Both the position numbers and the translations under genes were made by a program. Below are positions 1-64,000 of a stretch of 64,000 bases of DNA, one piece after another. Positions within the stretch are counted from its first letter, which is position 1; each line of letters begins with the position of its first letter. The stretch covers positions 25,873 through 89,872 of the forward strand of contig CAYLYJ010000001.1 in NCBI GenBank assembly GCA_964388185.1, in the 5' to 3' direction. Under the pieces are notes generated by a model. That model ran no database searches, was not told the origin of the DNA, and was given only the letters and a program-made list of their open reading frames with translations. The stretch comes from an uncultured Coriobacteriaceae bacterium. Its GTDB lineage: Bacteria > Actinomycetota > Coriobacteriia > Coriobacteriales > QAMH01.

Positions 1-3000
1 TCCATAACTGGAACATGAATGCCGGCACGAGCTATACCAACATGTTCCTCAATGACCTCAAGCTGACGCGAATCGATCTTGGCCCCCAGACCTCGTTTGG
101 CCATGACGCCGTCATCCAGTCAAGCACCTGGGGCAATACCGAGGGTTATGCGGCCAATGCCTCCCAGACCTGGACCATTACCCCGACTGGCAATGGCCCC
201 GTGACCATCACCATCGCTCCTGGCTCCGCCACCGAGTCTGCCTCCTACGACTACATCCAGTTCTGGAAGAACGTGACGAGCGCCAATCCCAGCGCCACGG
301 GCAGTGCCTCGGGTAAGCTCGGCGGTGCCAACATCGCTGGCAAGACCTATACCTATAGCGGTGTCTCGAGCCTCGTGGTGAGCTTCCGCTCCGACGGCTC
401 GGTGCAGAAAGCCGGCTTCAAGCTTTATATCACCGGCGGCAAGGTCACGGCATCCACGAACGGTGGCGTCTACGCTAATGTGGGCAACGATCTCGGAGTC
501 TTTGGCCCGCAGTATCCGCTGTGCGACGAGGGCAAGGGCGCCTGGCTCGAGTACCATCGCAACCCGGTCGAGGAAGATCCCGATACCTACGACACGATCC
601 ATCGCGATTATGGCGATTGGTTCGGTGCTCGACTTGCTCTTCTTGAGCACCACAAGACCACCAAGGGTCGCTACACGTACGTTTGGGATAAGGACTTCAT
701 GGGTGGCCGTCTGGCTGGCAACGACCACGTGTGGTGGTACTACACCGAGGAAGGCCATACGCGCCCCGAGGGCTACGTCGTCAAGCCGAACTCGCTCGTG
801 ATCGGTGCTGACGAGGGCTATCCGCCCGAAGACCTGACCGTCGACCTGGATCGCGCCACGACCAAGTTGCCGTGGGAGAAGATTGTGCCGGCTGGCGTCG
901 TCAAGCACGTGGCCACCATCGGCGGCTGGCGCGCGATGACGCTCAACCAGTGGTTCGCGGGCAATCACGACTTCCTGGCCGACGGCCTGCTCGACAAGGC
1001 CAATTGGGGCAATTCGGGCTTCAACTACATCAGCATTTCCAACCCCGCCAGCAACGCCGTTGATTTCAACTTCTACGACAACAATGGCGATGGCGCTGCC
1101 TGGCTCAACATTGGCAATCTGCGCGCTGGTGAGACGTATTACCTGCACATGACCTATTACTGGGATGCTTCCAGCATGAACCAGTGGAACTACCAGAACA
1201 ATCGTGGTTCCAACAGCAACGTGAATTTCCGCATTGCGATGGGTAGTTGGACTAACCAATGCCTGGGCCAGGCGCTGTACACGAACCGCACGAGCGGCAA
1301 TGGCGGCCTTACCAACTGGTACAAGCTCACCCCGACGGTGACCGGCACCTACTACCTTGGCTTCACGCTGCCGGGCAACGTCAACTTCAGCTGGAGCTCC
1401 ACGCTGCACCTCAGGGACCTCGAACTCGTCTACACTGGTAATACGAACAGCCCCAACCTCGTGTCCAATGGCAACGAGTACTTCAGCTACGAGAGCTTCA
1501 GCACTAAGCTCAACACGCGCTACACGACGAGCGACGGCAGGAACTACACCTCGCTTTCCTCCGTGCAGGACTATGTGGCCAAGCATCCAGGTGTTACCTA
1601 CACGGACACCTCGTACTACACGTATCCGCGCTCCACGAGCTCGAGCTACGTGACGGCCTACAATCGTCCGCCGGGATTCTTCGAGAACCTCGAGACCTTC
1701 GACGGCTCGGGCATCTACATGGACGACTGCCGCAGCGTGAACAAGATCTTCGAGGATTGCTCGAAGCTCACGGAGATCAACATCCGTGGTTGGTCCATCG
1801 ACGATGACGTGACCACCAAGGGTGCCTTTGACGGCGTCAATAAGCTCCAGCGCATCATCACGGACAACGGCACCTCGCTCACCGTCAAGAACGACGGCTT
1901 CATCAAGCAAATCCCGACGCACAATAACGGCGCGTGGATCGCCACGGAGGTTACGACCGACGATGACAACCCGAAGTACGACAGCGGCAAGAACCGCGTC
2001 TACGAGGGCATGCCCGTCAAGACCGTGACGCCGACCACCTCCACGAAGCGCAGTCTCGAGACGCTGTACGCCTACACCAATGGCGGCACCGACCACGGCA
2101 TCGTCACCTGGGAGTGGAAGTACGGCACGATCGTGAGCTTCGACGCCGTGCACCCGGCTGCCGCCGGCGAGATCCCCGAGGTCTTCCTCGAGGGTGGTCA
2201 GACCATCACCTTCGTCGAGAAGGATGACAAGAGCAAGTGGGTCGTATTCCCGAGTGGCGAGGAGTACCCGGTCTTCACCATGGACGGCTACGTGCTGCGC
2301 TACTGGAACACCGTGGCCAACCCCGCGACCGACAAACACGGCCGCCCGACGCAGGGCAAGGAATACGCCTACGGCGACAGTTACACGGCCCCCAACGTGG
2401 GCAACGACGACGCCGAGGAAGTCACCTTCTACGCGCAGTGGTACAAGGACGCCGACGTCATCGTCAAGTTCGTCATCGACGAGAAGGGCGGCGTGACCGG
2501 CGGCACGAGCGAGAGCAACGTCGGAAGCGACAAGGACATCACGACCGGTTACCTCGAGATCTCCGGCATGAAGGTGGGCGACACCTTCACGCTGTTCAAC
2601 GGCAAGGATTCCGGCCTGTCCATCTACGACCCGGCGCTGGGCTACAACGTCGACATGGACAGCTACGTGCACTTCAACCGCCCGGGCTACAACCTGATCG
2701 GCTGGAGCTTCTACGTGCGCCACGTCAACTCCGACGGCACCGTGACTGGTGGCACGTACAGCATCTACTTCAACGAGACCGACCAGACGACGCGCCTGTT
2801 CCTGCCGTTTGACGCGAGCGCCACCGATACCGTGGTCGTCGACACCTTCTACGCCCTGTGGGCGCCGAAGACCGGCTACACCGTCGAGTACATCGCCCCG
2901 GAGTCGAGCTACAAGCTGCCGAACAAGACCGGCGTCTCCTACACCGGCACCAACCTGCTTCCGTCCAACACCTCGCAGCTCGTGAACCCCGGCTACCGCC

Positions 3001-6000
3001 TGAAGGGCTGGTACGCGCTGGATGCCGCTGGCAACCGCATGACCTTTGCCGATGGTAGCGACCTGGTCACCAACGCCATGCGCTTCCGCGACCTGGCTCT
3101 CTCCGCCGACACGGGTGACGTGCTGCGCCTGTACGCCGAGTGGGTCGAGGGCGACATCACGATCAGCTTCGTTCCCAACAACAGCAACTACGGCAGCGTC
3201 TCCAAGCCGAGCCTGGACGTGCGCCTGACCAACGGCGATGCGGCCAACGGCTTTACCGTCGCGGCCCCCTCCAAGAAGGGCTACCACTTCCTGCACTGGA
3301 TCAACGATCGTGACGACGCCACCTACACCAACTACGTGCTGACCGGCGACCAGATCAAGGCCGTGGCCTACCTGGGTGGCAAGTGGTACACGACGACCTT
3401 CACGGCCGTGTTCGCCCCCAACGAGTACACGATCACCTTCGATCCGGGCGAGGGCGGCCAGGGCAGCATGCCCGACCAGAACGCCACCTTCGGCGTGAAC
3501 TTCGTCGTGCCGAGCGCGGGCGACACCACCGGCATCTACCGCGATGGCTACGTGTTCTTAGGCTGGATGACCGACGAGCCCGAGAACCCGAGCGACCCGA
3601 CGACGCCGCGTCAGCTGGCACCGGGCGCCAACATCGCCGACTTCCTCGCCGCGCACGGCGCTACGATCACGCTGACCGCCCTGTGGAAGCCGCAGGACAT
3701 CACCGCGACGTGGATTGCCGGCAAGGGCGGCAAGGTTGCCATCGCCGGTGCCGAAGGCAACGCGACGGGCAGCATCACCAAGGGCTACACGCGCAACGCG
3801 CCGGCGCTGGACAACGTACGCGCCATCGCCGATGCCGGCTACCGCTTCGTGGGCTGGCACATCACCGGCAACGACGACGTGCTGTCGACCGAGGCGCTGC
3901 TCAAGCTCGTGCGCCCCGACACGGGCCTGTGGCCGCTGTCGCAGAGCTTCACGGCCGTGTTCGAGCCCATCAAGTACATCATCGACTACGACTGGAGCCG
4001 CAACCCGCAGGGCGACCAGCTGGCCGAGGGCACGCTGCCCAGCCAGCAGGAGAAGACCTACGGCGTGGAGATCACGCTCGGCTCCATCACCGACCCGGAC
4101 ACCGGCGAGAAGGTTCTCGAGCGCGAGGGTTACATCTTCGCCGGCTGGGTGACGCGCGATGGCCTGCATCTCTTCGACGAGAACGGCAAGCTCACCATCG
4201 ACCTCTCCACGGTCGAGGGCGAGGTCATCTACCTCTTCGATAGCTGGACCCCGACCACCTACACCGTGACCTACTACCGCGGCAGCGACACGGCCAAGGG
4301 CACCATGCCGGTGCAGACCTTCACCTACGACGTGCCGCAGACGCTGCTCACCAACCAGTTCACGCGCAACGGCTACCGCTTCGTGGGTTGGTCGAAGAGC
4401 CTGTATGGCCCGATTCTGTACACGCAGGATTCCAACGGCGTGGGCGCCATCGTGACCAATCTGGGCAAGGACGGCGACAACATCGTGCTGTACGCACGCT
4501 GGGAGAAGGTCGATAGCTACTTCGTCACCTTCGACATCGACGACACGTCCAAGAACATGGCCACGATCGTCATGCCGCCGAGCTACGACCCGTACTACGG
4601 CGTGCAGGTCAAGAACGAGGGCTTCGTGTCCTCGGCCCAGGAGCCGACCTTCAACCAGACCCAGGACCAGATCGACAAGGAATACTACCTGAGCTTCTGG
4701 CGCTACACGATCACGCACGAGGACGGCACGGTCGACACCGGCATCACGCAGGATGTCAAGCGCATCGCCATCACCGGCGTCGCGCACTTCTCCGCGCACT
4801 TCACCTCGGGCCGCAAGTACATCGTCGTGTACGAGCCGGGCGAGCAGGGTATCTTCCCGGCCGTCGACAACAAGACCTACTTCTGGGATCTTGAGCCGAG
4901 CCTCGAGGGCCATCCGAGCTACGTGCCCGCGTTTGGCGACCAGCAGGCCGGCAGCAGCTACGACCCGACCTTCTTCGACACCGCGCAGTCCAACCCGAAG
5001 AACATCAACAAGCCCAAGGGCACGCCGGGCTACGAGTTCCTCGGCTGGAAGTGGACCGACAAGGACGGCAACACGCGCTATAGCTACGACGTCACCGACT
5101 CGACCGGACTGGTCATCATCGCCAAGACCCCGTTCCCGGCCGAAATCATCGATCAGAGCTACACCTTCATCGCCATGTGGCGCGCCTCGGAGGTTACGGT
5201 TTACCTCGACCCCAATGGTGGCGGGTTCATCCTCAACCCCGACGGCACTCTCACCAACCCGGATGCAGCCGGCGACTTTAGCATGACGCCTGGCGAGGTT
5301 CTCGCCACCGCCACGCAACTCACCGGCAATGCCGTGCTGCTTCCGGGTACCATCGACGCTGACGGCAACGCCCACGTGGACGGCCTCATGGAGCGCGAGG
5401 GCTTCAAGTTCCTCGGCTGGACCGACAAGCCGACCGGCGAGGTCATGTGGCAGCCGGGCGAGAACGTGCTCGCGCACTACGGCCTCGTGATCTACGCCGT
5501 CTGGGAGAAGTACACCTACGTCATCCACTTCAACAGCAACGGCGGCACGGCCGTGCCCGACAAGCGTGGCGTGGCGTGGGCCGACCGCAACGTGCTGGCG
5601 GGCGTGACCGAGCCCAAGAAGGACGGCTACACCTTCGACGGCTGGTACGTCGTCAACCCGAACGACCCGAAGTTCGACCCGACGCTCGACAAGATCTCCT
5701 ACACCGTCCCGTTCGCCGACCTGGCCCGCTACATCAAGCTGAGCTACATCGACGCGCTGGCCGACGGCGTGACGCTGTACGCCAAGTGGCGCGAGAACGA
5801 GGGCGTCATCAAGTACGTGCCCGCCATCCGCAACGAGGACGGCACCTTCACCGAGACCGCCGGCGGATCCGTGAACCCGAAGGAAGAGACGATCTTCATT
5901 ATCAGCCCGCTGGCTGCGCAGGGCTCCACGGCCAAGGCCGGCACCGGCTTCCACTTCGTGGGCTGGTACGACGCGGCCGGCAAGCTGCTGTCCACGTCGC

Positions 6001-9000
6001 TCGAGTTCGCGCCGACCAAGGGCGAGTACAACACGACGGGCCAGTACTGGGGCGATGAGGACCACGCCATCTACTACGCGGTGTTCGCTCCCAACAGCTA
6101 CATCATCGAGTTCGTCGTCAACGGCGGCATCGGCCGCATGGAGGCCATCGAGGTCAACATCGGCGAGGCTCGCAACTTGCCGCTCGTCGAGGGCCAGATG
6201 GCCCGCGTGGGCTACGTCTTCGACGGCTGGTGCACGCGAGCCGACGGCAGTGGCGTGCACTACGCCGATGGCGCGCAGATCTACAACCTGACGACCATCA
6301 ACGGCGGAGTCATCACGCTGTACGCCACCTGGAAGGGCCTCGACTTCAAGCTGACGCTCAACTCCAACGGCGGCAACCCCAACCCGTGGGACGGCGTGGC
6401 CAACCCGCCCGTGAGCTACGACGTGTCCGGCAACGTGGTCTACACGATGACCGCCGGCAGCTCGATGCGCCTGCCCGACGTGATGACCTTCGTGCGCGAG
6501 GGCTACACGATGGACGGCTGGGTCACGACGCCCAACGGCGACGACCTGATCGAGCCCGGCAGCATCTTCTGGATGCCCGGCGGCGACGTGACGCTGTACG
6601 CGCACTGGGTGCCCATCGACTACATCATCCGCTTCCAGCCGGGTGCGCCCGACGTCGAGGGCGCTGAGGACATGGTCGACGTGACGGCCAGCTTCGACCG
6701 CACGCTGTACCTGCCGGCCAACACCATGACCCGCGAGGGCTACGCGTTCTACCACTGGACCACGAAGATCAACGGCGTGACCTACACCTTCGAGGACATG
6801 GAAGGCGTGCTCAACCTGACCAAGACCGCCGGCGAGATCATCACGCTCACCGCCGTGTGGACCGCTCTGCCGCACAACGTCACCTTCGATGCAGGCGAGG
6901 GCGGCACCTTCGAGGGCATCGCCAACCCGCAGGAAGTCAAGAACGGCGACACGCCCGACATGAGCGGCTTCAAGGCCGAGCGCGAGGGCTACCAGCTCGT
7001 CGGCTGGACCTACGAGATGAAGATGGGCGGCAACCATGTCGAGACCGGCAGCACGTCCGATCCGTCCACCGTCAAGATCTGGGGCGACACCGTGTTCACC
7101 GCCGTGTGGGGCGGCCCGCGCGTCGTCGTCTACCTGCCCGGCAACCACGGCACCTTCGATCCGTACATCACGACCACCGGCTTCGAGACGATGTACACGG
7201 AGCTCCCCGCGGGCGCGACCGGCGAGCGCTACCAGTTCCACGGCACGATGACCGAGGACGGCATCCCCACCGGCGACGAGGGCTGGACCTTCGTCGGCTG
7301 GATCCGCACGGCGCTCGACCATGACGGCAACGACATGGGCGAGAAGCTGCTCATCCCGTACGACGAGTGGCGCGACGATCCGATCGACGTGCTCGGCAGG
7401 ATCGGCGACGACGAGTACACCGTCGTCTTCACCGCCAAGTGGTACAAGCCCTTCACGCTGACCTACGACCTGCTGGGCGGCGGCGAGTGGAAGCCCGACT
7501 ACGACTTCGGCTACGAGCGCCAGGGCGACGACCTGCCCGTCAAGCTCACCGTGGGCGCGGGCGAGATCGTGAACGTGCCGACGGCCGAGGCGCTGCTGCG
7601 TGCCGGCTACATGTTCGAGGGCTGGGCCACTTCGGTCGAGAACGCCGAGAACCACATCGTCGCCTACCCCGGCTTCGACGAGGACGGCAACCTGTGGACC
7701 GAGTTCGAGATGCCCGAGAACGACATGACGCTGTACGCCGTGTGGACGCAGCGCGAGTACCGCGTGCACTACGCGACCGGCGGCGGCACCTACATCGGCG
7801 TGCAGATCTTCCACTGGGATGACGATCACCTGATCCCCGCGGACGATCCGATCTGGCCGGGCTACGCGTTCAACAACTGGTACACCGCCGACAACTCCGA
7901 CACGGCGCCCGCCGACGGCCCGAAGGGTCAGCGCATCTACGACACGACCAAGATCTGCGACTTCCTGCTCAACGAGGAGATCACGGACATCATCCTGTAC
8001 GCGTGGTTCGTGCCCGGCAACGCCACCATCCACTACCTGGTGGACGGCGAGGGCGGCACCGTCACCAACCCGCGCGACGTGGACATCTCGGCTTCCGATG
8101 GCGTGCCGACCGGTTCGACGGCCGTGTCTGCCCCGGGCTACCAGTTCATGGGCTGGTACGACGCCAACGGCAAGCTCGTCGCCACGACCGAGAAGTTCGT
8201 CCCGCAGAAGAACGCCGACGAGGCATGGCTCGACGGCCTGACCTTCTACGCCAAGTTCGTGTACCAGCAGTACACCATCATCTTCGACTCCAACGAGGCG
8301 ACCGAGGGCAAGCTGCCCGACCAGCTCGTCGCCTTTGACGAGGTCGTCACCCTGACCCCGAACGCCGACCGCGTCAAGCGCGACGGCTTCAAGTTCATGG
8401 GCTGGACCAAGCAGCAGCTGCCCGCCTTCATGACGATGGACGAGCTCAACGACGCGCTGGCCGCTGACAACCTGACGCTGTACGAGGACGCCGCCACCGT
8501 CATCAACCTGCCGGACGGCAAGAACCTCGTCGTCACGCTGTACGCCGTGTGGGTCAACGTGGGCCACAAGGTGCACTACAACCTGGACGGCCAGGAGGAC
8601 TTCAACGATGACCGCTTCCTCGGCTACATCGACGACGAGGACAACGACATCCTGCACCAGACCGGCACGAACGTGACGACGCTGGCCAAGGACAAGACGC
8701 ATGGTGCGCACCGTAACGGCTACAACTTCGTCGGCTGGCGCTACCTGGATTCGATGGGCGATTGGCAGAACATCGGCTTTGGCGAGGACTTCGTCATGCC
8801 GAACCACGACGTGACGCTCACCCCGCTGTGGGAGCCGATTAGGTACACCGTGGTCTTCGTTCCCGGCGACGCCGCCATCGACCAGGACACCGGCGAGGTC
8901 ACCATCGGCAGCACCTTTGCCTACGACGTGCTCGGCCAGTACGCCAGCGACGTCTACCTCAACTACGACGCGAGCGGCAAGCCGTACTTCGCGGTCCAGG

Positions 9001-12000
9001 TCAGCTTCGGCGAGCTCTTCGACGCCAACTCGCGCTTCTTCCGCCCGAGCTACGACTTCCTCAAGTGGAACGTCACCGGCACGAACGGCTGGGGCGAGAG
9101 CAAGGACGGCGAGTACGAGGCCGGCTGGTACCAGGACTTCTCGAACCTCGACGGCTCCTACGTGCTGTTCACGGCCGTGTGGTCCGGCAAGAAGGTGACC
9201 GCCAAGTTCGAGAGCTATGACGAGGTCACGGGCGGCAAGATCACCGGCCAGACGACGCAGAGCGTCTACACCGGCGAGCCGGTCGACTACGACGCCATCA
9301 TCATCACGCCCGAGTACAAGAAGGCCCTGGCCTACTGGATCGCCCGCGTCACGCTCGTGGCCGAGGACGGCACCACGTCGGTCAAGGAGCTCACGCTGCT
9401 GCCGAGCGAGATCGCCGAGTACGCGCTCGAGGGCAACACCGTGTTCACCGCCTACTGGACCGACGCCAACGAGGTGTGGTACTTCGAGGGCACCTTCGGT
9501 GACTTCTACGAGGATCACGGCCATCTGGCCGGCCACGGCAGCGGCGAAGAGGGCAAGACCCGCTTCACGCACGCGGTTGCCGGACAGCCCATCCCCGCCT
9601 ATGACGGCATGGCCAACGGCCTGCCGCGCTCCGTCGTCGTCGAGCGCGACGGCAAGGAAATCGCCTACGCGTTCCTCGGCTGGGCGCTCGCCCTCATGGA
9701 GGACGGCAGCGTCAAGCGCGACGCCGAGGGCCATGCGATGTACCAGACCAACGCCGACGGCACGCCGTACTTCTTCCGCGACAAGGACGGCAACATCGTG
9801 ACGGCCGCCGACCTGTCGGGCTACGACCTGACCGGCGACCTGTTCCTCGTGGCCATCTGGAAGGAAGGCGACTTCACGATCGAGTTCGATCGCAACGACC
9901 CGCCGCAGCCCAACGCTTCGGAGCTTTCCGGCGTCGACTTCAACACCGGCGAGATGCCGAGCCAGGTCATGGCCTACGAGACCGTGCTGCCGCTGGCTCC
10001 CAACCAGTACAACGCCATCGGCTACGAGTTCGTGGGCTGGGCCACGATCGCCCAGAGCCCGTACGCGAAGGACTGGAAGACGGACAACATCGAGGCCGAC
10101 ATCCTGAGCAAGCACGGCAAGTTCTACGAGAACCAAGCGCTGTTCGGCCCCGAGACGCTGGCCACCGTGCCCTACGGTGACTCCGTGCAGCTCTACGCCG
10201 TGTGGCGTGTGCGCAGCTTCACCGTGACCTTCCTGGTCTCCGGCGACAACTACGGCGGCGTGCTCACCGACAAGAGCGGCAACGTCTTGAACGAGGGCGA
10301 CCCGCAGCTCACGCAGAACGTGCCGTACCTGGGTCATCCGAGCTCCGAGGACCTGCGCCTGCGCGCCAACGAGTATCCCGACCTCAACGCCTACTACGTC
10401 TTCGCCGGCTGGAACTACGAGGTGACGCTGCCCGACGGCACGAAGATCACCGGTACCTTCCCCGAAGAGGGCGAGATTTCCTCCATCACCGTATACGGCA
10501 ACACCATCGTGCGCCCGATCTGGGAGCGCCTGCACACGCTCGTGTACCAGCCCGGCGAGTACGGCGACTGGGCCGAGGACTCCATCTACCAGATCAAGCT
10601 GCGCGCCGAGAAGGATCACCTCGTCGACTTCAAGACGCTCGGTGGCCCGCTCGACCCGACCTTCACTACGCCGCTTGACTACGGCGACGGCAAGGGCGCC
10701 CTGGTGCGCAGCATGCCGCGCTCCAACAACCCGGACTACATGTTCGATGGCTGGGTCGGCAACGACGGCAGCTTCTACCAGACCGTCGAGGAAGTCGTGA
10801 ACGCCTACATGACGCGCGGCGACCTCGAGCTCACCGCCAACTGGGTGCGCAAGCCGGTCATCATCCACTTCGACGTCAACGGCGGCACCCCGACGCCGGG
10901 CTCCACCGCGACAGAAGACCGCGAGGCGATCCCGTACGAGCACATCACGCTGCCGTTCAGCTCGACGCTGACCAAGGCCGGCTACTACCTGGCCGGATGG
11001 ATGTACGACGGCAAGCTCTACAAGGTGGGCGAGCACAGCTCCGACGAGTTCGCCGTTCCGCGCCTGGGCGCCACGCTCGTCGCCTACTGGGCCGAGAACC
11101 TCGCCCAGCTCACCTTCAAGGCCGAGGCCACGAACACGACCGGCGCCGGCTACATCGTCTCCGACTACGGCTACAAGACGACGCATGATCCCGGCTGCGG
11201 TGCCGACGGCAAGGTCGGCAACGGCTGGTGCTACTGGCACGGCCTGCAGGGCTGGTACTACGACGACGCCGAGGGCCATCGCGTGGTCAAGGTCTCCGGC
11301 TTCAAGGACGAGTGGTGGCACGGCAACCTGGGCACCGTCGACATGGTCATCAACCCGGCCGTGCAGCCCGACGGCTCGATGTACCAGAAGTGGTACGACA
11401 CGCTGCAGTTCCGCGTGAGCGGCATCACGGGCGAGACCCGCGGCTGGCTGCCCGAGGACTCCACGCTCAAGATCCAGGACACGCCGATCAGCATCACCGC
11501 TGTCGCGCGCACCGGTTATCACTTCCTGCACTGGGTCGACGTGCATGGCGTCGTCGTGTGCGAGACCCCGACCTTCGTGGCGCCGGCCGGCTCCTCGGGC
11601 GTGTGGGTGGACGCCACCTACTACGCGATCTTCGCCGAGGACCAGGACGTCACCATCAAGTACGAGGTCGACGATCCCGACCATGCGTGGCTGAGCCGCG
11701 ACAAGGAGACGATCGCCCCGTCGACCGGCACCGCCCAGGGCACGAACGTGCGCCTGCTGCCGGGCTACGAGGTCATCGGCTGGGCCGTCGACGGCGACTT
11801 CGACAACCTCATCACCGGCGTGGGCCCGTCGCTCAACGACTTCATGCCGCCGCGCTACGGTGCCGGCCTGAACCCGGGCGCCCAGATCTTCTACGATCCG
11901 GCTGACCCGACCAAGGGCGGTCACACCTACACGGCCGTCATCAAGCCGCTGCCGCACATCGAGTTCACCGTCAACCACTACTTCCAGAAGACCGACGGCT

Positions 12001-15000
12001 CGCTGAGCTTCGACCTCAAGCTGACCGAGCAGCTCGACGGCCCGTACGGCACGCGCGTCGACGTGCGCGCCGAGGACGTGGTCGAGGGCGGCCAGACCGT
12101 GCGCAAGTGGCACATCTACCAGATCGACGACGCGGGCAACATCGTGCTCGACGGCTACTACGACGCCAACGACCGCATCGTGTCGTACCTCTCCGCCGAT
12201 GGCTTCAACTGGCTGTACGCGCAGGACATCAGCGCGCAGACCGCCACGGGCATCATCGGCCGCGGCGCCGACGCCCTCGTGCTCGACCTGTACTACCTGC
12301 TCGACCCGCGTAACGTGGCCACCATCGGCTACCAGGTCATCAACCTGCCGCACACCGGCAATGACCCGTACGGCAACGGCGACTACGGCTCCACCGAGCC
12401 GACCTTCGAGCTCATCGCCGCCGGCGCGGCGGGCCGCCCGAACGGCTCGACCGTGACCGTGCCCGACGGCTATGACTTCCTCGGCTGGTTCGCGCACTCG
12501 CTGGCCGACATCGAGGGTGGCATCCCGCCGCTGTCGACCGACCTCACCTTCGTCCCGACGCTTCCCGCCGAGGGCCTGAAGGCCGGCGACGTCGTCTACT
12601 ACTACGCGATCTTCCGCGAGAAGACCGACATCGTCATCGACTACAACTTCGCGCCGAGCAACGGCGGTTCCGTCTCGCTCGAGCATGACAGCTTCGCGCC
12701 GGTGACCGGTCACCCGCAGGCCGTGTACGCCACGCCCAAGCCCGGCTACCGCTTCAGCCACTGGGTGCGCGACGACGGTCTGTGGATCGCCGCCAACGGC
12801 GCCGCCATCGATGGCTCCGATGCCTGGACGAGCGTGCCGCAGGGCACCTCGCTCATGGGCTCGACCTTCTTCCCGCAGCACATCGACGGCTCCTACATGA
12901 GCTACAACGGCCACACCTTCACCGCGCGCTTCGTCATCGACGACGTGAACTTCACCGTCGTGCGCTACAAGGTGATCGAGGGCCACGTCGTGACGATCAA
13001 CGACGACGGCACCATCAACTGGGACGTCAACACCCCGACCGAGACCGTGAAGCTGTCGGCTCCCGCCAACTCGCGCGTCAAGGTGCTCTACGATGACGCG
13101 ACCGCCAGCTACTACATCGCCGGCGTCGACATGGCCGGCACGAAGCTCGACGGCGGCCTCGAGCACTTCTTCACCGACTGGCTGGGCTACCACTACCTGC
13201 CCAACTACGAGCTCTCCGTCGAGAGCGGCGTGGTCGTGGCCGACGGCAGCCTGACGCTGCGTCTGTACTACGAGGCCGACCCGAACATGCTGTTCAAGGT
13301 CGAGCGCTGGGTCTACAACACCGGTAACCCTGCGAGCCCCGTGACCGACCCCGTGCTCTTCGACACGACCAACTACGGCGGCGAGTTCAACAACAACGGC
13401 GCGTCCACTGACACGTGGCGCACGCTGCAGCTGCTCGCGAACGCGGGCGAGACCGTGCTCGCCGGTAACGTTGGCATCCTGGCCCCGGCCGGCTACCAGT
13501 ACAAGTCCGACCCGCTCGAGGTGCTCACCGGCATCGTCGCGGGCGACGGCAGCCTCGTGCTGCGCATGTACTTCGAGGCCATCGAGAACGGCTCGAGCTT
13601 CAAGGTCGAGCACTGGCTCGTCGACGGCCAGCACAACGCCAAGCTCGCCGACGGCGACCCGCAGACCGTCACGGGCGTGACCGCCGGCACGATGGTCACG
13701 ACCGACCCGAGCACCTTCATCCCCGCCGAGAACGGTCACCCGGGCTACACCTACGCGCCCGAGGCGCAGATCTGGATCAACGGCACGCTCACCACCGTGA
13801 AGTCGCAGACCTACGAGCTGTACGTGCGCGGCGACGGCACCACGGTGCTCAAGCTCTACTACGTGGCCGATGACCGCAAGCTCGCGTTCGACCTCGGCGA
13901 TGGCGACTGGGCCGACACCTTCGAGGGCGACCGCGGCCCGCGCGACATGCAGACCGGCAGCAAGACGACCCTGCCGACCACCGGCGACCTCAACCGTACC
14001 GGCTACACCTTCGTCGGTTGGTACATCACCAACGAGGGCACCGACGTCTCCGGCACGACCTCCATCGAGATCGCCGACCGCCTGAGCGACCCGACGCAGA
14101 CCACGAGCGGCTTCTTCGTCCCGGGCAGCGACTTCGTGATGCCCGAGCTCGACATCGACTCCGAGTTCCTGCAGCTCATCGGCACCGACTACGTGTACAC
14201 GCTGCACGCGGTGTGGCGCGCCATCCCCGCGACCTACACCGTCGAGGTGTGGAAGCAGAACGGCGACGGCTCGCTCGAGCGCGTCGAGATCGAGTTCGAG
14301 GAGGCCGACGACGATGGCCTGCTGACGGGCGTCTTCGGTGACACCATCGACTTCAATGACCCGAGCAATCCCTTCCGCGCATGGGGCGTGGGCGGCAATA
14401 GGCAGACCGAGGCACTGGGTGACAGCTACAAGATCACCGCGCCTCTGGGCTATGCCTTCAACCCGAACCTGGTTCTCACCGGCAACGAGACCATCAGGGG
14501 CTTTGACAAGACGCTGCCCACCCTCAACTCCGTGAACTCGCTCGTGCTCGACAAGGTGTCCGGCAACGTGCTGTACCTGTTCTTCACCGCCATCCCCGAC
14601 GGCGTGGAGTACACGGTCAACCGCTACATCGTCCTGCCGGACAAGTCGACGACCTACGAGGTCGACAAGAACGGCAACCGCCTGTGGCGCAACGCCGACG
14701 GCGAGGTGCTCGACGGCGAGAACGGCAACGTCGTGCCGAAGGAGGAGCTGGGCAGCTGGCTAATCATCGTGCGCGCCACCGCCGGCGAGGTATGCCGCGC
14801 GGTCACGACCGACGTGCTCGACGCGCTGGGCATCCCCTACAACCCGACCGATGACCATGTCGTGTACGACGGCGTGAACTACTTCATCGTGCGCAACAAC
14901 ATCCCCGGCTTCGCCTATGCCGTCGACCTGTCGAGCTTCCACAACGTGGGCCGCGTCGAGGGCGACAGCTCCACCGTGATCAGCCTGTACTTCGACGCGA

Positions 15001-18000
15001 AGAAGCAGGACCTCGTGTTCGAGCTCGGCGACGGCGACTGGACGCTCAACAACCTCAACCGCGACGACGGCATGTTCGACGGCACGCTCAACCGCGTCTA
15101 CACGATGCAGGACGTGAACGTGCCGACGAAGGGCAACGTCACCCGCGACGGCTACGAGCTGGCCGGCTGGGCGACGAGCGAGGCCATCCGCGACGCGGCG
15201 ACTGCGAGCGGCGACTACAGCGCGCTCATCGCTCCGGGCGCCCGCTGGAACGTCCCGGCCAACGAGACCGAGCTCGACTACGAGGGCTTCGGCATCGTGA
15301 GGCTGTGGGCTGTGTGGAAGGCCCTGCCGAGCCCCTACATCGTCAAGGTGTACCGCGTCGAGGGTGGCAAGGTCATCCGCGACAAGGAATTCGAGCGCGC
15401 GACGAGCTACACCGACCCGTCCGGCCAGCGCCAGACCAAGCCGGCCTACATCGATGCCGACGACGAGACGCTGCTGCAGGCCCCGACCGGCCAGACCGTG
15501 GGCTTCTACAGCTCGATGGTGCAGGGCCTGCACGGACATCTGCAGCCGCATCGCGCGGGCTACACGCTCATCACCGACGAGACCTACTCCACGGTCTACG
15601 GCAACGCCAAGCTCGAGGGCGAGGTCACGGCTGACGGCCGCATGACGCTCACGCTCTACTACGTGGCCGTGCCCGGCGGCTCCAAGTACACGGTCGAGTA
15701 CTGGTACTGGGATGCCATCACCGGCAAGCCGATGAAGTTCGACGAGGCCGTCGCCCCGACCGTCACGCTCAACGGCACCGCGGGCCTCATCGCCAACGCG
15801 AACACCGCCGGCATCAACAACGCGCCGGGCGTGCTCGACACGACCATGGCCGATGCGCCGGTCGAGGACCTCACGACGAACTACACCTCGCTGTCGTGGA
15901 TGTGGAAGGACATCGAGGGCTACATCAGCGCGGCCGCCTCGACGTGGCGCTACACCGGCAACAGCTACGACTACACCTACGCCACGACCGTCAACGGCGA
16001 GATCGTGAACCGCACCATCACCATCACGAGCGACACCTCGTGGAGCTCCACGTACTCCGGCATGATCATGGGCGACCCGAACAACATGCTCACGCTGCGC
16101 ATGTTCTACATCCCGGCGCCGCGCGAGGTCATCTTCTCGCCGGAGGCCGGCACCTGGACCGCGGGCAGCGACACGTTCAGCTCCTCGGCCACCGTGCAGT
16201 ACACGACCGGCCAGGTCATCAACATCCCGCGCGGCGAGAACATCACGCGCACGGGCTACACGCTGCTTGGCTGGACGACCGACAAGGCCAACCTGGATGC
16301 CTGGAGCGCGAACGCGAGCCGTGACCTGGACGGCCTGAAGGCGCTGCTCGGCGACAACTGGGCGGATTCGCTGTTCACCAGCAGCTACACGGTGGGCACG
16401 ACCACCCCGCAGACGCTGTACGCCGTGTGGGGCCCGTCGGCCACGACCGTGACCGTCGAGCACTACCGCGTCGTGTGCGACTACACGAGCAACCCCGACG
16501 GCAGCCGCGTGCTCACCAACGTGCTGCGCGTCGACACCGACCCGGTGTACACGACGACGCAGAACGCCACGACCGAGGGCGCCTTCACCCGCGAGATGCT
16601 CAAGTACATCACGCCCGACCAGTACGCGGCGTTCCCGCTGCTCAAGGGCTACGAGTACTTCGAGGGCTTCAACATGCCGTTTGGCACCGAGAACTACGCC
16701 GAGGTCGTCGAGATCCCGAGCGTGGCCGGTGACGGCTCCACGACGCTCAAGATCTACTACGTGAGCGTGCGCGTGGCCTACACCGTCGAGTTCTGGCAGG
16801 TGTCCGGCGAGGGCGTCGCGACCCCGATCAAGAACGCCGACGGCACCAACCTCGTGATCCGCCACGACGGCAACGAGAACGACGAGCATCCGATGGGTCT
16901 GACCGGTGCCTACGCCGCGGCTGACGCCCATAAGGATGGCAGCGGCAACTGGCTGCCCGTCGGCCCGTACGTGGATGCCGACGGCAACACCATCGTCCCG
17001 ACCGAGCTGTGCGACGGCGCCTACTACTTCGACGGCCAGATCATCGGTTACCACTTCGCGCCGGGCACTTTCACGATCAACGACGTGAGCTTCACCTCCG
17101 ACCAGTACAAGATGATCGAGGGCGACGGCTCCACGGTGCTCAAGCTCTACTACATCCCCGACACCTTCCGCCTGGGTCTCATCCTCAACGGCAACACCTA
17201 CTCGGATGCCACCTGGATCAAGAGCTACAACGGCGCCGGTAACGGCTTCGTCCAGACCGGCAGCCTGCAGGTCTCCTCCGGCCAGCAGCTCTACCTGCCG
17301 GGTAGCGCTGCTGCCAAGCGCCCGGGCTACAAGCTCATGGGCTGGTACGCCGCCGACACCTACATCGACGTCAAGGGCGCCGCCTCCATCGAGCGGTACA
17401 ACAAGATGCTCGCCGACGCCGACCCGGACTTCTTCGCCGCGGGCAGCCTCTTCACCTGCCCGAACGTCGACCAGGATGGCGAGTACTTCCTGTGGGCCGT
17501 GTGGGTTGCCGAGGAGTCCAACTACCGCGTGCAGTACTACAAGGTCGACTCGAAGGGCAACGCCACGCTCGAGTACACGAACGCCAACGTGGCCTTCAAG
17601 TACGCCACCGGCGACACCTTCGATCTGCGCGAGTACGAGACCGACGGCACGACCGTGAAGGGCCTCAAGGCCATCTACGCGCTGCCGACCAACGCGACGT
17701 TCTCCGACAACGGTCGCACCTACGACTTCCGCGGCTACACGCTCGACCTCGACAACATCGACTCGATCCTGGCCGCCATCATCAACGGTGACCCGAACAA
17801 CCCGACGACCTTCAAGGTCTACTACCAGGCCAACACCGACACCCAGTACAAGGTGCATCACGTCTTCGTCGACGGTGACGGCAACACCTTCGAGGTGCTC
17901 GTCGAGATGCGCCTGGGCGAGACCGACTCCGAGGTGCAGCCCTCCGACATCGGCCTGGCCTACCAGAACAAGAAGAACACGATCCGCGGCGAGATGAAGG

Positions 18001-21000
18001 GCAACGTGCTGTGGCTGTCCTACATCGCGGGCGAGGGCACCGAGTTCCCGTACGACTTCACCGGCTTCATGTTCCATCCGAACTCCGACGGCACCGTTCC
18101 GGGCACGAACCTGCAGACGAGCCTCGCCGCCAAGATCGCGGGCACGGGCCTCACCGAGTTCACGCTGTACTACATCGCCGACGAGCTGCCGCTGAACCTG
18201 TTCCTGGGCGACGCCGCCACGTCGACCGACATGGACAAGCGCAACTGGATGAGCGGCAGCGCCAACATCTCCGGCAACTACAAGGTCGGCAAGACCATCA
18301 CGCTGCCGGGCCGCGACGCCGCGAGCCGCAACGGCTACGAGCTCGTCGGCTGGTACTCCGGCCCCGACTTCGCGCTGTTCACCAACCTCATGGGCGCCAA
18401 CTCCGTCACCGCCGCGGCCTGGCTGTCGCAGCAGCAGACGATGGACCCGTACGGCGTGAACCGCCTGTTCATCCCGGCCGGCGGCGAGTTCAAGATGCCG
18501 CAGGGCGTCACGAACCTGTACGCCGTGTGGCGCGCCAAGCAGATCACCTTCACCGTGGACCGCTACCAGATCACCGGCGGCACGCAGGCCGACAAGCTCA
18601 CGACGCTCGAGTTCAAGGGCTACGCGGGTGACGAGGTCAGCTTCATCGACCCGGAGACGCCTGTTGCCAGGAGCATCGTGTACGAGACCTACACCGACGT
18701 CGACGGCGTTGAGCGCATGCGCGTCAAGATGGTCGACGACGGCACCGGCACGATGATTCCGCTGTACGAGAGCCGCGTCATGACCGGCCCCGAGGACGTC
18801 AACAACTGGCACGTGCCCGGCATCCCCGGCTACCACCTGTACCGCGACGCGAGCAAGGGCGGCACCGACACGCCGGCCGACGCCACCGTCCTGGGCGTGG
18901 ACTACAGCGCCAAGATCGTGACGACGGGCTGGATCACCGAGATCGCCGGCATGCCGCTGGGCGACCCGAAGATCGTCCTGGTCTTCGTGCCCGACACCGA
19001 CACGCCGTTCAAGGTCTTCCACCACCTGGTGCAGGGCGACGGCGACATCTACGACATCAAGGACGCATCCGGCGAGCTGTTCTTCACCATCGGCACCGGC
19101 AAGACCGGCCAGTTCATCGACGAGGCCACGGGCCGCACCTTCGAGCTCGGCAGCTGGCTGGACGCCCTGGGCGTGAGCCATGCCGACCTCATCGCCGGCT
19201 ACACCTTCGGTGACTACGCCGACCAGAAGCTCACCGGTACCATCCTGGCCGATGGCACCATGGAGCTGCACCTGTACTACCTGGCCGACCGCCAGCAGCT
19301 CAACTTCGAGCTCGGCACGGACGCGACCGGCACCGGCGCCAACGTGAACGACCCGTACGACAACGGCGCCTGGTGGCGTGGCGACGACCCGTCGACCGAC
19401 ATCTACCACAGCGCCGAGAAGGTCACGCTGCCCAACGCCACCGCCGGCATCCGCCCGGGCTACGAGCTGTACGGCTGGTACGAGAGCATCGACGGCTCCA
19501 TCGTCGACGTCGACGGCAACACCGTCATCCCGAGCAACCTGACCGGCGCGGCCGCCAACGAGTGGATCAAGAAGAACGCCAGCCTCATCAAGCTCGCGGG
19601 CGAGACCCTCGGCTTCTCGATGCCCAACCACGAGACGACGCTGTACGCCGTGTGGAAGGCCGTCGAGAGCGACTACAAGGTCATCGTCTACGTCAAGCAG
19701 GGCGACGGCTCGCTCGAAGAGCTCACCGTCTACGAGCGCACGGGTCTCACCGGCAACTGGCTCGACTACCGCACGCCGGGCAAGCCGGGCGAATACTTTG
19801 GCGACGACCACACGAAGATCTACGCCTGGCTCGACGCCATCACCATCCCGGCCGGCTACGAGCTCGTGCTGCCGAGCGACTACGACGCCATCCTCGGCGC
19901 GGGCGTGGCGCTGGGCGACCCGTTTGGCACCCTGAACGCCACGGGTGACGACGCCGACGCCGCCGGCATCGACAAGACGCTGCTGTACCTGTACCTGCGC
20001 GCCATCCCCAACGGTACGAAGTTCTTCGTCGAGCGCTACACCGTCGACGTGAACGACGACGGCGCGCTGCAGCTGCCCAAGCTCGTCGACCGCACCGAGC
20101 ACAACGGCACCGCCGGCCAGTACGTGCGCGTCGACGCGCTGTTCGATGGCATCGGCAACGTCGACCCCGAGATCGGCTGGCTGTACAAGGCACTGGCTGG
20201 CGTCATCACCGGCTTCACCTACGATCCGAGCTTCAGCAAGAACCTGCCGGAGAACTCGACCGTGGCGCAGCTGTACGCCACGAGCGCCACGGGCCGCATC
20301 ACCGGCATCGCCCTGGACGCCCAGTACACCGCCGAGGGTGCGCTCATCCTCAAGCTCTACTACACGATCGACAGCTACACGCTCACCTACAAGAGCCTCG
20401 GCGGCGAGATCACCGAGCCCGACGGCACGAAGGCCGAGAACGTGGACCGCACCGTGTGGTACAAGCACAACTTCACGCCGCTGGGTGCCGACAAGGTCAA
20501 GAAGACCGGCTACGACCTCATCGGCTGGCTCGACCCCGAGACCGGTACCGTCTACGACATCAAGGCCGACGGCACCTTCGACCCGATCTCCTACATCTGG
20601 GGCGCCAACAAGGTGCTCGAGGCCGTGTGGAAGGCCCAGCCCGCTGACGTCAAGGTCGTGCACGTGAAGGTCAACCATGACGGCGAGGCGCATATCGCCA
20701 AGACCGAGCTGTTCGAGAAGGCCAAGGACGTGGGCCTGACCTGGACCGTGGCCGAGCGTGACAACCTCACGCCGCACGACTCCGAGACCTTCGTCGACCG
20801 CCTGGGCCGCCTGAACCCGAACAAGATCACGACGGCTGCCGACGTCGAGTTCTGGAGGGGCTACACGCACCTGAAGTACGGCCCGTATCTGACGCGCACC
20901 ATCGTCATCGACGGCGTGCCGACCACGATCACGAGCTCCATCGACGCCTTCGGCTACGAGCGCGCCGTGATCACCGCCGACAATCAGACGACGATCTACG

Positions 21001-24000
21001 TCTTCTACTACGCCGGCTACTGGAACAACACCGACCCGACCGACCCGACGCCGATCGACCCGGATGACCCGAACCCGATCGACCCGGATCCGACGGACCC
21101 GTATGACCCGACCGACCCGGACAACCCCGATCCGTTTGGCCCGGACGATCCCGATCCGTACGACCCGGATCCCGATCCGGATCCGAATCCGCCCATCAAC
21201 CCCGATCCGGACAACCCGACGCCCGGCCCGACCGACCCGGACAACCCCGATCCGGACGGCCCGAAGCCCGATCCGAACGATCCGGACAACCCGACGCCTC
21301 CGACGCCGCCGCAGATCGACGACGCCCTGAAGGTCAAGTACGTCGTGAACCGCTACAAGGTCACCGGCGACGGCGAGCGCGTGCTCGTGAGCTCCTACTA
21401 CTACAAGGCCTACGTGGGCGACACGATCTTCGCCGACGCCAAGTACGAGGGCGAGACCGTGCGTCGCGACGGCACGACCGTGTGGCGTGCGTTCGACAGC
21501 GACATCGAGGGCTACACGTACCGCGACAGCCTGCTCGGCACCGCCGACTACTACGCGTCGCATGCCGACTGGGTCACCGTCGACCACGGCACGCTCGCGG
21601 GCGTGACCGGCAACGCCGTCAGCCTCGTGCTCAACCTGTACTACGAGGCCGACGTCCACACGCTCACGCTGAACCTCGATCCGGACACGACCAAGGGCAG
21701 CTTCACCGCGCCGGCTGGCTGGACGATCAGCGATGACGGCCGCAGCATCTGGCGCACCTACCGCACTGGCCAGACGACCGTGGCGCTGCCGAGCGACCTC
21801 GTGGGCACCGACGGCCGCCACGACAACGCTGCCGCCGACCCGTTCCGCAGCGGCTACGAGCTCGTGGGCTGGTCGACCAACGCCGACGCCGCCGGACTCA
21901 TCGGCGAGGCCTCCAAGCTCAAGGCCGACGAGTACCGCAACGACGCGAACCGCCTCGTGGGTGACAAGGCCGACACCTACCTGAACGAGTCGACCGCCAA
22001 TCCGAAGGCCGATGGCATCTACAGCCGCGTGCTCTACACCGAAGACGGCGTGCGCGTGCTCATGCCGGCCACCGACTTGCAGCTGTGGGCCATCTGGAGC
22101 GCGGACAGCAACACGGTGTTCACCGTGAACCGCTACAAGATCACCGGCGAGGGCAACAAGGTGCTGGTGGGCACCGACACGCTGACGGGTTACACCGATA
22201 GCACCGTGACGGTCGACGCCAACTACATCACGCGCACCACCGGCAGCGCCCCGGTCGACACCGACACGCACTTCTACCTGGCGCGCGACCTGGCCATCCA
22301 GGGCTACAGCTACCAGCGCGAGATCGCCGCGACGATCACGCTGCCGGACGGCACCGTCGTCAACGTCCCGGGCGCCGGCACCAAGTCGATCTACGAGGGC
22401 GTCGTCGCCCCGGACGGCAGCCTCGTGCTCGACCTGTACTACGCCTGCTATAACCTGGACGACGACGGCAACCCGATCATGTACAAGATCACCTTCGACC
22501 CGGGCAAGGGCACCTGGAACGCCGACCCGTCCAACGGCACGAGCGACGAGCGCACCGTGTACTTCTTCGCCGAGCAGAACACGGGCACGCTCATGCACGA
22601 CATCGAGCGCGCCGGCTACGACTTCCTGGGCTGGACCACCGAGCAGTTCCACGAGAACAAGGGCAACCAGGTCGAGGTCTCGAGCGCCATGGGCACGCCG
22701 AGCCGCGAGATCTCCAAGGACGGTGACGACCCGATCAACGGCTACGAGGGCTGGGGCACCACCGAGGGCGCCTACCTGACCGCCTCGCTGGCCGGCACGA
22801 GCCTCATCGACGGCAACGCCGACCTGTTCACGCGCATCCTGTACGGCTTCATCATGCCGGGTGCCGACGTGAAGCTGCACGCCGTGTGGTACGCACGCAA
22901 CGACATCGAGTACACCGTCGAGCACTACCGCGTCGACGGCAACGGCAACGTCAAGGACGTCATCACCGAGACGCGCTACGGCGTGACCGATGACCCGATC
23001 GTGGCCATCGACCACGTGGGCGACGCCGACACGATGGCGCGCTACGACGCGGCCGGCCAGCGCTACGTGCGCGACAACGACTTCATCGGCTACGACATCG
23101 TTGCCGACGGCACCGACATCACCTACAAGGACGCCAGCGGCAACACCGTGACCGCCCAGAACGTGCGCTACGGCACGCCGGACGGCTCCACCAGGCTCGT
23201 GCTCAAGCTGTACTACCAGGGCCGTCCGCTCAAGCTCAACTTCGAGGCCGGCCTGGGCACCTGGGATACGATCGACTCGAGCGTCCAGGGCTCGCTCAAG
23301 ACCGTGTACCCGGTCTACACCGAGCAGAAGTTCGACGTCGGCGCCGACTACTTCGACCTGCACCGCGAGGGCTACCGCCTCATCGGCTGGACCACGCTCG
23401 AGTACTTCGAGCATGACGGCAAGAACATCCACGTCGCCTGGGCCAAGGCCTGGGATTCCATCAACGTGTCCATGAACATCATGCCGCTGTACCAGCAGGG
23501 CGACATCTTCACGATGGGCCTGACCGAGACCACGCTGTACGCCGTGTGGGAGGCCAACACCTACACGCTGCGCCTCAACGAGGGCACCACCACCAGCAAG
23601 GACGCCACCTGGACGCCGAGCCACCGCCTGGTGACCGACGAGGAGATCCACCTGCCCGGTAGCACCGTGCTCGAGCGCGACGGCTACGAGCTCGTGGGCT
23701 GGTTCTACAAGCCCACCGTCGAGGTCGAGGTCGACGGCGTCATGCAGACCGTCTACGTGGGCACCTCCGAGGGCAAGATCAGCCAGCTGGCCGCCGCCAT
23801 CGCGATGCTCGAGGCCGGCAACGACCCGGTCACGGGCGGCAAGAAGTTCACCCTCAACGACGCCAACACCGTCTACGTCATGCCGCCGAGCAACGTGAAC
23901 CTGTACGCCGTGTGGCGCGCCAAGGGCGACACGGTCTACACCGTGCGCTACTACAAGGTCAACGGCAACGGCGAGCTGGAAGTGTGGCTCGAGGTCGAGA

Positions 24001-27000
24001 CCAAGGGCATCACCGGCGAGACCTACCAGATCGCCGACCCGAACAACGCCAGCGAGGTCAACAACGCGAGCTACAAGGCGCAGCTGCAGGCCATCGACTG
24101 GCGCGGCTACATGGCCAAGTACACGGCCACGCTGTTCAACGGTAACAAGAACGGCTTCGACGTGACCGACCCGACGCTGACCTGGGGCACGCAGCTCCCG
24201 ACCAGCGCCTTCACCATCGCCGATAGCGGCTGGACCACGACGGTCATCGGCAACATCAAGCAGATGGTGTCCGGCGACGGCTCCACCGTCATCACCATCG
24301 TCATGGAGGCCAAGCCCATCAGCCTGATCCTGGACAAGGGCACCTACGGCCAGTGGAACCGCGCTGACGGCCAGATGCCGGGCGTGTACCAGAACTACCA
24401 GGTGGACGCCGATGGCAAGCATGGCGTGCGCGAGGGCCAGGACCTGGCGCTGCCGGGTAGCGACGTGCTCATCCGCCCGGGCTACACGCTGGTGGGCTGG
24501 TACTACACCGACGCGGCCACCAACCTCAAGGGCAACGCCTCGATCGTGGAGGCCATGAACTGCGCGATGGACATGGGCACGACCGACGGCGTCATCCACT
24601 TCACGCCGCTGGGCAGCACCTTCCACATGCCGAACCACGACGTGACGCTGTACGCCGTGTGGAGCGCCAACACCGACACGAAGTACCAGGTCGTGCGCTA
24701 CATCATCACCGGTGACGGCAAGCGCGAGGTGTACGACACGATCGAGCACTACGGCGTCACCGACGAGGTCGCCAGCGCCATCGAGTACGACCCGAACAAG
24801 CAGCAGTACTGGAACATCGACAACCTGCCGATCAAGGGCTACGAGTACGTGCCCGGCGGCCAGAACGCGTACTACTTCGACGACGCGGGCACGCAGCACA
24901 CCGTGACCTCGATCGAGACCGGCATCCTCGTGGGCCATGAGGACTGGGACACCTGGGATCGCGGCACGAACATCGACGACATGGGCGTCTACGTCATCCC
25001 CGACGGCCAGCAGCTGCTGCAGCTGTTCCTGTACTACGCACCCAAGCAGTTCAACCTGACGATCGACCTGGGTGCCGGCAAGTGGGTGGACGACGCCGTG
25101 GAGACGCGCCCGAACGCCTTCCCGGCCTTCCCGAGCCAGCCGCAGGGCACGAAGGGCTACTACACCGGCACGAGCATCGAGCTGCCGATCGACGTGCGCT
25201 ACAACGGCCTCGTGAGCGTGGGCCTCGATAACCAGAACCGTCCGTACTCGCTGCAGGGCTACGCGTTCGACAACGGCTCGACCGTCATCATCACGCACGA
25301 GGACGGCACGCAGGAGGCCAGGTCGGCTGCCGACGTCATCGCGCTGGCCAGCCAGAAGAACGGCCTCGACAACTTCGTGTACCTGCAGGCCCTCATCGAC
25401 TCGCTGCTGTTCATCCCGGCCAACGACGCCGGTTCGACCTTCAGCATGTGGGCCGAGGACGTGACGCTATACGCGGTGTGGACGCTGTCGGTGCAGCCGC
25501 TGACCTTCGACCCGTCCGGCTATGCCGACATCAACGACCCGGATGACTTCCGCGACGCCCTCAAGGTGAGCGAGGAGCACACCGACAAGGACGCCCAGCC
25601 GGGTGGCGCGTGGTCGCTGCTCGAGCCCGACGGCTCCGTGTCGCTCGACCCGATCACCGGCCAGGCCAAGCCGGGCACGAGCGCGCCGGCCGAGTTCTAC
25701 GACGGCAAGCAGAACAACATCGGCGCCGCAGTCGAGCTGCCGCGCGAGGAGCTGCTCGTCCGCCTGGGCTACACGCTCGTGGGCTGGAGCGTCGACGAGT
25801 ACGCCACGGCGCCGGACGAGGGCCTGGACTACCGCAAGCTGTCGAAGAACGCCAAGGGCAACTACGTGTCGACGTGGACGATGCCGGCTGACCCGGCCAC
25901 GCTGTTCGCCGTGTGGATGGCCAACGACATCACGCTCGAGTTCGACGTCAACGGCGGCGACGACGGCAGCCAGCCCGACAAGATCTACAGCTGGACCGAC
26001 TGCTTCGTGACGATCCCCGAGCAGGAGCCGACCCGCGCTGGTTCGAAGTTCCAGGGCTGGGCGCTGGCCAGCGATAGCACCGACGTGTCCTACCAGCCGT
26101 TCGACACCTATCAGATGGTGGCGGCCTGGGACAAGACGCTCGGCGAGGCTAGCGGCACCGAGAACCCGAACGTGCTGTTCGCGCTGTGGAAGAACGAGGG
26201 CTTCACGGTCGAGTATTGGGCGACCTGCGATGATAGCCCGGATGAGGAGATCAAGGTCTTCGAGGTCACGGTGCCGTACGACACGTTCCTGTTCGACGCG
26301 ACCGTGGAGCCGGAGTTCGAGGGCTGGATGATCGAGGGTTGGTTCATTGATACGGCTTTCGGTTTGGCCATCGAGCAGGATTGGACGGCCGACCAGGTTG
26401 TCGAGGAGTATGGCTATTGCTTCCCCGATCCGTGGGATGGCGTGTCGCCCATCCAGGTGCATGCAGTGTGGACTGAGCGTGTCATCACTGTTAACTTCGA
26501 TTGGCAGGGCAATCCGAACGGTCCTGTGTCGACAGAGTTCTACTGGACAAATGGTATGCCTGGATTGACCTCTATCGCCATGAAGGGTTCCGAGTTCTAC
26601 GGCTGGATGACTGACCCGCTGTATGGCCGTTACACCGACGGCCGCTTCAGCCCCGACGAGGATCCCGATCATGAAATGACGCTTGGCGAGATTGTCAAGT
26701 CCATGCTCGAGGACCAGGTTGACCAGTTCTACCTCGAGAACATTACCAAGATCAGCGAGGTCAAGGAGATTACTCTGTACGCCATGTTCAACCCGATGGA
26801 TTACACAATCCATTACGAAACAGGATACGACCTCGAATTGGACGATGTGCATACGCCGTTCGATCTCTCCCAGGTTTACAGTCGTATGCCTGGTAATCGC
26901 GATGGATACGTGTTTGACGGTTGGTATACCGCCGAGGGCGTGCGCATCGATGAATCACAGCAGTATGCAAGCTTGGTTGCCAATGACACTGTTATGGAAA

Positions 27001-27035
27001 CTACCGTGTACGCGCACTGGACTCCGGTCTCGTAA
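1..27035 (+). CDS. Giant secreted/cell-surface repeat protein, 5'-partial (more than 9,000 codons inside the window)
   Basis: The frame of the 15..27035 ORF stays open back to the window edge (codons CAT AAC TGG AAC at 3-14), so the true start is upstream. Stop is TAA at 27033-27035. Translation shows many Listeria-Bacteroides/Flg_new-type repeats (Y-T-[IV]-x-F ... G-Y-x-[FL]-x-G-W ... L-Y-A-x-W) alternating with beta-sandwich (MucBP-like) modules ending L-[KR]-L-Y-Y. It also has N-terminal BspA/DUF285-like LRR motifs, a CUB-like segment (168-437) and a D/P-rich linker (21037-21315). There is no LPXTG, TM helix or other anchor at the C-terminus. Family assignment is by motif recognition only. 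Confidence 0.9.
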   Translation, partial: HNWNMNAGTSYTNMFLNDLKLTRIDLGPQTSFGHDAVIQSSTWGNTEGYAANASQTWTITPTGNGPVTITIAPGSATESASYDYIQFWKNVTSANPSATGSASGKLGGANIAGKTYTYSGVSSLVVSFRSDGSVQKAGFKLYITGGKVTASTNGGVYANVGNDLGVFGPQYPLCDEGKGAWLEYHRNPVEEDPDTYDTIHRDYGDWFGARLALLEHHKTTKGRYTYVWDKDFMGGRLAGNDHVWWYYTEEGHTRPEGYVVKPNSLVIGADEGYPPEDLTVDLDRATTKLPWEKIVPAGVVKHVATIGGWRAMTLNQWFAGNHDFLADGLLDKANWGNSGFNYISISNPASNAVDFNFYDNNGDGAAWLNIGNLRAGETYYLHMTYYWDASSMNQWNYQNNRGSNSNVNFRIAMGSWTNQCLGQALYTNRTSGNGGLTNWYKLTPTVTGTYYLGFTLPGNVNFSWSSTLHLRDLELVYTGNTNSPNLVSNGNEYFSYESFSTKLNTRYTTSDGRNYTSLSSVQDYVAKHPGVTYTDTSYYTYPRSTSSSYVTAYNRPPGFFENLETFDGSGIYMDDCRSVNKIFEDCSKLTEINIRGWSIDDDVTTKGAFDGVNKLQRIITDNGTSLTVKNDGFIKQIPTHNNGAWIATEVTTDDDNPKYDSGKNRVYEGMPVKTVTPTTSTKRSLETLYAYTNGGTDHGIVTWEWKYGTIVSFDAVHPAAAGEIPEVFLEGGQTITFVEKDDKSKWVVFPSGEEYPVFTMDGYVLRYWNTVANPATDKHGRPTQGKEYAYGDSYTAPNVGNDDAEEVTFYAQWYKDADVIVKFVIDEKGGVTGGTSESNVGSDKDITTGYLEISGMKVGDTFTLFNGKDSGLSIYDPALGYNVDMDSYVHFNRPGYNLIGWSFYVRHVNSDGTVTGGTYSIYFNETDQTTRLFLPFDASATDTVVVDTFYALWAPKTGYTVEYIAPESSYKLPNKTGVSYTGTNLLPSNTSQLVNPGYRLKGWYALDAAGNRMTFADGSDLVTNAMRFRDLALSADTGDVLRLYAEWVEGDITISFVPNNSNYGSVSKPSLDVRLTNGDAANGFTVAAPSKKGYHFLHWINDRDDATYTNYVLTGDQIKAVAYLGGKWYTTTFTAVFAPNEYTITFDPGEGGQGSMPDQNATFGVNFVVPSAGDTTGIYRDGYVFLGWMTDEPENPSDPTTPRQLAPGANIADFLAAHGATITLTALWKPQDITATWIAGKGGKVAIAGAEGNATGSITKGYTRNAPALDNVRAIADAGYRFVGWHITGNDDVLSTEALLKLVRPDTGLWPLSQSFTAVFEPIKYIIDYDWSRNPQGDQLAEGTLPSQQEKTYGVEITLGSITDPDTGEKVLEREGYIFAGWVTRDGLHLFDENGKLTIDLSTVEGEVIYLFDSWTPTTYTVTYYRGSDTAKGTMPVQTFTYDVPQTLLTNQFTRNGYRFVGWSKSLYGPILYTQDSNGVGAIVTNLGKDGDNIVLYARWEKVDSYFVTFDIDDTSKNMATIVMPPSYDPYYGVQVKNEGFVSSAQEPTFNQTQDQIDKEYYLSFWRYTITHEDGTVDTGITQDVKRIAITGVAHFSAHFTSGRKYIVVYEPGEQGIFPAVDNKTYFWDLEPSLEGHPSYVPAFGDQQAGSSYDPTFFDTAQSNPKNINKPKGTPGYEFLGWKWTDKDGNTRYSYDVTDSTGLVIIAKTPFPAEIIDQSYTFIAMWRASEVTVYLDPNGGGFILNPDGTLTNPDAAGDFSMTPGEVLATATQLTGNAVLLPGTIDADGNAHVDGLMEREGFKFLGWTDKPTGEVMWQPGENVLAHYGLVIYAVWEKYTYVIHFNSNGGTAVPDKRGVAWADRNVLAGVTEPKKDGYTFDGWYVVNPNDPKFDPTLDKISYTVPFADLARYIKLSYIDALADGVTLYAKWRENEGVIKYVPAIRNEDGTFTETAGGSVNPKEETIFIISPLAAQGSTAKAGTGFHFVGWYDAAGKLLSTSLEFAPTKGEYNTTGQYWGDEDHAIYYAVFAPNSYIIEFVVNGGIGRMEAIEVNIGEARNLPLVEGQMARVGYVFDGWCTRADGSGVHYADGAQIYNLTTINGGVITLYATWKGLDFKLTLNSNGGNPNPWDGVANPPVSYDVSGNVVYTMTAGSSMRLPDVMTFVREGYTMDGWVTTPNGDDLIEPGSIFWMPGGDVTLYAHWVPIDYIIRFQPGAPDVEGAEDMVDVTASFDRTLYLPANTMTREGYAFYHWTTKINGVTYTFEDMEGVLNLTKTAGEIITLTAVWTALPHNVTFDAGEGGTFEGIANPQEVKNGDTPDMSGFKAEREGYQLVGWTYEMKMGGNHVETGSTSDPSTVKIWGDTVFTAVWGGPRVVVYLPGNHGTFDPYITTTGFETMYTELPAGATGERYQFHGTMTEDGIPTGDEGWTFVGWIRTALDHDGNDMGEKLLIPYDEWRDDPIDVLGRIGDDEYTVVFTAKWYKPFTLTYDLLGGGEWKPDYDFGYERQGDDLPVKLTVGAGEIVNVPTAEALLRAGYMFEGWATSVENAENHIVAYPGFDEDGNLWTEFEMPENDMTLYAVWTQREYRVHYATGGGTYIGVQIFHWDDDHLIPADDPIWPGYAFNNWYTADNSDTAPADGPKGQRIYDTTKICDFLLNEEITDIILYAWFVPGNATIHYLVDGEGGTVTNPRDVDISASDGVPTGSTAVSAPGYQFMGWYDANGKLVATTEKFVPQKNADEAWLDGLTFYAKFVYQQYTIIFDSNEATEGKLPDQLVAFDEVVTLTPNADRVKRDGFKFMGWTKQQLPAFMTMDELNDALAADNLTLYEDAATVINLPDGKNLVVTLYAVWVNVGHKVHYNLDGQEDFNDDRFLGYIDDEDNDILHQTGTNVTTLAKDKTHGAHRNGYNFVGWRYLDSMGDWQNIGFGEDFVMPNHDVTLTPLWEPIRYTVVFVPGDAAIDQDTGEVTIGSTFAYDVLGQYASDVYLNYDASGKPYFAVQVSFGELFDANSRFFRPSYDFLKWNVTGTNGWGESKDGEYEAGWYQDFSNLDGSYVLFTAVWSGKKVTAKFESYDEVTGGKITGQTTQSVYTGEPVDYDAIIITPEYKKALAYWIARVTLVAEDGTTSVKELTLLPSEIAEYALEGNTVFTAYWTDANEVWYFEGTFGDFYEDHGHLAGHGSGEEGKTRFTHAVAGQPIPAYDGMANGLPRSVVVERDGKEIAYAFLGWALALMEDGSVKRDAEGHAMYQTNADGTPYFFRDKDGNIVTAADLSGYDLTGDLFLVAIWKEGDFTIEFDRNDPPQPNASELSGVDFNTGEMPSQVMAYETVLPLAPNQYNAIGYEFVGWATIAQSPYAKDWKTDNIEADILSKHGKFYENQALFGPETLATVPYGDSVQLYAVWRVRSFTVTFLVSGDNYGGVLTDKSGNVLNEGDPQLTQNVPYLGHPSSEDLRLRANEYPDLNAYYVFAGWNYEVTLPDGTKITGTFPEEGEISSITVYGNTIVRPIWERLHTLVYQPGEYGDWAEDSIYQIKLRAEKDHLVDFKTLGGPLDPTFTTPLDYGDGKGALVRSMPRSNNPDYMFDGWVGNDGSFYQTVEEVVNAYMTRGDLELTANWVRKPVIIHFDVNGGTPTPGSTATEDREAIPYEHITLPFSSTLTKAGYYLAGWMYDGKLYKVGEHSSDEFAVPRLGATLVAYWAENLAQLTFKAEATNTTGAGYIVSDYGYKTTHDPGCGADGKVGNGWCYWHGLQGWYYDDAEGHRVVKVSGFKDEWWHGNLGTVDMVINPAVQPDGSMYQKWYDTLQFRVSGITGETRGWLPEDSTLKIQDTPISITAVARTGYHFLHWVDVHGVVVCETPTFVAPAGSSGVWVDATYYAIFAEDQDVTIKYEVDDPDHAWLSRDKETIAPSTGTAQGTNVRLLPGYEVIGWAVDGDFDNLITGVGPSLNDFMPPRYGAGLNPGAQIFYDPADPTKGGHTYTAVIKPLPHIEFTVNHYFQKTDGSLSFDLKLTEQLDGPYGTRVDVRAEDVVEGGQTVRKWHIYQIDDAGNIVLDGYYDANDRIVSYLSADGFNWLYAQDISAQTATGIIGRGADALVLDLYYLLDPRNVATIGYQVINLPHTGNDPYGNGDYGSTEPTFELIAAGAAGRPNGSTVTVPDGYDFLGWFAHSLADIEGGIPPLSTDLTFVPTLPAEGLKAGDVVYYYAIFREKTDIVIDYNFAPSNGGSVSLEHDSFAPVTGHPQAVYATPKPGYRFSHWVRDDGLWIAANGAAIDGSDAWTSVPQGTSLMGSTFFPQHIDGSYMSYNGHTFTARFVIDDVNFTVVRYKVIEGHVVTINDDGTINWDVNTPTETVKLSAPANSRVKVLYDDATASYYIAGVDMAGTKLDGGLEHFFTDWLGYHYLPNYELSVESGVVVADGSLTLRLYYEADPNMLFKVERWVYNTGNPASPVTDPVLFDTTNYGGEFNNNGASTDTWRTLQLLANAGETVLAGNVGILAPAGYQYKSDPLEVLTGIVAGDGSLVLRMYFEAIENGSSFKVEHWLVDGQHNAKLADGDPQTVTGVTAGTMVTTDPSTFIPAENGHPGYTYAPEAQIWINGTLTTVKSQTYELYVRGDGTTVLKLYYVADDRKLAFDLGDGDWADTFEGDRGPRDMQTGSKTTLPTTGDLNRTGYTFVGWYITNEGTDVSGTTSIEIADRLSDPTQTTSGFFVPGSDFVMPELDIDSEFLQLIGTDYVYTLHAVWRAIPATYTVEVWKQNGDGSLERVEIEFEEADDDGLLTGVFGDTIDFNDPSNPFRAWGVGGNRQTEALGDSYKITAPLGYAFNPNLVLTGNETIRGFDKTLPTLNSVNSLVLDKVSGNVLYLFFTAIPDGVEYTVNRYIVLPDKSTTYEVDKNGNRLWRNADGEVLDGENGNVVPKEELGSWLIIVRATAGEVCRAVTTDVLDALGIPYNPTDDHVVYDGVNYFIVRNNIPGFAYAVDLSSFHNVGRVEGDSSTVISLYFDAKKQDLVFELGDGDWTLNNLNRDDGMFDGTLNRVYTMQDVNVPTKGNVTRDGYELAGWATSEAIRDAATASGDYSALIAPGARWNVPANETELDYEGFGIVRLWAVWKALPSPYIVKVYRVEGGKVIRDKEFERATSYTDPSGQRQTKPAYIDADDETLLQAPTGQTVGFYSSMVQGLHGHLQPHRAGYTLITDETYSTVYGNAKLEGEVTADGRMTLTLYYVAVPGGSKYTVEYWYWDAITGKPMKFDEAVAPTVTLNGTAGLIANANTAGINNAPGVLDTTMADAPVEDLTTNYTSLSWMWKDIEGYISAAASTWRYTGNSYDYTYATTVNGEIVNRTITITSDTSWSSTYSGMIMGDPNNMLTLRMFYIPAPREVIFSPEAGTWTAGSDTFSSSATVQYTTGQVINIPRGENITRTGYTLLGWTTDKANLDAWSANASRDLDGLKALLGDNWADSLFTSSYTVGTTTPQTLYAVWGPSATTVTVEHYRVVCDYTSNPDGSRVLTNVLRVDTDPVYTTTQNATTEGAFTREMLKYITPDQYAAFPLLKGYEYFEGFNMPFGTENYAEVVEIPSVAGDGSTTLKIYYVSVRVAYTVEFWQVSGEGVATPIKNADGTNLVIRHDGNENDEHPMGLTGAYAAADAHKDGSGNWLPVGPYVDADGNTIVPTELCDGAYYFDGQIIGYHFAPGTFTINDVSFTSDQYKMIEGDGSTVLKLYYIPDTFRLGLILNGNTYSDATWIKSYNGAGNGFVQTGSLQVSSGQQLYLPGSAAAKRPGYKLMGWYAADTYIDVKGAASIERYNKMLADADPDFFAAGSLFTCPNVDQDGEYFLWAVWVAEESNYRVQYYKVDSKGNATLEYTNANVAFKYATGDTFDLREYETDGTTVKGLKAIYALPTNATFSDNGRTYDFRGYTLDLDNIDSILAAIINGDPNNPTTFKVYYQANTDTQYKVHHVFVDGDGNTFEVLVEMRLGETDSEVQPSDIGLAYQNKKNTIRGEMKGNVLWLSYIAGEGTEFPYDFTGFMFHPNSDGTVPGTNLQTSLAAKIAGTGLTEFTLYYIADELPLNLFLGDAATSTDMDKRNWMSGSANISGNYKVGKTITLPGRDAASRNGYELVGWYSGPDFALFTNLMGANSVTAAAWLSQQQTMDPYGVNRLFIPAGGEFKMPQGVTNLYAVWRAKQITFTVDRYQITGGTQADKLTTLEFKGYAGDEVSFIDPETPVARSIVYETYTDVDGVERMRVKMVDDGTGTMIPLYESRVMTGPEDVNNWHVPGIPGYHLYRDASKGGTDTPADATVLGVDYSAKIVTTGWITEIAGMPLGDPKIVLVFVPDTDTPFKVFHHLVQGDGDIYDIKDASGELFFTIGTGKTGQFIDEATGRTFELGSWLDALGVSHADLIAGYTFGDYADQKLTGTILADGTMELHLYYLADRQQLNFELGTDATGTGANVNDPYDNGAWWRGDDPSTDIYHSAEKVTLPNATAGIRPGYELYGWYESIDGSIVDVDGNTVIPSNLTGAAANEWIKKNASLIKLAGETLGFSMPNHETTLYAVWKAVESDYKVIVYVKQGDGSLEELTVYERTGLTGNWLDYRTPGKPGEYFGDDHTKIYAWLDAITIPAGYELVLPSDYDAILGAGVALGDPFGTLNATGDDADAAGIDKTLLYLYLRAIPNGTKFFVERYTVDVNDDGALQLPKLVDRTEHNGTAGQYVRVDALFDGIGNVDPEIGWLYKALAGVITGFTYDPSFSKNLPENSTVAQLYATSATGRITGIALDAQYTAEGALILKLYYTIDSYTLTYKSLGGEITEPDGTKAENVDRTVWYKHNFTPLGADKVKKTGYDLIGWLDPETGTVYDIKADGTFDPISYIWGANKVLEAVWKAQPADVKVVHVKVNHDGEAHIAKTELFEKAKDVGLTWTVAERDNLTPHDSETFVDRLGRLNPNKITTAADVEFWRGYTHLKYGPYLTRTIVIDGVPTTITSSIDAFGYERAVITADNQTTIYVFYYAGYWNNTDPTDPTPIDPDDPNPIDPDPTDPYDPTDPDNPDPFGPDDPDPYDPDPDPDPNPPINPDPDNPTPGPTDPDNPDPDGPKPDPNDPDNPTPPTPPQIDDALKVKYVVNRYKVTGDGERVLVSSYYYKAYVGDTIFADAKYEGETVRRDGTTVWRAFDSDIEGYTYRDSLLGTADYYASHADWVTVDHGTLAGVTGNAVSLVLNLYYEADVHTLTLNLDPDTTKGSFTAPAGWTISDDGRSIWRTYRTGQTTVALPSDLVGTDGRHDNAAADPFRSGYELVGWSTNADAAGLIGEASKLKADEYRNDANRLVGDKADTYLNESTANPKADGIYSRVLYTEDGVRVLMPATDLQLWAIWSADSNTVFTVNRYKITGEGNKVLVGTDTLTGYTDSTVTVDANYITRTTGSAPVDTDTHFYLARDLAIQGYSYQREIAATITLPDGTVVNVPGAGTKSIYEGVVAPDGSLVLDLYYACYNLDDDGNPIMYKITFDPGKGTWNADPSNGTSDERTVYFFAEQNTGTLMHDIERAGYDFLGWTTEQFHENKGNQVEVSSAMGTPSREISKDGDDPINGYEGWGTTEGAYLTASLAGTSLIDGNADLFTRILYGFIMPGADVKLHAVWYARNDIEYTVEHYRVDGNGNVKDVITETRYGVTDDPIVAIDHVGDADTMARYDAAGQRYVRDNDFIGYDIVADGTDITYKDASGNTVTAQNVRYGTPDGSTRLVLKLYYQGRPLKLNFEAGLGTWDTIDSSVQGSLKTVYPVYTEQKFDVGADYFDLHREGYRLIGWTTLEYFEHDGKNIHVAWAKAWDSINVSMNIMPLYQQGDIFTMGLTETTLYAVWEANTYTLRLNEGTTTSKDATWTPSHRLVTDEEIHLPGSTVLERDGYELVGWFYKPTVEVEVDGVMQTVYVGTSEGKISQLAAAIAMLEAGNDPVTGGKKFTLNDANTVYVMPPSNVNLYAVWRAKGDTVYTVRYYKVNGNGELEVWLEVETKGITGETYQIADPNNASEVNNASYKAQLQAIDWRGYMAKYTATLFNGNKNGFDVTDPTLTWGTQLPTSAFTIADSGWTTTVIGNIKQMVSGDGSTVITIVMEAKPISLILDKGTYGQWNRADGQMPGVYQNYQVDADGKHGVREGQDLALPGSDVLIRPGYTLVGWYYTDAATNLKGNASIVEAMNCAMDMGTTDGVIHFTPLGSTFHMPNHDVTLYAVWSANTDTKYQVVRYIITGDGKREVYDTIEHYGVTDEVASAIEYDPNKQQYWNIDNLPIKGYEYVPGGQNAYYFDDAGTQHTVTSIETGILVGHEDWDTWDRGTNIDDMGVYVIPDGQQLLQLFLYYAPKQFNLTIDLGAGKWVDDAVETRPNAFPAFPSQPQGTKGYYTGTSIELPIDVRYNGLVSVGLDNQNRPYSLQGYAFDNGSTVIITHEDGTQEARSAADVIALASQKNGLDNFVYLQALIDSLLFIPANDAGSTFSMWAEDVTLYAVWTLSVQPLTFDPSGYADINDPDDFRDALKVSEEHTDKDAQPGGAWSLLEPDGSVSLDPITGQAKPGTSAPAEFYDGKQNNIGAAVELPREELLVRLGYTLVGWSVDEYATAPDEGLDYRKLSKNAKGNYVSTWTMPADPATLFAVWMANDITLEFDVNGGDDGSQPDKIYSWTDCFVTIPEQEPTRAGSKFQGWALASDSTDVSYQPFDTYQMVAAWDKTLGEASGTENPNVLFALWKNEGFTVEYWATCDDSPDEEIKVFEVTVPYDTFLFDATVEPEFEGWMIEGWFIDTAFGLAIEQDWTADQVVEEYGYCFPDPWDGVSPIQVHAVWTERVITVNFDWQGNPNGPVSTEFYWTNGMPGLTSIAMKGSEFYGWMTDPLYGRYTDGRFSPDEDPDHEMTLGEIVKSMLEDQVDQFYLENITKISEVKEITLYAMFNPMDYTIHYETGYDLELDDVHTPFDLSQVYSRMPGNRDGYVFDGWYTAEGVRIDESQQYASLVANDTVMETTVYAHWTPVS
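168..437 (+). other. CUB-like domain segment inside the giant protein
   Basis: The peptide TWTITPTGNGPVTITIAPGSATESASYDYIQFWKNV...GVSSLVVSFRSDGSVQKAGFKLYITG follows the CUB pattern (W-x-I ... Y-D-Y-[iv] ... s-L-x-V-x-F-x-S-D-x-S-x(3)-G-F-x-[la]-x-[yi]). Recognised by eye only. Confidence 0.35.
21037..21315 (+). repeat. D/P-rich low-complexity linker encoded by a (GAYCCG)n-like hexanucleotide tract
   Basis: Translation reads DPTDPTPIDPDDPNPIDPDPTDPYDPTDPDNPDPFGPDDPDPYDPDPDPDPNPPINPDPDNPTPGPTDPDNPDPDGPKPDPNDPDNPTPPTPP. The nucleotide sequence is reiterated gacccg/gatccg units, and all frames are open here (track ORFs 21017..21337 minus, 21064..21330 plus). Confidence 0.85.
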
Positions 27036-27158
27036 GCAGGGGAAATGGGCATGATGAACATCGTCGAAATATGCGCGAAAAAGATGATTGCTAACGCTGG
27101 TGAAAGCGGAATGCTATCAGGTATACTGCGCGCGCATCGAGAAGGGGAGAGGCAAGGC

Positions 27159-30100
27159 ATGAAGAAGCAGGCATCGTATAGCATGGCGCTCAGGCGCGTG
27201 TTGTGCTGCGTGCTGAGTTTTGCCCTCGTGTTCTCGCTGTCGGGCACGAGCGCATGGGCGAGTGAACTGGCGAACGAGGTCAGCGAACAGGATGTGACAG
27301 GAACGTCAGGCATCCAGTCACATTCGAAGAGCACGAATGTGACAGATGTGCCTGACCCTCTGTCACATCCTGACCCACAGTCACCTTCTGAAACATTGGA
27401 CGGGAGTGCCGAGAGCGAAGCGAACGGCACGAGCGACGCTACTGACGAAGGCGACGCTACTGAGGATGAAGATAGCGATTACGACGATAGGTACATGTTC
27501 GTCAACTCGCGCGTCGAGAAGGCGGCGGGCAACGAGCATGCGGACGTAGCCGAAGTCGGCGATACGATCGTCTACACCGTCATGGTGTGCGGACTGGGCG
27601 ACGATTTCGAGAGCGCGACCGTCAGCGACACGCTGGGCGTGTGGAACGGCGAGAAGGTCTCGAGCTACGGTTCTGATCCGGCGTACGTCGAGTTCGAGGG
27701 TCGTCACGTCGTGAGTGCGCAGGACGTGGCAAGCGAGAGCCTCGAGAACCGCGTCAGCGTCACGGGCTACGAGCCCGCATTCGCATGGGTATCGACGGCG
27801 ATCCCCGCGGCACCTGTACCTGTCGCAGACTATACGGTGGATCTTGCGGGTACGTACGCGCCCGAGCGCAACGTCATCGACTACGACCTCACCATTACCA
27901 ATACGGGCACGCTCGACCTGAGCGATCTCACGCTTTCCACGACGCTTGCCATCAACGACGCGGAGATCGATGCATCGGAGCTGCTGAGCTATCCGAGCGA
28001 TATGGGTGGTCTGCCCGAAAGCATCGATGTGGCCGTGGGTGAGACGCTGACGCTGCACCCGCGCGTGGTTATCCCGTACGATTACTTCGAGGCCGAGCAG
28101 CAGCCCGTGGTGGCGCTCGACGTGATTGTGGGCAATCCTGCTAGCATGGGCCAGACGGCAAGCGCACGCTGCGTCACGAACGCGTACGTCGAGCTCGTGC
28201 GCGACTGGCGCGTGGACGTGGCGACGCACCTGTACGACGCTCTGGGCAACGAGCTTACGGGCGAGAACCCGGCCGTGCCCGGAAACGTGGTGGAATACGA
28301 GTTCACCATCACCAACACCGGCACCGCGGACCTCGATAGCATCGAGGTCACGTCGCTGACGGATCGCCTCGTTCCCGCGAAGGCATGGGAGACGAGTTCG
28401 CTCATGCCCAGTGAGAGCGTGAGCTACGTGGGCCGCTACGTGGTGACGGATGATGATGTGGCCGTGAAGGAAGACGGCAGCATGGGCACGATATACGCCG
28501 AGGCGCGCGTGAGCGTGGACGGCGTCGAGAGCGTGCACGGCAGCGAGGCGTACAAGGTCGCCAACGAGTACGGCTACACGATCAGGTACTGGCTCGACGA
28601 AGGCTTTGACAACGACGAGGACGCCAAGCCGGAGTTGCTCGACGAGGTGAGTGGCGCCGCGGCGTTTGGCTCGGTCATCGAGCTTGCCGGCGGCATGGAG
28701 CCGGGCGAGTTCGGGTACCTGTGCCCCGAGGGCTACAAGGGCGACTACGAGGCGCTCGTGGTGGGCTCGGACGAGGCTAGCAACGTTCTGGACGTGACGT
28801 ACTCGCGTGGTGAGTACGGCTGGCGCGTGAAGTACTACGCAGACAGCGTGGCCGCAGATAACCTGATCGACGTGCGCGAGAGCACGGCGCTGCTCGGAGA
28901 GCGCGTGGAGCTCTCTGTCAACGAGCTGAACGCGGCGTTGCCGGATGGCTACATGGCGCTGGGACCCGAGGCGAGCCAGGCGATCACCGTGGGGCTCGAC
29001 GAGGCTGCAAACGAGATGACCGTCGTGTACGAGCGTGATAGCTTCGATTACACGATCAACTACTATGTGGATGATACCGAGGGCGCGCCCGTGGCAACCC
29101 TGCAGGGGAGCGCGACGTTTGGCGACACCGTGACGGTGGGCCAGGGCACGGAACAAGGCGAGCTCAACTATGCGCTGCCAGCGGGCTACGTGGCGCTCGT
29201 CGAAGCGCAGACGCTGACGGTGGGTTCGGATGAGGCCGCCAACGTGATCGATGTCGTGTATGCGACGAAGCGCAGCGACCTGAGCTTCACGATAGCGTAC
29301 TACGGCGGTGTCATGGGTGCCGATGGCACCGTGACGGCCGGCGAGCTGCTCGACGAGGTGACGGTGGCCGGCGTGGGCACGCTGGGCGAGACCGTGACCG
29401 TGGGTGCCGAGCTGCTCAACCTCGCGCTGCCCGCAGACGGGCGCTATCTGCCGATGGGCGATGACGAGAGCGCGAGCGTGCTCATCGAGGCCGACGAGTC
29501 GAAGAACCGCCTTGAGGTGGTATACGTGCCGGCTTCCTTCGAGTACACGGTGAGCTACTATGTGGACAGCGTGGGCGAGTACAACCTCGTGGGCGAGGAG
29601 AGCGGCAGCGCGCCGTTCGGCTCGCGCGTGACGCCTGATAGCGAGCTGCTGAACCGCTATCTGCCGGCGCTGGGTTACGACGCAGTCGTCGCGAACGAAG
29701 ACGACTACAGCATCCTCATCACGACGGACGTGGCAAGCAATCACCTCAACGTGGTGTACACGCGTGCGAAGTACGACTACGCGGTGAACTACTACGCTGA
29801 CGCCGTGGCGCCCGAGAACCTGCTGGGCAGCTTCACCGGATCGGCTAGCTGGGGACGTCCGCTTGTCGTGACGAACACGTCCGTGAACCGCTACGTGCCG
29901 GACGGCTATGCGAGCCTCGAGGGCACGCGCAGCATCACGATCAGCGAGGACGAGGGCCTCAACGTTATCAACATCGTGTACGGCAAGCGCACCGACCTGC
30001 CGTACACCGTCAACTACTACGTGGATAGCGTGGACGGCGAGCTGCTGGGCAGCGTGGCCGGCACCGGAACCTTCGGGGAGCCGATCCCCTACGATGCCGA

Positions 30101-31886
30101 GTACCGCCTGCCGCGTGGCTACGAGATCGACCCCGCGAGCGTGGCCGAGGTGCCGACGATCGGGACCGACGCGAGCGCGAGCGTGCTCAACGTGGTGTAC
30201 CGCCCCGCGAACTTCGAGTACGAGGTGCGCTACTACCGTGATAGCGTGAGCGACGAGGGACTGCTCGGCGTCGAGCGCGGCACGGGGCTGTATCGCAGCG
30301 AGGTGCCGTACACGGCGGGTGCGTTCTTGCCGGCGGGCTACACGGCCGAGGACGCCCAGGTCAGCGGCAACTTGCGCGTGAGCGACGTGCCGGGCAACAA
30401 CGTGCTCAACGTCGTGTACAGCAAGGACGCGCGCCTATCGTACACGGTGAACTACTACGCCGGCTCGATGGATGGCACGCCGATTGCGAGCGTGACCGGC
30501 CAGGGCACCTTCGGTGATACGATCGAGTTCGACAAGGGCGCGTTCTTGCCGGATGGCTACGCGCTGCCGGCGCAGGTGAGCGGCGCTACGACGATTGGCG
30601 CGACGCCCGAGGAGAGCGTCGTCAACGTGGTGTACCCGCTCGGCAGCTATGCCTACGAGGTGCGCTACTACCGTGATAGCGTGGACGGCGAGCTGCTGGG
30701 CACGACGCGCGGCGTGGCGACGTACCTGAGCGCGGTGCCGTACGAAATGGGCGCCTACCTGCCGGTCGGCTACTCTGCCGATGGTGCGCTCGTGGGTGCC
30801 ACGACCGTGGGTTATGACGACGCGGCCAACGTGCTCAACGTAGTGTACGCGCCCGAGCGCTACGGGTTTACGGTGAACTACTACACGGGTAGCGTGGCGA
30901 CGCGCAACCTGATCGCCAGCGAGGCCGGCGATGCGCGCGCGTACGGGTCCGTGGTGGAGCTCTCCGCCGAGGAGCTGAACGCGAAGCGTCCCGAGGGGTA
31001 TGCGGCGCTGACGGCGGGCGCGAGCGTGACGATTAGCGAGAACGAGGGCACCAACGTGGTGAACGTGGTGTTCTATCCCGACTTCGGCGAGTTCTACGCG
31101 GCGGGCGTGGATGCCGTGAGCGCGACGTACGACGGACGCGCGCACTACGTGGCGCCGCGCGCGAACGGCGTGATCGCGGGTGACGTGATCACGTATAGCT
31201 ACCGGGGCGCGGTGCAGACGCGCGTCGTGGGTTCTGGCGAGGCCGGGCTTGCAATCGACGAGATCGGCGCGGCGTTTTCGGAGGTCACGGACGGCGAGGT
31301 GCCGGTGCTCGTGACGATTACGCGTGCGGGAATCACGTCGAACGCCGTAGCCACGAGCGTGCGGATCGCGCCGGCAGTGCTCGGCGGCGATGACGAGCCG
31401 GGCGGCAACGGCGGCAACGAACAGCCGGGTACGGTGCCGGGCGGCAACGGCGGCGGCGCAGCTGGCGGCGCGGGCACGATTGGCGGCGGGCTTGCGGGCG
31501 GCGAGGTGCCGACGATCGGGCCGGCGATTGCGTCGGCGGTGCTGGGCGCGATTGCGGGCGCTGACGAGGCGGGCACGATCGGGCCCGAGCAGGCCGGCTT
31601 CGAGACGATAGCAGACGAGGAGACGCCGTTGGCGAGCTTCCCCGTGACGAATCCGAATGGACCGCATCAGATTGGATACTTGCTGTTCCTGTTGGGTACG
31701 CTGTGCGTGATCGCGATGATCGTGCTGATGGTGATTCGCCGTCGCTACGACAAGCGTATCGCGACGCTGAGCGCCGGCGAGACCGTGCTGGACCGCTACT
31801 ACGCACGGAGGCTGACGTGGGGCGTGCTTGCGACGTGCGGCGCGGCGATCGTGCTGTACGTGCTGTGGAGCGTGCTGCTGATTTGA
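27159..31886 (+). CDS. Membrane-anchored surface repeat protein (1,575 aa): signal peptide, DUF11-like and 11 MucBP-like repeats, Gly-rich tract, two C-terminal TM helices
   Basis: ATG at 27159 lies 6 nt after GGGGAGAGG (27144-27152). The N-terminus MKKQASYSMALRRVLCCVLSFALVFSLSGTSAWA/SE looks like a signal peptide; the track start at 27045 adds 38 non-signal residues. DUF11/conserved-repeat-like segments are present (PGNVVEYEFTITNTGTADLDSIEV). Eleven tandem ~75-90-aa repeats begin [YFW]-x-[IV]-x-Y-[YW] and end N-V-x-x-V-V-Y (about 28573-31075). After an MBG-like SATYDGRAHYV segment and a Gly-rich tract come the helices IGYLLFLLGTLCVIAMIVLMVI-RRRYDKR and LTWGVLATCGAAIVLYVLWSVLLI. Stop at 31884-31886. 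Confidence 0.85.
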   Translation: MKKQASYSMALRRVLCCVLSFALVFSLSGTSAWASELANEVSEQDVTGTSGIQSHSKSTNVTDVPDPLSHPDPQSPSETLDGSAESEANGTSDATDEGDATEDEDSDYDDRYMFVNSRVEKAAGNEHADVAEVGDTIVYTVMVCGLGDDFESATVSDTLGVWNGEKVSSYGSDPAYVEFEGRHVVSAQDVASESLENRVSVTGYEPAFAWVSTAIPAAPVPVADYTVDLAGTYAPERNVIDYDLTITNTGTLDLSDLTLSTTLAINDAEIDASELLSYPSDMGGLPESIDVAVGETLTLHPRVVIPYDYFEAEQQPVVALDVIVGNPASMGQTASARCVTNAYVELVRDWRVDVATHLYDALGNELTGENPAVPGNVVEYEFTITNTGTADLDSIEVTSLTDRLVPAKAWETSSLMPSESVSYVGRYVVTDDDVAVKEDGSMGTIYAEARVSVDGVESVHGSEAYKVANEYGYTIRYWLDEGFDNDEDAKPELLDEVSGAAAFGSVIELAGGMEPGEFGYLCPEGYKGDYEALVVGSDEASNVLDVTYSRGEYGWRVKYYADSVAADNLIDVRESTALLGERVELSVNELNAALPDGYMALGPEASQAITVGLDEAANEMTVVYERDSFDYTINYYVDDTEGAPVATLQGSATFGDTVTVGQGTEQGELNYALPAGYVALVEAQTLTVGSDEAANVIDVVYATKRSDLSFTIAYYGGVMGADGTVTAGELLDEVTVAGVGTLGETVTVGAELLNLALPADGRYLPMGDDESASVLIEADESKNRLEVVYVPASFEYTVSYYVDSVGEYNLVGEESGSAPFGSRVTPDSELLNRYLPALGYDAVVANEDDYSILITTDVASNHLNVVYTRAKYDYAVNYYADAVAPENLLGSFTGSASWGRPLVVTNTSVNRYVPDGYASLEGTRSITISEDEGLNVINIVYGKRTDLPYTVNYYVDSVDGELLGSVAGTGTFGEPIPYDAEYRLPRGYEIDPASVAEVPTIGTDASASVLNVVYRPANFEYEVRYYRDSVSDEGLLGVERGTGLYRSEVPYTAGAFLPAGYTAEDAQVSGNLRVSDVPGNNVLNVVYSKDARLSYTVNYYAGSMDGTPIASVTGQGTFGDTIEFDKGAFLPDGYALPAQVSGATTIGATPEESVVNVVYPLGSYAYEVRYYRDSVDGELLGTTRGVATYLSAVPYEMGAYLPVGYSADGALVGATTVGYDDAANVLNVVYAPERYGFTVNYYTGSVATRNLIASEAGDARAYGSVVELSAEELNAKRPEGYAALTAGASVTISENEGTNVVNVVFYPDFGEFYAAGVDAVSATYDGRAHYVAPRANGVIAGDVITYSYRGAVQTRVVGSGEAGLAIDEIGAAFSEVTDGEVPVLVTITRAGITSNAVATSVRIAPAVLGGDDEPGGNGGNEQPGTVPGGNGGGAAGGAGTIGGGLAGGEVPTIGPAIASAVLGAIAGADEAGTIGPEQAGFETIADEETPLASFPVTNPNGPHQIGYLLFLLGTLCVIAMIVLMVIRRRYDKRIATLSAGETVLDRYYARRLTWGVLATCGAAIVLYVLWSVLLI
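27294..27366 (+). repeat. Two degenerate REP-like sequences embedded in coding DNA of the 27159 gene
   Basis: The sequences are gtgacaggaacgtcaggcatccagtcac (27294-27321) and gtgacagatgtgcctgaccctctgtcac (27339-27366). Both keep the GTGACAG...TCAC / GTGACAG..CCTGACC.CTGTCAC framework of the island REP. They translate as DVTGTSGIQSH and NVTDVPDPLSH, compared with VTGVRPLSH for an intact REP. Confidence 0.5.
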
Positions 31887-31964
31887 CGCCGCTGCGCGTG
31901 GTGGTGCCGGGGCGGCACCGCTGACGCGGAAAACGGTGGCGCCGCTAACGCGGCTGAGATACAT

Positions 31965-31992
31965 GTGCCAGGGGGCCAGCCCCCCCCGGCAC
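31965..31992. repeat. REP-like palindrome, divergent variant
   Basis: GTGCCAGGGGG-CCAG-CCCCCCCGGCAC is an imperfect palindrome with the same G-run/C-run layout as the canonical REP. It lies 8 nt before a canonical copy. Confidence 0.6.
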
Positions 31993-32000
31993 ACTTTAAC

Positions 32001-32025
32001 GTGACAGGGGTCAGGCCCCTGTCAC
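32001..32025 (+). repeat. REP-like 25-nt palindromic hairpin element (also a plausible intrinsic terminator for the 27159 gene)
   Basis: GTGACAGGGG-TCAGG-CCCCTGTCAC read directly. It is followed immediately by GTTTTGTTTT, and it is the only copy with a clear T-tract. Confidence 0.9.
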
Positions 32026-32058
32026 GTTTTGTTTTGGGTCGCGGGGGCCGGCGGGAAT

Positions 32059-32083
32059 GTGTCAGGGGTCAGGCCCCTGTCAC
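32059..32083 (+). repeat. REP-like palindromic element (1 mismatch)
   Basis: GTGTCAGGGG-TCAGG-CCCCTGTCAC; the left arm has A>T. Confidence 0.85.
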
Positions 32084-32247
32084 ATTCGGGAGGTGCCGGT
32101 CAGGGGTGTAAAGCATGGCTGCTAAGTGGCTGGTCAGAGGGTCACGAGGCGCGGATTTTGGGTGTGTGGATGTATAGCAAATCGGGTGCTATCTCCGCAG
32201 GTCAGAGGCGTATAGCACGGCGATTTTCGAGGATGTGGGGGAGAGAT

Positions 32248-32272
32248 GTGACAGGGGCCAGGCCCCTGTCAC
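32248..32272. repeat. REP-like palindromic element (loop variant)
   Basis: GTGACAGGGG-CCAGG-CCCCTGTCAC; perfect 10-bp arms with loop CCAGG. Confidence 0.9.
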
Positions 32273-32391
32273 ATGGGGCGGCTTCGTCCGCAACCTGCTC
32301 GGGCGGAAGCCGGATTTCGCCCGGAAGAAAACCGGCGATTCCACGATTCCCGTTCGGCGAAACTGTCAGATCCGCTTGCTACGATTGCCCG

Positions 32392-32814
32392 ATGAACGGC
32401 GAGCGCGACATACGGGCCGAGAGGCGAGGACAGGCTTGCGGGAGGGTGATCATCCCGCCGGACGTGAACCTGTGGCCCCACGAGCTCAGGACCGCCGACG
32501 CGCTGGCGAGGGCGGGGCACGTGGTCGAGTTCGTGCGCAAGAACGACACGCCGCACGAAAAGACGGCGGATGCTCTTGTAGACGGCGTCCTGTGGGAGTT
32601 CAAGGCGCCGAGGTCGAGCCATCTGAGCGCCGTCGAGCGCAACCTGAAGAAGGGGCGTTGGCAATCAGAACGCATTGTATTTGACGGCAGGCGCATGAAG
32701 CGGCTGCCTGATTACGCAATTGAGCGAGAAGTTCGCACAAGAGCATATAGGATTCCGCATATCAGGAAGCTGCTTTACGTAAATAAGCAAGGGCAAATCA
32801 TTGACATAAAATGA
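32392..32814 (+). CDS. Small basic protein with a PD-(D/E)xK-like nuclease motif (CdiA-CT/toxin-domain-like), 140 aa
   Basis: ATG at 32392. The upstream 121 codons of track ORF 32029..32814 run through three REPs and are rejected. The sequence ...HELRTADALARAGHVVEFVRKNDTPHEKTADALVDGVLWEFKAP...GRWQSERIVFDG... carries a D-x(n)-E-x-K core (D..DGVLWEFK). From memory it resembles stand-alone CdiA-CT tRNase-like toxin domains. A TACGAT hexamer 6 nt before the ATG is conserved with the copy at 41180-41185, which suggests a possible leaderless mRNA. Confidence 0.55.
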   Translation: MNGERDIRAERRGQACGRVIIPPDVNLWPHELRTADALARAGHVVEFVRKNDTPHEKTADALVDGVLWEFKAPRSSHLSAVERNLKKGRWQSERIVFDGRRMKRLPDYAIEREVRTRAYRIPHIRKLLYVNKQGQIIDIK

Positions 32815-32839
32815 TTGTGCGCCTACAATTACTACCAGT

Positions 32840-32887
32840 AAAGCGCCGGAAAGGTACGTTAGTTACCTCCTCGGGCGCTTTCTTTTT
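32840..32887 (+). terminator. Intrinsic terminator-like hairpin after the 32392 gene
   Basis: AAAGCGCC (32840-32847) pairs with GGCGCTTT (32874-32881) around an imperfect inner stem, followed by CTTTTT. Confidence 0.6.
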
Positions 32888-32898
32888 ATGCGCAGAAC

Positions 32899-32942
32899 GT
32901 GACAGGGGTCAGGGAATGTGACAGGGGTCAGGCCCCTGTCAC
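32899..32942 (+). repeat. Half-REP plus full REP
   Basis: Half site GTGACAGGGGTCAGGG (32899-32914), then GTGACAGGGG-TCAGG-CCCCTGTCAC (32918-32942). Confidence 0.9.
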
Positions 32943-32995
32943 ATAAAGGCAGATCATTGACATTGGAAGAGGTCAGGAGATACAATAACCTCAGT

Positions 32996-33044
32996 AAAGC
33001 GCCGGAAAGGTACGTTAGTTTACCTCCTCGGGCGCTTTCTTTTA
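32996..33044 (+). terminator. Second copy of the terminator-like hairpin (part of a ~156-bp tandem duplication)
   Basis: It has the same AAAGCGCC...GGCGCTTT hairpin plus T-tract as 32840-32887, offset by 156 nt. The flanks also match (ggcaaatcattgacat at 32792 versus ggcagatcattgacat at 32948). Confidence 0.55.
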
Positions 33045-33054
33045 TGCGCAGTAC

Positions 33055-33079
33055 GTGACAGGGGCCTGCTCCCTGTCAC
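33055..33079 (-). repeat. REP-like palindromic element (variant)
   Basis: GTGACAGGGG-CCTGC-TCCCTGTCAC. Confidence 0.8.
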
Positions 33080-33115
33080 ATCGACGCGTTGGCAAGGGCG
33101 CGGCGTCGGATTGGT

Positions 33116-33141
33116 AAAAGAAAAGCCGCCCATGAGGCGGC
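33116..33141 (-). terminator. Rho-independent terminator for the minus-strand 33881-33167 operon
   Basis: The minus strand reads GCCGCC-TCATG-GGCGGC followed by TTTTCTTTT (plus strand aaaagaaaa gccgcc catga ggcggc). Confidence 0.7.
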
Positions 33142-33166
33142 CAGTCAGCACATATGTTCAAGCTAA

Positions 33167-33331
33167 CTATGCTGTGGTAATTTTAGCCGATTCAGCCGTA
33201 ATTCCAGCTTCCTCCTCCGGCTGTTGCGTCGGTGCGTCACCACTGCTTATCTCAGAGATAAAGATGTCACCGTTTCCGTCACTCGGAAACATGTCCCAGA
33301 AAGCCTTTCCGTGATCAGGTAAGTTCTTCAT
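33167..33331 (-). CDS. Possible 54-aa acidic microprotein overlapping the end of the JAB-like gene
   Basis: ATG at 33331 lies inside the last codons of the upstream gene (..ACA TAT GAA GAA CTT ACC TGA). The product is MKNLPDHGKAFWDMFPSDGNGDIFISEISSGDAPTQQPEEEAGITAESAKITTA. It ends 26 nt before the terminator. I recognise no homology. Confidence 0.3.
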   Translation of the reverse strand: MKNLPDHGKAFWDMFPSDGNGDIFISEISSGDAPTQQPEEEAGITAESAKITTA

Positions 33332-33881
33332 ATGTGACACCGTATCTTCGCTCGAGCGCCTTTGCCAGAGTATTGCTCCGGTCTCTCGACTCATAATACA
33401 TCAGATTCCTCAATATGAAGCTGTCTATCTCGTCGCCTCTTCCGGATTGCACAACGTCATTGAGCTTTTCCGCATCGGAGACACGATAGCGGATGACGCG
33501 GCCGTCATGGCAGGCAATCAGTCCGTATCTGAACGATCTGTGACTTACGAGGAGAAAATCCTTGAAGCTCGGCGGCATGCTCTCTGGGTGGTTATGCGCG
33601 GATATGAGGTCGCCGCGTTTTGCATTGTCTATTACGCGGATGTTCTCCCTCGACAGGGCGGCCATCTTTGGTTCCGATGAGGATGTCATCTTCGTGACGA
33701 CAGTCTTGCTACTTGCGCTTATAGCCGCGAAGTCCTCCATGACAGAACCGCTTCTGTGACGAAGCATGTCTCTTGCCGTGTCGCAAGCCGCGTCTCCCAG
33801 TTCATCGTCATCGAAGAAGTCGAATGCTCGCCTATATCCAGGTGAGCCTATTTCATCGAGATTGACGTTTGGGGTACGCAT
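33315..33881 (-). CDS. JAB/MPN (RadC-like) domain protein, 188 aa
   Basis: ATG at 33881 (the track starts one TTG codon earlier) sits after a purine-rich GGAAAGAAAG. The motif ISAHNHPESMPPSFKDF...GLIACHDGRVIRYRVS resembles the JAMM/RadC signature HNHPSGxxxPSxxD...DH, with one residue fewer between HxH and S. Confidence 0.45.
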   Translation of the reverse strand: MRTPNVNLDEIGSPGYRRAFDFFDDDELGDAACDTARDMLRHRSGSVMEDFAAISASSKTVVTKMTSSSEPKMAALSRENIRVIDNAKRGDLISAHNHPESMPPSFKDFLLVSHRSFRYGLIACHDGRVIRYRVSDAEKLNDVVQSGRGDEIDSFILRNLMYYESRDRSNTLAKALERRYGVTYEELT

Positions 33882-33923
33882 CAAATTCTTTCTTTCCTGC
33901 CGCCGTTGTGGTTCCTGGGCTAT

Positions 33924-33948
33924 GTGACAGGGGCCTGACCCCTGTCAC
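33924..33948 (-). repeat. REP-like 25-nt palindromic hairpin element
   Basis: GTGACAGGGG-CCTGA-CCCCTGTCAC read directly; 22 nt from the stop of the 33971 gene. Confidence 0.9.
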
Positions 33949-33970
33949 ATAAGGGTAAGGGAATAGATGT

Positions 33971-34624
33971 TTAGGGCAGGTCTAGTCCATTACTTTCTGC
34001 AACCTGTTTGATAACGAGCAATTTGTCTTCGGGAAGCTCTGCAAGATGGATTCGCAAGGCTTCCTGCTCCTGACAATTCTGTTTAATGAACCTTGGGAGT
34101 TCTCGTACGGCTTCTATGTCTTTAGGACGCTTTGTCTCTGGCCGCCTATTCGGGTTAATAAAAAGCTTGTGCGCGATATAAGATGCGGGGGTTGGGACTA
34201 TAAGGTGGTATCCTCGAACATCGATATTCATCGGGCAAAGCATATCCATATTGTCTAGGCTTTCAGCAGATATCCCTGTAAGAGGCAGTTCGTAAATCCC
34301 TTTTCCTTTGAAGGAGCTCAATAGGAATTCAACTTCTATGCCTTCTTTGAAGAATGAGCTTCCTGCACCAGGGTTTTCATAGAAGATGAATCCACTCTCG
34401 CGCAACGCCCAGCGCAGGTTTTCTGCCCCGTCTATTTCCAGAAAAGGGTTTATGTAGTACACGTCTATGTCATGTGTTCTGATATTGGGCAAAAAGTTAT
34501 CTTCAAAATAGTTCGCATAAAGGTACTCGGCCCAACTGCCGATAACCATGATATTTCTCAGGAATCCCGATTTATCGAGAACATCGATGAGATCCCAGAA
34601 AATGTCTTCGCGCGGTGAGTTCAT
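33971..34624 (-). CDS. Nucleotidyltransferase-fold protein (AbiEii/MNT-like toxin candidate), 217 aa
   Basis: Minimal NTase signature: VIGSWAEY...THDIDVYY (G-S ... D-x-D). The start MNSPRED at 34624 overlaps the upstream stop as ATGA (AAATGAAC), indicating translational coupling. The region is visibly AT-richer than its flanks. Confidence 0.55.
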   Translation of the reverse strand: MNSPREDIFWDLIDVLDKSGFLRNIMVIGSWAEYLYANYFEDNFLPNIRTHDIDVYYINPFLEIDGAENLRWALRESGFIFYENPGAGSSFFKEGIEVEFLLSSFKGKGIYELPLTGISAESLDNMDMLCPMNIDVRGYHLIVPTPASYIAHKLFINPNRRPETKRPKDIEAVRELPRFIKQNCQEQEALRIHLAELPEDKLLVIKQVAESNGLDLP

Positions 34625-34947
34625 TTGTGTCTCAGGGCCTTCTCGATGAAACATTGCTCTTGCTTGAGTCGCTTTAGCGTAAGCTCAAGCTGCTTTCGGT
34701 GCTCGACTTGCTGTCTAAGGCTAGATTCGACCTGTGCAGCGCGCCCGACGTAGTCGGTTACAACACGATTGCCGACGCGATGCTTGAGGTAGCAATATCT
34801 GTGATTGCTCCGCGTCTTGATTGCAACGCTGCCTTTCGGCAGAGAGGCAATCTCGGATTGGTAGGCTTCTTGTGCTCGGATGTTCCGGTCGAGCTCCTCA
34901 CGAAGTGTGTCTTTTATAATGTTAGATTCAGCCAACTGTTGCCCCAC
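34621..34947 (-). CDS. 108-aa coiled-coil/basic protein, putative cognate partner of the NTase
   Basis: GTG start at 34947. The product contains KTRSNHRYCYLKHRVGNRVVTDYVGR and a heptad-like C-terminus. It has a 4-nt ATGA overlap with the NTase gene. A perfect TATAAT lies on the minus strand at 34985-34980, upstream. Confidence 0.5.
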   Translation of the reverse strand: MGQQLAESNIIKDTLREELDRNIRAQEAYQSEIASLPKGSVAIKTRSNHRYCYLKHRVGNRVVTDYVGRAAQVESSLRQQVEHRKQLELTLKRLKQEQCFIEKALRHK

Positions 34948-35023
34948 AATTTGATAAAACGGGTGATTTGTAGGGCAACATTATAGCTAAAGTACAGCGG
35001 AGATAAAACGCAGGTATGCGAAC

Positions 35024-35048
35024 GTGACAGGGGCCTGACCCCTGTCAC
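35024..35048 (-). repeat. REP-like 25-nt palindromic hairpin element
   Basis: GTGACAGGGG-CCTGA-CCCCTGTCAC read directly. Confidence 0.9.
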
Positions 35049-35050
35049 GC

Positions 35051-35800
35051 TTAGCAGCGCTGGATGATGCCCCTGCCTATGCCAGTCATTCGCTCTATCT
35101 GGCGTATTGATAGCCCGCATGCCTTGAGCTTGCAGATCGACGTGTCACGGAAGCGCTTGTCCTTCGTCAAAAGCAGCTCCCTCCACTCCGGGCCAAGCTC
35201 GTGCTCGGCTATCCGCAAGGCCCTGCCGTTGCTTGGCTTTGCGGGTTGCCGGGGTTTTGTCTCGATCTCGATGTGGGCGTCAGTCGCCATTGCGTGAAAC
35301 GCCTGGAAGGCCGCCAGGTTGTCAAACATGCCGCTCACGAGAGTGATATCGCATATGTTGGGCTGGCCCGTGTACTCCTGGTAGCTGCTCCACGCGTAGT
35401 CGAGCGACTCGCAAAGACCGCCCTCGATCGGGTTTCGGTGTATGTAGCGCACGACCGTGAGCAGCTGCTCGTCGCTCTCTATGCCCTGGCTGCCGAACCG
35501 CCCTTGGAAAAGGTGCCCCGTGTGCCGGTGGCATTTGTTGAAATAGCTCGCGTAGGTTGACTGAAGCGTGCGCATGAACGATGAGATGGCCGTGATCGGG
35601 GCTTGTAGTAGCAGATGGACGTGGTTATCCATGAGAACCCACGCGAGGACCGTAACGTGAAGCGAGTCCGAGAAGCGGGCGATCAGCTCTAGGAACTCGA
35701 GGCGGTCGTCGTTGTCTTCGAAGATAAACTGGCGTCCCACACCGCGGTTGAACACATGATAGACGCCGCTTGTGCATTCAGATCGCATGATACGGGACAT
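35051..35800 (-). CDS. rayT: IS200/IS605-family Y1 HUH transposase of the REP-associated (RAYT) type with C-terminal HTH, 249 aa
   Basis: HUH motif in MDNHVHLLL; catalytic-Tyr motif in VVRYIHRNP; overall COG1943-like sequence (YHVFNRG...FEDDDDR...GHLFQGRF). The C-terminal ACGLSIRQIERMTGIGRGIIQRC looks like a DnaA-domain-IV-like HTH. A strong SD (AGGAAGGAGGACC) precedes the ATG at 35800. Confidence 0.85.
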   Translation of the reverse strand: MSRIMRSECTSGVYHVFNRGVGRQFIFEDNDDRLEFLELIARFSDSLHVTVLAWVLMDNHVHLLLQAPITAISSFMRTLQSTYASYFNKCHRHTGHLFQGRFGSQGIESDEQLLTVVRYIHRNPIEGGLCESLDYAWSSYQEYTGQPNICDITLVSGMFDNLAAFQAFHAMATDAHIEIETKPRQPAKPSNGRALRIAEHELGPEWRELLLTKDKRFRDTSICKLKACGLSIRQIERMTGIGRGIIQRC

Positions 35801-35821
35801 GGTCCTCCTTCCTGGACGTAT

Positions 35822-35846
35822 GTGACAGGGGCCTGACCCCTGTCAC
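35822..35846 (-). repeat. REP-like 25-nt palindromic hairpin element
   Basis: GTGACAGGGG-CCTGA-CCCCTGTCAC read directly. Confidence 0.9.
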
Positions 35847-35980
35847 ACCGCGCGCGGGTTTGTGCCGCTGAGCGGGGGAATCGTAGCACGGGAGCATCCG
35901 GGCGAAACACCCCCACAACCTGAACGGGTTCGGGATGATTTCGGTGCAATTTAGGAGTCTGTGCCGAGCGCGATAGGAAT

Positions 35981-36005
35981 GTGACAGGGGCCTGACCCCT
36001 GTCAC
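35981..36005 (-). repeat. REP-like 25-nt palindromic hairpin element
   Basis: GTGACAGGGG-CCTGA-CCCCTGTCAC with AAT/ATT flanks extending the palindrome. Confidence 0.9.
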
Positions 36006-36145
36006 ATTTCGGGGAAGCGCGACCGTTGCAGGAGAGACCTTAAACCGCCCCGCAAAGGCACGAAGCGCGCGTGGGGCGCCTGTTGCGCCGCGATCGGACG
36101 TCCGAGGCCTTCACGTGCGCGATCCGTGCCTTTACGGGGCGGACA

Positions 36146-36239
36146 GAGCCGGGCAAGCGTACCTGGGCTTGCCCGGCTCATCCCACGACAGGGCGAAGGC
36201 GCTGCCGCGGCAGTGCAATTTGCCCTACGCAAATTGCAC
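36146..36239. other. Two perfect hairpins in a gene-less REP-bounded slot
   Basis: GAGCCGGGCAAGC-gtacctgg-GCTTGCCCGGCTC (36146-36179, 13-bp stem) and GTGCAATTTGC-cctac-GCAAATTGCAC (36213-36239, 11-bp stem). There is no convincing ORF between REPs 36005 and 36266. Confidence 0.6.
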
Positions 36240-36265
36240 GTGGCTCACCAACGCGGGCAGGGGAC

Positions 36266-36290
36266 GTGACAGGGGCCTGACCCCTGTCAC
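36266..36290 (-). repeat. REP-like 25-nt palindromic hairpin element
   Basis: Perfect copy; 3 nt from the stop codon of the 36294 ATPase gene. Confidence 0.9.
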
Positions 36291-36293
36291 GTT

Positions 36294-37553
36294 TTAGGGA
36301 GCGAGCGCGGCAAGCGGAACAACGAGAACGCCGTCTTCGCGCTGGTAGGCAGCCGACGTCGCGGTAAGTACCATCAGGAACGAAGGGGCTCCCTCAGATT
36401 CCCGATCCACTCTCTCCGCAAGCTTTCTCAGGTTCTTTGCCGCCTGGTCAATTTGCGCGTTCCCCATCTTGACTTCAACGGGAGCCCATCGTCCGTCTTC
36501 TAGCACGATTACCGCATCCGCCTCGAGCCCGGTCTTATCACGGTAGTGGCACACACGACCGCCCATCGCATCTGCGTAGACGCGCAGATCGCGTATACAT
36601 AGGGACTCGAATAATAGGCCGAAGGTGTTGAAATCACTCATGAGTGTAGTCGGAGATGCCCCGAGTATCGCGATCGCAACCGACGGATCGCAGAAGTGCC
36701 GTGTCGGGCTGGTCCGAACGGCGGTCTTCGACCTTAACCTCGGATTCCAGGCCTCCAGATCATCGATGACGAACGCACGAGCGAGGGCATCGACATAGTC
36801 GGAAACAGTAACCATAGATGGTGGCTCGCCTTGCATGTCGGCCCGGATGGTGGAAAGGGGTGCCTCGGTCGATATATTTCTCGCATATGAGCGCATGATG
36901 GCCCTGAGCCAGGTCGAGTTGCGCCTCGTACCCTCGAGCTCATCTATGTCAGCATCCATCATCTCGTCAACGTAGTTTTTCGCCTGGGCAAGAGCAATCT
37001 TCGAATCATGCTCGATTACCGCCTGAGGCCATCCGCCTCGGCAAAGGGCATACGCGATTCTGTCTATGTCGAATTCAACGAGGGACTCAATTTCGCTGTT
37101 GCTATCAAATAGTTTTCTGAGCGAGACTGCGCCGCTGGACTCTCCCGACTCATACAGGGACATTGTTCGCATGCGGAGGCGAGCGATGCGTCCCACGCCC
37201 GAGTGGACTGGCCGCTTCTTGGGTGTTGCGGAGCCCGTGAGGATATAGGCGCCCTTTTCCCTCGTCATGTCCACGTCGAATCTAACCGCATCCCACAGCT
37301 GCGGCGCCATTTGCCATTCGTCTATGAGTCGCGGCTTCGGTCCCTCTAGAATTGCCGATGGCTTAATATCGGCAAGGGCAAGAAGTGATTGACTCGTGTC
37401 GGGATCCTGGAGAAGGACCGTGCTTGCCGCCCTCTGACGGCCGGTTTCCGTCTTGCCGCACCATTTGGGTCCGGTTATCTGAACGGCGCCCGACGTGCGG
37501 AGCATCCAGTCGAGCGTTTGGTCTGCAACACGCGGGATATACTTCCAACTCAT
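36294..37553 (-). CDS. AAA+ ATPase of the COG1373 type (AAA_14-like N-domain plus DUF4143-like C-domain), 419 aa
   Basis: Start MSWKYIPRV at 37553, after AAGGAA. Walker A is GPKWCGKT and Walker B-like is RLIDEWQ. The C-terminal GLEADAVIVLEDGRWAPVEVKMG carries a D...E-V-K motif. Closest paralog is the 39430 gene. Confidence 0.85.
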   Translation of the reverse strand: MSWKYIPRVADQTLDWMLRTSGAVQITGPKWCGKTETGRQRAASTVLLQDPDTSQSLLALADIKPSAILEGPKPRLIDEWQMAPQLWDAVRFDVDMTREKGAYILTGSATPKKRPVHSGVGRIARLRMRTMSLYESGESSGAVSLRKLFDSNSEIESLVEFDIDRIAYALCRGGWPQAVIEHDSKIALAQAKNYVDEMMDADIDELEGTRRNSTWLRAIMRSYARNISTEAPLSTIRADMQGEPPSMVTVSDYVDALARAFVIDDLEAWNPRLRSKTAVRTSPTRHFCDPSVAIAILGASPTTLMSDFNTFGLLFESLCIRDLRVYADAMGGRVCHYRDKTGLEADAVIVLEDGRWAPVEVKMGNAQIDQAAKNLRKLAERVDRESEGAPSFLMVLTATSAAYQREDGVLVVPLAALAP

Positions 37554-37609
37554 CTGCGTTCCTTTGCTCCGAGCTTTATTACCTTGCATTTTAGCAGACA
37601 ACTTTGCTA

Positions 37610-37665
37610 GTTGGACCGTTTTGAGTTTATGAGTTGGACTGTTTTGAGTTTACAAGTTAGACGAT
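37610..37665. repeat. 2.4 copies of a 23-bp tandem repeat upstream of the ATPase gene, truncated by a REP
   Basis: gttggaccgttttgagtttatga / gttggactgttttgagtttacaa / gttagacgat, then the REP at 37666. Confidence 0.85.
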
Positions 37666-37819
37666 GTGACAGGGGCCTGACCCCTGTCACATTTTGAGGG
37701 CCTGTGAGTGCGCAATGGGGTCTCTATGAGGCGTCGGCTGCTTGCGGGCTTCTGAGGGCGTTCTGGGGCTCCTACAGCCATGTTGCGACGCAACGTGACA
37801 GGGGCCTGGCACCTGTCAC
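37666..37819 (-). repeat. Composite element E1: REP - 104-nt conserved spacer - REP
   Basis: REP 37666-37690 is perfect; REP 37795-37819 is the variant GTGACAGGGGCCTGGCACCTGTCAC. The spacer aligns almost base for base with those at 39305-39408 and 40862-40968, and contains TTCTGAGGGC twice. Confidence 0.85.
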
Positions 37820-37821
37820 GT

Positions 37822-39135
37822 TTAGAGGAAGGCGGCCATGTAGATGGGAAGGTACGTGATGGCGCCTTGTTCCTCGACATTTTGCGTATGCAAAACCACC
37901 GCGCCTTCGAGCTTATAGTTCTTCACTTCGAGCAGCGCATCGAGCGCGGCGTGCTTGTGGGAGGATGCCCCCGATTTGACCTCGATGGGCACAACGAGGG
38001 GGTCTTGAGCCTCGTCAACGAGGAAATCAACCTCGCCGACGCCGCGCTTTTTGTAGTAGTAGATGCGCTCGTGTCCGTGCGCGCGCAGCTCTTGCGCGAC
38101 GGCGTTCTCGAAGACGCTGCTGAGGTTCATGTCCGGGGCCTTCGCCAGGAGCCTCTCGACGTCTGTGGCCGGTAACGTGGAGAACAGGAGCCCAACATCA
38201 GACAAGTAGAGCTTGAAGTGGGAGGCCTCTTCGGAAAGCCCAAGCGGGAACGTGGCTTGTGTGCAACGTCGAGCGGGGATGACGACGCCGGCGTCCTCGA
38301 GCCAGTCGAAGTCCGAGGCAAGGCGCTCGAAACGTCCACCCTCGGTCGCGGCGCTCACGTTGAAGCGGCGGTTTTCCTTGTTCAGTTGCGATGGGATGGC
38401 ATCGTAGATCGTCTTCACCTGCCGTGCACGGGGCTTGCCTTCGATGTAGCGCGTGATGTCGGCACGATAGGTGCTTAGGATGCCCCTTTGTCGGGCGCGA
38501 ACACGCTGCGTGTCCTGCGTGTCGAGCAAAAGCTGCACGGGCTCGGGCATGCCGCCAATGAGGAGGTAGCGCATCCAGAGGTCGAGAAGCTTTTCGTGGA
38601 TGAAGTCGGGGACGGGCGCGCGCGACGCGAAGCATTCGCGTGAGGTGTTCCAGAGGGTCGCATCGAGTCCATGCGCCCAGCAGAACTCCTCGAAGTCGAG
38701 GGGGAACATCTCGAGGATGTCGATGGTTCCCACAGGGAGCGAGCGGAAATCATACGCCTCGATGCCGAGCATGGAGCCCGAATAGATGACGTCGAAGCGG
38801 CTGTCTTGCGCGAGGTAGCGCATCCACGTTATGGCGTCTGCGCAGCGCTGCACCTCGTCGAAGAAGAGGAGCGTCTTTCCTTCGGAGAGGGGTTGGGACG
38901 AGAGGGACGTTATGCGCAGGAGGAGGTCATCAAGATCCTGTGCGGCGCCGATTACCTCGATGGCACGTGGTTGCTCGACGAAGTCGATTTTCACGGTCGA
39001 GTCGTAATGCTCGCGACCGAATGCCTCGATGCTATAGGTTTTGCCGATTTGCCGCGCACCTGTCACGAGGAGGCCCTGGGTGGTTTTTGTAGTGCGCCAT
39101 GCCTCCATTTCTGCTTCGATTTTTCGCTTGAGCAT
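37822..39135 (-). CDS. AAA+ ATPase of the COG1373 type (AAA_14-like plus DUF4143-like), 437 aa
   Basis: Start MLKRKIEAEMEAW at 39135, after AAGGGAG. The 54 upstream codons in the track ORF run through repeats. Walker A is GARQIGKT and Walker B is LLFFDEVQ. The C-terminal GVGEVDFLV...VVPIEVKSG carries a D...E-V-K motif. Stop TAA lies 2 nt from the REP at 37819. Confidence 0.85.
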   Translation of the reverse strand: MLKRKIEAEMEAWRTTKTTQGLLVTGARQIGKTYSIEAFGREHYDSTVKIDFVEQPRAIEVIGAAQDLDDLLLRITSLSSQPLSEGKTLLFFDEVQRCADAITWMRYLAQDSRFDVIYSGSMLGIEAYDFRSLPVGTIDILEMFPLDFEEFCWAHGLDATLWNTSRECFASRAPVPDFIHEKLLDLWMRYLLIGGMPEPVQLLLDTQDTQRVRARQRGILSTYRADITRYIEGKPRARQVKTIYDAIPSQLNKENRRFNVSAATEGGRFERLASDFDWLEDAGVVIPARRCTQATFPLGLSEEASHFKLYLSDVGLLFSTLPATDVERLLAKAPDMNLSSVFENAVAQELRAHGHERIYYYKKRGVGEVDFLVDEAQDPLVVPIEVKSGASSHKHAALDALLEVKNYKLEGAVVLHTQNVEEQGAITYLPIYMAAFL

Positions 39136-39175
39136 GGCGTGCTCCCTTGGTTGGATATCGGGGTTTCTACTGGGG

Positions 39176-39203
39176 AATATAGGCTGGATTAGCAAAAATG
39201 CAA
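39176..39203 (-). promoter_or_regulatory. Sigma-70-like promoter candidate for the 39135 ATPase gene
   Basis: The minus strand reads TTGCAT (39203-39198), a 16-nt spacer, then TATATT (39181-39176). The -35 hexamer is part of the tandem repeat unit. Confidence 0.35.
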
Positions 39204-39263
39204 ACTGAAAACCAGTGATTTTGGCAAAAATGCAAAGTGAAAAGAGGCGATTTTGGCAAAAAT
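39189..39263. repeat. 2.4 copies of a 30-32-bp tandem repeat upstream of the ATPase gene, truncated by a half-REP
   Basis: ttagcaaaaatgcaaactgaaaaccagtga / ttttggcaaaaatgcaaagtgaaaagaggcga / ttttggcaaaaat, then the half-REP. Confidence 0.85.
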
Positions 39264-39433
39264 GTGACAGGGACCAAACGTGACAGGGACCTGGCACCTG
39301 TCACGTTCTGAGGGCTTGTGAGTGCGCAATGGGGTCTCTGGAGGCGTCGGCTGCTTGCAGGGTTTCTGAGGGCGTTCTGGAGCTTCTACGGCCATGTCGC
39401 GACGCGATGTGACAGGGGCCTGACCCCTGTCAC
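39264..39433 (-). repeat. Composite element E2: half-REP, REP - 104-nt conserved spacer - REP
   Basis: Half site GTGACAGGGACC (39264-39275), variant REP 39280-39304 and perfect REP 39409-39433. The TGA stop of the 39430 ATPase gene (39430-39432, minus strand) is the TGA of GTGACAGG. Confidence 0.85.
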
Positions 39434-40734
39434 GTTGTTAGCGTGCGAATCGGGATGACGTAGATCCCATCTTCCACGACGCGCACGTATTCTCCAATGC
39501 CAACTAGCACCGCCATGAATTCGGGAGCGCGCGTCCTCGCCCCTTGCTGTTCGCACAGCTTGTTTCTCAGACGCGTAAGGTTCTTCACCGCTTCGTTGAC
39601 TTTTGACTCGCTCGTCTTTATTTCGATTGCCGCCCATCGTCCATCGACGAGTTCGATGATCGCATCGACCTCGAGACCGGAATCATCGCGGTAGTAGCGT
39701 ATCGGAACGGGTCGAGCTAGTTCCATTGCCCGCGTGTATACGGCAAGGTCACGCATGCAGAGGTTCTCAAAGACGAGTCCAAACGTCTGCCAATCGGCAT
39801 AAAGGGATTCCGAAGACATGCCAAGGGCGGCAATGGCAAGCGACGGGTCAGCTAGATAGCGACGTGGCTTGACCTGCAGCCTCTTCTTCGATCGCGCCGC
39901 CGGTTCCCAGCCTGGGATTTCCGTCGACAGATAGATGCGATTGAGAAAACTAAGATACTCGCCAATCTGCCTATCACTCAGTTGTTCGCCTGTTGCCCCC
40001 AAGGCGTCTTCGCGAATGGTCCTGTAAGTTGCGGATTGTCCCAGGTTGCGAGCGATTGACGCAATGATACGCTCGGTGACAGATGAATCGAGGTCATTGT
40101 CAGGCGCACTCTCATAGCAAACCGCGGCAAGATATTCCCTCGCGATGGTCTGGGCGTTTGTCACTGGCATGTTAATTGCCTCTGGCCATCCGCCACGGCA
40201 AACAATGTCCACAAGCTCTTTTGTGTCCGACGGGGTTTTCTCTGTAGCTGGAGGACCATCAAAAAGCCCTGACAGGGAAACCGAACCCGTGGAATCTTGA
40301 GATTCCGAGAGCGTCATGGGAGCCATCCTGATACGCCCTATACGGCCTGCGCCGCTATGACGCTTGTCTGCTTGCGGTTGTCCCTTTCCATGCTGCGGCG
40401 GAGTCGATGATCCTGTAAGGATCCAGCCGCCGTGCAAGCCTCGTTCCTCGTCTGCGGCATGACGAACCAGATTCCATATAGAGGGGACGCGTTGCCACTC
40501 GTCTATGATATGCGGCTTTTCCCCAACCAACATGAGGGAAGGATCGTCCAGCGCAAGTGCGTATTCCTTGTCTACGTAGCTGATTGACGCCCCGTGTTGT
40601 CTGGCGGTCCACGTCTTGCCGCACCATTTGGTCCCCTCTATTTCGACGGCGCCGAAGATATCGAGGTAGCGCTCGAGCTGCGCGTCGACGATTCGCGGAA
40701 TGTACCCTTTTGGAGCTATAGGGGAGGGTTGCAT
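39430..40734 (-). CDS. AAA+ ATPase of the COG1373 type (AAA_14-like plus DUF4143-like), 434 aa
   Basis: Start MQPSPIAPKGYIPRIVD at 40734, 7 nt after AGGAG. Walker A is GTKWCGKT and Walker B-like is HIIDEWQ. The C-terminus reads GLEVDAIIELVDGRWAAIEIKTS. Confidence 0.85.
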   Translation of the reverse strand: MQPSPIAPKGYIPRIVDAQLERYLDIFGAVEIEGTKWCGKTWTARQHGASISYVDKEYALALDDPSLMLVGEKPHIIDEWQRVPSIWNLVRHAADEERGLHGGWILTGSSTPPQHGKGQPQADKRHSGAGRIGRIRMAPMTLSESQDSTGSVSLSGLFDGPPATEKTPSDTKELVDIVCRGGWPEAINMPVTNAQTIAREYLAAVCYESAPDNDLDSSVTERIIASIARNLGQSATYRTIREDALGATGEQLSDRQIGEYLSFLNRIYLSTEIPGWEPAARSKKRLQVKPRRYLADPSLAIAALGMSSESLYADWQTFGLVFENLCMRDLAVYTRAMELARPVPIRYYRDDSGLEVDAIIELVDGRWAAIEIKTSESKVNEAVKNLTRLRNKLCEQQGARTRAPEFMAVLVGIGEYVRVVEDGIYVIPIRTLTT

Positions 40735-40758
40735 AGCAAGGCTCCTACGTTGGAAAAT

Positions 40759-40818
40759 ACCAAAATCCGAGTCATATTTTACCAAAATCCGAATTCATTT
40801 TCGCAAAAATCCGAGAAT
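40759..40818. repeat. 2.7 copies of a 22-bp tandem repeat upstream of the ATPase gene, truncated by a half-REP
   Basis: accaaaatccgagtcatatttt / accaaaatccgaattcattttc / gcaaaaatccgagaat, then the half-REP. On the gene strand the units end in TGGTAAAAT and TGGTATTTT, which are extended -10-like. Confidence 0.85.
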
Positions 40819-40993
40819 GTGACAGGGACCGACGATGTGACAGGGGCCTGGCACCTGTCACGTTCTGAGGGCCTGTGAGTGCGCAATGGGGTCTCTCTGT
40901 GAGGCGCCGGCTGCTTGCAGGGCTTCTGAGGGCGTTCTGGAGTTTCTACGGCCATGTTGCGACGCGATGTGACAGGGGCCTGACCCTTGTCAC
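40819..40993 (-). repeat. Composite element E3: half-REP, REP - 107-nt conserved spacer - REP
   Basis: Half site GTGACAGGGACC (40819-40830), variant REP 40837-40861 and REP 40969-40993 (CCCTTGTCAC arm). Confidence 0.85.
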
Positions 40994-40998
40994 AATTT

Positions 40999-41049
40999 TT
41001 AGCAGACACTTTGCAAGTTGGACTGTTTTGAGTTTACGAGTTGGACGAT
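40999..41049. repeat. Orphan copy of the 5' region of the 37553 ATPase gene
   Basis: ttagcagacactttgcaagttggactgttttgagtttacgagttggacgat matches 37591-37665 (same leader plus the 23-bp repeat, one unit fewer). Here it has no gene attached, and a REP sits on each side. Confidence 0.8.
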
Positions 41050-41073
41050 GTGACAGGGGCTGACCCCTGTCAC
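41050..41073 (-). repeat. REP-like palindromic element (24 nt, 1-nt deletion in loop)
   Basis: GTGACAGGGG-CTGA-CCCCTGTCAC. Confidence 0.85.
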
Positions 41074-41191
41074 GTAGGCGGGGTTTGGTCGGAATATGCT
41101 TGGGCGGAAGTCGGATTTCGCCCGGTAAAACCCGGTGAATCCGCGGTTTCCATTCGGCGAAACTGTTAAATTTGCTTGTTACGATAGGCCG

Positions 41192-41473
41192 ATGAACGAC
41201 GAGTGCAACATATGGGCCGGCGGACGAGCGAACGTGCATGTGGTCAAGGCGGTGGGGTCTGGCGATCCCGTTTGGCGAGGCGAAGCTACGCAAATGAACG
41301 GCGTGAAGGAGGTAACCAGGCAAATACAAGAGGCGTTTGCCATGCTTGAGATTTGCTCTGCCAAACTTGGTGTGTATAATACATTGTATGGGACTGGTCC
41401 TGTGGACCCTGGTCCTACCTGCGGCGGGGATATTCCCCGCCATTCCTCTTTCATGAGGTGTCCTCTTGCCTGA
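41192..41473 (+). CDS. Hypothetical 93-aa ORF sharing its leader and first codons with the 32392 gene (possible remnant)
   Basis: Bases 41097-41220 align with 32297-32420, including TACGAT, 6 nt and the ATG at the same offset; the sequences then diverge. The stop overlaps the TTG start of the next ORF (cTTGCCTGA). I recognise no domain. Confidence 0.3.
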   Translation: MNDECNIWAGGRANVHVVKAVGSGDPVWRGEATQMNGVKEVTRQIQEAFAMLEICSAKLGVYNTLYGTGPVDPGPTCGGDIPRHSSFMRCPLA

Positions 41474-41810
41474 TCTCGGGATCTTTATAGACGAGTCAGG
41501 CGATGTCGGATCGAACTCCGATTTCTATATCGTCACGCTCGTTCTACATGATCAGTCGAGTTCAATTGGATCTCAAGTTACGAGATTCGAAAATGAGCTC
41601 TCCTACCTTGGGATACCCGCTAATTCGATTATTCATGCTGGTCCGATTGTGCGCAGAGAAGAAGCCTATAAATACATGACGCTCGAGCTGCTGCGATTGA
41701 AAGAACGGCGCGGGGTTGCGCTGAGCCGGTCGGAGCAGATTTTTTTCGAAAGCAAGAGACGTCTAAACAAGGTCTTTCTCAAAACGTTGCGAAAGATCTC
41801 GTTTCAATGA
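41466..41810 (+). CDS. DUF3800-like protein, short/truncated form (114 aa)
   Basis: TTG start after GAGG. The N-terminus LGIFIDESGDVGSNSDFYIVTLVLHD...IIHAGPIVRREEAYKYM matches the DUF3800 pattern (yIDESG ... H ...), but the ORF is about half the usual length. Upstream are TGTGTATAAT and a GGCGGGGA-tat-TCCCCGCC hairpin (41423-41441). Confidence 0.45.
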   Translation: MPDLGIFIDESGDVGSNSDFYIVTLVLHDQSSSIGSQVTRFENELSYLGIPANSIIHAGPIVRREEAYKYMTLELLRLKERRGVALSRSEQIFFESKRRLNKVFLKTLRKISFQ

Positions 41811-41837
41811 TTGACCTAAGAGTGCGAAACGCAGAAT

Positions 41838-41852
41838 GTGACAGGGGGCAGG
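41838..41852. repeat. Partial REP (left arm only)
   Basis: GTGACAGGGGGCAGG with no right arm; 11 nt from the higA stop. Confidence 0.6.
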
Positions 41853-41863
41853 ATCTGGCGCAA

Positions 41864-42157
41864 TTATGCGTTCTTCACGAGGGGTGTGACCTGCGGGAGC
41901 TTGGACGCGTCGAGTAGTTTGAGCTGGTAGGTTGCCTCGAGGTTGAGCCAGAACTCCGGGGTAGTGCCGAGCGCCTTGCTAAGCAGCCAGGCCATTTCAG
42001 GAGTGATGGCTCTGCGGCCGTGGACGATTTCAGATATCGCGGATTGCGGCTTGCCGATTGCCTTGGCCAGGCGGTATTGGCTGATGCCAAGGGGATCCAA
42101 GAACTCCTCGAGCAGGATTTCGCCTGGGCTCGAGATGACATCGCTAATGGTAGTCAC
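41864..42157 (-). CDS. higA: HigA-family antitoxin (XRE-type HTH), 97 aa
   Basis: The GTG start at 42157 overlaps the end of higB by 14 nt. The product VTTISDVISSPGEILLEEFLDPLGISQYRLAKAIGKPQSAISEIVHGRRAITPEMAWLLSKALGTTPEFWLNLEATYQL is the classic HigA antidote pattern. The 233-aa track ORF is a read-through artefact. Confidence 0.9.
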   Translation of the reverse strand: MTTISDVISSPGEILLEEFLDPLGISQYRLAKAIGKPQSAISEIVHGRRAITPEMAWLLSKALGTTPEFWLNLEATYQLKLLDASKLPQVTPLVKNA

Positions 42158-42428
42158 AGAACTCAACTCCCGTCGCCTCGCCGTTTTCCCATGTAAAGCA
42201 CAGGCGCCATTGGCTGTTGACTCGTATGCTATAACGCTCAAAACGGGTGCCCCTGAGCAGTTCAAGCCTGTTTCCCGGCGGAATACGCAGGTCAGCAATT
42301 GCGTGGGCGGCATCGAGCATTTGAAGCTTGCGGTAGAGCGTTTTGCGCAGCTCGGGCGGTACGCGTCTGGGGTGGGACAGCATGGGGGCGTTCCAGAACG
42401 CCTCGATGTCTTTGTCTGCAAATTGCAC
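42144..42428 (-). CDS. higB: HigB toxin (RelE/ParE superfamily, plasmid-maintenance killer type), 94 aa
   Basis: ...LPPELRKTLYRKLQMLDAAHAIADLRIPPGNRLELLRGTRFERYSIRVNSQWRLCFTWENGEATGVEFCDYH matches the HigB-like toxin consensus. GTG start at 42428, 5 nt after GGAG. Confidence 0.9.
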   Translation of the reverse strand: MQFADKDIEAFWNAPMLSHPRRVPPELRKTLYRKLQMLDAAHAIADLRIPPGNRLELLRGTRFERYSIRVNSQWRLCFTWENGEATGVEFCDYH

Positions 42429-42458
42429 GCTCGCTCCATTGTTACGTGGCGCAGGAAT

Positions 42459-42487
42459 ATACTACTGTCGCGCGGAAGTATTGTCAA
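42459..42487 (-). promoter_or_regulatory. Sigma-70-like promoter for higBA
   Basis: The minus strand reads TTGACA (42487-42482), a 17-nt spacer, then TAGTAT (42464-42459). The spacer contains GCGCGGAA (plus strand 42470-42477). Confidence 0.55.
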
Positions 42488-42497
42488 GAGACACGAT

Positions 42498-42522
42498 GTG
42501 ACAGGGGCCTGACCCCTGTCAC
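42498..42522 (-). repeat. REP-like 25-nt palindromic hairpin element
   Basis: Perfect copy with CGAT/ATCG flanks. Confidence 0.9.
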
Positions 42523-42615
42523 ATCGCCGGGGTGAGCGTTGTTGACGGCATGAATATCTCCTCATCTGGGCATACGAAAGACGTTCGGTGTTTTACACCC
42601 TTTTCACTTAGAAAT

Positions 42616-42640
42616 GTGACAGGGGCCTGACCCCTGTCAC
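42616..42640 (-). repeat. REP-like 25-nt palindromic hairpin element
   Basis: Perfect copy with AAAT/ATTT flanks. Confidence 0.9.
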
Positions 42641-42702
42641 ATTTTGAGTATGTAAAGTGGGGAGTGTGATATAGTTATATAAAGTAGTTGAGAGGATGAA
42701 AA

Positions 42703-43863
42703 ATGATTCATCGCGCGTTAAGCGAAACGCTGTTGGAGATGGCGGGGGAGTACCCCGTTGTCGTGCTCACGGGGGCGAAGCAAACGGGAAAATCGACGCT
42801 TGCGAAGTCCTCGTTTCCCGGGTATCGACACATCTCGCTAGAGGATCCGGACGAACGGGAGTTCGCGCGGGATGACCCGCGGGCGTTTCTCGCGCATTGC
42901 GGCACGCGGGTGATTCTGGACGAGGCTCAGTTGGCACCCGATCTGCTCGGCTTCATCTTGCAGGCCCTCGACGCCAGGTGCGAGCCGGGGATGTTCGTGC
43001 TGACGGTATCGGCAAACTCCCTGCTCATAAGGCATATTCTCGAGAAGAACGATGATCGAGTCGGCGTTTTGCAGCTGCTGCCACTGACGTGCGCGGAGGC
43101 GGCGCAGATACGCGTCGAGTCCGATTGGACGTGGATTCTCAAGGGCGGTTATCCACGCATATATGATTTCGATAGCCGGCCAGGCGAGTACTTTCCTCGG
43201 TATATTCGAACGTATTTGGAGCGTGAAGTGCACGCTGACCTTGGCGTTCGGGAGCTAGAAGCGTTCGAGCGGTTCATGCGGGCGTGCGCGGTGCGGATTG
43301 GGAGGCCGCTCAATATCAACGAGCTGGCGCGGGAGTGCGGGGTTAGCGCGAAGACGGCGCGGAGTTGGTTGCGTGCCTTGCAGCGCGGGCAAGTGGTGCG
43401 ACTGGTGCCGGCGTTTTGGGCGGCGATTGGCAAGCGGCTGACGCGGTCGCCGAAGCTGTACTTCTACGACACGGGGCTGGCATGCAATTTGCTCGGGATC
43501 GGGCGGGTTGACGAGGCTGAGCGTGGTGCGTACCGGGGCGTTTTGTTCGAGAATGCCGTGCTGGCGGAGCTGCTGAAGGCGCGAGCGAATACGGGGCGGC
43601 CAGCTAACGTGCAGTATATGCGGGACAGCAATGGGAGCGGTGTAGACTTTATCGTTACCGGGGACGATGGGGCGCTGACGCTGATTGAGGCTGAGGCGTC
43701 GTCGACATATAACGAGTGCTTCTTCAAGCAGCTCGAGAAGTTCGGGCCGCTATTGGGTGTGCCAGTCGAGTCGCGATATGTGGTGTTTGGTGGCGAGGAG
43801 CGGATGGAGGCTCCGGGCGGTCGCGTGCTCGGCCTGCGGCATGTGCACGAGCTCGTTGAGTAG
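42703..43863 (+). CDS. AAA+ ATPase of the COG1373 type (AAA_14-like plus DUF4143-like), 386 aa
   Basis: ATG at 42703 after GAGAGGA. Walker A is GAKQTGKS and Walker B is VILDEAQ. The C-terminal GSGVDFIVTGDDGALTLIEAEAS has E-A-E in place of E-x-K, so the nuclease-like motif is degenerate. Confidence 0.85.
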   Translation: MIHRALSETLLEMAGEYPVVVLTGAKQTGKSTLAKSSFPGYRHISLEDPDEREFARDDPRAFLAHCGTRVILDEAQLAPDLLGFILQALDARCEPGMFVLTVSANSLLIRHILEKNDDRVGVLQLLPLTCAEAAQIRVESDWTWILKGGYPRIYDFDSRPGEYFPRYIRTYLEREVHADLGVRELEAFERFMRACAVRIGRPLNINELARECGVSAKTARSWLRALQRGQVVRLVPAFWAAIGKRLTRSPKLYFYDTGLACNLLGIGRVDEAERGAYRGVLFENAVLAELLKARANTGRPANVQYMRDSNGSGVDFIVTGDDGALTLIEAEASSTYNECFFKQLEKFGPLLGVPVESRYVVFGGEERMEAPGGRVLGLRHVHELVE

Positions 43864-43954
43864 GGCTAAATGTGAGTGTGCAAAATGGATACTAAAGAAA
43901 ATGAATATATAGAGATAATAGATATGCAAAATGGCCATATTCTAAATATCAAAT

Positions 43955-43979
43955 GTGACAGGGGTCAGGCCCCTGTCAC
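43955..43979 (+). repeat. REP-like 25-nt palindromic hairpin element
   Basis: GTGACAGGGG-TCAGG-CCCCTGTCAC. Confidence 0.9.
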
Positions 43980-44303
43980 ATGGGCGATCTCGCGATAAAG
44001 GCGATGCGATGAAGTGGAGAGAAATCTCGACGCATCGTGATACTGGATATGCCAGCAAAGCAAGGTTTCTGGTTATTGGGTAGAGCGACATGGTTGATAT
44101 GACCGTTATTCTTGGAATTGATTAACCGAGTTATGGCAACTTGATCGGATTTCTCGAGAGCCCTCAGAAAATAGCGCGTCAGAATGGCGTGTAACGGGTT
44201 TTTCTGAGTATCTATGAGTACCAAGTAGTTTAAAGATTTCGGGCCCTTAAATGGGCTCTATTTGCTTCACGTGATAAAAGCCCTGGTCAGATAGGGGCAA
44301 AAT

Positions 44304-44328
44304 GTGACAGTAATCTGACCTCTGTCAC
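44304..44328 (-). repeat. Degenerate REP
   Basis: GTGACAGTAATCTGACCTCTGTCAC keeps the GTGACAG...CTGTCAC ends and the CTGA loop core. Confidence 0.6.
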
Positions 44329-44344
44329 GGAAATGTGGATCGCT

Positions 44345-44611
44345 ATGGAAGCGGGAGTTTTTGCAGACACCGCAGAAGTTATGTCAAAAGGCCAGGTCAC
44401 AATACCCAAAGATGTCTGCAGCGCATTGGGTGTATTAACAGGTGACAAAGTCACATTCCTTGTTGAGGGCAGTAATGTGCGTATGGTAAATGCAGCAACA
44501 TATGCCATGCAGACTTTTCAGCAAGGGATGGCAGGCGAAGCTATGTCTTCGGGAATCACGAGTCCTGATGACGTCACTGATCTCGTTTCATCATTGCGGT
44601 CAAACGGATAG
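44345..44611 (+). CDS. AbrB/MazE/SpoVT-family DNA-binding protein (orphan antitoxin-like), 88 aa
   Basis: SKGQVTIPKDVCSALGVLTGDKVTFLVEGSNVRMV is the SpoVT-AbrB swapped-hairpin pattern. ATGs at 44333, 44345 or 44381 are all possible starts. No toxin gene follows; only REPs do. Confidence 0.7.
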   Translation: MEAGVFADTAEVMSKGQVTIPKDVCSALGVLTGDKVTFLVEGSNVRMVNAATYAMQTFQQGMAGEAMSSGITSPDDVTDLVSSLRSNG

Positions 44612-44618
44612 GGAAGAT

Positions 44619-44643
44619 GTGACAGGGGCCTGACCCCTGTCAC
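44619..44643 (-). repeat. REP-like 25-nt palindromic hairpin element
   Basis: Perfect copy, 7 nt after the AbrB-like stop. Confidence 0.9.
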
Positions 44644-44718
44644 ATCCAGATACCAAATGATGTGACGACCCGAGCTCATATCTCATACATTCGAAGCGAA
44701 TGCGATGCAATCAAAAAT

Positions 44719-44743
44719 GTGACAGGGACCTGACCCCTGACAC
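44719..44743 (-). repeat. REP variant
   Basis: GTGACAGGGACCTGACCCCTGACAC; part of a ~53-bp direct repeat (44692-44744 matches 44823-44875). Confidence 0.8.
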
Positions 44744-44794
44744 ATGAGCGCGACGCAAATCAATATCGCACTAATACTATATAGGGGTTCCGAT

Positions 44795-44819
44795 GTGACA
44801 GGGGCCTGACCCCTGACAC
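44795..44819 (-). repeat. REP variant
   Basis: GTGACAGGGGCCTGACCCCTGACAC; shares the right-arm T>A change with its two neighbours. Confidence 0.8.
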
Positions 44820-44849
44820 ATCGGAAGCGAATGCGATGCAATCAAAAAT

Positions 44850-44874
44850 GTGACAGGGACCTGACCCCTGACAC
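44850..44874 (-). repeat. REP variant
   Basis: GTGACAGGGACCTGACCCCTGACAC; second copy of the 53-bp direct repeat. Confidence 0.8.
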
Positions 44875-45547
44875 ATTTCGTCGCTTGACAAACGAGAAAC
44901 TAGCAAATGGTCTAAAAGGGAGTGACCCTTTTGAAGCATTTTGCAGCAACCGTATAGCCAGGTGTATAGGGAGATGTATATGCGATGTATAGAAAGATAT
45001 ACGGAGTTGTAGCAATATAATAGCGCCTGGTCAGAGCAGATTTAATCAGAATTGAAGATAAAGATGAAAAGGGGCCAATTTTGGGCCCCAAAAACGGCCA
45101 TCTTTGTAGCTGATGCAGTATAAAGATGGGGATATTTTGGGACTCAAAATGGGTCGGTTTTGACGTCAAAAGTGGCATCGGAAATGTGGCGAATTGTGGA
45201 GGAATTGTGAAGAGAATCGTGAAAATTGCCACTCACACTCCGAAAATTTGGCCGCCCGCTGACAAAAATCGGCTTTCTTTCGGAACTCTCCGAAGGAGTG
45301 TGGGATGCGAACGCGATCTGAAGGGGTTCCGCGCCTCTTTTCAGATCCCTTCCGCGCTCAAAATCTCACATTAAAGAGAAAAGAACAAAAAAGCGCGGAA
45401 CTCAAGGTCAACACAGGAAATACGCCCAAAACGCGAAAGCGCGGAATAGAAATCTCAGGGCTTCAGGGAGGGGGCTCCGCGTTGGTTTGCGCGGAGGACT
45501 CCGCGCCTCGAACCGGTAAAAAGCGCGGAACCCCAGGTCAGAGCGAT

Positions 45548-45572
45548 GTGACAGGGGCCTGACCCCTGTCAC
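45548..45572 (-). repeat. REP at the centre of a 59-nt extended palindrome
   Basis: CCCCAGGTCAGAGCGAT-REP-ATCGCTCTGACCTGCGG (45531-45589); the arms match at 26 of 27 positions. Confidence 0.9.
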
Positions 45573-45672
45573 ATCGCTCTGACCTGCGGAAATGTGAATG
45601 GAATTTTGTGTCAAGGATTTTGAGCGAAAAAAAGCGCGGAACCCTCGGTCAGCGGCAAGAGGCGCAGAGAAC

Positions 45673-45697
45673 GTGACAGGGGTCAGGCCCCTGTCAC
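45673..45697 (+). repeat. REP-like 25-nt palindromic hairpin element
   Basis: GTGACAGGGG-TCAGG-CCCCTGTCAC. Confidence 0.9.
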
Positions 45698-45725
45698 ATA
45701 GCATCTACCGGGAGAAACGAGAAAC

Positions 45726-45750
45726 GTGACAGGGGCCTGACCCCTGTCAC
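45726..45750 (-). repeat. REP-like 25-nt palindromic hairpin element
   Basis: GTGACAGGGG-CCTGA-CCCCTGTCAC. Confidence 0.9.
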
Positions 45751-46071
45751 GGGGAAGCGCGGAAGGAAAATTGAGGCAAAAGCCCAGGTCAGAGGCCATA
45801 TGAAGATTATCGGATTAGTTGATAAAGCGCTGACCTGCGGGTTTAGGAAGCGCGGAAGCCCGCGTTTTTGAGCGCGGAAATGGCCAAATTGTGCCTCTGA
45901 GCTGGACATCCGCGGAAGCGCGGAGTACTATTCCGTCTGCTTCGCCAAGGAGTGGGCTGTCTCGCTCCTGGCGATTGTCAAGAAGGAAGTCTCGATTCGG
46001 GGGAAGGATCTCGAGTCGGGGCGTTCGCAAGAAATGGGAACGAATTGTACGACCGCAAGGACATAGAGCAG

Positions 46072-49000
46072 ATGGGGCTAGCCAACGCTGGCACCACTTG
46101 TGCTGTGCCTGCGGCCAAGGCTCGTAACCCGCTTGTGGCCTTTATTGCCGTCGTCTTTGTGGCGGCGGCCCTTTTGTTCGCAATGCCTTCTCTTGCGTAT
46201 GCCTCTAGCGAGGCCGAAGCTAGCCCACAAGCTAGCGAAGCGCAGGAAATCCTGCTTTCCCAGAAGGAGAGCAGCACGTCGGCGAACAAAACGCCTGATG
46301 AATCCCCAACACCACCAGGCTACACCGCCCAAGATGCCTTCAACATCGACCTCGGAGCTCAAGCTACCGAGGTCGATCTGGTTTCAGGGGACGGTGCTAG
46401 CAGCTATACACCTGGGGATGATAAGGCATCTATCAATGACAAAGACAGCGATGACGACTCTGATAGCGATAGCAACCAGGGAACTCATGACAAGGCTGAT
46501 AGCAACACTACTGCTGATGAAGACAGTGATGCTACCGCCAACCCCAAAGACGAGACTGATAGCACCGTTGATAGCAACGGTGCTTCTTCGTCTATCACCG
46601 ACGAGAAAGCTGCTGGTAGCGATGCTAACCAGAGTGCTGGTCCAACTGGTGATAGCAAGGCCGACGACGTGATTGCTACTGACCGTGATGGTCAGAGTGC
46701 AGATCAGACTGCCGGTGCCGCCGCGGATAACGCGGGGGAGGTGCAAAAAGAGCAGACCAAGCCGCAGGTACAGCAGCCTGCGAAGTCGCAAGTTGGAACC
46801 GCTAGTACGGTAACTCCTGCAGCAACGTCGGGTACAGTCCATGTTGTTTTCCAAACGTATGCAGCGGGTAGCTATAATTCGCTAGCAGCTGTTCTCGCTG
46901 GTACGCATACCACAATTGGCAATGCGACTGATAAGGTATATAAAACGACAAATGCGTTTGCCGGCTATGCAAATGGCGGCGATTCTTCGGTTACTTCTTT
47001 TGGTATTGGTTCTCCGAACGTTCTTCCTACGTATTACCGTTACGGCTATACGTTGAAGTCTTGGACGCGTGTTATGTGGAACGAGCGTCGAAGCCGGCTT
47101 GTAGTAAATACTTACAATGTTGGTGCTACGACGAATACAACGATTTTCCCTGCTGGTACTGAGGTTGTTCTTTTTGCAAACTGGGAGAGGGTTCAGTATT
47201 CTCTCTCTTATTATCAGACTGGATCGGCGACGATTGTTTGGGACAACAATTCCTCGTCCTCTTACTGGGACACTGTCCTTCCCTCGGAAACTCAAGTTCC
47301 AGTTACCGTTAATCCCGATCCGAATGTTTTCAGCACCTCTGGTGAAAACGGCAAGTGGCATCTCAAACCGCTTCAGACGGCACAGTTCAATAACTATGAT
47401 TTTGGCCTGAAGGTTGCGGATCATGCTGCAGATGGCTCCACGTCTTCTCTCGTTTACTACAATTTCACTCCGGGAAAGCCTTATGCTAACGGCGTACTGA
47501 CTGTGGGCCAAATTATCTCTGCTTATTATCCGCAGGGAGATACGTACGATGCTGCTCTGGGCAGCATTACCAAGTGGGAAGTTTTCCCCTGCTGGAACCC
47601 CACTCCTTCTACTGAATACAAGATTACCTTCGCGATCGGCAGCGGCGACTCCTCCAAGGGCACCGTTACCGGTAAGGAAATCAAAGTTGCAAATGATGGC
47701 ACGGGCAAGGTGACCTCCGCTCTGTGGACGGGCGCCAATGTCAGTGCTTCCGATACTAATAAGACCGATGGTTACCAGCTCAAGGCAAACGCCTGGACTG
47801 GTAAGATCGGCACCAACAGCTACACCTTCAACTCCCTTGCCGAGCTCTATAACTTCGCCGTGTCCGGTGATATGGTGCTCTCTCCGGTCTGGGAGAAGAT
47901 TGCTGGTCCGTTTACCGTGACCTTCGATGCAAACGGCGGCAGCGTGACGCCCGGTAGCGCCAGCGCGACCGAGTTCACCGGCTCCATCACCATCCCCGCC
48001 GCACCGACTATGGAGGGTAAGACCTTCTCCGGTTGGTACACTGCGGCTTCGGGTGGCACCAAGCTCTACAGCGGCGGTGGCACCACCACCTACGCCGACC
48101 TCCTTAAGGCAATCTACGGCTCGAGCAATAACGGCACCAACCAATACAACGAGAACAACAAGAGCGTCACCATCTACGCACACTGGGGTGACGTCGAGTA
48201 TAAGTACCACTTCGAATCCAACGGCGGCAGTGGCATCTACAGCACGGTCGGCAGCGAGTCGACCACGACCTGGAACGGCACGATTACCGTTCCCGCCGCG
48301 CCGACCCCGGACTCCGGCTACAGCTTCGTGGGCTGGTTCACCGAAAAGGACGGTGCCGGCACGCAGGTCGCGACCGGCTCCGCGTACAAGACGCTGGCCG
48401 GCAACAACGCCGCGACGAAGAGCCTCACCTTCTACGCCTTCTTCAGGGAAGACGTCGTGAAGATGGAGTTCAAGGTCGCCGCCGGCTCGACGGGCAACGT
48501 GACCCTCGGCCACGGCTCGACGACCGGCCAGAACAGCATCACCCTGTACGTGGGTGCTGCGACCGGCAAACTCTATACCTATGATGGCGCCAACTACACG
48601 CTTGCCACCGGCAACGTCGGCGCCGTGACCCCGACCTTTGGCAGCAACTACCGCTACCAGAGCATCGGCTGGCTGGACGGCAGCGGTGCCGAGCTCAACT
48701 CCTCGAGCGCCCAGGCCCAGTACGTCACCATCAACACCACGACGGGCGTCTTGACTCCGAAGGCCTATAACGGCACCTACCGTGCGGGCACCTACAGCAT
48801 CAAGGCCGCCCCGAAGCCCTACTACTACAAGGTCGAGTATTACCTGCAGGGTCTCGATGGCTCGTGGGCCTCGACCCCGACCGAGTTCACGAGCGGCACT
48901 GCCAACTACGGCACCGCCGTGCAGGTGAGGAACTTCTCGGCCGATACGACCGCTACGCAGGTCGACCCGAAGACGTACGCCGGCTTCACCTACACCTCGA

Positions 49001-52000
49001 CCGTCATCGGCTCCGTGGGCCGCATTGACGCGATGGGTGTGGGCACGACCTCGAACTACGGCACGAACATCCTCAAGCTCTACTACACCCGCAACCAGCA
49101 CACCGTGACGCTCGACTGGGCAAGCGCGCCTGCTGGCGTTGCGGCTCCGACTTTCACCATCGGCGGCACGTCGATGAACTCCGGTGCTCAGGTGGGCTAC
49201 GGCCAGACGGCCGTGACCGTTCCCGAGCCTGCGGCCGTTCCCGGTTACGTCTTCGTGGGCTGGACCCGCGCGACGGGCTCTGCCGCCGTGACGCTTTCCC
49301 CGATCGGCTCGACCAAGGGCGTCACCTTCACGATGCCTGACGGCAACGTCGTGCTGACCGGCACCTGGCGCGCCATGAAGTACCGCGTCGAGTTCGTCAA
49401 CGACGACCGCACCGACCAGCACAGCTGGGGTTCCCTGAGCACCGGTAATGGCGCATGGAGCGTTTCCGGTTCGGGCATCAACGCCAAGTACACGATCGAC
49501 GTCGACCGCGGCACGCAGATCAAGCCGTCTGGCATGACCGCCATCAGCGCTCCGGGCGCGACGCCGTCCAACAGCAATAACTATTACTTCACCGGTTGGG
49601 AGTACTACAACGCTTCCGGCGCCAAGCAGTTCTGGGGTGCTGGTTCGACCAACAACCTCGTGATCGATCCCTCCAACTTCAGGGTCACGACTACGGGCCT
49701 GCCGAGCGGCATCGATGGCATCATCACCATCACCGCGCGCTGGGGCCTCGTGCGCGTCGTGAGCTGGACCACTTCGACGCCGGGCACCTTCGCCGGCGTC
49801 AACAAGACGCAGATCAAGGACGACGACGCCGGCAACACGCCGACGATGACCGAGGCCCAGGCGACTTTCGACCAGCTCAACGGCCAGAAGGACACCACGA
49901 GCACCAACCCGCGCAACACGGGCAAGCCCATGGGCAAGGTCGGCTACAAGTTCACCGGCTGGCATTGGGAGATGACCGGCGCCGACACCGGTACGCAGTA
50001 CTACACCACGATCGCCTCCGAGAACGGCCTTTCCATCGGTGGCCATCGTTACACGTACATGAGCGAGGCCGACCTGGCCAACATGCCCGTGACCTGCTCG
50101 ATCACCTTCCTGGCCCAGTGGGCCCCGACCAAGCAGGTCGTCACCATCACCAATACGAGTCCGTCCGGCACCGGCACGTGGGCCGCAGGCTTCGATCCGA
50201 CCGTCCCCGACGACAAGCAGAAGACCGGCTCCACCTTCACCCTGCCGACTGCCAGCCAGATCACCAAGCCCGGCTGCACCTTCCAGTGGATGGACAACAT
50301 GGGCAAGACCTACGCCCCGGGTGCGACCTACACCGTGGGCGAGGGCAAGCTGAGCCCCAGCACCGACCCGACGGTCGAGTCGAACTACGTCATCAATATC
50401 TGGCCCGTGTGGGTCGAGGGCAAGGCGACCATCAACTACAAGCTCGGCAACGGCGTTGCCACCGGTGCCGGCGTCCTCACCAAGGCGAGCGAGACCGTGG
50501 ACCTCTCTGGCGGCAACCCCGCTGGCTCGGAGGCCAAGGCCAACCCCCACTACACCTTCGTGGGCTGGTTCACCGACGCCGCCTGCACGCAGAAGATCAC
50601 CGATATGAACTGGGTCCATGACGGCTCCGCGGGCACAGGTACGCACCTCGTCCCCGGCAAGAACGCCTCGACCGGCCTGTTCGATACCGCGACCTACTAC
50701 GCGAAGTTTATCGCGACCACGTACACGATCACCTTCGTCTCCGACGACGACGACCACATCGGCAGCGAGCGCGGCACGGTTGCCACGGTGACCGGCAAGC
50801 AGAACCCCGCGCAGCTGACCTACAGCTCGCCTCTGTCCGGTAACGTGACCGTCACCGCCAAGCCCGGCTTCCGCCACACCGGTTGGAAGTACAGCGAGGA
50901 CGGCGGCACCACGTGGAAGACGATGGACACGGCCTTCAAGAACAGCGAGCACAACAACGCCGTGTGGGGCTCGATCATGCTGTACGCGACGTACAACATG
51001 CGCGATGACCTGAGCATCGCCTTCCGCGACGACACGTACACCTCTGGCCCGATCCACAACAAGAGCTACACCGGCATGTCGTGGGACGACAACGTGAGCG
51101 TAAGGCTCCCGAGCGGCTACGACGTGCGCCCCGGTTACAACTTCCTCGGTTGGTACTTCAACACCAATCCGAATGACGTCATGGACAAGGACATCAAGTT
51201 CTCGGCCGCGGCCGCCAAGTACGCCGCTCCGGATGGCGCGGGCGTCAATGGCCTCACGCTGTACGCCAAGTGGCAGGCCAAGGACGGCTACCAGGTCATC
51301 TACAACACGAACGGCGGTGGCACCGCTCCCGCTTCCAAGAACAACGTCAAGTGGGACCAGACCGGTCTGCTGGCTGCTGACCAGACCCGCGCCGGTTACA
51401 CCTTCCTCGGCTGGTTCGTGGATGACCCGAGCAACCATGACAACGACCGCAAGATCACCGCTGACAACGCCTACAGCGTGCTGGCAGCCGGCGATGACAC
51501 GAAGATGTCCGTCACGCTGACCGCGCACTGGAAGCAGAAGACCTACCAGATCCAGTACCTCGACAACGTGGGCACCACGCAGCTCGGCCATGCCGGCTCG
51601 TCTTCTGACACGCTTGCCAAGGTGCTGTACTGGGACAGCGTCGTTCCGACCTTCACCCCGACCAAGACCGGCTCCACCTTCATCGGCTGGACCTATGGCA
51701 CGGGCACGACCGTTGGCACCACGACCAAGATCTCCGATCTGGCCGGTGGCGTCGATGTCGAGGACGGCCACACGTTCATCGTGCGCGCCTCCTGGCAGGG
51801 CAACCCCACCTACACCATTAACTACTACCTCCTCAAGCGCAACGCTGACGGCACCTACACCGCCAATGGCGCTCCCGAGTCCCTGACCTTCAGCGGCTAC
51901 CTGACGCCGGGCGTCGACGCTGATGCCACGAACCTCCAGGGTGCTGGCGAGAGCGCGGCCGTGAACTACTGGACGAAGTTCGCCAAGGCCGGCTACGCTG

Positions 52001-55000
52001 CCGACACCACCAATATCCATGGCAAGAACGTGATCCGCTTCAACGGCGGCGCGATCATCGCCAACTCCGGTACGAACCACGTGTTCAAGCTGTACTTCTA
52101 CGAGAAGGAGTACACGCTGAAGTACGTCGACGACAACGGCAGCGCGTTCACCCCGCCGGTCGCCGACAAGGTCGTGGGCTGGGAGAGCTCGAGCCTCGCC
52201 CCGACGACTGCCCCGACGCGTCCGGGCTACGGCTCCGTGTCGTGGACCTACAATGGTACGCCCGTCGCGGGCAAGACCATCGCTGACCTCCTCGGCGCTT
52301 CCGGTGAGAACACCACGACCCTCACGCTCAAGGCCGTGTGGGGCGAGAACAAGACCACTATTACCTACACCGTCTCCGGTCCGAGCGGCAGCGCGAGCGT
52401 GACGCCCGGTAGCGAGCAGATCAACTCCGCCACGGGCACGGCCACCGGCTCCAAGGTGACGCTGTCCGATCCCACCAGCTACAAGCTGCTCGGTTGGTTC
52501 TACAACGACGGCGCCGGCGAGGTTGCCGTGGACTCCAACTGGGTTGTCAACAACGCCGACGGTTCCATCTCGATCGTTCCGCAGAAGGAGGGCGGCGTCT
52601 ACGTGGCGCGCACCTACTATGCGAAGGTCGCCGAGCTCTCCGCGCTCAACTACACCGTCGAGCACTACTTCATGAAGAACGACGGCACGTATGGCACCAC
52701 CGCTGACGAGACCGCCAGCGGCTCCGACAAGGAGAACGTGACCATCAACGCCGCTGACAAGAAGGTCACGCGCCAGGGCTTCACCTACGACGCCTCTGCC
52801 GCTGGCAGCATCACGTCGATCACGCTGCTCACCACCGATCCGGATGGCAGCCGCGTGCTCAAGCTCTACTACGTGCGCGATTCCTACACCATCGAGGTCA
52901 TCCCGGCCGAGGCTGGCAAGGACTCCCCGTCGCCGGCGCCGAGCATCGATGACTCGCACCTCACCGACGGCAAGAAGTACATGGGTTCCTCGCAGAACCT
53001 GCCGATCGTGGGCAACCATGACGGCTGGACGCTGACCTGGAAGCTCGACGATGGCACCACGCTTTCCGCCACCGACACCTCCTTCATCGTCCCGTTCGAG
53101 GCCGACGGCAAGGTGACGCTCACCGCCGTGTGGACCCGCAACAAGATGAACGTCTCGTTCACCGACGCCGACAAGCCGTCGACCCCGGCTGGCTTCTCCG
53201 TGACCGCCAGCCCGGTCAAGGTCGACTTCGGCAAGAACCTCTCCAGCGTGTCCGGCTGGAACATGAGCAAGGTCACCGTGACGCAGCCGAGCGAGTGGGC
53301 GCTCGTGGGCTGGGAGGTCTGGAACGCCGACCACACCGTGAAGCTGGGCGACGTCGCCGACCCGATGATCTGGACGATCGACCAGGACACGATCTTCAGC
53401 GCCAAGTGGGCCCAGACGCTCGTCGTCACCTACTACCCGGGTGACCATGCGGCTGCCGGCCAGAACTCCAAGACCTACCAGGACTACAAGTCCTCCGATA
53501 ACGCGCCGATGCCGAGCTGGGCTTCCAAGACCGGCGGCAACCCGAGCGCCGACCATCCCAATGCCGCCACCGGCTACGCCTGGATCGGCTGGAAGTGGAC
53601 GCTCGACGGCGTTGACTACTACTTCTACGCCAACCCGGCCGACGCGCTGGCTGGCACGACCAGCACCGCGATGCCGACCACGGTCGACAACAACTACGCA
53701 TTCACCGCGCTGTACAAGGCGCTTGACCGCACGCTCTCGTTTGACCTGAGCGGCACCGAGACCTGGACCGACGGCGACTCCGCCACGTCCAAGACGATCG
53801 CCACCAAGACCGGCGAGACCATCCCGTTTGCCTCGATGCCGACCCCGCAGAAGGCTGGCTGGAAGTTCGTGGGCTGGAAGGTTTCCGGCACCGATGATTC
53901 CACCGCCATCAAGACTGGCATGAACTACCTCGTGCCCGCCATCGCCGATGACACGATCCACTTCGTGGCCGTGTTCAAGGTCGATGCCTGGTACGTCACC
54001 TACATCGTAGAGGGCGACGGCGGCGTGCGCGACAACGACGAGGACACCGTCTCGCCGACGCTCGAGACCGCCCCGAAAGGCTGCACCGCCAAGCCGAACC
54101 CCGGCTTCAAGTTCGTGGGCTGGTTCTGGCGTGACACCGACGGCACCGAGCATACCGTTGACGAGTCCTGGCTGACCCGCAACGCCGACGGCTCCGTCAA
54201 GATCACCCCGCATGCCGACAGCGGCACGGCCGGTAACTACGTCTGGGCCGAGCGCACCTACTTCGCGCGCTTCACCGCTGGCGACACGAGCTTCAAGATC
54301 TGGTACATGCAGCAGAACGTGGATGGCACCTGGGGCGCCACCGCCGCTGACATCGAGACCGTGACGACGACCACCGCAGGCGCGAAGGTCACGACCGGTC
54401 AGACCTACCAGATCAGCGACTTCACGCTCAAGAGCTTCCTCGGCTTCGTGCTGAGCAGCGACAACAACGGCCAGCCGACCGACGTGACCGTCCTCGGCAA
54501 TGGCTCCAGCGTGCTCAAGGTCTTCCTCGAGCGCGTGAAGAACGACGTTACCTTCGAGTTTGCCCCGGGCGATGCCCCGAGCGGCGTGACCGTGCCTCCC
54601 GCGATGACCGACCAGGTCTTCGGCAGCACCGTCACCCTGCCGACCGTGAGCGCGCCCGGTTACAAGTTTGGCTGGACCGCCAAGTACACGGACGAGAACG
54701 GCGCGGAGCAGACGCTCGCCATCAGCGGCGGCAGCTTCACCATGCCGGCCTTCCCCGTGACCGTGACCGGCACGTGGACCAACCCCGTGTACCATATCGT
54801 CTTCACGACGGACCAGGCCGGCGCCGGCAACATGCCGAACGCCACCAATACTACGGACTTCGACCGTTACAACTCCGACCCGAGCTCGACTGCCAACACG
54901 ATCTCCTGGAACGGCAGCGGCTGGGTGCCCATGGGCATGGACGGCAACATCGTCATCCCGACCTACGATGGCATGACCTTCAAGGGTTGGTACTACAAGG

Positions 55001-58000
55001 ACGCTGCTGGCAAGTACCAGCCGCTGACCGACGACGTGACGTTCGCGATGCTCGCTGGCAACAACCCGAACAACGAGACCGCCTACATCTACGGTAGGTG
55101 GGACAAGGCCCTGTACCTCGTCATCTTCGAGTACGACGACGGCCGCGAGATCGCGACTGACGACGAGGTCGAGTGGGATCAGACCGTGAGCGTGGCCACT
55201 GGCGGCCGCCCGAGCATGCCTGGCTTCAGCTTCGCTGGCTGGTACTACATGAAGGACGGCGCGCAGGTTGCCTACACCGGTGGCAAGACCTTCGAGCAGC
55301 TGGCGGCCGAGCTTGGCCTGACCGCTGCCGACAAGGCCGACACGGGCCGTGGCATCCACCTCATCGCCAAGTTCACCCAGAACCAGACCTTCACTGTCAA
55401 GTTCTACAAGGGCGCCTACGACGAGAGCGGCAACCTGGTTGCCGGCCCGCTGTACGACGAGTCCGACGTGTACGAGATCGCCGACGGCGCGACCATCCAG
55501 CTCGTGCTGCGCGCTGATGGCGACTTCGACCTGGTGCTGACCGGCAACGAGGCCGACGGCTCCAAGCTCCCGAAGCTCATCGAGATGCCGTTCATCTCCG
55601 GTTACGTCTACGACGCCAACCTGAGCCGTGCGCTCGACATCCTCAGCACGACCGACGGACGCTTTGCCGGCGAGCTCGCCATCTACCTGGCGCCGCGCCG
55701 CGACTACAGCATCACGTACGTCATCCAGATGCCTGACGGCTCGACGAAGAACGTGACGACGCGCGCCAACCTGGCGTGGGATTCGACGGGCCACGCTGGC
55801 GTGACCGCCACCGCTCCCGCCGGTTACAAGATCGACGGCGGCTGGTTCTGGAAGAGCCAGTCCGGCAAGACCGGCACGGTGGCCGCGGCCGATGCGTACT
55901 CCGAGCTCGTCAACAAGATCTTTGGCAAGAAGGACACCTCCAAGAAGAACATCACGCTGTACATCAAGGCAGTGGCCCAGACCTACAGCGTCATCTTCGC
56001 CGACGATAACAACGGCGCGGACAACCCGTACACGCAGATCAGCCGCAAGGACGGCATCACGTGGGGCGGTAAGGTCGCGATGACTGCGGCCAGCAAGCCC
56101 GGCTACGAGTTTGCCGGCTGGCAGATCCGCCCGGCTGGCGGCTCGGCCGTCACCGTGAGCGATGGCAACGTCTTCAGCAGCCTGGCCACGCGCCTGGGCC
56201 TGACGGATGTCACCGCGCTCGACACGCCGGTCGTGATCTACGCCGTGTGGAACAAGTACGTGGGCGTCACCATCGAGTTCTACAAGGACAGCGTGAGCGA
56301 CGCCAACAAGCTGCCGCACGTGCAGAAGTACACGGGCGACCAGACCAAGAAGAAGGCCGGCGAGACCTACTCCGTCGCCAAGAGCCTGATCGACAGCCAG
56401 CGTCCGGCCGGTTACACCTCGCCTGCTGGTGCCTCGATGAAGCTTCTGGTCGACGAGGCCAACAACATCATCAAGGTGATTTACACCCTCAACAAGAACT
56501 TCAAGATCGTGCTCGACGCGAACTACACGGGCAAGCCGGCTGACCAGACCGTGAGCGGCCTGGCCTGGACCGAGAAGCCCGACGCGAAGATCACGTGGGC
56601 TCCGAGCCGCATGGGCTACGAGCTGAAGGCCAAGCCGCAGCGCTGGAACACCCGCGCCGACGGCAAGGGCACGAGCATCTCGGCCGACATGACCTATGCG
56701 CAGATCGCGCAGCTGCTGAAGCTGGACGAGAGCGCGGCGCTCAAGAGCGGCCTGAAGCTGTACGCCCAGTGGGCAGTCGCCAACAACTTCGAGGTCCTCT
56801 ACGACCTCAACAACGACCGCGAGACCAACAAGAAGGTCACGACCGCCGTGCCCGACGACCGCACCCCGATCGATGTCGAGGAGCTCAACGAGCACAAGGT
56901 CGCCTGGAACAAGGGTGGCTTCGACAAGTCCAACGACGGCGAGCTCGATGCCGCACCCAATGGCTACGAGTTCGACGGCTGGAACACGAAGGCCGACGGC
57001 ACGGGCCTCAAGATCGACAGCTCCATGACCTACGAGCAGATCTCGAAGTACATCAACAAGAACGCCGCGCAGAAGAGCATCACGCTGTACGCGCAGTGGA
57101 AGGAACTCGTCATCGAGATCACGTACGTGGTCGATAACGAGGCCGCAGGCACCATCGACCGCAAGGTCGACAAGGTGAGCGCCGTCACGAAGCAGGCCGT
57201 GAAGGACGGCTCCTCGGCTGGCACCCAGCTGCACTCCGTGGCGACCGCCAAGCCTGGCTGGCACTTCGTCGAGTGGGTCCTCGTGACCGACGACATGACG
57301 GCCAAGAGCGGCGAGACCTTCGCCAACGTGATGAAGAAGCTGCGCGACGACGAGAGCGAGCTGCAGATTCTGTCGCACGCCAACGACGGACGCCTCTACG
57401 GCGCCACCTACATGGCGAAGTTCGCACGCAACGACAACGCGACGATCGAGTACGATCGCAACGACGACCTTGAGAACAACATCCTGGGCACCGGCGAGAT
57501 CAAGGATCAGACCACCGCCCATGGCAGCCATGTGAACCTGTCCAACGGTTCCGAGTTCAAGCGTGGCCACTACACCCTCATGGGCTGGAACACCGAGCCC
57601 GACGGCTCCGGCACGCACTACGCGCTGGGCCAGACCGGCATCGTGATGCCGGTCGAGGGCATGAAGCTGTACGCCGAGTGGGGCATCAACAACTACGGCG
57701 TGACCGTGAACGGCCCGAAGGACGGCGGCTCCGTGCAGCCCGGCTCCACCACGATCACGTGGGGCGAGAAGGTCCCGAAGGAGTTCGTGGACAGCCTGAA
57801 TCCGTGGGCTGACCTCGGCTGGCACTTCACCGGTTGGGAGTACAGGATGGTCGACGCCGACACGGGCGAGGTCATCACCGGCTTCACGACCGACCCGACC
57901 ACGCTCACCGTCAAGGGCGAGCTGGAGCTCACCCCGGTGTTCGAGGGAGCTGACCTCGTGGACGGCCCGCCGCGCACCGGCGACGACTCCTACGAGTTCG

Positions 58001-61000
58001 AGCTCACGCTGGCCGCCCTGTGGACGGCACTGGCCGCGGCCCTGGCAGCGCTGCTGCTGATGGTGGTGGCCCGCCGCCGCCGTCGCGCCGAGGAGGCGTG
58101 CGAGGCGCTCGAGGCCGAGGCTGCCGGCGTGTACGGCGTGCACGCAGCCGCATGGGGCAACGGGCGCGCGACGCGCACGCTCGCGGCCAGCGGTTACGGT
58201 GCGCATTCGGTGCGCACGGACGGCTCGCGGGTGACGCGCGTGGAGCTGGCGGCTGCGGCGGCCAGCGCGAGCGTCGAGGGCTGCGAGACGCGCGAGGAAT
58301 ATGTGGAGCGCGCGATTGCGTGCGGTATGGGTGCTCACGCCGTGGCGTCGAGCGCCCTTTGCGATGACAACGAGCTGCGCTCGAGCTGCTGCGGCGCCCA
58401 TTCGGTGGCCGCTGCGGGTCGCGGCGCGCATGCGATACCGGTTCTGGCCGACGAGGCCGCCGCTGGCGCCGTGGAGCGCCTGGGCGCGGCCGAAGGAGCC
58501 CACACGGTCTCCAAGGCCGGAGAGAGCGCTCTGGATCGCCTGGTGGCGGCTTACGGCGAGCACAGCGTGCGCCGCGCCGACGATGGCGTCTGGGAGAGCT
58601 TCGACAACGTGGTGGCGCCGGTGCGACCGGCGGCTCCGACGGCCCGCGAGCGCGTGGCCGCTGCGATGCGCGGGCTCAAGCCGCGCGTGAGCGGCGCCGG
58701 TGCGCACGAGGTGGCGACGGCTGGCGAGCAGCTGGCGAGCGTGACAGGGGTCAGGCCCCTGTCACATGTGCAGCTGGCCTGCATTTATGCATGGATGTGC
58801 AATAGTAAACGTGAAATTTTCGGCACCGATTTCGTGGCATACGAAGCTCCGGTGCCTGCGAGCAAGGCGCAGCGCAAGGCTGCAAAACAGGCTGCGAAAA
58901 ACGCTGGCCTCCGCGGTGGACTATTTGGCCGCGGCAACGTGACAGGGGTCAGACCCCTGTCACATAATGGCGAAACCGCAGGTCAGAGCGTATTCGCCGT
59001 GAGAAATTTGCCCTTCGAAGGGGATAACTCTGCCCATTTACGGGCGTACTGTGCCCTCAGCCAGGCGGATGCGGAGCTCGCACCGCCTGTCGCGTATGAA
59101 ATGAACGTTTCCGCCGTTCGACCGCGGTCAAGGCGCATGAAATTAGCCTTGGGCATGCCATCGGTGATCTTGGCGTTGTGCCTGGCCACGTTTGGTGTGG
59201 GTGCGCATCTCTCACCGAGCGTCGCAATGGCCGACGAAACATCTAGTACTAGTGCAGCCGGCGTCGTGGCCGCCGTGATCGGGGACGATTCTACGGCCTC
59301 TCAGGCGTCTTCGGCATCTGGGACGGGTCTGGACAAGGCCCCGGCCTCTAACGGGGCTCAGACGGCAAATACGGGCGTTGCAGGAGATTTGGGCAACGCG
59401 GCTAATAACGCTTCGACCAGCGGAAACGGTACAGATACCGTGACTAAGGGCGAAAATGCCACTCTTAATACCAATGGTTCCGATACCAATACTAAGGACG
59501 TTCAGGACGCCGAGAAGGGCGTCGAGGGCGATTCTGAGGCCTCTGAGGGCCTCGAGAAGGCCCCCGAAGCCACTCCTGGCGAGGATAAGGACGCCGTGAA
59601 GGACGCTGCTGACGCCGATACGAGCGCTGCTGGCGATTCCTCCACCAATAAGGACGCGACCGCGGGGTCCGAAAATACCCCGAATTCCTCCGAAAATAAT
59701 TCCGATCGCCACCAGAATGATGGCGGAAACGACTCCGATTCCAACGATTTCGACGAGCCGGTGCTCCCCGCCGAGGGCCAGCCGACGGCTCCTTCCCCGG
59801 CAGATCAGCCGACCGACGATGATACCTCGACACCCCCATCTAGCGGGGATGATAGCAGCAATGCTAGCTCATTGACCACGCAAGATAGCCTAGCACCGCC
59901 GGGTGCTAGCACCCAATCCGATCCACCTCCATTGGACTCCGGAACGTACTTCATCCGATGGAACGAGCAATCGGACTTTTGGATCGGAGAAAAGGATAAT
60001 CAAGTCGCCGTTTACCACAACCCTGGTACCGGCTTGCCTATTTTCTGGAATATAGACTTCGTGTCTAATTCTTCTGCTTATGTGATCAAGATTGGCGATA
60101 TGTACCTTGGCCGGGCGGTTTCCGACGATGAGTACTCCCTCGTCCTTCTTGACTCCGTGAGCGATGGCCAAAGTGAAATTCTTTGGGATATTTTCGCGAC
60201 CGAGAATCTCGAGCCCGGAACCTACTTCATTTGCGACCCGACGCGTTCCATTTACGTACGCGCGAGGCAGACCGACGAGACCGAGCTGACGCTTCTGGTC
60301 CGTGGCGGCATGGCTGAGGTTCCCGTCGCGAACAGTTACATCTGGATGATTGGTCAGCCTCCCGCGCAGGATTGGTCGATTGAGTACTTCCCCGCGGGCG
60401 CGACTGAGGGTACGACTCCCGAGACGAGTGTTTCCAGCGTCTCCGGTGCTACCATCCCCGAGTGCGGCTACAAGCGCTTCGGCTATACCTTCATTGGTTG
60501 GAACACTGCCGAGGACGGTACGGGCACGGCTTACATGCCCGGCGACTTCGTTCCCGGCGACGGCGTGCTTTCCGAGGACTTCGTGCTGAGGCTCTTCGCT
60601 CAGTGGAAAGAGGCCTTCGTCAACATCACCGTTAGTATTAGTGGGGGCGGCACCGTCAAGGACGACGCCACTAATAAGAAGAGTGACAGCATCACGCAGA
60701 CCGTGAGCTCCGCGACGGGTCTGATCAAGGACACCGCCGACAAGGGCTTGAGTGGCGTGACTGCCGTTCCGGGCCGCGGTTTCCACTTCGGCTCGTGGCT
60801 CATCGATGGCGGCGTTGGCTCGATCGCGGATTCGCTGCGCTTCAACAAGACGCTGACCGCCGATCAGATCATGCAGCTTTCGAAGTTCACCGATCCCGAG
60901 ACGGGCTGGACGCTGTTCCATGACACGACGCTCGTTGCGGACTTCATCGCTAATACTTATATGATCAAGTACGACGCCAACGGCGGCCTGGGTACCATCG

Positions 61001-61659
61001 CCGCGCGCAGCGTCGATTACGGTTCCAGCGCCGTGCTCACCAAGGCCGACGCGCTCAAGCGCGACCGCTACAAGTTCAAGGGCTGGAACACCAAGGCCGA
61101 CGGCAGCGGCATTGCCGTGAGCGATGCCGAGACGCTCGAGCGTCTGCTGGCTGCCGGTGTCCTGGCCGATGCCGATGGTGCGATCACGACGCTGTATGCT
61201 CAGTGGGAGCTCATCCCCGAGGACACGCCCGCTCCTGCGCCGAACACCACTCCGAATGCCACGCCGAGCAACGGCGATGACGGCAACAACTATGGTGGCT
61301 ACCGCGGTTACCGCGGCTGGGGTTATGCGTACGCCGACGAGGCCGAGCTGCCCGCCGCCGAAGAGACCGACGAGATGCTCGACGCCACTCCTGCGAGTGA
61401 CGAGATGATCACGACCAAGGGCGGTAACCCGGTGCTCGACTTCTTCGGCACGGATGCCGGCAAGGTCGTCGCCGTCGTTGGCGGCGCCGCGATTACGGTC
61501 GCGGTTATTGCCGGCATCGCAGCACTCGTCGCCGCACATGGCGCCGCCGGTGCTGCTGGCACAGCCGGCGCGGCTGGAGCCGCGGCTGCAGAGGGCGGCT
61601 TCTTCTCCCGCCTGCGTAGGAGGATCGCGAACTTCTTTGGACGCGGCAAGCAGGGTTAA
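46072..61659 (+). CDS. Giant cell-surface repeat protein ORF, uninterrupted for 5,195 codons; probably two genes fused by lack of a stop
   Basis: ATG at 46072 gives MGLANAGTTCAVPAAKARNPLVAFIAVVFVAAALLFAMPSLAYA/SSE, a signal peptide; the track start at 45952 (GTG) adds 40 non-signal residues. An acidic S/T/D-rich region is followed by many Flg_new-type repeats and MucBP-like modules. A sorting-signal-like PPRTG + TM + RRRRR lies at 57967-58086. There is no in-frame stop until TAA at 61657-61659 (per the ORF track). The frame crosses a GAHxV-repeat tail, two REPs (58741, 58939) and a second signal peptide at 59101/59137. Confidence 0.8.
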   Translation: MGLANAGTTCAVPAAKARNPLVAFIAVVFVAAALLFAMPSLAYASSEAEASPQASEAQEILLSQKESSTSANKTPDESPTPPGYTAQDAFNIDLGAQATEVDLVSGDGASSYTPGDDKASINDKDSDDDSDSDSNQGTHDKADSNTTADEDSDATANPKDETDSTVDSNGASSSITDEKAAGSDANQSAGPTGDSKADDVIATDRDGQSADQTAGAAADNAGEVQKEQTKPQVQQPAKSQVGTASTVTPAATSGTVHVVFQTYAAGSYNSLAAVLAGTHTTIGNATDKVYKTTNAFAGYANGGDSSVTSFGIGSPNVLPTYYRYGYTLKSWTRVMWNERRSRLVVNTYNVGATTNTTIFPAGTEVVLFANWERVQYSLSYYQTGSATIVWDNNSSSSYWDTVLPSETQVPVTVNPDPNVFSTSGENGKWHLKPLQTAQFNNYDFGLKVADHAADGSTSSLVYYNFTPGKPYANGVLTVGQIISAYYPQGDTYDAALGSITKWEVFPCWNPTPSTEYKITFAIGSGDSSKGTVTGKEIKVANDGTGKVTSALWTGANVSASDTNKTDGYQLKANAWTGKIGTNSYTFNSLAELYNFAVSGDMVLSPVWEKIAGPFTVTFDANGGSVTPGSASATEFTGSITIPAAPTMEGKTFSGWYTAASGGTKLYSGGGTTTYADLLKAIYGSSNNGTNQYNENNKSVTIYAHWGDVEYKYHFESNGGSGIYSTVGSESTTTWNGTITVPAAPTPDSGYSFVGWFTEKDGAGTQVATGSAYKTLAGNNAATKSLTFYAFFREDVVKMEFKVAAGSTGNVTLGHGSTTGQNSITLYVGAATGKLYTYDGANYTLATGNVGAVTPTFGSNYRYQSIGWLDGSGAELNSSSAQAQYVTINTTTGVLTPKAYNGTYRAGTYSIKAAPKPYYYKVEYYLQGLDGSWASTPTEFTSGTANYGTAVQVRNFSADTTATQVDPKTYAGFTYTSTVIGSVGRIDAMGVGTTSNYGTNILKLYYTRNQHTVTLDWASAPAGVAAPTFTIGGTSMNSGAQVGYGQTAVTVPEPAAVPGYVFVGWTRATGSAAVTLSPIGSTKGVTFTMPDGNVVLTGTWRAMKYRVEFVNDDRTDQHSWGSLSTGNGAWSVSGSGINAKYTIDVDRGTQIKPSGMTAISAPGATPSNSNNYYFTGWEYYNASGAKQFWGAGSTNNLVIDPSNFRVTTTGLPSGIDGIITITARWGLVRVVSWTTSTPGTFAGVNKTQIKDDDAGNTPTMTEAQATFDQLNGQKDTTSTNPRNTGKPMGKVGYKFTGWHWEMTGADTGTQYYTTIASENGLSIGGHRYTYMSEADLANMPVTCSITFLAQWAPTKQVVTITNTSPSGTGTWAAGFDPTVPDDKQKTGSTFTLPTASQITKPGCTFQWMDNMGKTYAPGATYTVGEGKLSPSTDPTVESNYVINIWPVWVEGKATINYKLGNGVATGAGVLTKASETVDLSGGNPAGSEAKANPHYTFVGWFTDAACTQKITDMNWVHDGSAGTGTHLVPGKNASTGLFDTATYYAKFIATTYTITFVSDDDDHIGSERGTVATVTGKQNPAQLTYSSPLSGNVTVTAKPGFRHTGWKYSEDGGTTWKTMDTAFKNSEHNNAVWGSIMLYATYNMRDDLSIAFRDDTYTSGPIHNKSYTGMSWDDNVSVRLPSGYDVRPGYNFLGWYFNTNPNDVMDKDIKFSAAAAKYAAPDGAGVNGLTLYAKWQAKDGYQVIYNTNGGGTAPASKNNVKWDQTGLLAADQTRAGYTFLGWFVDDPSNHDNDRKITADNAYSVLAAGDDTKMSVTLTAHWKQKTYQIQYLDNVGTTQLGHAGSSSDTLAKVLYWDSVVPTFTPTKTGSTFIGWTYGTGTTVGTTTKISDLAGGVDVEDGHTFIVRASWQGNPTYTINYYLLKRNADGTYTANGAPESLTFSGYLTPGVDADATNLQGAGESAAVNYWTKFAKAGYAADTTNIHGKNVIRFNGGAIIANSGTNHVFKLYFYEKEYTLKYVDDNGSAFTPPVADKVVGWESSSLAPTTAPTRPGYGSVSWTYNGTPVAGKTIADLLGASGENTTTLTLKAVWGENKTTITYTVSGPSGSASVTPGSEQINSATGTATGSKVTLSDPTSYKLLGWFYNDGAGEVAVDSNWVVNNADGSISIVPQKEGGVYVARTYYAKVAELSALNYTVEHYFMKNDGTYGTTADETASGSDKENVTINAADKKVTRQGFTYDASAAGSITSITLLTTDPDGSRVLKLYYVRDSYTIEVIPAEAGKDSPSPAPSIDDSHLTDGKKYMGSSQNLPIVGNHDGWTLTWKLDDGTTLSATDTSFIVPFEADGKVTLTAVWTRNKMNVSFTDADKPSTPAGFSVTASPVKVDFGKNLSSVSGWNMSKVTVTQPSEWALVGWEVWNADHTVKLGDVADPMIWTIDQDTIFSAKWAQTLVVTYYPGDHAAAGQNSKTYQDYKSSDNAPMPSWASKTGGNPSADHPNAATGYAWIGWKWTLDGVDYYFYANPADALAGTTSTAMPTTVDNNYAFTALYKALDRTLSFDLSGTETWTDGDSATSKTIATKTGETIPFASMPTPQKAGWKFVGWKVSGTDDSTAIKTGMNYLVPAIADDTIHFVAVFKVDAWYVTYIVEGDGGVRDNDEDTVSPTLETAPKGCTAKPNPGFKFVGWFWRDTDGTEHTVDESWLTRNADGSVKITPHADSGTAGNYVWAERTYFARFTAGDTSFKIWYMQQNVDGTWGATAADIETVTTTTAGAKVTTGQTYQISDFTLKSFLGFVLSSDNNGQPTDVTVLGNGSSVLKVFLERVKNDVTFEFAPGDAPSGVTVPPAMTDQVFGSTVTLPTVSAPGYKFGWTAKYTDENGAEQTLAISGGSFTMPAFPVTVTGTWTNPVYHIVFTTDQAGAGNMPNATNTTDFDRYNSDPSSTANTISWNGSGWVPMGMDGNIVIPTYDGMTFKGWYYKDAAGKYQPLTDDVTFAMLAGNNPNNETAYIYGRWDKALYLVIFEYDDGREIATDDEVEWDQTVSVATGGRPSMPGFSFAGWYYMKDGAQVAYTGGKTFEQLAAELGLTAADKADTGRGIHLIAKFTQNQTFTVKFYKGAYDESGNLVAGPLYDESDVYEIADGATIQLVLRADGDFDLVLTGNEADGSKLPKLIEMPFISGYVYDANLSRALDILSTTDGRFAGELAIYLAPRRDYSITYVIQMPDGSTKNVTTRANLAWDSTGHAGVTATAPAGYKIDGGWFWKSQSGKTGTVAAADAYSELVNKIFGKKDTSKKNITLYIKAVAQTYSVIFADDNNGADNPYTQISRKDGITWGGKVAMTAASKPGYEFAGWQIRPAGGSAVTVSDGNVFSSLATRLGLTDVTALDTPVVIYAVWNKYVGVTIEFYKDSVSDANKLPHVQKYTGDQTKKKAGETYSVAKSLIDSQRPAGYTSPAGASMKLLVDEANNIIKVIYTLNKNFKIVLDANYTGKPADQTVSGLAWTEKPDAKITWAPSRMGYELKAKPQRWNTRADGKGTSISADMTYAQIAQLLKLDESAALKSGLKLYAQWAVANNFEVLYDLNNDRETNKKVTTAVPDDRTPIDVEELNEHKVAWNKGGFDKSNDGELDAAPNGYEFDGWNTKADGTGLKIDSSMTYEQISKYINKNAAQKSITLYAQWKELVIEITYVVDNEAAGTIDRKVDKVSAVTKQAVKDGSSAGTQLHSVATAKPGWHFVEWVLVTDDMTAKSGETFANVMKKLRDDESELQILSHANDGRLYGATYMAKFARNDNATIEYDRNDDLENNILGTGEIKDQTTAHGSHVNLSNGSEFKRGHYTLMGWNTEPDGSGTHYALGQTGIVMPVEGMKLYAEWGINNYGVTVNGPKDGGSVQPGSTTITWGEKVPKEFVDSLNPWADLGWHFTGWEYRMVDADTGEVITGFTTDPTTLTVKGELELTPVFEGADLVDGPPRTGDDSYEFELTLAALWTALAAALAALLLMVVARRRRRAEEACEALEAEAAGVYGVHAAAWGNGRATRTLAASGYGAHSVRTDGSRVTRVELAAAAASASVEGCETREEYVERAIACGMGAHAVASSALCDDNELRSSCCGAHSVAAAGRGAHAIPVLADEAAAGAVERLGAAEGAHTVSKAGESALDRLVAAYGEHSVRRADDGVWESFDNVVAPVRPAAPTARERVAAAMRGLKPRVSGAGAHEVATAGEQLASVTGVRPLSHVQLACIYAWMCNSKREIFGTDFVAYEAPVPASKAQRKAAKQAAKNAGLRGGLFGRGNVTGVRPLSHNGETAGQSVFAVRNLPFEGDNSAHLRAYCALSQADAELAPPVAYEMNVSAVRPRSRRMKLALGMPSVILALCLATFGVGAHLSPSVAMADETSSTSAAGVVAAVIGDDSTASQASSASGTGLDKAPASNGAQTANTGVAGDLGNAANNASTSGNGTDTVTKGENATLNTNGSDTNTKDVQDAEKGVEGDSEASEGLEKAPEATPGEDKDAVKDAADADTSAAGDSSTNKDATAGSENTPNSSENNSDRHQNDGGNDSDSNDFDEPVLPAEGQPTAPSPADQPTDDDTSTPPSSGDDSSNASSLTTQDSLAPPGASTQSDPPPLDSGTYFIRWNEQSDFWIGEKDNQVAVYHNPGTGLPIFWNIDFVSNSSAYVIKIGDMYLGRAVSDDEYSLVLLDSVSDGQSEILWDIFATENLEPGTYFICDPTRSIYVRARQTDETELTLLVRGGMAEVPVANSYIWMIGQPPAQDWSIEYFPAGATEGTTPETSVSSVSGATIPECGYKRFGYTFIGWNTAEDGTGTAYMPGDFVPGDGVLSEDFVLRLFAQWKEAFVNITVSISGGGTVKDDATNKKSDSITQTVSSATGLIKDTADKGLSGVTAVPGRGFHFGSWLIDGGVGSIADSLRFNKTLTADQIMQLSKFTDPETGWTLFHDTTLVADFIANTYMIKYDANGGLGTIAARSVDYGSSAVLTKADALKRDRYKFKGWNTKADGSGIAVSDAETLERLLAAGVLADADGAITTLYAQWELIPEDTPAPAPNTTPNATPSNGDDGNNYGGYRGYRGWGYAYADEAELPAAEETDEMLDATPASDEMITTKGGNPVLDFFGTDAGKVVAVVGGAAITVAVIAGIAALVAAHGAAGAAGTAGAAGAAAAEGGFFSRLRRRIANFFGRGKQG
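57967..58086 (+). other. Cell-wall-sorting-signal-like segment (PPRTG, hydrophobic helix, RRRRR)
   Basis: Codons read directly: P-P-R-T-G (57967-57981), DDSYEFE, LTLAALWTALAAALAALLLMVVA (58003-58071), RRRRR (58072-58086). The layout matches LPXTG-type signals, but the L is replaced by P and the ORF does not end after the basic residues. Confidence 0.5.
58087..58740 (+). other. Ala/Gly/Arg-rich tail with eight G-[AVE]-H-x-[VAI] motifs
   Basis: The motifs are at 58135 (GVHAA), 58198 (GAHSV), 58330 (GAHAV), 58393 (GAHSV), 58423 (GAHAI), 58495 (GAHTV), 58555 (GEHSV) and 58699 (GAHEV), all in the gene frame. The tail ends at the REP at 58741. Confidence 0.6.
58741..58765 (+). repeat. REP lying in frame inside the giant ORF
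   Basis: GTGACAGGGG-TCAGG-CCCCTGTCAC, translated as VTGVRPLSH. Confidence 0.9.
58939..58963 (+). repeat. REP variant lying in frame inside the giant ORF
   Basis: GTGACAGGGG-TCAGA-CCCCTGTCAC, translated as VTGVRPLSH. It is followed at 58976-58988 by CCGCAGGTCAGAG, a motif also seen at 32195 and, inverted, at 45577. Confidence 0.9.
59101..61659 (+). CDS. Alternative reading: separate surface protein (852 aa from ATG 59101, or 840 aa from ATG 59137) with signal peptide, beta-trefoil-like domain, Flg_new repeats and a C-terminal TM anchor
   Basis: MNVSAVRPRSRRMKLALGMPSVILALCLATFGVGAHLSPSVAMA/DE is a canonical signal peptide in the same frame as the upstream ORF. An S/T/N/D-rich region follows, then a triple [FLI]-W segment (59938-60360) and two Flg_new-type repeats (GYTFIGWNTAEDG...LFAQW; YKFKGWNTKADG...LYAQW). 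The C-terminus has the hydrophobic VVAVVGGAAITVAVIAGIAALVAA and a basic tail RLRRRIANFFGRGKQG. Confidence 0.55.
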   Translation: MNVSAVRPRSRRMKLALGMPSVILALCLATFGVGAHLSPSVAMADETSSTSAAGVVAAVIGDDSTASQASSASGTGLDKAPASNGAQTANTGVAGDLGNAANNASTSGNGTDTVTKGENATLNTNGSDTNTKDVQDAEKGVEGDSEASEGLEKAPEATPGEDKDAVKDAADADTSAAGDSSTNKDATAGSENTPNSSENNSDRHQNDGGNDSDSNDFDEPVLPAEGQPTAPSPADQPTDDDTSTPPSSGDDSSNASSLTTQDSLAPPGASTQSDPPPLDSGTYFIRWNEQSDFWIGEKDNQVAVYHNPGTGLPIFWNIDFVSNSSAYVIKIGDMYLGRAVSDDEYSLVLLDSVSDGQSEILWDIFATENLEPGTYFICDPTRSIYVRARQTDETELTLLVRGGMAEVPVANSYIWMIGQPPAQDWSIEYFPAGATEGTTPETSVSSVSGATIPECGYKRFGYTFIGWNTAEDGTGTAYMPGDFVPGDGVLSEDFVLRLFAQWKEAFVNITVSISGGGTVKDDATNKKSDSITQTVSSATGLIKDTADKGLSGVTAVPGRGFHFGSWLIDGGVGSIADSLRFNKTLTADQIMQLSKFTDPETGWTLFHDTTLVADFIANTYMIKYDANGGLGTIAARSVDYGSSAVLTKADALKRDRYKFKGWNTKADGSGIAVSDAETLERLLAAGVLADADGAITTLYAQWELIPEDTPAPAPNTTPNATPSNGDDGNNYGGYRGYRGWGYAYADEAELPAAEETDEMLDATPASDEMITTKGGNPVLDFFGTDAGKVVAVVGGAAITVAVIAGIAALVAAHGAAGAAGTAGAAGAAAAEGGFFSRLRRRIANFFGRGKQG

Positions 61660-61700
61660 GCCTGAGCGCGATGCCCGACCATGAGAGTACGTTACGAGAA

Positions 61701-61730
61701 GAGAGACCCGTACTGGGTCCCTCTTTATTT
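61701..61730 (+). terminator. Rho-independent terminator after the giant ORF
   Basis: GAGAGACCC-gtact-GGGTCCCTC (one mismatch in the stem) followed by TTTATTT. Confidence 0.7.
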
Positions 61731-61765
61731 ATGAGACGAGTACATGAATGTGGCTGGGGCAAAAT

Positions 61766-61790
61766 GTGACAGGGGCCTGACCCCTGTCAC
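61766..61790 (-). repeat. REP-like 25-nt palindromic hairpin element
   Basis: GTGACAGGGG-CCTGA-CCCCTGTCAC. Confidence 0.9.
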
Positions 61791-61807
61791 AAGTAAGTAG
61801 GCAAAAT

Positions 61808-61832
61808 GCGACAGGGGTCAGGCCCCTGTCAC
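61808..61832 (+). repeat. REP variant
   Basis: GCGACAGGGG-TCAGG-CCCCTGTCAC; it ends 20 nt before the next gene's ATG. Confidence 0.85.
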
Positions 61833-61852
61833 ATGTGGAGGAAGCAGTTTCG

Positions 61853-64000
61853 ATGGAGCAGTCTGAAACGAAAGAACATGTGTTTCAGATTCACCGGTAC
61901 CGTGCAAAGCGGATCGGGATGCTGGCGCTCGCCCTTGTGTGTGCGCTGCTCTCCGTCGTTATCTTCGCTTACAATTTCGGATTAGGTGCGCGGAATCAAC
62001 AGGTAGCTGTGCAATATGTGCAGCCCGAGCAGGCTGCTGCCGATGTGTTGCTCGTCATGTCGTATGACGAGTCCGAAGTGGGGACTCCGCTCGCACGCGA
62101 TGGCGTGCTTGATGTGATGGGTCGATCCTCGGTGGCCGTCGATGTCGTGTATATGGACGCGTACAATGCGCCGCTCGGCAGTGACGCATACAATGCCTGG
62201 GTATCACAAGTTACGCAAAAGGTTGCACAACATGGGCAATACGATGCCATAATCGCTGCCGATGATGACGCGCTCTATTTCGTAGAGTACAACCATGACA
62301 AGCTGTTCCAGTCGACGCCGGTCGTGTTCTTCGGCGTCAACGACTATAACCATGCGCTGCATGCGACCTCGAGCGGGTACATGACGGGCATGGTCGAGCA
62401 GAACTACGTTGGTTCGGTCATGCAGGCTGTGACCAAGTTGCATCCAGATGCCACGGGCTTTCTGGTGATTGTGGACCAGACACCGGCCGGCATTGGCAAC
62501 AGGTCGCAGTTCGACCTGGCCATGCGTTCCTTCGAGGGGATGGATGTGCACTACTTGGACGCGTCGTATCTCACGCGCGATGAGCTGACGGCAGCCGTTG
62601 CGGGGGCCGAAGCGGGCAACATCGTCTTTTTGCTCGATGCCAACAATGACCTTAACGGCAACGTCTACACCTTGGAGGATAGTGTCGCGGCCATCACAAA
62701 CGCGAGCAACACGCCGGTATATCGCGCGGCAATGGGCGGCGTGGGCAACGGCATTGCCGGCTCGGGCTACCATGATGCCGAGGAGGAGGGCCGCAAGGCT
62801 GCCGAGATAACGATTACCGTCCTCAATGGCGCGCGACCGGCGGATATCCCACTTTCGCTCGACGGCGATCTGGGTTATGTGTTCGACCACAAGGTACTGA
62901 ACGACTATGGGCTGTCCTCGATTGGACTGCCTGCCGGAAGCGCAGTGATCAATCGGCAGATTCTATCGGTCGATACGCTCATACTACTTGCGCTACCAGT
63001 TGCCTTATTGGTCCTCGCGCTGTTGTTCTTCCGCACGGCACATCGCGCAGCACAACGTGAGGCAGTTTCTGCAGCTGCCGTTCAAACAACGGCATCTACG
63101 CTGGTAGATAAGCCCTTACCAACAGCTAATACACGACCTGCAATTGAAGCGCAACCTATTGCTCACCATGAGGAGGCCGATCAGTCGCCACAAGAGGAGG
63201 ATAAAACTGACTGCACCGGCTCTAGTGCAGACTCAACTATTGAGGCAGATGAAGCAAAAACTAATGGCACCATTAAAAACGTCGCGATTCATAAGGCGAC
63301 TCCACGTGATGTGATACGCAAGGACACGAGCGCGAAGCGCTCCGGACGCAGGAATGGCAGTACGCGGCGCGTGCATGGGTCGAACGGCAGCGAAGTGCGC
63401 TCGCTCGTGGGCATCGAGGTCATCAACTACGGAGATATCGTCGATTTGTACGGCAGCAAGGCGGGGGAGGAGACCCTGCGCGTCATCCGCAAGCGCCTTG
63501 AGGGCGTGGAGAACACTGCCTTTATACGCGCGCGTGAGCATGGCTTTCTTGTCGGGCTTGAGAACGAGGTCGTGCGCAGCTCGCCGGAGATCGAGTTCGT
63601 CGACTTCGTGCTACGTCAGCCGCTGAGCATCGAGGATAACGTCATCACGCTCAAGACCTGCGTAGGTGCGATGAACCGCCAGCGCAACATGAACGCCGAG
63701 GAGATGGAAGAGGGTGTCGATTTCGCGATCGAGCAGGCCAAGGAGCTCGGCTTCGTCAACTCCGTCATCTTCTACGACAGCAACATGCAACGCGCGATGG
63801 AGGAGCGCAGTAGAATCACCGCGCTGCTCGAGGATGCCATCGCCAAGGAGGACTTCAGCGTCTTCTACCAGCCGCAGATCGACCTGCGCGACAACGACGT
63901 GTCCGGATACGAGGCACTCGTGCGCCTGAAAGACAAGGAGTACCCGCCGGCACAGTTCATCCCCGTGGCGGAGATGACCGGGCTTATCGTGGATATCGAT
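61853..64000 (+). CDS. Membrane-bound signalling protein, 3'-partial: periplasmic substrate-binding-like domain, TM, degenerate GGDEF-like domain, EAL domain
   Basis: Not in the ORF track because it runs off the window. I translated it from ATG 61853 (MEQSETKEHVFQIHRYRAKRIGMLALALVCALLSVVIFAY...) and found no stop through 64000 (716 codons). It has a second TM helix (LILLALPVALLVLALLFF). A GGDEF-like fold has REHGF in place of GGDEF. The EAL domain begins FSVFYQPQIDLRDNDVSGYEALVRL...FIPVAEMTGLI. Confidence 0.8.
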   Translation, partial: MEQSETKEHVFQIHRYRAKRIGMLALALVCALLSVVIFAYNFGLGARNQQVAVQYVQPEQAAADVLLVMSYDESEVGTPLARDGVLDVMGRSSVAVDVVYMDAYNAPLGSDAYNAWVSQVTQKVAQHGQYDAIIAADDDALYFVEYNHDKLFQSTPVVFFGVNDYNHALHATSSGYMTGMVEQNYVGSVMQAVTKLHPDATGFLVIVDQTPAGIGNRSQFDLAMRSFEGMDVHYLDASYLTRDELTAAVAGAEAGNIVFLLDANNDLNGNVYTLEDSVAAITNASNTPVYRAAMGGVGNGIAGSGYHDAEEEGRKAAEITITVLNGARPADIPLSLDGDLGYVFDHKVLNDYGLSSIGLPAGSAVINRQILSVDTLILLALPVALLVLALLFFRTAHRAAQREAVSAAAVQTTASTLVDKPLPTANTRPAIEAQPIAHHEEADQSPQEEDKTDCTGSSADSTIEADEAKTNGTIKNVAIHKATPRDVIRKDTSAKRSGRRNGSTRRVHGSNGSEVRSLVGIEVINYGDIVDLYGSKAGEETLRVIRKRLEGVENTAFIRAREHGFLVGLENEVVRSSPEIEFVDFVLRQPLSIEDNVITLKTCVGAMNRQRNMNAEEMEEGVDFAIEQAKELGFVNSVIFYDSNMQRAMEERSRITALLEDAIAKEDFSVFYQPQIDLRDNDVSGYEALVRLKDKEYPPAQFIPVAEMTGLIVDID

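What the first reader, a model, noticed from the sequence alone, without database searches (positions are those of the whole stretch)
35024..35846. Candidate REPtron in a high-GC Gram-positive background
The 249-aa protein carries the HUH motif (HVH in MDNHVHLLL) and the Y1 catalytic-tyrosine motif (YIHRNP), typical of IS200-like REP-associated tyrosine transposases, plus a C-terminal HTH. Perfect copies of the abundant palindrome flank the gene, 2 nt from the stop and 21 nt from the ATG. RAYT/REP systems are best characterised in Gammaproteobacteria. In those REPtrons the flanking REPs are usually inverted. Here both flanking copies have the same loop orientation (CCTGA on the plus strand), which may reflect a different geometry.
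Basis: partly seen in the sequence, partly recalled or inferred. Interest (0 to 1): 0.7.

Follow-up and report, generated by a model that had tools for sequence, protein, structure and literature searches.

The report
REP-type transposase gene with amplified palindrome
A gut actinobacterium carries a domesticated-type single-strand DNA transposase gene bracketed by a short perfect palindrome that is copied at least 31 times in this 64-kb window; this is a further example of a known kind of bacterial repeat system, in a lineage where no such system turned up in the papers I searched.

Summary
ORF 35051-35800(-) encodes a 249-aa HUH/Y1 protein (HVH; YIHRNP). Perfect copies of GTGACAGGGGCCTGACCCCTGTCAC lie 2 nt after the stop and 21 nt before the ATG, both with CCTGA on the + strand. 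The window holds 30 copies at 3 or fewer mismatches plus one indel copy, against 0 expected.

The protein belongs to the REP-associated class (Y---NP). Its best structural match is E. coli TnpAREP. It is closest to the long 'TIRYT' / subclass 2.1 type, not to classical RAYTs or IS200.

Adjacency alone proves little, because every gene in the 32-46 kb island is bracketed by the palindrome. The link comes from comparison. Of 80 relatives, 69 carry inverted flanking repeats, and most show the published GGGGWSAS motif that this palindrome also contains (GGGGTCAG). The 62%-identical relatives carry their own palindrome variant.

Classical REPtron features are absent: there is no GTAG tag and the flanks are direct, not inverted. 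In this window the direct geometry matches a general rule that palindrome orientation follows the direction of the neighbouring gene.

Verdict: new member of a known kind, of moderate interest. Genome-wide copy numbers and biochemical activity were not tested.

The parts
35051..35800 (-). Gene for a 249-aa HUH/Y1 tyrosine transposase of the TnpA_REP class (TIRYT / subclass 2.1-like). Catalytic core is about residues 1-145 (H60-V-H62, Y119-IHR-NP, W137-SS). A helical C-terminal domain spans about residues 190-249.
   Evidence: ORF and translation. Pfam Y1_Tnp 3.7e-15. NCBIfam REP_Tyr_transpos 69.2 bits. Invariant H60, H62, Y119, N123, P124 and W137-S138-S139 in 32 homologues. AF2 pLDDT 88.6. 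Foldseek best hit 4er8_A, 1.2e-8. dN/dS 0.20 against the 97%-identical copy in L087.
35024..35048 (+). Perfect palindrome copy 2 nt downstream of the stop codon. Stem 10 bp, loop CCTGA on the + strand. On the gene-sense strand it reads GTGACAGGGGTCAGGCCCCTGTCAC.
35822..35846 (+). Perfect palindrome copy 21 nt upstream of the ATG, in the same orientation as the downstream copy. GGGGTCAG lies on the gene-sense strand, the polarity seen in upstream repeats of relatives.
35981..36005 (+). Perfect copy, 134 nt further upstream of the gene
   Evidence: also present in L087
36266..36290 (+). Perfect copy, 3 nt after the stop of the DUF4143 ATPase gene 36294..37601(-)
32001..32025 (-). Perfect copy, 114 nt after the stop of giant gene 27045..31886(+)
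32059..32083 (-). Copy with 1 mismatch; direct doublet with 32001
32248..32272 (-). Copy with 1 mismatch (loop CCTGG)
32918..32942 (-). Perfect copy, 103 nt after the stop of the CdiA_C-domain ORF 32029..32814(+), followed by a half-copy
33055..33079 (+). Copy with 2 mismatches
33924..33948 (+). Perfect copy, 22 nt after the stop of the NTP_transf_8 gene 33971..34654(-)
37666..37690 (+). Perfect copy; left arm of a composite unit (hairpin, 104 nt spacer, hairpin) spanning 37666-37819
37795..37819 (+). Copy with 2 mismatches; right arm of the composite unit, 2 nt after the stop of ATPase gene 37822..39297(-)
39280..39304 (+). Copy with 3 mismatches; left arm of composite unit 39280-39433
39409..39433 (+). 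Perfect copy overlapping the stop of ATPase gene 39430..40785(-)
40837..40861 (+). Copy with 2 mismatches; left arm of composite unit 40837-40993
40969..40993 (+). Copy with 1 mismatch; right arm of the composite unit
41050..41073 (+). Copy with a 1-nt loop deletion (GTGACAGGGGCTGACCCCTGTCAC), missed by the mismatch-only search
42498..42522 (+). Perfect copy
42616..42640 (+). Perfect copy
43955..43979 (-). Perfect copy, 91 nt after the stop of ATPase gene 42703..43863(+). Another strain has a 46-nt indel beside this hairpin.
44619..44643 (+). Perfect copy; first of a 4-copy array (44619-44874) that is re-ordered in another strain
44719..44743 (+). Copy with 2 mismatches
44795..44819 (+). Copy with 1 mismatch; stem extended by 7 further complementary pairs
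44850..44874 (+). Copy with 2 mismatches
45548..45572 (+). Perfect copy inside a longer palindrome, with about 14 further complementary pairs on each side
45673..45697 (-). Perfect copy; forms an inverted (REPIN-like) doublet with 45726, with a 28-nt spacer
45726..45750 (+). Perfect copy; second arm of the inverted doublet
58741..58765 (-). Perfect copy lying in frame in the long ORF 45952..61659(+), read as VTGVRPLSH
58939..58963 (-). Copy with 1 mismatch, also in frame in the same ORF (VTGVRPLSH)
61766..61790 (+). Perfect copy, 106 nt after the stop of ORF 45952..61659; forms an inverted doublet with 61808, with a 17-nt spacer
61808..61832 (-). Copy with 1 mismatch; second arm of the inverted doublet

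Best explanation
The 823-bp interval is a REP/RAYT-type system of the 'TIRYT / TnpA_REP subclass 2.1' kind. It comprises a chromosomal gene for a single-strand-DNA HUH/Y1 tyrosine transposase with an extra C-terminal helical (probably HTH) domain. The gene is bracketed by this lineage's version of the repeat that flanks members of the family.

In most relatives that repeat is an imperfect hairpin: a stem such as GTGACA...TGTCAC around a loop that begins GGGG[AT][CG]. It occurs once on each side of the gene, in inverted orientation. In this lineage the loop has become self-complementary (GGGG-TCAGG-CCCC). The result is a perfect 25-29-nt palindrome (A-Y-GTGACAGGGGCCTGACCCCTGTCAC-R-T), which has been copied to at least 31 places in this window as singles, direct doublets, inverted doublets and 155-nt composite units.

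Proposed mechanism (inferred, not shown). The protein binds the hairpin when the DNA is single-stranded, for example on the lagging-strand template. It cuts at the foot of the hairpin using Tyr119 and the metal held by H60/H62. It then moves or copies hairpin units into new single-stranded sites, as shown in vitro for E. coli TnpAREP and IS608 TnpA.

The copies that persist sit mainly just after stop codons. In this window they are oriented with the neighbouring gene, so the transcript carries the GGGG-UCAGG-CCCC form. This suggests secondary selection as an RNA 3'-end element, or insertion that is biased by orientation.

The gene itself is probably immobile here. Its two flanking copies are direct rather than inverted, and the same locus is found in a second strain.

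What is shown: the sequence features, the family membership of the protein, purifying selection on the gene, and conservation of the repeat architecture across the family. What is inferred: cognate binding and cleavage, current activity, and any RNA role.
For: Protein class.
- Pfam Y1_Tnp.
- NCBIfam REP_Tyr_transpos matches the window protein and all 32 aligned homologues.
- HuH, Y---NP and WSS are invariant.
- The best sequence match to solved structures is 4er8, and it is also the best fold match, covering all 165 residues with TMt 0.73.
- BLASTP against the published RAYT/TIRYT set places the protein with the TIRYTs (sequences from PMC3733652 Additional file 5).
- Class 2 is defined by Y---NP. 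Subclass 2.1 is defined by a C-terminal HTH and TIRs with GGGG[AT][CG]A[CG] (PMC6006769).

The repeat is cognate to the gene.
- The 62%-identical relatives P0002 and P0003 are flanked by a different but related palindrome, GTGTCAGGGGGTCAGACCCCCTGACAC.
- 69 of 80 more distant relatives in Coriobacteriia and Clostridia have inverted flanking repeats. In 62 of these, GGGGWS lies on the sense strand of the upstream copy only. The window's upstream copy has the same polarity.
- The foot GTGACA/TGTCAC is shared with the repeats in Olsenella (L004) and Gordonibacter (L005).

Dispersal recurs in the family. 9 of 68 relatives show solo or doublet copies of their own repeat more than 450 nt from the gene, for example L004 with 9 copies and L031 with 12.

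Abundance here. 30 sites against 0 expected. Further copies occur at other loci in human-gut metagenomes.

The gene is functional. dN/dS is 0.20 and 0.09.

The family is mainly chromosomal. It hits 12 of 72,556 plasmid records and 1 of 50,697 phage records.

Stem selection. The outermost pair covaries between T-A and C-G in 24 of 30 copies, with 5 T.G and 1 C.A. Other loci carry compensated feet: GAAT/ATTC, AGAT/ATCT, GGT/ACC.
Against: - There is no biochemical or population evidence for binding, cleavage or movement.
- Every gene of the island is bracketed by the palindrome, so local adjacency is uninformative by itself.
- The flanks are direct, unlike in relatives.
- There is no GTAG-like asymmetric tag. 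Apart from the loop and an invariant A at -2, the element is symmetric, so the cleavage site cannot be read from sequence.
- NCBIfam REP_Tyr_transpos scores below its curated equivalog cut-off (69.2 against 80).
- Genome-wide numbers of palindromes and of gene copies are unknown. The source genome is not in the collections and the one genome scan returned only relatives at 44% identity or less.
- Quentin et al. 2018 found no REP-like sequences near subclass 2.1 genes.
- Most metagenome contigs with the exact 25-mer hold a single copy in 2-14 kb, so the density seen in the island need not be typical.
Confidence: 0.7

Rival explanations
1. The 823-bp unit (hairpin, gene, hairpin) is itself an autonomous IS-like element, a 'TIRtron' that still transposes as a whole. 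The solo palindromes would then be its miniature non-autonomous derivatives (MITE-like).
For: Two relatives each hold two 100% identical copies of exactly the repeat-gene-repeat unit in one contig: 886 nt in L033 and 860 nt in L065. The unit ends coincide with the outer ends of the repeats. Many homologues sit on contigs of about 1 kb that end at the repeats. Same-strand (direct) hairpins are the geometry IS200/IS605 elements use (established knowledge of IS608).
Against: There is one copy in the 64-kb window. The 97%-identical gene in a second sample sits in the same locus with the same three hairpins and the same neighbouring gene. The 62% relative P0003 lies beside the same HMGL/PYC gene in 6 samples. 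The family is rare on plasmids and phages. The relatives that do duplicate have inverted ends, not direct ones. Short contigs are equally explained by assembly breaks at abundant repeats.
Confidence: 0.15
2. The palindromes are host RNA or transcription elements (3'-end stabilisers or terminators) maintained by selection, and are not moved by this protein. On this view the gene is just one of many in the island that happen to be bracketed.
For: First downstream copies lie 2-235 nt (overlapping the stop codon in one case) after stop codons. At all 11 gene ends counted in the window (my tally from the ORF coordinates and the copy orientations), the sense strand carries the TCAGG form, including the three places where gene direction switches. 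All genes of the island are bracketed. Stems are kept by compensatory changes.
Against: This does not explain why homologues in other lineages carry their own variant of the same hairpin architecture specifically at the gene. There is no T-tract, and no hairpin was called as an intrinsic terminator. Orientation exceptions occur at other loci (L110, L112, L113). 18 identical 25-mers imply recent copying rather than independent origin. An RNA role is compatible with the main explanation; only the exclusive version is a rival.
Confidence: 0.1
3. The palindromes are recombination sites that bound exchangeable gene cassettes in a variable island, in a manner analogous to integron attC sites, with the Y1 protein acting as the cassette recombinase.
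For: Nearly every gene of the 33-43 kb stretch is a single unit bounded by same-orientation hairpins. Differences between strains or contexts begin exactly at hairpin feet. The island holds toxin, antitoxin and ATPase genes typical of variable regions.
Against: No case of the same cassette in two contexts was found. Metagenome contigs may be chimeric at repeats. The three ATPase units could have arisen by ordinary tandem duplication. Copies also occur singly beside housekeeping genes such as guaA.
Confidence: 0.05

Closest known systems
TIRtrons / TIRYT genes (Di Nocera et al. 2013, PMC3733652), equal to TnpA_REP subclass 2.1 (Quentin et al. 2018, PMC6006769); for example S. maltophilia sml1152 and sml4509, Geobacter gbm2474, D. 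audaxviator dau2153
   Same: The core is a long Y1 protein with MxNHxHLL, G-x-L/F-x-G-R-F, YIxxNP and WSS, at 31-41% identity over the core. An extra C-terminal helical domain is present. The flanking repeats carry GGGGWSAS; here the motif is GGGGTCAG. In some genomes, S. maltophilia among them, the repeats are self-complementary and moderately amplified as singles, dimers or clusters.
   Different: The C-terminal domain does not align with those of the published proteobacterial TIRYTs (alignments stop at about residues 140-175), and it gives no Pfam hit in the window protein. The repeat here is a perfect short palindrome at very high local density. The gene's two copies are direct, not inverted. 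The host is a Coriobacteriia-like gut actinobacterium. Quentin et al. reported no REP-like sequences next to subclass 2.1 genes.
Classical REPtron: E. coli TnpAREP (RAYT, PDB 4ER8) with REP/BIME; Pseudomonas RAYT with REPINs
   Same: The best structural match is 4er8_A (E = 1.2e-8). Shared features are HuH and Y---NP, a short palindrome abundant in extragenic DNA often just after genes, and some inverted doublets (45673/45726 and 61766/61808) that resemble REPINs.
   Different: Identity to E. coli RAYT is only 22% (E = 6e-5). There is no GTAG tag. The flanks are not inverted. The protein is about 85 residues longer. The stem is perfect, without the bulge or mismatch seen in E. coli REPs (established knowledge; discussion).
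IS200/IS605 family (IS608, ISDra2 TnpA)
   Same: It shares the HUH/Y1 fold. The ends are hairpins. Both hairpins lie on the same strand, as in this locus. The peel-and-paste mechanism on single-stranded DNA is the working model.
   Different: The motif is Y---NP, not Y---Q. The NCBIfam IS200 model scores 29.2 against a cut-off of 55. There is no TnpB partner. The gene is apparently single-copy with a conserved location.

Membership tests
TnpA_REP / RAYT class (class 2 of Quentin et al. 2018) | HuH motif and catalytic Tyr in a Y---NP motif (IS200 has Y---Q) | tested here: met
   H60-V-H62 and Y119-IHR-N123-P124 are invariant in 32 homologues. Definition taken from PMC6006769.
TnpA_REP / RAYT class (class 2 of Quentin et al. 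2018) | Closer to RAYT than to IS200 models and structures | tested here: met
   REP_Tyr_transpos 69.2 bits against transpos_IS200 29.2 bits, although below the equivalog cut-off of 80. 4er8 is the best match by sequence profile and by fold.
TnpA_REP / RAYT class (class 2 of Quentin et al. 2018) | Low copy number per genome, vertical inheritance, rare on plasmids | tested here: inconclusive
   One copy in 64 kb. The locus is conserved in a second sample. The 62% relative is syntenic in 6 samples. Hits are rare in plasmids and phages. The whole-genome copy number is unknown, and some relatives have identical duplicates.
Subclass 2.1 / TIRYT (TIRtron) | Sequence similarity to published TIRYTs greater than to classical RAYTs | tested here: met
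   BLASTP gives TIRYTs E of 1e-28 to 1e-16 and RAYTs E of 1e-12 to 6e-5. No tree with the authors' subclass profiles was built.
Subclass 2.1 / TIRYT (TIRtron) | Additional C-terminal HTH domain (Bac_DnaA_C, HTH_23 or HTH_28-like) | tested here: inconclusive
   A five-helix domain is predicted with pLDDT of about 90. Relatives give sub-threshold HTH_23/HTH_7/HTH_28 hits and the window protein gives none. No significant PDB fold hit was found.
Subclass 2.1 / TIRYT (TIRtron) | Flanking repeats with the motif GGGG[AT][CG]A[CG] | tested here: met
   GGGGTCAG lies on the gene-sense strand of both flanking copies. A looser form of the motif (GGGG[AT][CG] or GGGAC[AG]G) is present in the upstream repeat of 62 of 69 relatives.
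Subclass 2.1 / TIRYT (TIRtron) | The two flanking repeats are in inverted orientation (TIR) | tested here: not met
   Both copies read CCTGA on the + strand. Relatives are inverted.
Classical REPtron (E. coli / Pseudomonas type) | REP carries a GTAG tetranucleotide at one end (guide and cleavage sequence) | tested here: not met
   The position table of 30 copies shows invariant A at -2, Y at -1, R at +1 and T at +2, with no GTAG or CTAC.
Classical REPtron (E. coli / Pseudomonas type) | Gene flanked by inverted REPs | tested here: not met
   Direct orientation. The rule comes from Nunvar et al. 2010.
Classical REPtron (E. coli / Pseudomonas type) | Flanking sequence is highly repeated in extragenic DNA genome-wide | tested here: inconclusive
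   At least 31 copies in 64 kb against 0 expected, plus further loci in metagenomes. The whole genome was not available.
Classical REPtron (E. coli / Pseudomonas type) | The protein binds and cleaves its REP as single-stranded DNA | not testable with these tools
   Requires purified protein and oligonucleotides.
IS200/IS605 | Y---Q motif, short core-only protein, NCBIfam/ISfinder-type TnpA | tested here: not met
   Y---NP motif; 249 aa; transpos_IS200 scores 29.2 against a cut-off of 55.
IS200/IS605 | TnpB partner and/or multiple near-identical copies | tested here: not met
   None of the 10 other island ORFs scanned (32029-43863), including both neighbours, matched a TnpB-type family, and tblastn found no second copy in this window. 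Genome-wide copy number was not tested.

The most novel reading that the evidence does not exclude
In this lineage the Y1 protein and its palindrome act as a cassette system. Any gene bounded by two same-orientation hairpins, as almost every gene of the 33-43 kb toxin/antitoxin/ATPase island is, could be lifted out and re-inserted as single-stranded DNA. The palindromes would then be the junctions at which a variable island is shuffled between strains. The strain-to-strain breakpoints that fall exactly at hairpin feet, and the loop flip at a fixed site, would be footprints of that activity.
Probability: 0.08. Interest if true: 0.75.

Novelty: new member of a known kind. Interest (0 to 1): 0.38.

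Why it matters
It extends REP/RAYT-type systems to gut Coriobacteriia-like actinobacteria. It also gives a clear case in which a subclass 2.1 (TIRYT-type) transposase gene sits among many copies of a true short palindrome derived from its own flanking repeat. The 2018 survey of the superfamily did not find REP-like sequences for that subclass.

The series of relatives runs from an imperfect hairpin present only at the gene, through a few solo copies, to a perfect palindrome at very high density. That series is a natural comparison for asking how a transposon end becomes a genome-wide repeat.

There are practical consequences. The palindrome breaks metagenome assemblies at these loci, since many homologues lie on contigs of about 1 kb. 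It also marks points of structural difference between strains.

None of this changes the general picture of such systems.

Tried and rejected
- Exact look-up of the protein in public assemblies found nothing on record. A second homology search with the neighbouring ATPase, meant to name the organism, returned no named close relative: best 96% unnamed, next 56%. The source species therefore stays unidentified.
- A search for perfect hairpins next to homologues suggested at first that most relatives lack flanking structures, as did a search for the GGGGTCAGRCCCC core. This was a method artefact. Comparing upstream with downstream flanks showed imperfect inverted repeats in 69 of 80.
- The metagenome scan for the exact 25-mer gave only 23 stretches, mostly with one copy each, and several are the same locus in different samples. 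It does not give a genome-wide count. The viral-contig scan gave 0.
- The 415-aa gene next to many of those hits was suspected to be an IS110-type, REP-targeting transposase. It has no Pfam hit and ends in a membrane-anchor-like tail, so the idea was dropped.
- Intrinsic-terminator and promoter scans around the gene called none of the palindromes. Rfam has no family for the palindrome.
- CRISPR array was considered and rejected, because spacing is irregular at 50-3000 nt and the intervals contain genes.
- Two literature searches combining RAYT with taxon names or 'Gram-positive' returned only noise.
Full report
**What is in the sequence**

ORF 35051..35800 on the minus strand encodes 249 residues. 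The sequence begins MSRIMRSEC, contains MDNHVHLLL and YIHRNP, and ends with a leucine- and arginine-rich tail. A GGAAGGAGG ribosome-binding site precedes the ATG.

The 25-mer GTGACAGGGGCCTGACCCCTGTCAC has a 10-bp stem and a 5-nt loop. It is perfect at 35024-35048, 2 nt from the stop. It is also perfect at 35822-35846, 21 nt from the ATG. Both copies have CCTGA on the plus strand.

The window has 30 distinct sites with at most three mismatches, 18 of them perfect. None occurred in 100 shuffles. One more copy has a single-base loop deletion, at 41050-41073.

**Anatomy of the repeat**

I oriented all copies by the loop and tabulated the flanks.
- Position -2 is A in 30 of 30 copies.
- Position -1 is T or C.
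- Position +1 is A or G.
- Position +2 is T in 24 of 30.

The conserved unit is therefore about 29 nt: A-Y-[25-mer]-R-T. The outermost pair covaries (T-A or C-G) in 24 copies, is T.G in 5 and C.A in 1. There is no GTAG or other asymmetric tag, so apart from the loop the element is symmetric.

Copies occur in several arrangements:
- singles;
- a direct doublet (32001/32059);
- inverted, REPIN-like doublets (45673/45726 and 61766/61808);
- three 155-nt composite units (hairpin, about 105 nt, hairpin) between diverged DUF4143 ATPase paralogues;
- some copies embedded in longer palindromes (45548, with about 14 extra pairs).

**Context**

Of the 31 copies, 27 lie in 32.0-45.8 kb. This is a lower-GC island (0.50-0.58 against 0.64-0.68 in the giant genes). 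It sits between giant surface-protein genes with Listeria-Bacteroides repeats.

The island holds an orphan CdiA_C toxin-domain ORF, a nucleotidyltransferase (NTP_transf_8) gene with a small upstream ORF, four AAA_14/DUF4143 ATPase genes and an HTH_3 gene. Almost every gene in it is bracketed by the palindrome. The fact that the transposase gene is flanked is therefore not informative on its own.

Orientation follows the neighbouring gene. At all 11 gene ends counted, the first copy after the stop codon presents the TCAGG form on the sense strand. This holds at the three places where gene direction switches (after 31886, 32814 and 43863). The tally is mine, from the ORF coordinates and the copy orientations. 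The same-orientation flanks of the transposase gene simply follow this rule.

The rule is not absolute elsewhere. L110, L112 and L113 are exceptions. L100 and L113 are the same locus with the same stem but an inverted loop.

**The protein**

- Pfam Y1_Tnp matches at 3.7e-15.
- NCBIfam REP_Tyr_transpos scores 69.2 bits (below its equivalog cut-off of 80), against 29.2 for transpos_IS200. All 32 aligned homologues hit the REP model.
- H60, H62, Y119, N123, P124 and W137-S138-S139 are invariant.
- A profile search of solved structures finds E. coli TnpAREP (4er8) first.
- An AlphaFold model with pLDDT 88.6 matches 4er8_A over all 165 residues at E = 1.2e-8. IS200, IS608 and ISDra2 TnpA score 1e-4 to 1e-5.
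- None of the 10 other island ORFs scanned (32029-43863), including both neighbours, matched a TnpB-type family.

**Which kind of REP-class protein**

Di Nocera et al. 2013 separated classical RAYTs from longer 'TIRYT' proteins. TIRYT genes are flanked by terminal inverted repeats that share the motif GGGGWSAS. Some of these repeats are self-complementary and moderately amplified, for example in S. maltophilia.

I ran BLASTP of the window protein against the sequences printed in their Additional file 5.
- TIRYTs gave 31-41% identity and E of 1e-28 to 1e-16.
- Pseudomonas and Stenotrophomonas RAYTs gave E of 1e-12 to 1e-9.
- E. coli RAYT gave 22% identity and E = 6e-5.

Quentin et al. 2018 equate TIRYT with TnpA_REP subclass 2.1. 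They define it by Y---NP plus a C-terminal HTH (Bac_DnaA_C, HTH_23 or HTH_28-like). They state that no REP-like sequences were found near subclass 2.1 genes. They also report that high-GC Actinobacteridae carried only IS200-type genes in their sample.

The window protein has a confidently predicted five-helix C-terminal domain. Its HTH nature is only weakly supported, however. Relatives give sub-threshold Pfam hits, the window protein gives none, and no significant fold match was found. The domain also does not align with the C-termini of the published TIRYTs.

**Comparative evidence that links gene and palindrome**

(a) A 97%-identical gene in another sample (L087) sits in the same locus with the same three hairpins and the same neighbouring gene.

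(b) The 62%-identical relatives P0002 and P0003 are flanked by a related but distinct palindrome, GTGTCAGGGGGTCAGACCCCCTGACAC, present as inverted singles or doublets.

(c) I examined 80 loci from species-representative genomes at 32-44% identity. These are Eggerthellaceae, Gordonibacter, Olsenella, Collinsella, Enorma, and also Clostridia. Of these, 69 have inverted repeats in the 400 nt on either side. In 62 of the 69, the upstream copy alone carries GGGG[AT][CG] or GGGAC[AG]G on the gene-sense strand.

The usual form of the repeat is a short stem, often GTGACA/TGTCAC or TGTCA/TGACA, around a 12-15-nt loop that begins with the G-rich motif. The window palindrome reads GTGACA-GGGGTCAG-GCCCC-TGTCAC on the sense strand. 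That is the same stem and the same motif, with the loop made self-complementary.

(d) Dispersal of the repeat recurs in the family. 9 of 68 relatives have solo or doublet copies of their own repeat away from the gene within 10 kb. Olsenella L004 has 9 copies, L031 has 12, and L001 has 5 in 5 kb.

(e) In two relatives the whole repeat-gene-repeat unit is present twice at 100% identity. Some members therefore still move as units.

**State of the gene**

dN/dS is 0.20 against L087 and 0.09 between P0002 and P0003. The family is nearly absent from plasmids (12 of 72,556 records, and the two full-length hits are in replicons of 0.9 and 2.6 Mb) and from phages (1 of 50,697). P0003 is beside the same carboxylase gene in six samples. 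This is the pattern of a maintained, mostly vertically inherited gene.

**Distribution of the palindrome outside the window**

A scan of metagenome contigs found the exact 25-mer in 23 stretches, those labelled being human-gut assemblies. Two match this window at 92-97% identity (L095, L101). Others are different loci, usually with a single copy in 2-14 kb. These copies often lie 5-11 nt after a stop codon and have extended feet that differ between loci yet stay complementary: GAAT/ATTC, AGAT/ATCT, GGT/ACC, TAT/ATA.

Where two samples can be compared, differences start at the hairpin. Examples are a 46-nt indel at 43955, a re-ordered array at 44.6-44.9 kb, different sequence beyond 32918 in L101, and three different downstream contexts after one 415-aa gene. 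Assembly chimeras at repeats could produce some of these differences.

**Interpretation**

The best-supported reading is a REP/RAYT-type system of the TIRYT / subclass 2.1 kind, in which the family's flanking repeat has evolved into a perfect palindrome and been amplified. Binding and cleavage of the hairpin as single-stranded DNA by Tyr119 and the HuH metal site, and copying to new sites, are inferred by analogy with E. coli TnpAREP and IS608. Nothing here shows activity.

The positions just after stop codons and the transcription-linked orientation suggest a secondary RNA role or an orientation-biased insertion step. The hairpins have no T-tract and were not called as intrinsic terminators.

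Three rivals remain:
- the whole unit is an autonomous IS-like element (0.15);
- the palindromes are purely host RNA elements and the adjacency is coincidental (0.10);
- the palindromes bound exchangeable cassettes (0.05).

**Novelty and score**

Both components and their association belong to a described kind, including amplified self-complementary repeats next to TIRYT genes. The new points are the host lineage, the clear palindromic REP-like form for a subclass said to lack such sequences, the direct flanks, and the very high local density. I rate it a new member of a known kind, with interest 0.38.

The main gaps are the whole-genome counts and any biochemical test.

Noticed in passing
window 58741-58765 and 58939-58963 (ORF 45952..61659 +): Two palindrome copies lie in frame inside the 5235-aa open reading frame, each translated as VTGVRPLSH. 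A signal-peptide-like start (MKLALGMPSVILALCLATFGVGA) follows near 59.17 kb. The long ORF may therefore be two genes joined by an open stretch, or a surface-protein gene carrying intragenic REPs.
   Followed up: partly
L100:5591-5621 versus L113:1281-1311: This is the same locus in two samples, with nearly identical flanks and the identical stem TATGTGACAGGGG...CCCCTGTCACATA. The 5-nt loop is inverted (TCAGG versus CCTGA). The orientation of a copy can therefore flip in place, for example by arm-to-arm recombination or template switching.
   Followed up: partly
L033:9914-10799 and 6571-7456; L065:3870-4729 and 10804-11663: Two 100% identical copies of the complete repeat-gene-repeat unit (886 and 860 nt) occur within one contig in an Eggerthellaceae MAG and in a Syntrophomonas MAG. 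The unit ends fall exactly at the outer ends of the repeats. Some family members therefore behave as insertion sequences.
   Followed up: yes
L088:1-54 and 1440-1493: A 54-nt segment, apparently the 3' end of the adjacent minus-strand gene (read by eye as coaD-like, not checked) plus its downstream sequence, is present on both sides of the block hairpin-transposase gene-hairpin-67-aa ORF-hairpin in the 62%-identical relative. It could be a long duplication at an insertion, a rearrangement or an assembly effect.
   Followed up: no
window 37666-37819, 39280-39433, 40837-40993: Three 155-nt composite units (hairpin, about 105 nt conserved spacer, hairpin; 73-95% identical) separate DUF4143 ATPase paralogues whose coding sequences are much more diverged. 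The intergenic unit may be mobile, or it may be a conserved control region.
   Followed up: partly
window 41390-41438 (+): An Rfam DUF3800-XI RNA motif (43.9 bits, gathering score 37.8) lies inside the unsupported ORF 40946..41443(-), next to a degenerate palindrome copy.
   Followed up: no
window 15-31886 and 45952-61659: These are giant open reading frames (9006, 1613 and 5235 aa) with Listeria-Bacteroides repeat and DUF7507 domains. An orphan CdiA_C toxin-domain ORF follows at 32029-32814. The layout resembles a polymorphic-toxin or adhesin locus with downstream orphan modules.
   Followed up: partly
window 43955 and 44619-44874 versus L095: A second strain (92-96% identical) has a 46-nt insertion directly beside the hairpin at 43955. 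It also has a different order and number of hairpin-plus-spacer units in the 44.6-44.9 kb array.
   Followed up: partly
L081:10830-10921: The end of this metagenome contig is the reverse complement of the 3' end of the transposase gene, just beyond an inverted hairpin doublet. This is most likely a fold-back assembly artefact caused by the palindromes.
   Followed up: no

What the first reader, a model, noticed from the sequence alone, without database searches (positions are those of the whole stretch)
36294..43863. Cluster of four divergent COG1373-type AAA+ ATPases with nuclease-like C-termini next to TA modules
Four paralogs lie within 7.6 kb (36294-37553, 37822-39135 and 39430-40734 on the minus strand; 42703-43863 on the plus strand). 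Each has Walker A (G-x4-GK[TS]) and DE[WVA]Q boxes. Three have a C-terminal [EV]-D...E-[VI]-K motif compatible with a PD-(D/E)xK core; the fourth has E-A-E instead. From memory, the DUF4143 domain is assigned to that nuclease superfamily, and the family has no established function. ATPase-plus-nuclease proteins clustered with HigBA, an NTase pair and a small nuclease resemble a defence island. No known defence system is recognisable to me here.
Basis: partly seen in the sequence, partly recalled or inferred. Interest (0 to 1): 0.6.

Follow-up and report, generated by a model that had tools for sequence, protein, structure and literature searches.

The report
Four PDC-S01 ATPase-nuclease genes with operators
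Four divergent copies of a very common but unproven "phage-defence candidate" gene (an ATPase fused to a nuclease, PADLOC family PDC-S01) sit together in a fast-changing island of a gut Coriobacteriia genome, and three carry evenly spaced repeated DNA boxes in front of the gene that look like binding sites for their own protein.

Summary
Four intact paralogs (A 36294-37553-, B 37822-39135-, C 39430-40734-, D 42703-43863+) are all Pfam AAA_14+DUF4143. They are 22-43% identical and have Walker A and DE[WVA]Q motifs.

The family is already catalogued. All four match PADLOC PDC-S01 (E 1e-56 to 1e-161). This is an untested candidate defence gene; the one published challenge test I found listed it as tested but not among the protective systems.

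Structure models give AAA+ / lid / winged helix / PD-(D/E)xK. A, B and C keep E...D...ExK. D has lost the lysine but is under purifying selection.

The "defence island" reading is weak. The neighbours are toxin-antitoxin-type genes and a REP-associated transposase with 30 REP-like hairpins, and none matches a validated defence system.

The new result concerns the regions upstream of the genes. A, B and C each have their own phased direct repeats there. Across phyla, A-type homologs show 3-4 boxes at 23 bp (14/21 vs 2/584 controls). B-type homologs show about 3 boxes at 32-33 bp (23/47 vs 2/141), and this was replicated in a second collection. D-type homologs lack the pattern.

The most likely reading is self-binding, autoregulated, ATP-gated DNA nucleases. 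The defence role remains unproven.

The parts
36294..37553 (-). Paralog A, 419 aa: AAA_14 + DUF4143, PDC-S01 (best model PDLC04790, E 2e-60). ExK motif intact.
   Evidence: Absent from related strain contig L081, with the junction at a REP hairpin.
37609..37654 (-). A boxes: 2 direct repeats of 23 bp (gene orientation AAACTCAAAAC[AG]GTCCAACT). The nearest box ends about 55 nt before the ATG.
   Evidence: (shuffle p<=0.005). The 23-bp period recurs in A-type homologs.
37822..39135 (-). Paralog B, 437 aa: AAA_14 + DUF4143, PDC-S01 (PDLC04792, E 1e-161). Sub-threshold Mrr_cat and YraN hits in the C-domain.
   Evidence: C-domain model pLDDT 85, with nuclease-fold matches.
39189..39268 (-). B boxes: 3 copies at a 32-bp period (core GCATTTTTGC). 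The box nearest the gene overlaps a sigma70-like promoter (TTTGCA-17-TATATT, 39204-39176).
   Evidence: The 32-33 bp period recurs in B-type homologs.
39430..40734 (-). Paralog C, 434 aa: AAA_14 + DUF4143, PDC-S01 (PDLC04790, E 1e-55). ExK motif intact.
40754..40815 (-). C boxes: 3 direct repeats at a 22-bp period (gene orientation CGGATTTTGG). The nearest box ends about 20 nt before the ATG.
42703..43863 (+). Paralog D, 386 aa: AAA_14 + DUF4143, PDC-S01 (PDLC04790, E 5e-80). ATPase motifs are intact. The nuclease motif is degenerate: K331E, E313G, plus D175E and R177H. No phased boxes in the 62 nt between the hairpin and the ATG.
   Evidence: Full-length model pLDDT 92. dN/dS 0.11.
37666..37819 (.). 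Composite element of about 155 bp (REP hairpin + conserved core of about 105 bp + REP hairpin) between B and A.
39280..39433 (.). Second copy of the composite element, between C and B. It overlaps the C stop codon.
40837..40993 (.). Third copy of the composite element, upstream of C. An orphan A-type box lies beside it at 41016-41035.
36266..36290 (.). REP-like hairpin GTGACAGGGGCCTGACCCCTGTCAC, 3 nt after the A stop codon. Together with the hairpin at 37795-37819 it bounds the A cassette that is missing in L081.
35051..35800 (-). Y1 (IS200-like) transposase whose best match is the REP-associated tyrosine transposase family. It is flanked by hairpins at 35024-35048 and 35822-35846.
   Evidence: NF047646, 69 bits, cut-off 80.
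41864..42428 (-). HigB toxin (42144-42428) and HigA antitoxin (41864-42154).
   Evidence: Most of HigB is missing in related contig L083.
33971..34947 (-). NTP_transf_8 nucleotidyltransferase (33971-34654) with a small upstream partner (34621-34947; DUF6788 in the L081 gene call).
32398..32814 (+).
   Evidence: PF18451, E 6e-11.

Best explanation
The locus holds four separately acquired, single-gene modules of the AAA_14/DUF4143 family (COG1373; PADLOC candidate PDC-S01).

Domain order (shown by models and motifs): each protein is an ORC/Cdc6- or STAND-like AAA+ ATPase, then a helical lid, a winged helix, and a C-terminal PD-(D/E)xK endonuclease domain.

Self-binding (inferred): the protein binds its own gene-specific array of helically phased boxes, which overlaps or abuts its promoter. 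The period is 22-23 bp in A and C and 32 bp in B. I infer that this keeps a potentially toxic nuclease autoregulated. It also shows that these proteins read specific DNA sequences and assemble cooperatively on repeated sites, as Orc1/Cdc6 does on origin boxes.

Nuclease control (inferred): ATP binding and hydrolysis, through oligomerisation, gates the nuclease, which cuts DNA in a conflict with foreign genetic elements.

Paralog D (inferred): D has lost the catalytic lysine but is under purifying selection. It probably keeps the ATPase and DNA-binding role without normal cleavage.

How the cluster arose (partly shown): by accretion and recombination at REP-like hairpins in a variable island, not by recent tandem duplication.
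For: Family assignment: Pfam and PADLOC PDC-S01 with near full-length matches.

Architecture: the D model has pLDDT 92 and the order AAA+ / lid / wHTH / alpha-beta-beta-beta-alpha-beta. Its top PDB fold hits are the archaeal Walker ATPase 2qen, RuvB, Apaf-1/CED-4, ORC/Cdc6 and Avs4. The best hits of the C-domain model are mostly PD-(D/E)xK nucleases: DdmD nuclease domain, McrC, Hjc, VRR_NUC and type II enzymes.

Catalytic residues: D256, E283, D315 and E329 are invariant and K331 is >90% conserved.

Boxes in the window: significant in A, B and C and different in each.

Boxes in homologs:
- B-type: the best period is 32-33 bp in 39/47 non-redundant upstream regions. It is significant in 23/47 vs 2/141 control regions (p=2e-14).
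- B-type replication in IMG/VR: 14/21.
- A-type: the best period is 23 bp in 19/21. It is significant in 14/21 vs 2/584 (p=2e-21).
- Boxes are better conserved than the spacers between them.
- Box types follow protein similarity and cross phyla, including an archaeon.
The only factor that travels with the boxes is therefore the encoded protein.

Promoter overlap.

Selection and turnover: dN/dS is 0.06-0.22 and dS is mosaic at 0.03-0.35. The A cassette is missing, and a different paralog E is present, in a related strain, with junctions at hairpins.

Conflict role: PDC-S01 was derived from genes embedded in BREX, DISARM or type I RM systems. COG1373 is among genes shared near-identically across gut genera. 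A Thermus AAA_14/DUF4143 gene rises 6.6-fold when a plasmid is present.
Against: - No member of the family has a demonstrated activity.
- One PDC-S01 gene tested in E. coli B against T4, T5 and T7 is not among the systems reported to protect.
- Neighbours here and around homologs are mostly not defence genes.
- Binding of the protein to the boxes is an inference with no direct test.
- The winged helix is no more variable than the other domains, so it is not obviously the part that sets specificity.
- D-type homologs lack the phased repeats, so the feature does not hold for the whole family.
- The nuclease-fold matches are individually weak (best E 0.014).
Confidence: 0.5

Rival explanations
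1. These are selfish, addiction-like or mobile-element maintenance genes with no benefit in defence. An autoregulated nuclease would persist because losing it is harmful, or because it spreads by horizontal transfer.
For: - Multi-copy, divergent arrays.
- Strain-level gain and loss.
- Cross-phylum transfer.
- Co-location with toxin-antitoxin modules and a REP-associated transposase.
- Tight autoregulation is typical of toxin-antitoxin loci.
- The negative phage test.
Against: - It is a single gene with no antitoxin partner.
- It is rare on plasmids (59 of 72,556 records) and phages (14 of 50,697).
- There are no terminal inverted repeats belonging to the gene itself.
- Purifying selection fits a cellular function as well as a selfish one.
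Confidence: 0.2
2. These are sequence-specific regulators or DNA-transaction (repair or recombination) factors of the host. The nuclease-fold domain would serve in binding or oligomerisation, and the boxes would be ordinary operators.
For: - Neighbours of homologs are mostly housekeeping genes.
- Phased operators overlap promoters.
- D survives under selection without the catalytic lysine.
- RuvB- and Hjc-like fold matches.
Against: - The catalytic E, D, E and K are invariant or nearly so across hundreds of homologs, which argues for catalysis.
- The A, B and C box sequences occur almost only upstream of their own genes in the window. The exceptions are one orphan A-type box at 41016-41035 and single short-core matches.
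- Patchy, strain-variable distribution does not fit a housekeeping role.
Confidence: 0.12
3. These are remnants of replicons. An ORC-like initiator with iteron-like repeats (22-23 bp, as in iteron plasmids) next to AT-rich DNA would mark the origins of integrated elements.
For: - Direct repeats at 22-23 or 32-33 bp in AT-rich DNA: 33-39% GC upstream against 51% in controls.
- ORC/Cdc6 appears among the fold matches.
Against: - Several copies lie side by side on a chromosome with no other replicon or mobile-element genes.
- A C-terminal restriction-type nuclease is not a feature of known initiators.
- The family is rare on plasmids.
Confidence: 0.04

Closest known systems
PADLOC phage defence candidate PDC-S01 (Payne et al., bioRxiv 10.1101/2024.01.29.577857; Pfam AAA_14 + DUF4143; COG1373)
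   Same: All four proteins match PDC-S01 HMMs over nearly their full length and have the same two-domain architecture. PDC-S01 is described as an ATPase fused to a PD-(D/E)xK domain and as the fourth most common 'defence' call in prokaryotes.
   Different: Nothing differs at the protein level except D's lost lysine. The tandem array of four, the REP-bounded cassette turnover and the phased upstream boxes are not mentioned in the few papers I found. The family's defence role is itself untested.
Archaeal Orc1/Cdc6 initiators bound to origin recognition boxes (e.g. PDB 2qby), and the archaeal Walker ATPases 2qen and 2fna
   Same: AAA+ followed by a lid and a winged helix. Repeated sequence boxes lie next to the gene in AT-rich DNA.
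   Different: These proteins carry a C-terminal nuclease. The boxes are direct repeats at fixed 23 or 32-33 bp spacing overlapping a promoter. Many copies occur per genome. No role in replication is indicated.
NTPase-plus-nuclease defence effectors: Avs (STAND NTPase + Mrr-like nuclease), McrBC (AAA+ + McrC nuclease), DdmD (helicase + PD-(D/E)xK)
   Same: An NTP-driven motor or switch is coupled to a PD-(D/E)xK nuclease. Avs4, McrC and the DdmD nuclease domain appear among the fold matches.
   Different: There is no sensor repeat domain as in Avs, no separate nuclease subunit as in McrBC, and no helicase core as in DdmD. Everything is one 390-440 aa chain with the nuclease at the C-terminus. 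The resemblance is in how it may work, not in family membership.
PDC-S27 and other predicted ATPase-nuclease families of unknown function
   Same: PDC-S27 is described as having the same logic, an ATPase fused to a PD-(D/E)xK domain, and is equally uncharacterised and multi-copy. From my own knowledge, Arch_ATPase/DUF234 and AAA-ATPase_like/PDDEXK_9 are similar cases.
   Different: These are different Pfam families. Only C gives a faint PDC-S27 hit (E 0.02).

Membership tests
PADLOC PDC-S01 (AAA_14/DUF4143, COG1373) | Match to a PDC-S01 profile HMM | tested here: met
   A 2e-60, B 1e-161, C 1e-55, D 5e-80. The best matched stretch is near full length for A, B and C; D matches in two stretches.
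PADLOC PDC-S01 (AAA_14/DUF4143, COG1373) | Pfam AAA_14 N-terminal domain plus DUF4143 C-terminal domain | tested here: met
   Both domains are above the gathering score in all four.
PADLOC PDC-S01 (AAA_14/DUF4143, COG1373) | Embedded in or next to BREX, DISARM or type I RM (the basis of the candidate call) | tested here: not met
   No such genes in the island. No strong RM, BREX or DISARM hit among 125 neighbour families of homologs. This criterion applies to the family, not to each member.
PADLOC PDC-S01 (AAA_14/DUF4143, COG1373) | Protection against phage or plasmid | not testable with these tools
   The family is unvalidated. One representative was tested against T4, T5 and T7 and is not among the protective systems reported.
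PD-(D/E)xK nuclease superfamily (C-terminal domain) | Core motif: E on helix 1, D on strand 2, E-x-K on strand 3 | tested here: met
   Met for A, B and C. E283, D315 and E329 are invariant and K331 is >90% conserved. NOT met for D, which has E-A-E and G in place of the conserved E313.
PD-(D/E)xK nuclease superfamily (C-terminal domain) | alpha-beta-beta-beta-alpha-beta fold resembling solved nucleases | tested here: met
AAA+ ATPases | Walker A, Walker B, and the sensor and arginine-finger positions | tested here: met
   Walker A GK[ST] and Walker B DE are invariant. S103/N105 and R119 are conserved at the positions expected for sensor 1 and the arginine finger in the model; this is an inference from the order of secondary-structure elements. 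B has T at the R119 column. Fold matches are to RuvB, ORC, RFC and FtsH.
STAND / Avs-type defence NTPases | C-terminal sensor repeat domain (TPR, WD40, LRR) | tested here: not met
   The chain ends after the nuclease domain and has no repeat domain.
REP / RAYT system (neighbouring feature) | Y1 transposase of the REP-associated type, flanked by short palindromic repeats that are dispersed in intergenic DNA | tested here: inconclusive
   There are 30 hairpin copies against 0 expected, and the gene is flanked by two of them. Its best NCBIfam hit is REP_Tyr_transpos, but at 69 bits it is below the 80-bit cut-off.

The most novel reading that the evidence does not exclude
PDC-S01 proteins are ORC-like, sequence-reading AAA+ nucleases that assemble on helically phased arrays of cognate boxes. 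The array at their own promoter would be an autoregulatory copy of what they recognise. Divergent paralogs in one genome (A, B, C, and E in the sister strain) would be orthogonal protein-box pairs that together widen the range of foreign DNA recognised, for example iteron-like or origin-like repeat arrays of plasmids and phages. This would give one of the commonest uncharacterised prokaryotic gene families a concrete, testable mechanism.
Probability: 0.2. Interest if true: 0.8.

Novelty: new member of a known kind. Interest (0 to 1): 0.45.

Why it matters
COG1373/DUF4143 (PDC-S01) is reported as the fourth most frequent "defence" call across prokaryotes and the most frequent single locus in rumen genomes. 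No activity, trigger or target is known for it.

This locus adds little at the protein level. The comparison it prompted gives a handle on the family: conserved boxes with subfamily-specific phasing that travel with the gene. This predicts sequence-specific self-binding, which can be tested directly by gel-shift or footprinting and with reporter fusions. It also suggests that challenge tests in E. coli may miss the relevant targets.

The locus also shows how such arrays are built and reshuffled at REP-like hairpins in a Coriobacteriia genome.

Tried and rejected
- Exact-sequence look-ups of B and D found no record.
- PDB sequence searches found only generic AAA+ hits and no relative with a solved structure.
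- Literature searches on AAA_14 returned noise, and PABY2304 returned nothing.
- I tested whether the winged helix is hypervariable, which would suggest diversifying specificity. It is not; entropy is similar across domains.
- I looked for phased repeats upstream of D-type homologs. Only 13 of 77 were significant and the periods were scattered. The enriched 7-mers (ATTTGCA, ATATTTG, ATTGACA) look like ordinary promoter consensus. The box architecture is therefore not claimed for D or its subfamily.
- Rfam has no family matching the upstream boxes.
- I considered a composite 155-bp element as a shared promoter of A, B and C and rejected it. It is reduced to a single hairpin upstream of B in the sister strain, and only a hairpin lies upstream of E there.
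- The test for defence enrichment among neighbours lacked a proper background and is only descriptive. Only 125 of 242 neighbour families were scanned.
- Box-protein co-variation was examined only as co-inheritance, which phylogeny alone could produce.
Full report

Yes. ORF listing shows four intact genes at the stated coordinates:
- A: 36294-37553 (-), 419 aa
- B: 37822-39135 (-), 437 aa
- C: 39430-40734 (-), 434 aa
- D: 42703-43863 (+), 386 aa

All four carry Pfam AAA_14 (PF13173) and DUF4143 (PF13635) above the curated cut-offs.

Walker A is G-x4-GK[ST]. Walker B is DEWQ, DEVQ, DEWQ and DEAQ in A to D. The C-terminal motif is D...E-[VI]-K in A, B and C and E-A-E in D.

The copies are old paralogs: identity to A is 22% for B, 43% for C and 25% for D. 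A family HMM finds no further copy in the 64-kb window.

Clustering is a property of the family. Of 83 homolog loci fetched, 18 hold 2-5 divergent copies within about 20 kb.

The genes are under purifying selection. Against contigs of a closely related strain, dN/dS is 0.06 for B, 0.22 for C and 0.11 for D.

The organism is a Coriobacteriia. The best genome match for B is 73%, in an Adlercreutzia MAG, and it is followed by Coriobacteriaceae, Gordonibacter and Collinsella.

**2. What is already known**

DUF4143/COG1373 was assigned to the PD-(D/E)xK superfamily in 2012, with function listed as unknown (PMC3424549).

All four proteins match PADLOC's PDC-S01 models:
- A: 2e-60
- B: 1e-161
- C: 1e-55
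- D: 5e-80

PDCs are 145 candidates described as "untested". They were derived from genes found embedded in BREX, DISARM or type I restriction-modification loci (bioRxiv 10.1101/2024.01.29.577857).

PDC-S01 is described as an ATPase fused to a PD-(D/E)xK domain. It is the fourth most common "defence" call in prokaryotes and is still awaiting validation (PMC12988326). It is also the most frequent single locus in rumen genomes.

One representative was cloned into E. coli B and challenged with T4, T5 and T7. It is not among the four systems reported to protect.

The locus is four members of a catalogued but unproven candidate family.

**3. Protein anatomy**

An AlphaFold2 model of D (pLDDT 92, pTM 0.91) shows four parts:
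- an AAA+ core (about residues 1-155)
- a helical lid
- a winged helix (three helices plus a wing, about 185-254)
- an alpha-beta-beta-beta-alpha-beta domain (about 255-386)

The best PDB fold matches of the whole chain are the archaeal Walker ATPase 2qen, RuvB, Apaf-1/CED-4, ORC/Cdc6, MalT and Avs4. A family profile reaches only 2fna, RFC, RuvB and TnsC by sequence. No solved relative exists.

A separate model of B's C-terminal 131 residues (pLDDT 85) matches mostly PD-(D/E)xK proteins among its best hits. These include the DdmD nuclease domain, McrC, Hjc/Hje resolvases, VRR_NUC, SfsA and several type II enzymes. Each match is weak: best E 0.014, probability 0.98.

Two more lines support a functional nuclease site in A, B and C. 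The E283, D315, E329 columns are invariant and K331 is >90% conserved. B also gives sub-threshold Mrr_cat and YraN hits.

D differs, and so does its 96% identical twin from another sample. Both carry K331E, E313G, D175E and R177H, whereas their nearest relatives at 55% identity keep the consensus. D's ATPase motifs are intact and its dN/dS is 0.11. D therefore looks like a maintained variant with an altered or dead nuclease site, not a pseudogene.

**4. Surroundings**

The genes lie in a 14-kb stretch of lower G+C (50-58%) between giant surface-protein genes (63-65%).

The neighbours are:
- HigB/HigA
- an NTP_transf_8 protein with a small partner
- a CdiA_C toxin-domain protein
- a truncated DUF3800 gene
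- a MazE/AbrB-like protein
- a Y1 transposase whose best match is the REP-associated tyrosine transposase family (69 bits, cut-off 80)

None of the ten neighbours matches a validated defence system in PADLOC.

Around B-type homologs elsewhere, the neighbours are mainly transporters, regulators and metabolic enzymes. A minority match AbiE, SoFic and other PDC models. There is no strong RM, BREX or DISARM hit among the 125 neighbour families scanned.

The family is rare in phage records (14 of 50,697) and plasmid records (59 of 72,556). COG1373 is listed among genes shared near-identically between gut genera.

"Variable island rich in toxin-type modules" is a fair description. "Defence island" is not shown.

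**5. How the cluster is built**

A 25-bp perfect hairpin, GTGACAGGGG-YCWGR-CCCCTGTCAC, occurs 30 times in the window against 0 expected. Twenty-six copies lie in the island and flank every gene. A composite element of about 155 bp (hairpin, core, hairpin) sits between A and B, between B and C, and upstream of C.

Comparison with the related strain (L081, L083) shows turnover at these hairpins:
- The A cassette (window about 36295-37792) is absent, and a single hairpin marks the junction.
- A different paralog E (49% identical to A) sits upstream of C.
- Most of HigB is missing.
- DUF3800 is full-length there.

Synonymous divergence differs ten-fold between adjacent genes: B 0.35, C 0.03, D 0.15. 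The array is therefore assembled and reshuffled gene by gene, not produced by recent duplication.

**6. New finding: phased boxes upstream of the genes**

A, B and C each have direct repeats just upstream of the start codon, and the sequences are unrelated to one another:
- A: two copies of 23 bp
- B: three copies at 32 bp
- C: three copies at 22 bp

All three are significant against shuffles. D has none.

The B box nearest the gene overlaps a sigma70-like promoter.

I then tested homologs.

*B-type, genome contigs.* There were 47 non-redundant upstream regions, from Coriobacteriia, Bacteroidales, Bifidobacterium, Clostridia, Spirochaetales and one Methanomethylophilaceae archaeon. The best tandem period is 32 or 33 bp in 39. 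The repeat is significant with period 31-34 in 23 of 47, against 2 of 141 intergenic upstream regions of neighbouring genes (Fisher p=2e-14).

*B-type, independent set from IMG/VR.* The best period is 32-33 bp in 14 of 21.

*A-type, IMG/VR.* The best period is exactly 23 bp in 19 of 21. The repeat is significant with period 22-24 in 14 of 21, against 2 of 584 control windows (p=2e-21).

There are usually three or four boxes of 12-18 nt. The last one ends 1-38 nt before the ATG in B-type and about 40-55 nt before it in A-type.

Identity between copies is 0.93 (B-type) and 0.99 (A-type) inside the box, against 0.49 and 0.67 in the spacers.

Box sequences differ between homologs but follow protein similarity, and they cross phylum boundaries.

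D-type homologs do not show the pattern. Rfam has nothing matching the boxes.

**7. Interpretation**

Periods of 22-23 and 32-33 bp are two and three helical turns, so the boxes lie on one face of the DNA.

The module moves between phyla as a single gene with its own box sequence. The only trans-acting factor that is always present is therefore the encoded protein, which has a winged helix and an ORC-like AAA+ core.

I infer self-binding and autoregulation. More generally, I infer that these are sequence-reading, cooperatively assembling AAA+ proteins with an attached nuclease.

None of the following is shown:
- the direction of regulation
- the role of ATP
- the nuclease substrate
- any role in defence

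The winged helix is not especially variable, so what determines specificity is unknown.

**8. Verdict**

The locus is four new members of a known candidate family and is ordinary at the protein level.

Three things go beyond the catalogue entry:
- the nuclease-degenerate but selected copy D
- the REP-bounded cassette turnover
- above all, the conserved, subfamily-specific phased boxes, which turn an uncharacterised and very abundant family into something directly testable

Noticed in passing
window 32001-45750, 58741-58963 and 61766-61832; gene 35051-35800(-): A REP-like 25-bp perfect hairpin (GTGACAGGGG-YCWGR-CCCCTGTCAC) occurs 30 times against 0 expected. A Y1 transposase whose best match is the REP-associated tyrosine transposase family is itself flanked by two copies. 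This looks like a REP/RAYT system in a Coriobacteriia genome. Among 83 fetched loci, the hairpin is found only in the two contigs of the same species (L081, L083).
   Followed up: partly
window 37666-37819, 39280-39433, 40837-40993: Three copies of a composite element of about 155 bp (hairpin + conserved core of about 105 bp + hairpin) separate the tandem paralogs. In the sister strain the copy upstream of B is collapsed to a single hybrid hairpin. The element resembles a BIME or MITE.
   Followed up: partly
window 41390-41438(+), 41466-41810(+): The Rfam DUF3800-XI RNA motif scores 43.9 bits, above its gathering score of 37.8, directly upstream of a DUF3800 gene. The gene is truncated here (114 aa) but full-length (224 aa) in related contig L083.
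   Followed up: no
window 41016-41035(-): An orphan copy of paralog A's upstream box (AAACTCAAAACAGTCCAACT) lies beyond the composite element upstream of C. This is the place where the sister strain carries the A-like paralog E. It is probably a footprint of cassette rearrangement.
   Followed up: partly
window 42201-42614 vs L083: Most of HigB and one hairpin are absent from related contig L083, which leaves an orphan HigA next to D. This is strain-level loss of the toxin gene.
   Followed up: partly
window 45952-61659(+), also 27045-31886(+) and most of 1-26000: Giant ORFs (5,235 and 1,613 aa) encode repetitive surface-type proteins. The 5,235-aa ORF reads through two REP hairpins (58741-58765 and 58939-58963, translated as VTGVRPLSH). 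It is therefore probably two or more genes fused by the mechanical ORF call.
   Followed up: no
window genes B, C, D vs L081/L083: Synonymous divergence between the two strains differs ten-fold between adjacent genes (B 0.35, D 0.15, C 0.03). This indicates allele replacement by recombination, gene by gene.
   Followed up: partly
window 32398-32814(+) and 33315-33884(-): An orphan CdiA_C toxin-domain protein has no CdiA body attached. Next to it is a 189-aa ORF with no family match, which could be its immunity partner.
   Followed up: no

What the first reader, a model, noticed from the sequence alone, without database searches (positions are those of the whole stretch)
57967..59139. No stop codon between an anchor-like C-terminus and a downstream signal peptide: two surface-protein genes read as one 5,195-codon ORF across two REPs
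After PPRTG + TM helix + RRRRR (57967-58086), a layout that normally ends a sortase substrate, the frame stays open. It continues through a 218-codon tail, REP 58741, a 58-codon spacer, REP 58939 and 46 to 58 further codons. It then reaches, in frame, a textbook signal peptide (MNVSAVRPRSRR-MKLALGMPSVILALCLATFGVGAHLSPSVAMA) at 59101/59137. The 58.74-59.10 kb stretch looks intergenic: it contains REPs, the CCGCAGGTCAGAG motif shared with other intergenic sites, and lower GC. A plausible history is that REP insertion removed or displaced the original stop. Alternatively this is a genuine fusion, a sequencing or assembly indel, or a case where translation of the downstream part starts internally.
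Basis: partly seen in the sequence, partly recalled or inferred. Interest (0 to 1): 0.75.

Follow-up and report, generated by a model that had tools for sequence, protein, structure and literature searches.

The report
One giant surface-protein gene, not two
The missing stop codon is real and conserved: this is one 5,195-codon gene for a giant surface protein that seems to cross the membrane three times, with mobile REP palindromes translated inside its cytoplasmic loop.

Summary
ORF 46072-61659 (5,195 codons) has no in-frame stop between the PPRTG + TM + RRRRR segment and the signal-peptide-like segment at 59137, and two REPs (58741, 58939) lie in frame.

- Eight other independent assemblies of the same species call one full-length 5,196-5,344 aa protein.
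- Four diverged relatives (ectodomains 27-46% identical) keep the same single frame. They lack REP1, and two also lack REP2.
- The 218-codon tail is the best conserved part of the protein (60-78% identical). It shows the third-codon-position excess of differences expected of coding sequence.
- The block between the two REPs is conserved protein.
- Junction lengths differ between haplotypes (489-654 nt), yet every one is a multiple of 3.

Best reading: one polytopic giant surface protein. Its order is signal peptide, ectodomain A, sortase-like signal acting as TM1, conserved cytoplasmic GAH-repeat domain with a REP-tolerant linker, internal signal peptide (TM2), ectodomain B, and TM3.

Processing by sortase or signal peptidase, and extra internal initiation of the B part, are inferred or remain open. 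I rate it a new variant of known kinds, of moderate interest.

The parts
46072..61659 (+). Single ORF of 5,195 codons plus TAA. It encodes a giant surface protein containing Flg_new / InlB B-repeats.
   Evidence: Searches show the ORF. Pfam Flg_new hits both halves. The exact protein and 8 full-length conspecific variants are in the public collection.
46072..46203 (+). N-terminal signal peptide (MGLANAG...AMPSLAYA).
   Evidence: Hydrophobicity scan and coordinates. Its c-region resembles the other signal peptides of this lineage.
46204..57966 (+). Ectodomain A, about 3,920 aa, with InlB B-repeat / Flg_new modules.
   Evidence: Pfam PF09479 at E = 2e-39. GC3 is about 0.89. It is 27-46% identical to the relatives.
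57967..58086 (+). Sortase-type sorting-signal look-alike: PPRTG(D), a 23-residue hydrophobic helix (58003-58071, TM1) and RRRRR (58072-58086).
   Evidence: One search gives the coordinates. DGPPRTGD is invariant in all relatives. Neighbouring genes in the relatives end with (V/N)PKTGD + TM + ARRxRQ + stop. NCBIfam scores are NPXTG anchor 19.9 bits (cutoff 23.5) and LPXTG anchor 15.1 bits (cutoff 15.9).
58087..58740 (+). Conserved cytoplasmic tail with eight G[AVE]H motifs (58135, 58198, 58330, 58393, 58423, 58495, 58555, 58699).
   Evidence: It is 60-78% identical in relatives, against 27-46% for the ectodomains. Differences show a third-position excess of 17 vs 10/8, 29 vs 15/13 and 37 vs 17/14. 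Only 5 hits appear among 1.84 billion representative proteins, all from this clade. There is no Pfam, NCBIfam or PDB match.
58741..58765 (+). REP1, translated in frame as VTGVRPLSH.
   Evidence: Searches identify it. The hairpin folds at -21.1 kcal/mol. It is absent from all heterospecific relatives. It is present as 1, 2 or 3 tandem 45-nt units in conspecific assemblies, always in frame.
58766..58938 (+). Conserved coding block between the REPs (IYAWMCNSKREIFGTDFVAYEAP, 58783-58851) followed by a basic linker.
   Evidence: The block is conserved in L003, L004, L005 and L006 as I(Y/F)(A/T)WLC...GFV(A/V)Y(E/V)AP. Differences fall mainly on third positions.
58939..58963 (+). REP2, translated in frame as VTGVRPLSH. 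Together with CATAAT it gives a sigma-70-like consensus match at 58939-58968.
   Evidence: Searches identify it. A decayed copy sits at the same position in L005, L006 and L007 (VTGGQTPWH). It is absent from L003 and L004. Conspecifics carry structural variants of +8 and -6 codons, all in frame.
58964..59136 (+). Poorly conserved translated linker. It includes the REP-associated motif CCGCAGGTCAGAG (58976-58988) and the in-frame ATG at 59101.
   Evidence: There is no stop in frame, whereas the other five frames have 1-5 each in 58852-59145.
59137..59232 (+). Internal signal-peptide-like segment, proposed TM2: RRMK, a hydrophobic core, then SPSVAMA before D.
   Evidence: It is conserved in relatives, with an AxA site (SPSVAMA / TPTSAYA) like genuine signal peptides of neighbouring genes. 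Differences show a third-position excess. An ATG directly upstream exists only in the window species.
59233..61464 (+). Ectodomain B: a Ser/Thr/Asp-rich linker, a globular region and two Flg_new repeats.
   Evidence: Pfam. It is 39-42% identical to the B part of the relatives' single ORFs. The overlapping minus-strand ORF 59890-61539 translates to an Arg/Gly/Val-rich sequence typical of a shadow ORF.
61465..61656 (+). Third hydrophobic helix (61465-61536), a Gly/Ala-rich stretch and a basic C-terminus (SRLRRRIANFFGRGKQG).
   Evidence: The layout is the same in relatives.
35051..35800 (-). REP-associated tyrosine transposase (RAYT) gene flanked by REPs at 35024 and 35822. This is the likely mobilising enzyme of the REP family found in the junction.
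   Evidence: Pfam Y1_Tnp at E = 3.7e-15. NCBIfam REP_Tyr_transpos scores 69.2 bits against a cutoff of 80 and is the best hit.

Best explanation
Window 46072-61659 is one genuine, evolutionarily maintained gene. Its product is a giant (5,195 aa) Gram-positive-type surface protein with four hydrophobic segments.

Proposed path of the protein:
1. The N-terminal signal peptide starts Sec export of ectodomain A.
2. The sortase-type signal look-alike (PPRTGD, helix, RRRRR) stops transfer and forms TM1.
3. About 350 residues stay in the cytoplasm. They comprise a strongly conserved domain with eight GAH motifs, a second conserved block (IYAWMC...FVAYEAP) and a poorly constrained linker.
4. The signal-peptide-like segment at 59137-59232 re-initiates export as TM2.
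5. Ectodomain B is exported.
6. A third helix and a basic C-terminus anchor the end of the protein.

The two REPs are copies of the genome's RAYT-mobilised palindrome family. They sit in the tolerant cytoplasmic linker in one of the two stop-free reading frames and are translated as VTGVRPLSH.

What is shown:
- ORF continuity in 9 conspecific and 4 heterospecific haplotypes.
- Coding-type constraint on the tail, the inter-REP block, the pre-TM2 block and TM2.
- The identity of the REPs.

What is inferred:
- The membrane topology, from hydrophobicity and the positive-inside charge pattern.
- Possible cleavage by sortase at PPRT|G.
- Possible cleavage by signal peptidase after VAMA.
- The role of the tail.
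For: - There is no in-frame stop in 57900-59300. Within that span, each of the other five frames has 2-5 stops in 58741-59136. Shuffle P = 0.015.
- The exact 5,195-aa protein, plus 8 further full-length members (5,196-5,344 aa) from separate ENA, Logan and NCBI assemblies, all span the junction. No stand-alone B protein is on record.
- In L003 (a Coriobacteriia MAG), L004, L005 and L006, one open frame runs from ectodomain A through PPRTGD, TM1, the tail, the junction and TM2 to the end of B. The open lengths are at least 4,540, 1,720, 4,559 and 4,576 aa. P0004 is an independent fragment that also spans the junction.
- Junction lengths between RVSxAGAHE and FGVGAH are 525, 525, 489, 603 and 654 nt, all multiples of 3. 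This holds although most of the interior cannot be aligned and carries different insertions.
- The anchor plus tail is 60-78% identical, against 27-46% for ectodomain A and 39-42% for B.
- Third-codon-position differences exceed those at positions 1 and 2 in the tail, the pre-TM2 block and TM2, and in the W-L003 comparisons of the short IYAW/FVAY block.
- L005 and L006 have no ATG, GTG or TTG within 49 codons upstream of TM2. Even so, the 27 codons before TM2 are conserved protein.
- Four hydrophobic segments lie at residues 60, 4021, 4398 and 5172 of the 5,235-aa GTG-start ORF (45952). Flanking charges fit a three-pass topology after signal-peptide removal.
- True gene starts in this lineage have a stop, a GGAG-rich ribosome-binding site and ATG-Lys. 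None of this is present before TM2.
Against: - There is no protein, transcript or ribosome data. The topology rests on a Kyte-Doolittle scan and charge rules only.
- The junction DNA looks intergenic: GC3 0.53-0.63, REPs, a REP-associated motif, and in relatives very stable palindromes (-76 and -94 kcal/mol) that ribosomes would have to unwind.
- In the window species, an ATG with a weak AAGG lies just before TM2, and REP2 + CATAAT matches a promoter consensus. L004, L005 and L006 have AGGAGGGGA-GTG 56-68 codons upstream of TM2. Separate expression of B is therefore possible in addition to read-through.
- Two assemblies break the frame. L001 does so through about 40 scattered 1-2 nt indels typical of a long-read hybrid assembly. 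L002 does so through a 158-nt deletion in the tail, which could be a real variant.
- In L003 the open frame alone is weak evidence (shuffle P = 0.43).
Confidence: 0.8

Rival explanations
1. Two originally separate surface-protein genes read as one because a REP insertion removed or displaced the stop codon of the upstream gene. On this view the stretch 58.74-59.10 kb is really intergenic.
For: The stretch contains REPs and a REP-associated motif and has lower GC3. The PPRTG + TM + RRRRR layout ends ordinary sortase substrates in related genomes. The downstream part has a complete signal peptide with an ATG in this species.
Against: Relatives lacking REP1, and two lacking REP2 as well, have the same open frame. 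The inter-REP segment and the 218-codon tail are conserved protein under coding-type constraint. If the fusion was an event, it predates lineages whose ectodomains are only about 40% identical. Most relatives have no start codon near TM2.
Confidence: 0.03
2. The open frame is a sequencing or assembly artefact: a missed stop or an indel in the window.
For: Error-prone assemblies of a relative do change the frame here (L001).
Against: Nine independent assemblies of the same species, and four haplotypes of other lineages, give the same continuous ORF.
Confidence: 0.01
3. The ORF is continuous, but the downstream module is made mainly as a separate protein from an internal promoter and start codon. 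Read-through fusion would then be a minor or tolerated product.
For: REP2 + CATAAT matches a sigma-70 consensus at 10 of 12 positions. ATGs at 59101 and 59137 are kept in all nine conspecific proteins. AAGG lies 4 nt (GCGC) upstream of ATG 59137, AGGAGGGGA-GTG occurs in L004, L005 and L006, and an ATG lies 27-28 codons before TM2 in L003 and L004. B-like proteins of 800-1,000 aa with their own signal peptides exist in other taxa, matching mostly through Flg_new repeats.
Against: Without a stop codon, every ribosome that translates the tail must continue into B unless the mRNA ends. The frame phase is preserved across many length changes. The candidate starts are not conserved in position or type. 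No strong ribosome-binding site like those of real starts is present in the window. The promoter match is a consensus hit that many REP flanks (CACATA...) could give.
Confidence: 0.13
4. A decaying or pseudogenised locus: the tail and junction are non-functional read-through sequence behind a once-terminal sorting signal.
For: The linker 58852-59136 is poorly conserved and rich in mobile palindromes. L002 carries a frameshifting deletion in the tail.
Against: The tail is the best conserved segment of the protein and shows a coding substitution pattern. The full ORF is intact in 13 haplotypes.
Confidence: 0.03

Closest known systems
Sortase-anchored (LPXTG-type) surface proteins of Gram-positive bacteria
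   Same: It has an N-terminal signal peptide, a huge repeat-rich ectodomain, and then a pentapeptide (PPRTG), a hydrophobic helix and an Arg cluster. The neighbouring genes of relatives end with (V/N)PKTGD + helix + ARRxRQ + stop.
   Different: Here the sorting-signal look-alike is not C-terminal. It is followed by about 1,190 more residues: a conserved cytoplasmic domain, an internal signal peptide and a second ectodomain. HMM scores are just below the curated cutoffs. No sortase gene lies in the window.
REP / REPIN elements with their RAYT transposase (PMC3116915, PMC3337134)
   Same: A 25-nt imperfect palindrome occurs at 30 sites in 64 kb, and a Y1-transposase gene is flanked by two copies.
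   Different: REPs are extragenic by definition. These two copies lie inside a translated ORF, and their copy number varies in frame between strains.
Rickettsia palindromic elements inserted in frame into protein-coding genes (reviewed in PMC10969869)
   Same: A mobile palindromic repeat lies inside an ORF, is read in a stop-free frame, and adds a recurrent peptide (VTGVRPLSH) to a protein whose orthologues lack it.
   Different: The element is much shorter (25 nt, or 45-nt units, against about 150 bp) and belongs to a RAYT-type REP family in a different phylum. The insertions are confined to one disordered cytoplasmic linker. A decayed copy also sits in a second surface-protein gene.
Precursor proteins with internal signal peptides: the viral glycoprotein polyproteins seen, and the Bradyrhizobium japonicum FbcH cytochrome b-c1 precursor (from my own knowledge; not retrieved)
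   Same: One ORF carries an internal hydrophobic segment preceded by basic residues and followed by an AxA site, placed in front of a second exported domain.
   Different: Cleavage is not shown here. The upstream partner is a surface adhesin-like ectodomain with a sortase-type signal. I found no described bacterial surface protein with this layout.
Giant membrane-anchored Gram-positive surface proteins such as Staphylococcus aureus Ebh (from my own knowledge)
   Same: A multi-thousand-residue repeat ectodomain is held by a transmembrane helix with a cytoplasmic tail.
   Different: Ebh has one ectodomain and one anchor. This protein has two ectodomains separated by a conserved cytoplasmic loop.

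Membership tests
Sortase substrate with a cell-wall sorting signal (LPXTG type) | N-terminal Sec signal peptide | tested here: met
   MGLANAG...AMPSLAYA at 46072-46203. It gives a hydrophobic peak and an AxA site.
Sortase substrate with a cell-wall sorting signal (LPXTG type) | Pentapeptide motif followed by a hydrophobic helix and a positively charged cluster | tested here: met
   PPRTG(D), a 23-residue helix and RRRRR at 57967-58086. The motif is invariant in relatives. It resembles the lineage's terminal (V/N)PKTGD signals.
Sortase substrate with a cell-wall sorting signal (LPXTG type) | The sorting signal is the extreme C-terminus, with only a few residues after the charged cluster | tested here: not met
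   1,190 further codons follow RRRRR in the same frame. The same holds in all relatives.
Sortase substrate with a cell-wall sorting signal (LPXTG type) | Curated HMM for the anchor domain reaches its cutoff | tested here: inconclusive
   NF033846 NPXTG scores 19.9 bits against 23.5, and TIGR01167 scores 15.1 against 15.9. Terminal signals of neighbouring genes, used as controls, score even lower at 13.5-14.4 bits.
Sortase substrate with a cell-wall sorting signal (LPXTG type) | Cleavage by a cognate sortase and covalent linkage to peptidoglycan | not testable with these tools
   No sortase gene lies in the window, and biochemical evidence would be needed.
REP / REPIN-RAYT system | Short imperfect palindrome present in many copies | tested here: met
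   There are 30 sites in 64 kb against 0 expected. The hairpin folds at -21 kcal/mol.
REP / REPIN-RAYT system | Cognate single-copy Y1 (RAYT) transposase flanked by REPs | tested here: met
   The gene at 35051-35800(-) hits Y1_Tnp at E = 3.7e-15. NF047646 REP_Tyr_transpos is the best hit at 69.2 bits, below the equivalog cutoff of 80. REPs lie at 35024 and 35822. Copy number in the whole genome was not tested.
REP / REPIN-RAYT system | Extragenic location | tested here: not met
   The other 28 copies lie outside the three giant surface-protein ORFs, in the 32-46 kb region and at 61.7-61.8 kb. The two copies in this finding lie inside a translated ORF bounded by conserved coding blocks.
In-frame palindromic-element insertions in genes (Rickettsia RPE type) | Repeat element inside an ORF, read without a stop, with orthologues that lack the element but keep the flanking coding sequence | tested here: met
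   REP1 is absent from L003-L006 while the flanks RVSGAGAHE and IYAWxC are conserved. Strains carry 1-3 tandem copies, all in frame.
In-frame palindromic-element insertions in genes (Rickettsia RPE type) | Homology to the RPE families | not tested
   The element has a different size and sequence and comes from a different phylum. The resemblance is functional only.
Precursor with an internal, cleaved signal peptide | Internal n-h-c signal with an AxA site in front of an exported domain, within one ORF | tested here: met
   RPRSRRMK, a hydrophobic core and SPSVAMA before D at 59113-59235. It is conserved as SPSVAMA or TPTSAYA in relatives and matches genuine signal peptides of neighbouring genes.
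Precursor with an internal, cleaved signal peptide | Demonstrated cleavage into separate mature proteins | not testable with these tools
   This needs N-terminal proteomics or Western blots.
InlB B-repeat / Flg_new repeat surface proteins | Pfam PF09479 above the gathering score | tested here: met
   133.9 bits in part A and 49.2 bits in part B, against a cutoff of 27.

The most novel reading that the evidence does not exclude
The gene encodes a bacterial secretory polyprotein. Sortase would cut at PPRT|G and fix the 3,900-residue ectodomain A to the cell wall. Signal peptidase would cut after the internal VAMA and release membrane-anchored ectodomain B. A TM1-loop-TM2 hairpin would remain in the membrane, displaying the highly conserved GAH-repeat domain in the cytoplasm, for example as a sensor or docking module that reports export or anchoring. 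In each lineage studied, at least one stable palindrome sits in the loop-coding region. These could additionally tune translation or mRNA stability, and so the A:B ratio.
Probability: 0.2. Interest if true: 0.8.

Novelty: new variant of a known kind. Interest (0 to 1): 0.55.

Why it matters
- **Surface-protein biology.** A sortase-type sorting signal would not always mark the end of a protein. Here it is followed by the best conserved part of the protein, an unannotated cytoplasmic domain, and by a second exported module. This would be an undescribed architecture for Gram-positive surface proteins, and a candidate for one-gene, two-surface-protein biogenesis.
- **Mobile elements.** It gives a clear case outside Rickettsia of REP-type palindromes living inside a translated region, with in-frame copy-number polymorphism between strains.
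- **Annotation practice.** Intergenic-looking composition and REP content are not enough to split an ORF. Short or error-prone assemblies fragment this gene and give misleading results.

Tried and rejected
- **Structure of the tail.** AlphaFold2 on the 218-aa tail with a 5-row alignment gave mean pLDDT 40.7. The model is unusable, so no fold search was run.
- **Family searches on the tail.** Pfam, NCBIfam and PDB sequence searches on the tail and inter-REP block gave no match.
- **Exhaustive HMMER search.** The tail against 1.84 billion representatives gave only 5 proteins, all from this clade, so there are no functional clues.
- **Homologues of B.** The search was dominated by generic Flg_new repeat hits. 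The best hit, P0006, sits at the very start of a 4.5-kb contig, so its upstream junction is not available.
- **L001 as a counter-example (stop after the tail).** Rejected. It is 97.3% identical to L005 over the 14.1-kb main aligned block, where 40 of its 41 indels lie; these are 1-3 nt, mostly 1-2 nt, and they break the whole giant gene into pieces.
- **L002's 158-nt tail deletion.** Left unresolved. It may be a real variant or an assembly artefact.
- **Window-type REP in the relatives.** There is no exact match in any fetched locus. Relatives carry other palindromes instead.
- **Literature.** Searches for a sorting signal followed by a cytoplasmic domain and an internal signal peptide found nothing relevant. 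The FbcH precedent was not retrievable.
- **GC3 as a coding test for the junction.** Rejected as indecisive. The low-complexity N-terminal regions of A and B have equally low GC3.

Full report
**1. The observation**

- PPRTG at 57967-57981.
- A 23-residue hydrophobic helix at 58003-58071.
- RRRRR at 58072-58086.
- A 218-codon tail up to 58740.
- REP1 at 58741-58765 and REP2 at 58939-58963.
- In-frame ATGs at 59101 and 59137.
- A textbook signal-peptide-like segment ending SPSVAMA before D at 59232/59233.

From the ATG at 46072 the ORF has 5,195 codons and ends with TAA at 61657-61659. The ORF frame has no stop in 57900-59300. Within that span, each of the other five frames has 2-5 stops in 58741-59136. 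Only 1.5% of dinucleotide-preserving shuffles of 58741-59136 are stop-free in frame. The open frame is therefore real and unlikely to be chance.

**2. The REPs are genuine**

GTGACAGGGGTCAGGCCCCTGTCAC occurs at 30 sites in the window against none expected. Each copy folds into a hairpin of about -21 kcal/mol.

A Y1 transposase gene at 35051-35800(-) is flanked by two copies. Its best NCBIfam match is 'REP-associated tyrosine transposase'.

The other 28 copies lie outside the three giant surface-protein ORFs, in the 32-46 kb region and at 61.7-61.8 kb. The two in this finding are the only full copies inside a large ORF. The CCGCAGGTCAGAG motif after REP2 also recurs near other REPs. GC3 in frame falls from about 0.9 to about 0.55-0.65 after 58710.

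**3. Not an artefact**

The exact 5,195-aa protein is in the public protein collection. Its 90%-identity cluster holds eight more full-length proteins (5,196-5,344 aa) from separate assemblies, and all of them span the junction. No protein starting at 59101 or 59137 is on record.

These strains differ inside the junction, and always in frame:
- REP1 occurs once, twice (P0134) or three times (P0127), as tandem 15-codon units VTGVRPLSHVQLADG.
- REP2 is preceded by a linker 6 codons shorter (P0129, P0131), or carries 8 extra codons inside it (P0128, P0132).

**4. Diverged relatives keep one frame without these REPs**

A word-indexed homologue search, an exhaustive HMMER search and two collection scans found this tail only in a small clade. 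One member is a MAG labelled as an uncultured Coriobacteriia bacterium.

In L003, L004, L005 and L006 a single open frame runs from ectodomain A through DGPPRTGD, the helix, the Arg cluster, the tail, the junction and the signal-peptide-like segment to the end of B. The open lengths are at least 4,540, 1,720, 4,559 and 4,576 aa. These lineages are far apart: ectodomain A is 27-46% identical and B 39-42%.

None of them has REP1. L003 and L004 also lack REP2. L005, L006 and L007 have a decayed REP2 that reads VTGGQTPWH.

The distance from RVSxAGAHE to FGVGAH is 525, 525, 489, 603 and 654 nt in the five haplotypes. All are multiples of three, although much of the interior cannot be aligned.

**5. 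The tail and the inter-REP block are coding**

The anchor plus tail is the most conserved part of the protein, at 60-78% identity. In ungapped comparisons, differences concentrate at third codon positions:
- Tail: 17 vs 10/8, 29 vs 15/13, and 37 vs 17/14.
- The IYAWxC...FVAYxAP block between the REPs: third-position excess in the W-L003 comparisons; the other pairs have too few differences to show it.
- The PQP(S/T)LVPSAAQ block before TM2.
- TM2 itself.

REP1 therefore sits between two conserved coding blocks and must be translated.

The tail carries eight G[AVE]H motifs. It has no Pfam, NCBIfam or PDB match. An AlphaFold model was uninformative, with pLDDT 40.7.

**6. Independent start for the downstream part?**

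Real gene starts in this lineage show a stop codon, a GGAG-rich ribosome-binding site and ATG-Lys.

Before TM2, only the window species has nearby ATGs, with at most a weak AAGG. L003 and L004 have an ATG 27-28 codons upstream. L005 and L006 have no ATG, GTG or TTG within 49 codons, although that stretch is conserved protein. L004, L005 and L006 have AGGAGGGGA-GTG 56-68 codons upstream. REP2 + CATAAT matches a promoter consensus in the window.

Separate expression of B cannot be excluded. But without a stop codon, ribosomes that translate the tail must continue into B.

**7. Mechanism**

A hydrophobicity scan finds four segments, at residues 60, 4021, 4398 and 5172 of the GTG-start ORF. The flanking charges fit the positive-inside rule:
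- Acidic residues before TM1 and RRRRR after it.
- RPRSRRMK before TM2 and acidic residues after it.
- A basic C-terminus after TM3.

The layout that follows is signal peptide, ectodomain A (outside), TM1, a cytoplasmic loop of about 350 residues, TM2, ectodomain B (outside), TM3 and a short cytoplasmic end. This topology is inferred, not shown.

PPRTGD resembles the terminal (V/N)PKTGD + helix + ARRxRQ signals of the neighbouring genes in relatives. It scores just under the curated anchor-HMM cutoffs, and higher than those control signals do. The c-region of TM2 matches genuine signal peptides of the lineage. Cleavage by sortase and by signal peptidase is therefore plausible but untested.

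**8. Palindromes recur in the linker**

Relatives carry other strong palindromes in the same translated loop:
- L003: a 103-nt inverted repeat (-94 kcal/mol) at the REP1 position.
- L006: a 79-nt inverted repeat (-76 kcal/mol), which the 98%-identical L005 lacks.
- L004: a pair of hairpins.

The simplest reading is that this loop is the one stretch of the gene where such insertions are tolerated. A regulatory role is possible but unsupported.

**9. Discordant assemblies**

L001 shows a stop after the tail. However, its 14.1-kb main aligned block is 97.3% identical to L005 and carries 40 of the 41 indels found between them (1-3 nt, mostly 1-2 nt), which fragment the whole giant gene. This is typical of a long-read hybrid assembly. 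L002 has a 158-nt deletion in the tail that shifts the frame, and its status is unresolved.

**10. Comparison with what is known, and verdict**

It works like a sortase-type surface protein joined to a second exported module through an internal signal peptide. It fails the defining 'C-terminal' criterion of sorting signals.

The REPs belong to a REP/RAYT system (PMC3116915, PMC3337134) but break the 'extragenic' rule. In that respect they behave like the in-frame palindromic elements of Rickettsia (PMC10969869).

I found no description of this protein architecture.

The preferred interpretation is not supported, and the alternative of a genuine fusion is supported. I rate it a new variant of known kinds, with interest about 0.55.

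Noticed in passing
window 27337-27368 (inside ORF 27045-31886): A decayed REP-like palindrome, ATGTGACAGATGTGCCTGACCCTCTGTCACAT, lies in the disordered region after the signal peptide of the 1,613-aa surface-protein ORF. It is read in the same frame as the junction REPs, as VTDVPDPLSH. This is a second surface-protein gene in the window with a translated REP.
   Followed up: partly
window 3-27035 and 27036-31886; L003 13622, L004 5161, L005 13679: The ORF of more than 9,000 aa (open from the window start, with no hydrophobic anchor at its C-terminus) and the following 1,613-aa ORF are in the same frame, separated by a single TAA at 27033-27035. In the relatives, the giant ORF and its downstream sortase-substrate neighbour are also in phase, with one stop between them. 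This may hint at fusion and fission of tandem surface-protein genes through stop-codon gain or loss.
   Followed up: no
window 32000-46000: REP density is extremely high here, at about 26 copies in 14 kb. The REPs surround four paralogous AAA_14 + DUF4143 ATPase ORFs (36294-37601, 37822-39297, 39430-40785, 42703-43863), an HTH protein, a nucleotidyltransferase and the RAYT gene.
   Followed up: partly
window 32029-32814 (+): A small ORF carries a CdiA_C (contact-dependent inhibition toxin C-terminal) domain at E = 2.7e-10. It lies directly downstream of the giant surface-protein genes, and three REPs (32001, 32059, 32248) lie at or within it.
   Followed up: no
L003 10650-10752; L006 10959-11037; L004 2407-2484: Relatives carry other long, near-perfect inverted repeats inside the same translated cytoplasmic-loop region (-94 and -76 kcal/mol). 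The L006 element is missing from the 98%-identical L005.
   Followed up: partly
window 59200-59208 and the equivalent position in all relatives: A ninth G-A-H motif (FGVGAH) is invariant at the end of the hydrophobic core of the internal signal peptide. It echoes the eight GAH motifs of the cytoplasmic tail. I have no explanation for it.
   Followed up: no
L002 about 10877-10882 (Logan SRR24704840): A 158-nt deletion with 6-nt microhomology removes part of the tail and shifts the frame in one assembly of a relative. It could be a real truncating variant or an assembly artefact.
   Followed up: partly
window 45952-46071; P0128 and P0132 N-termini: Some gene calls extend the ORF upstream through the REPs at 45673-45750, reading the REP in the opposite sense as RGLTPVT. 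The real start is most likely the ATG at 46072.
   Followed up: no
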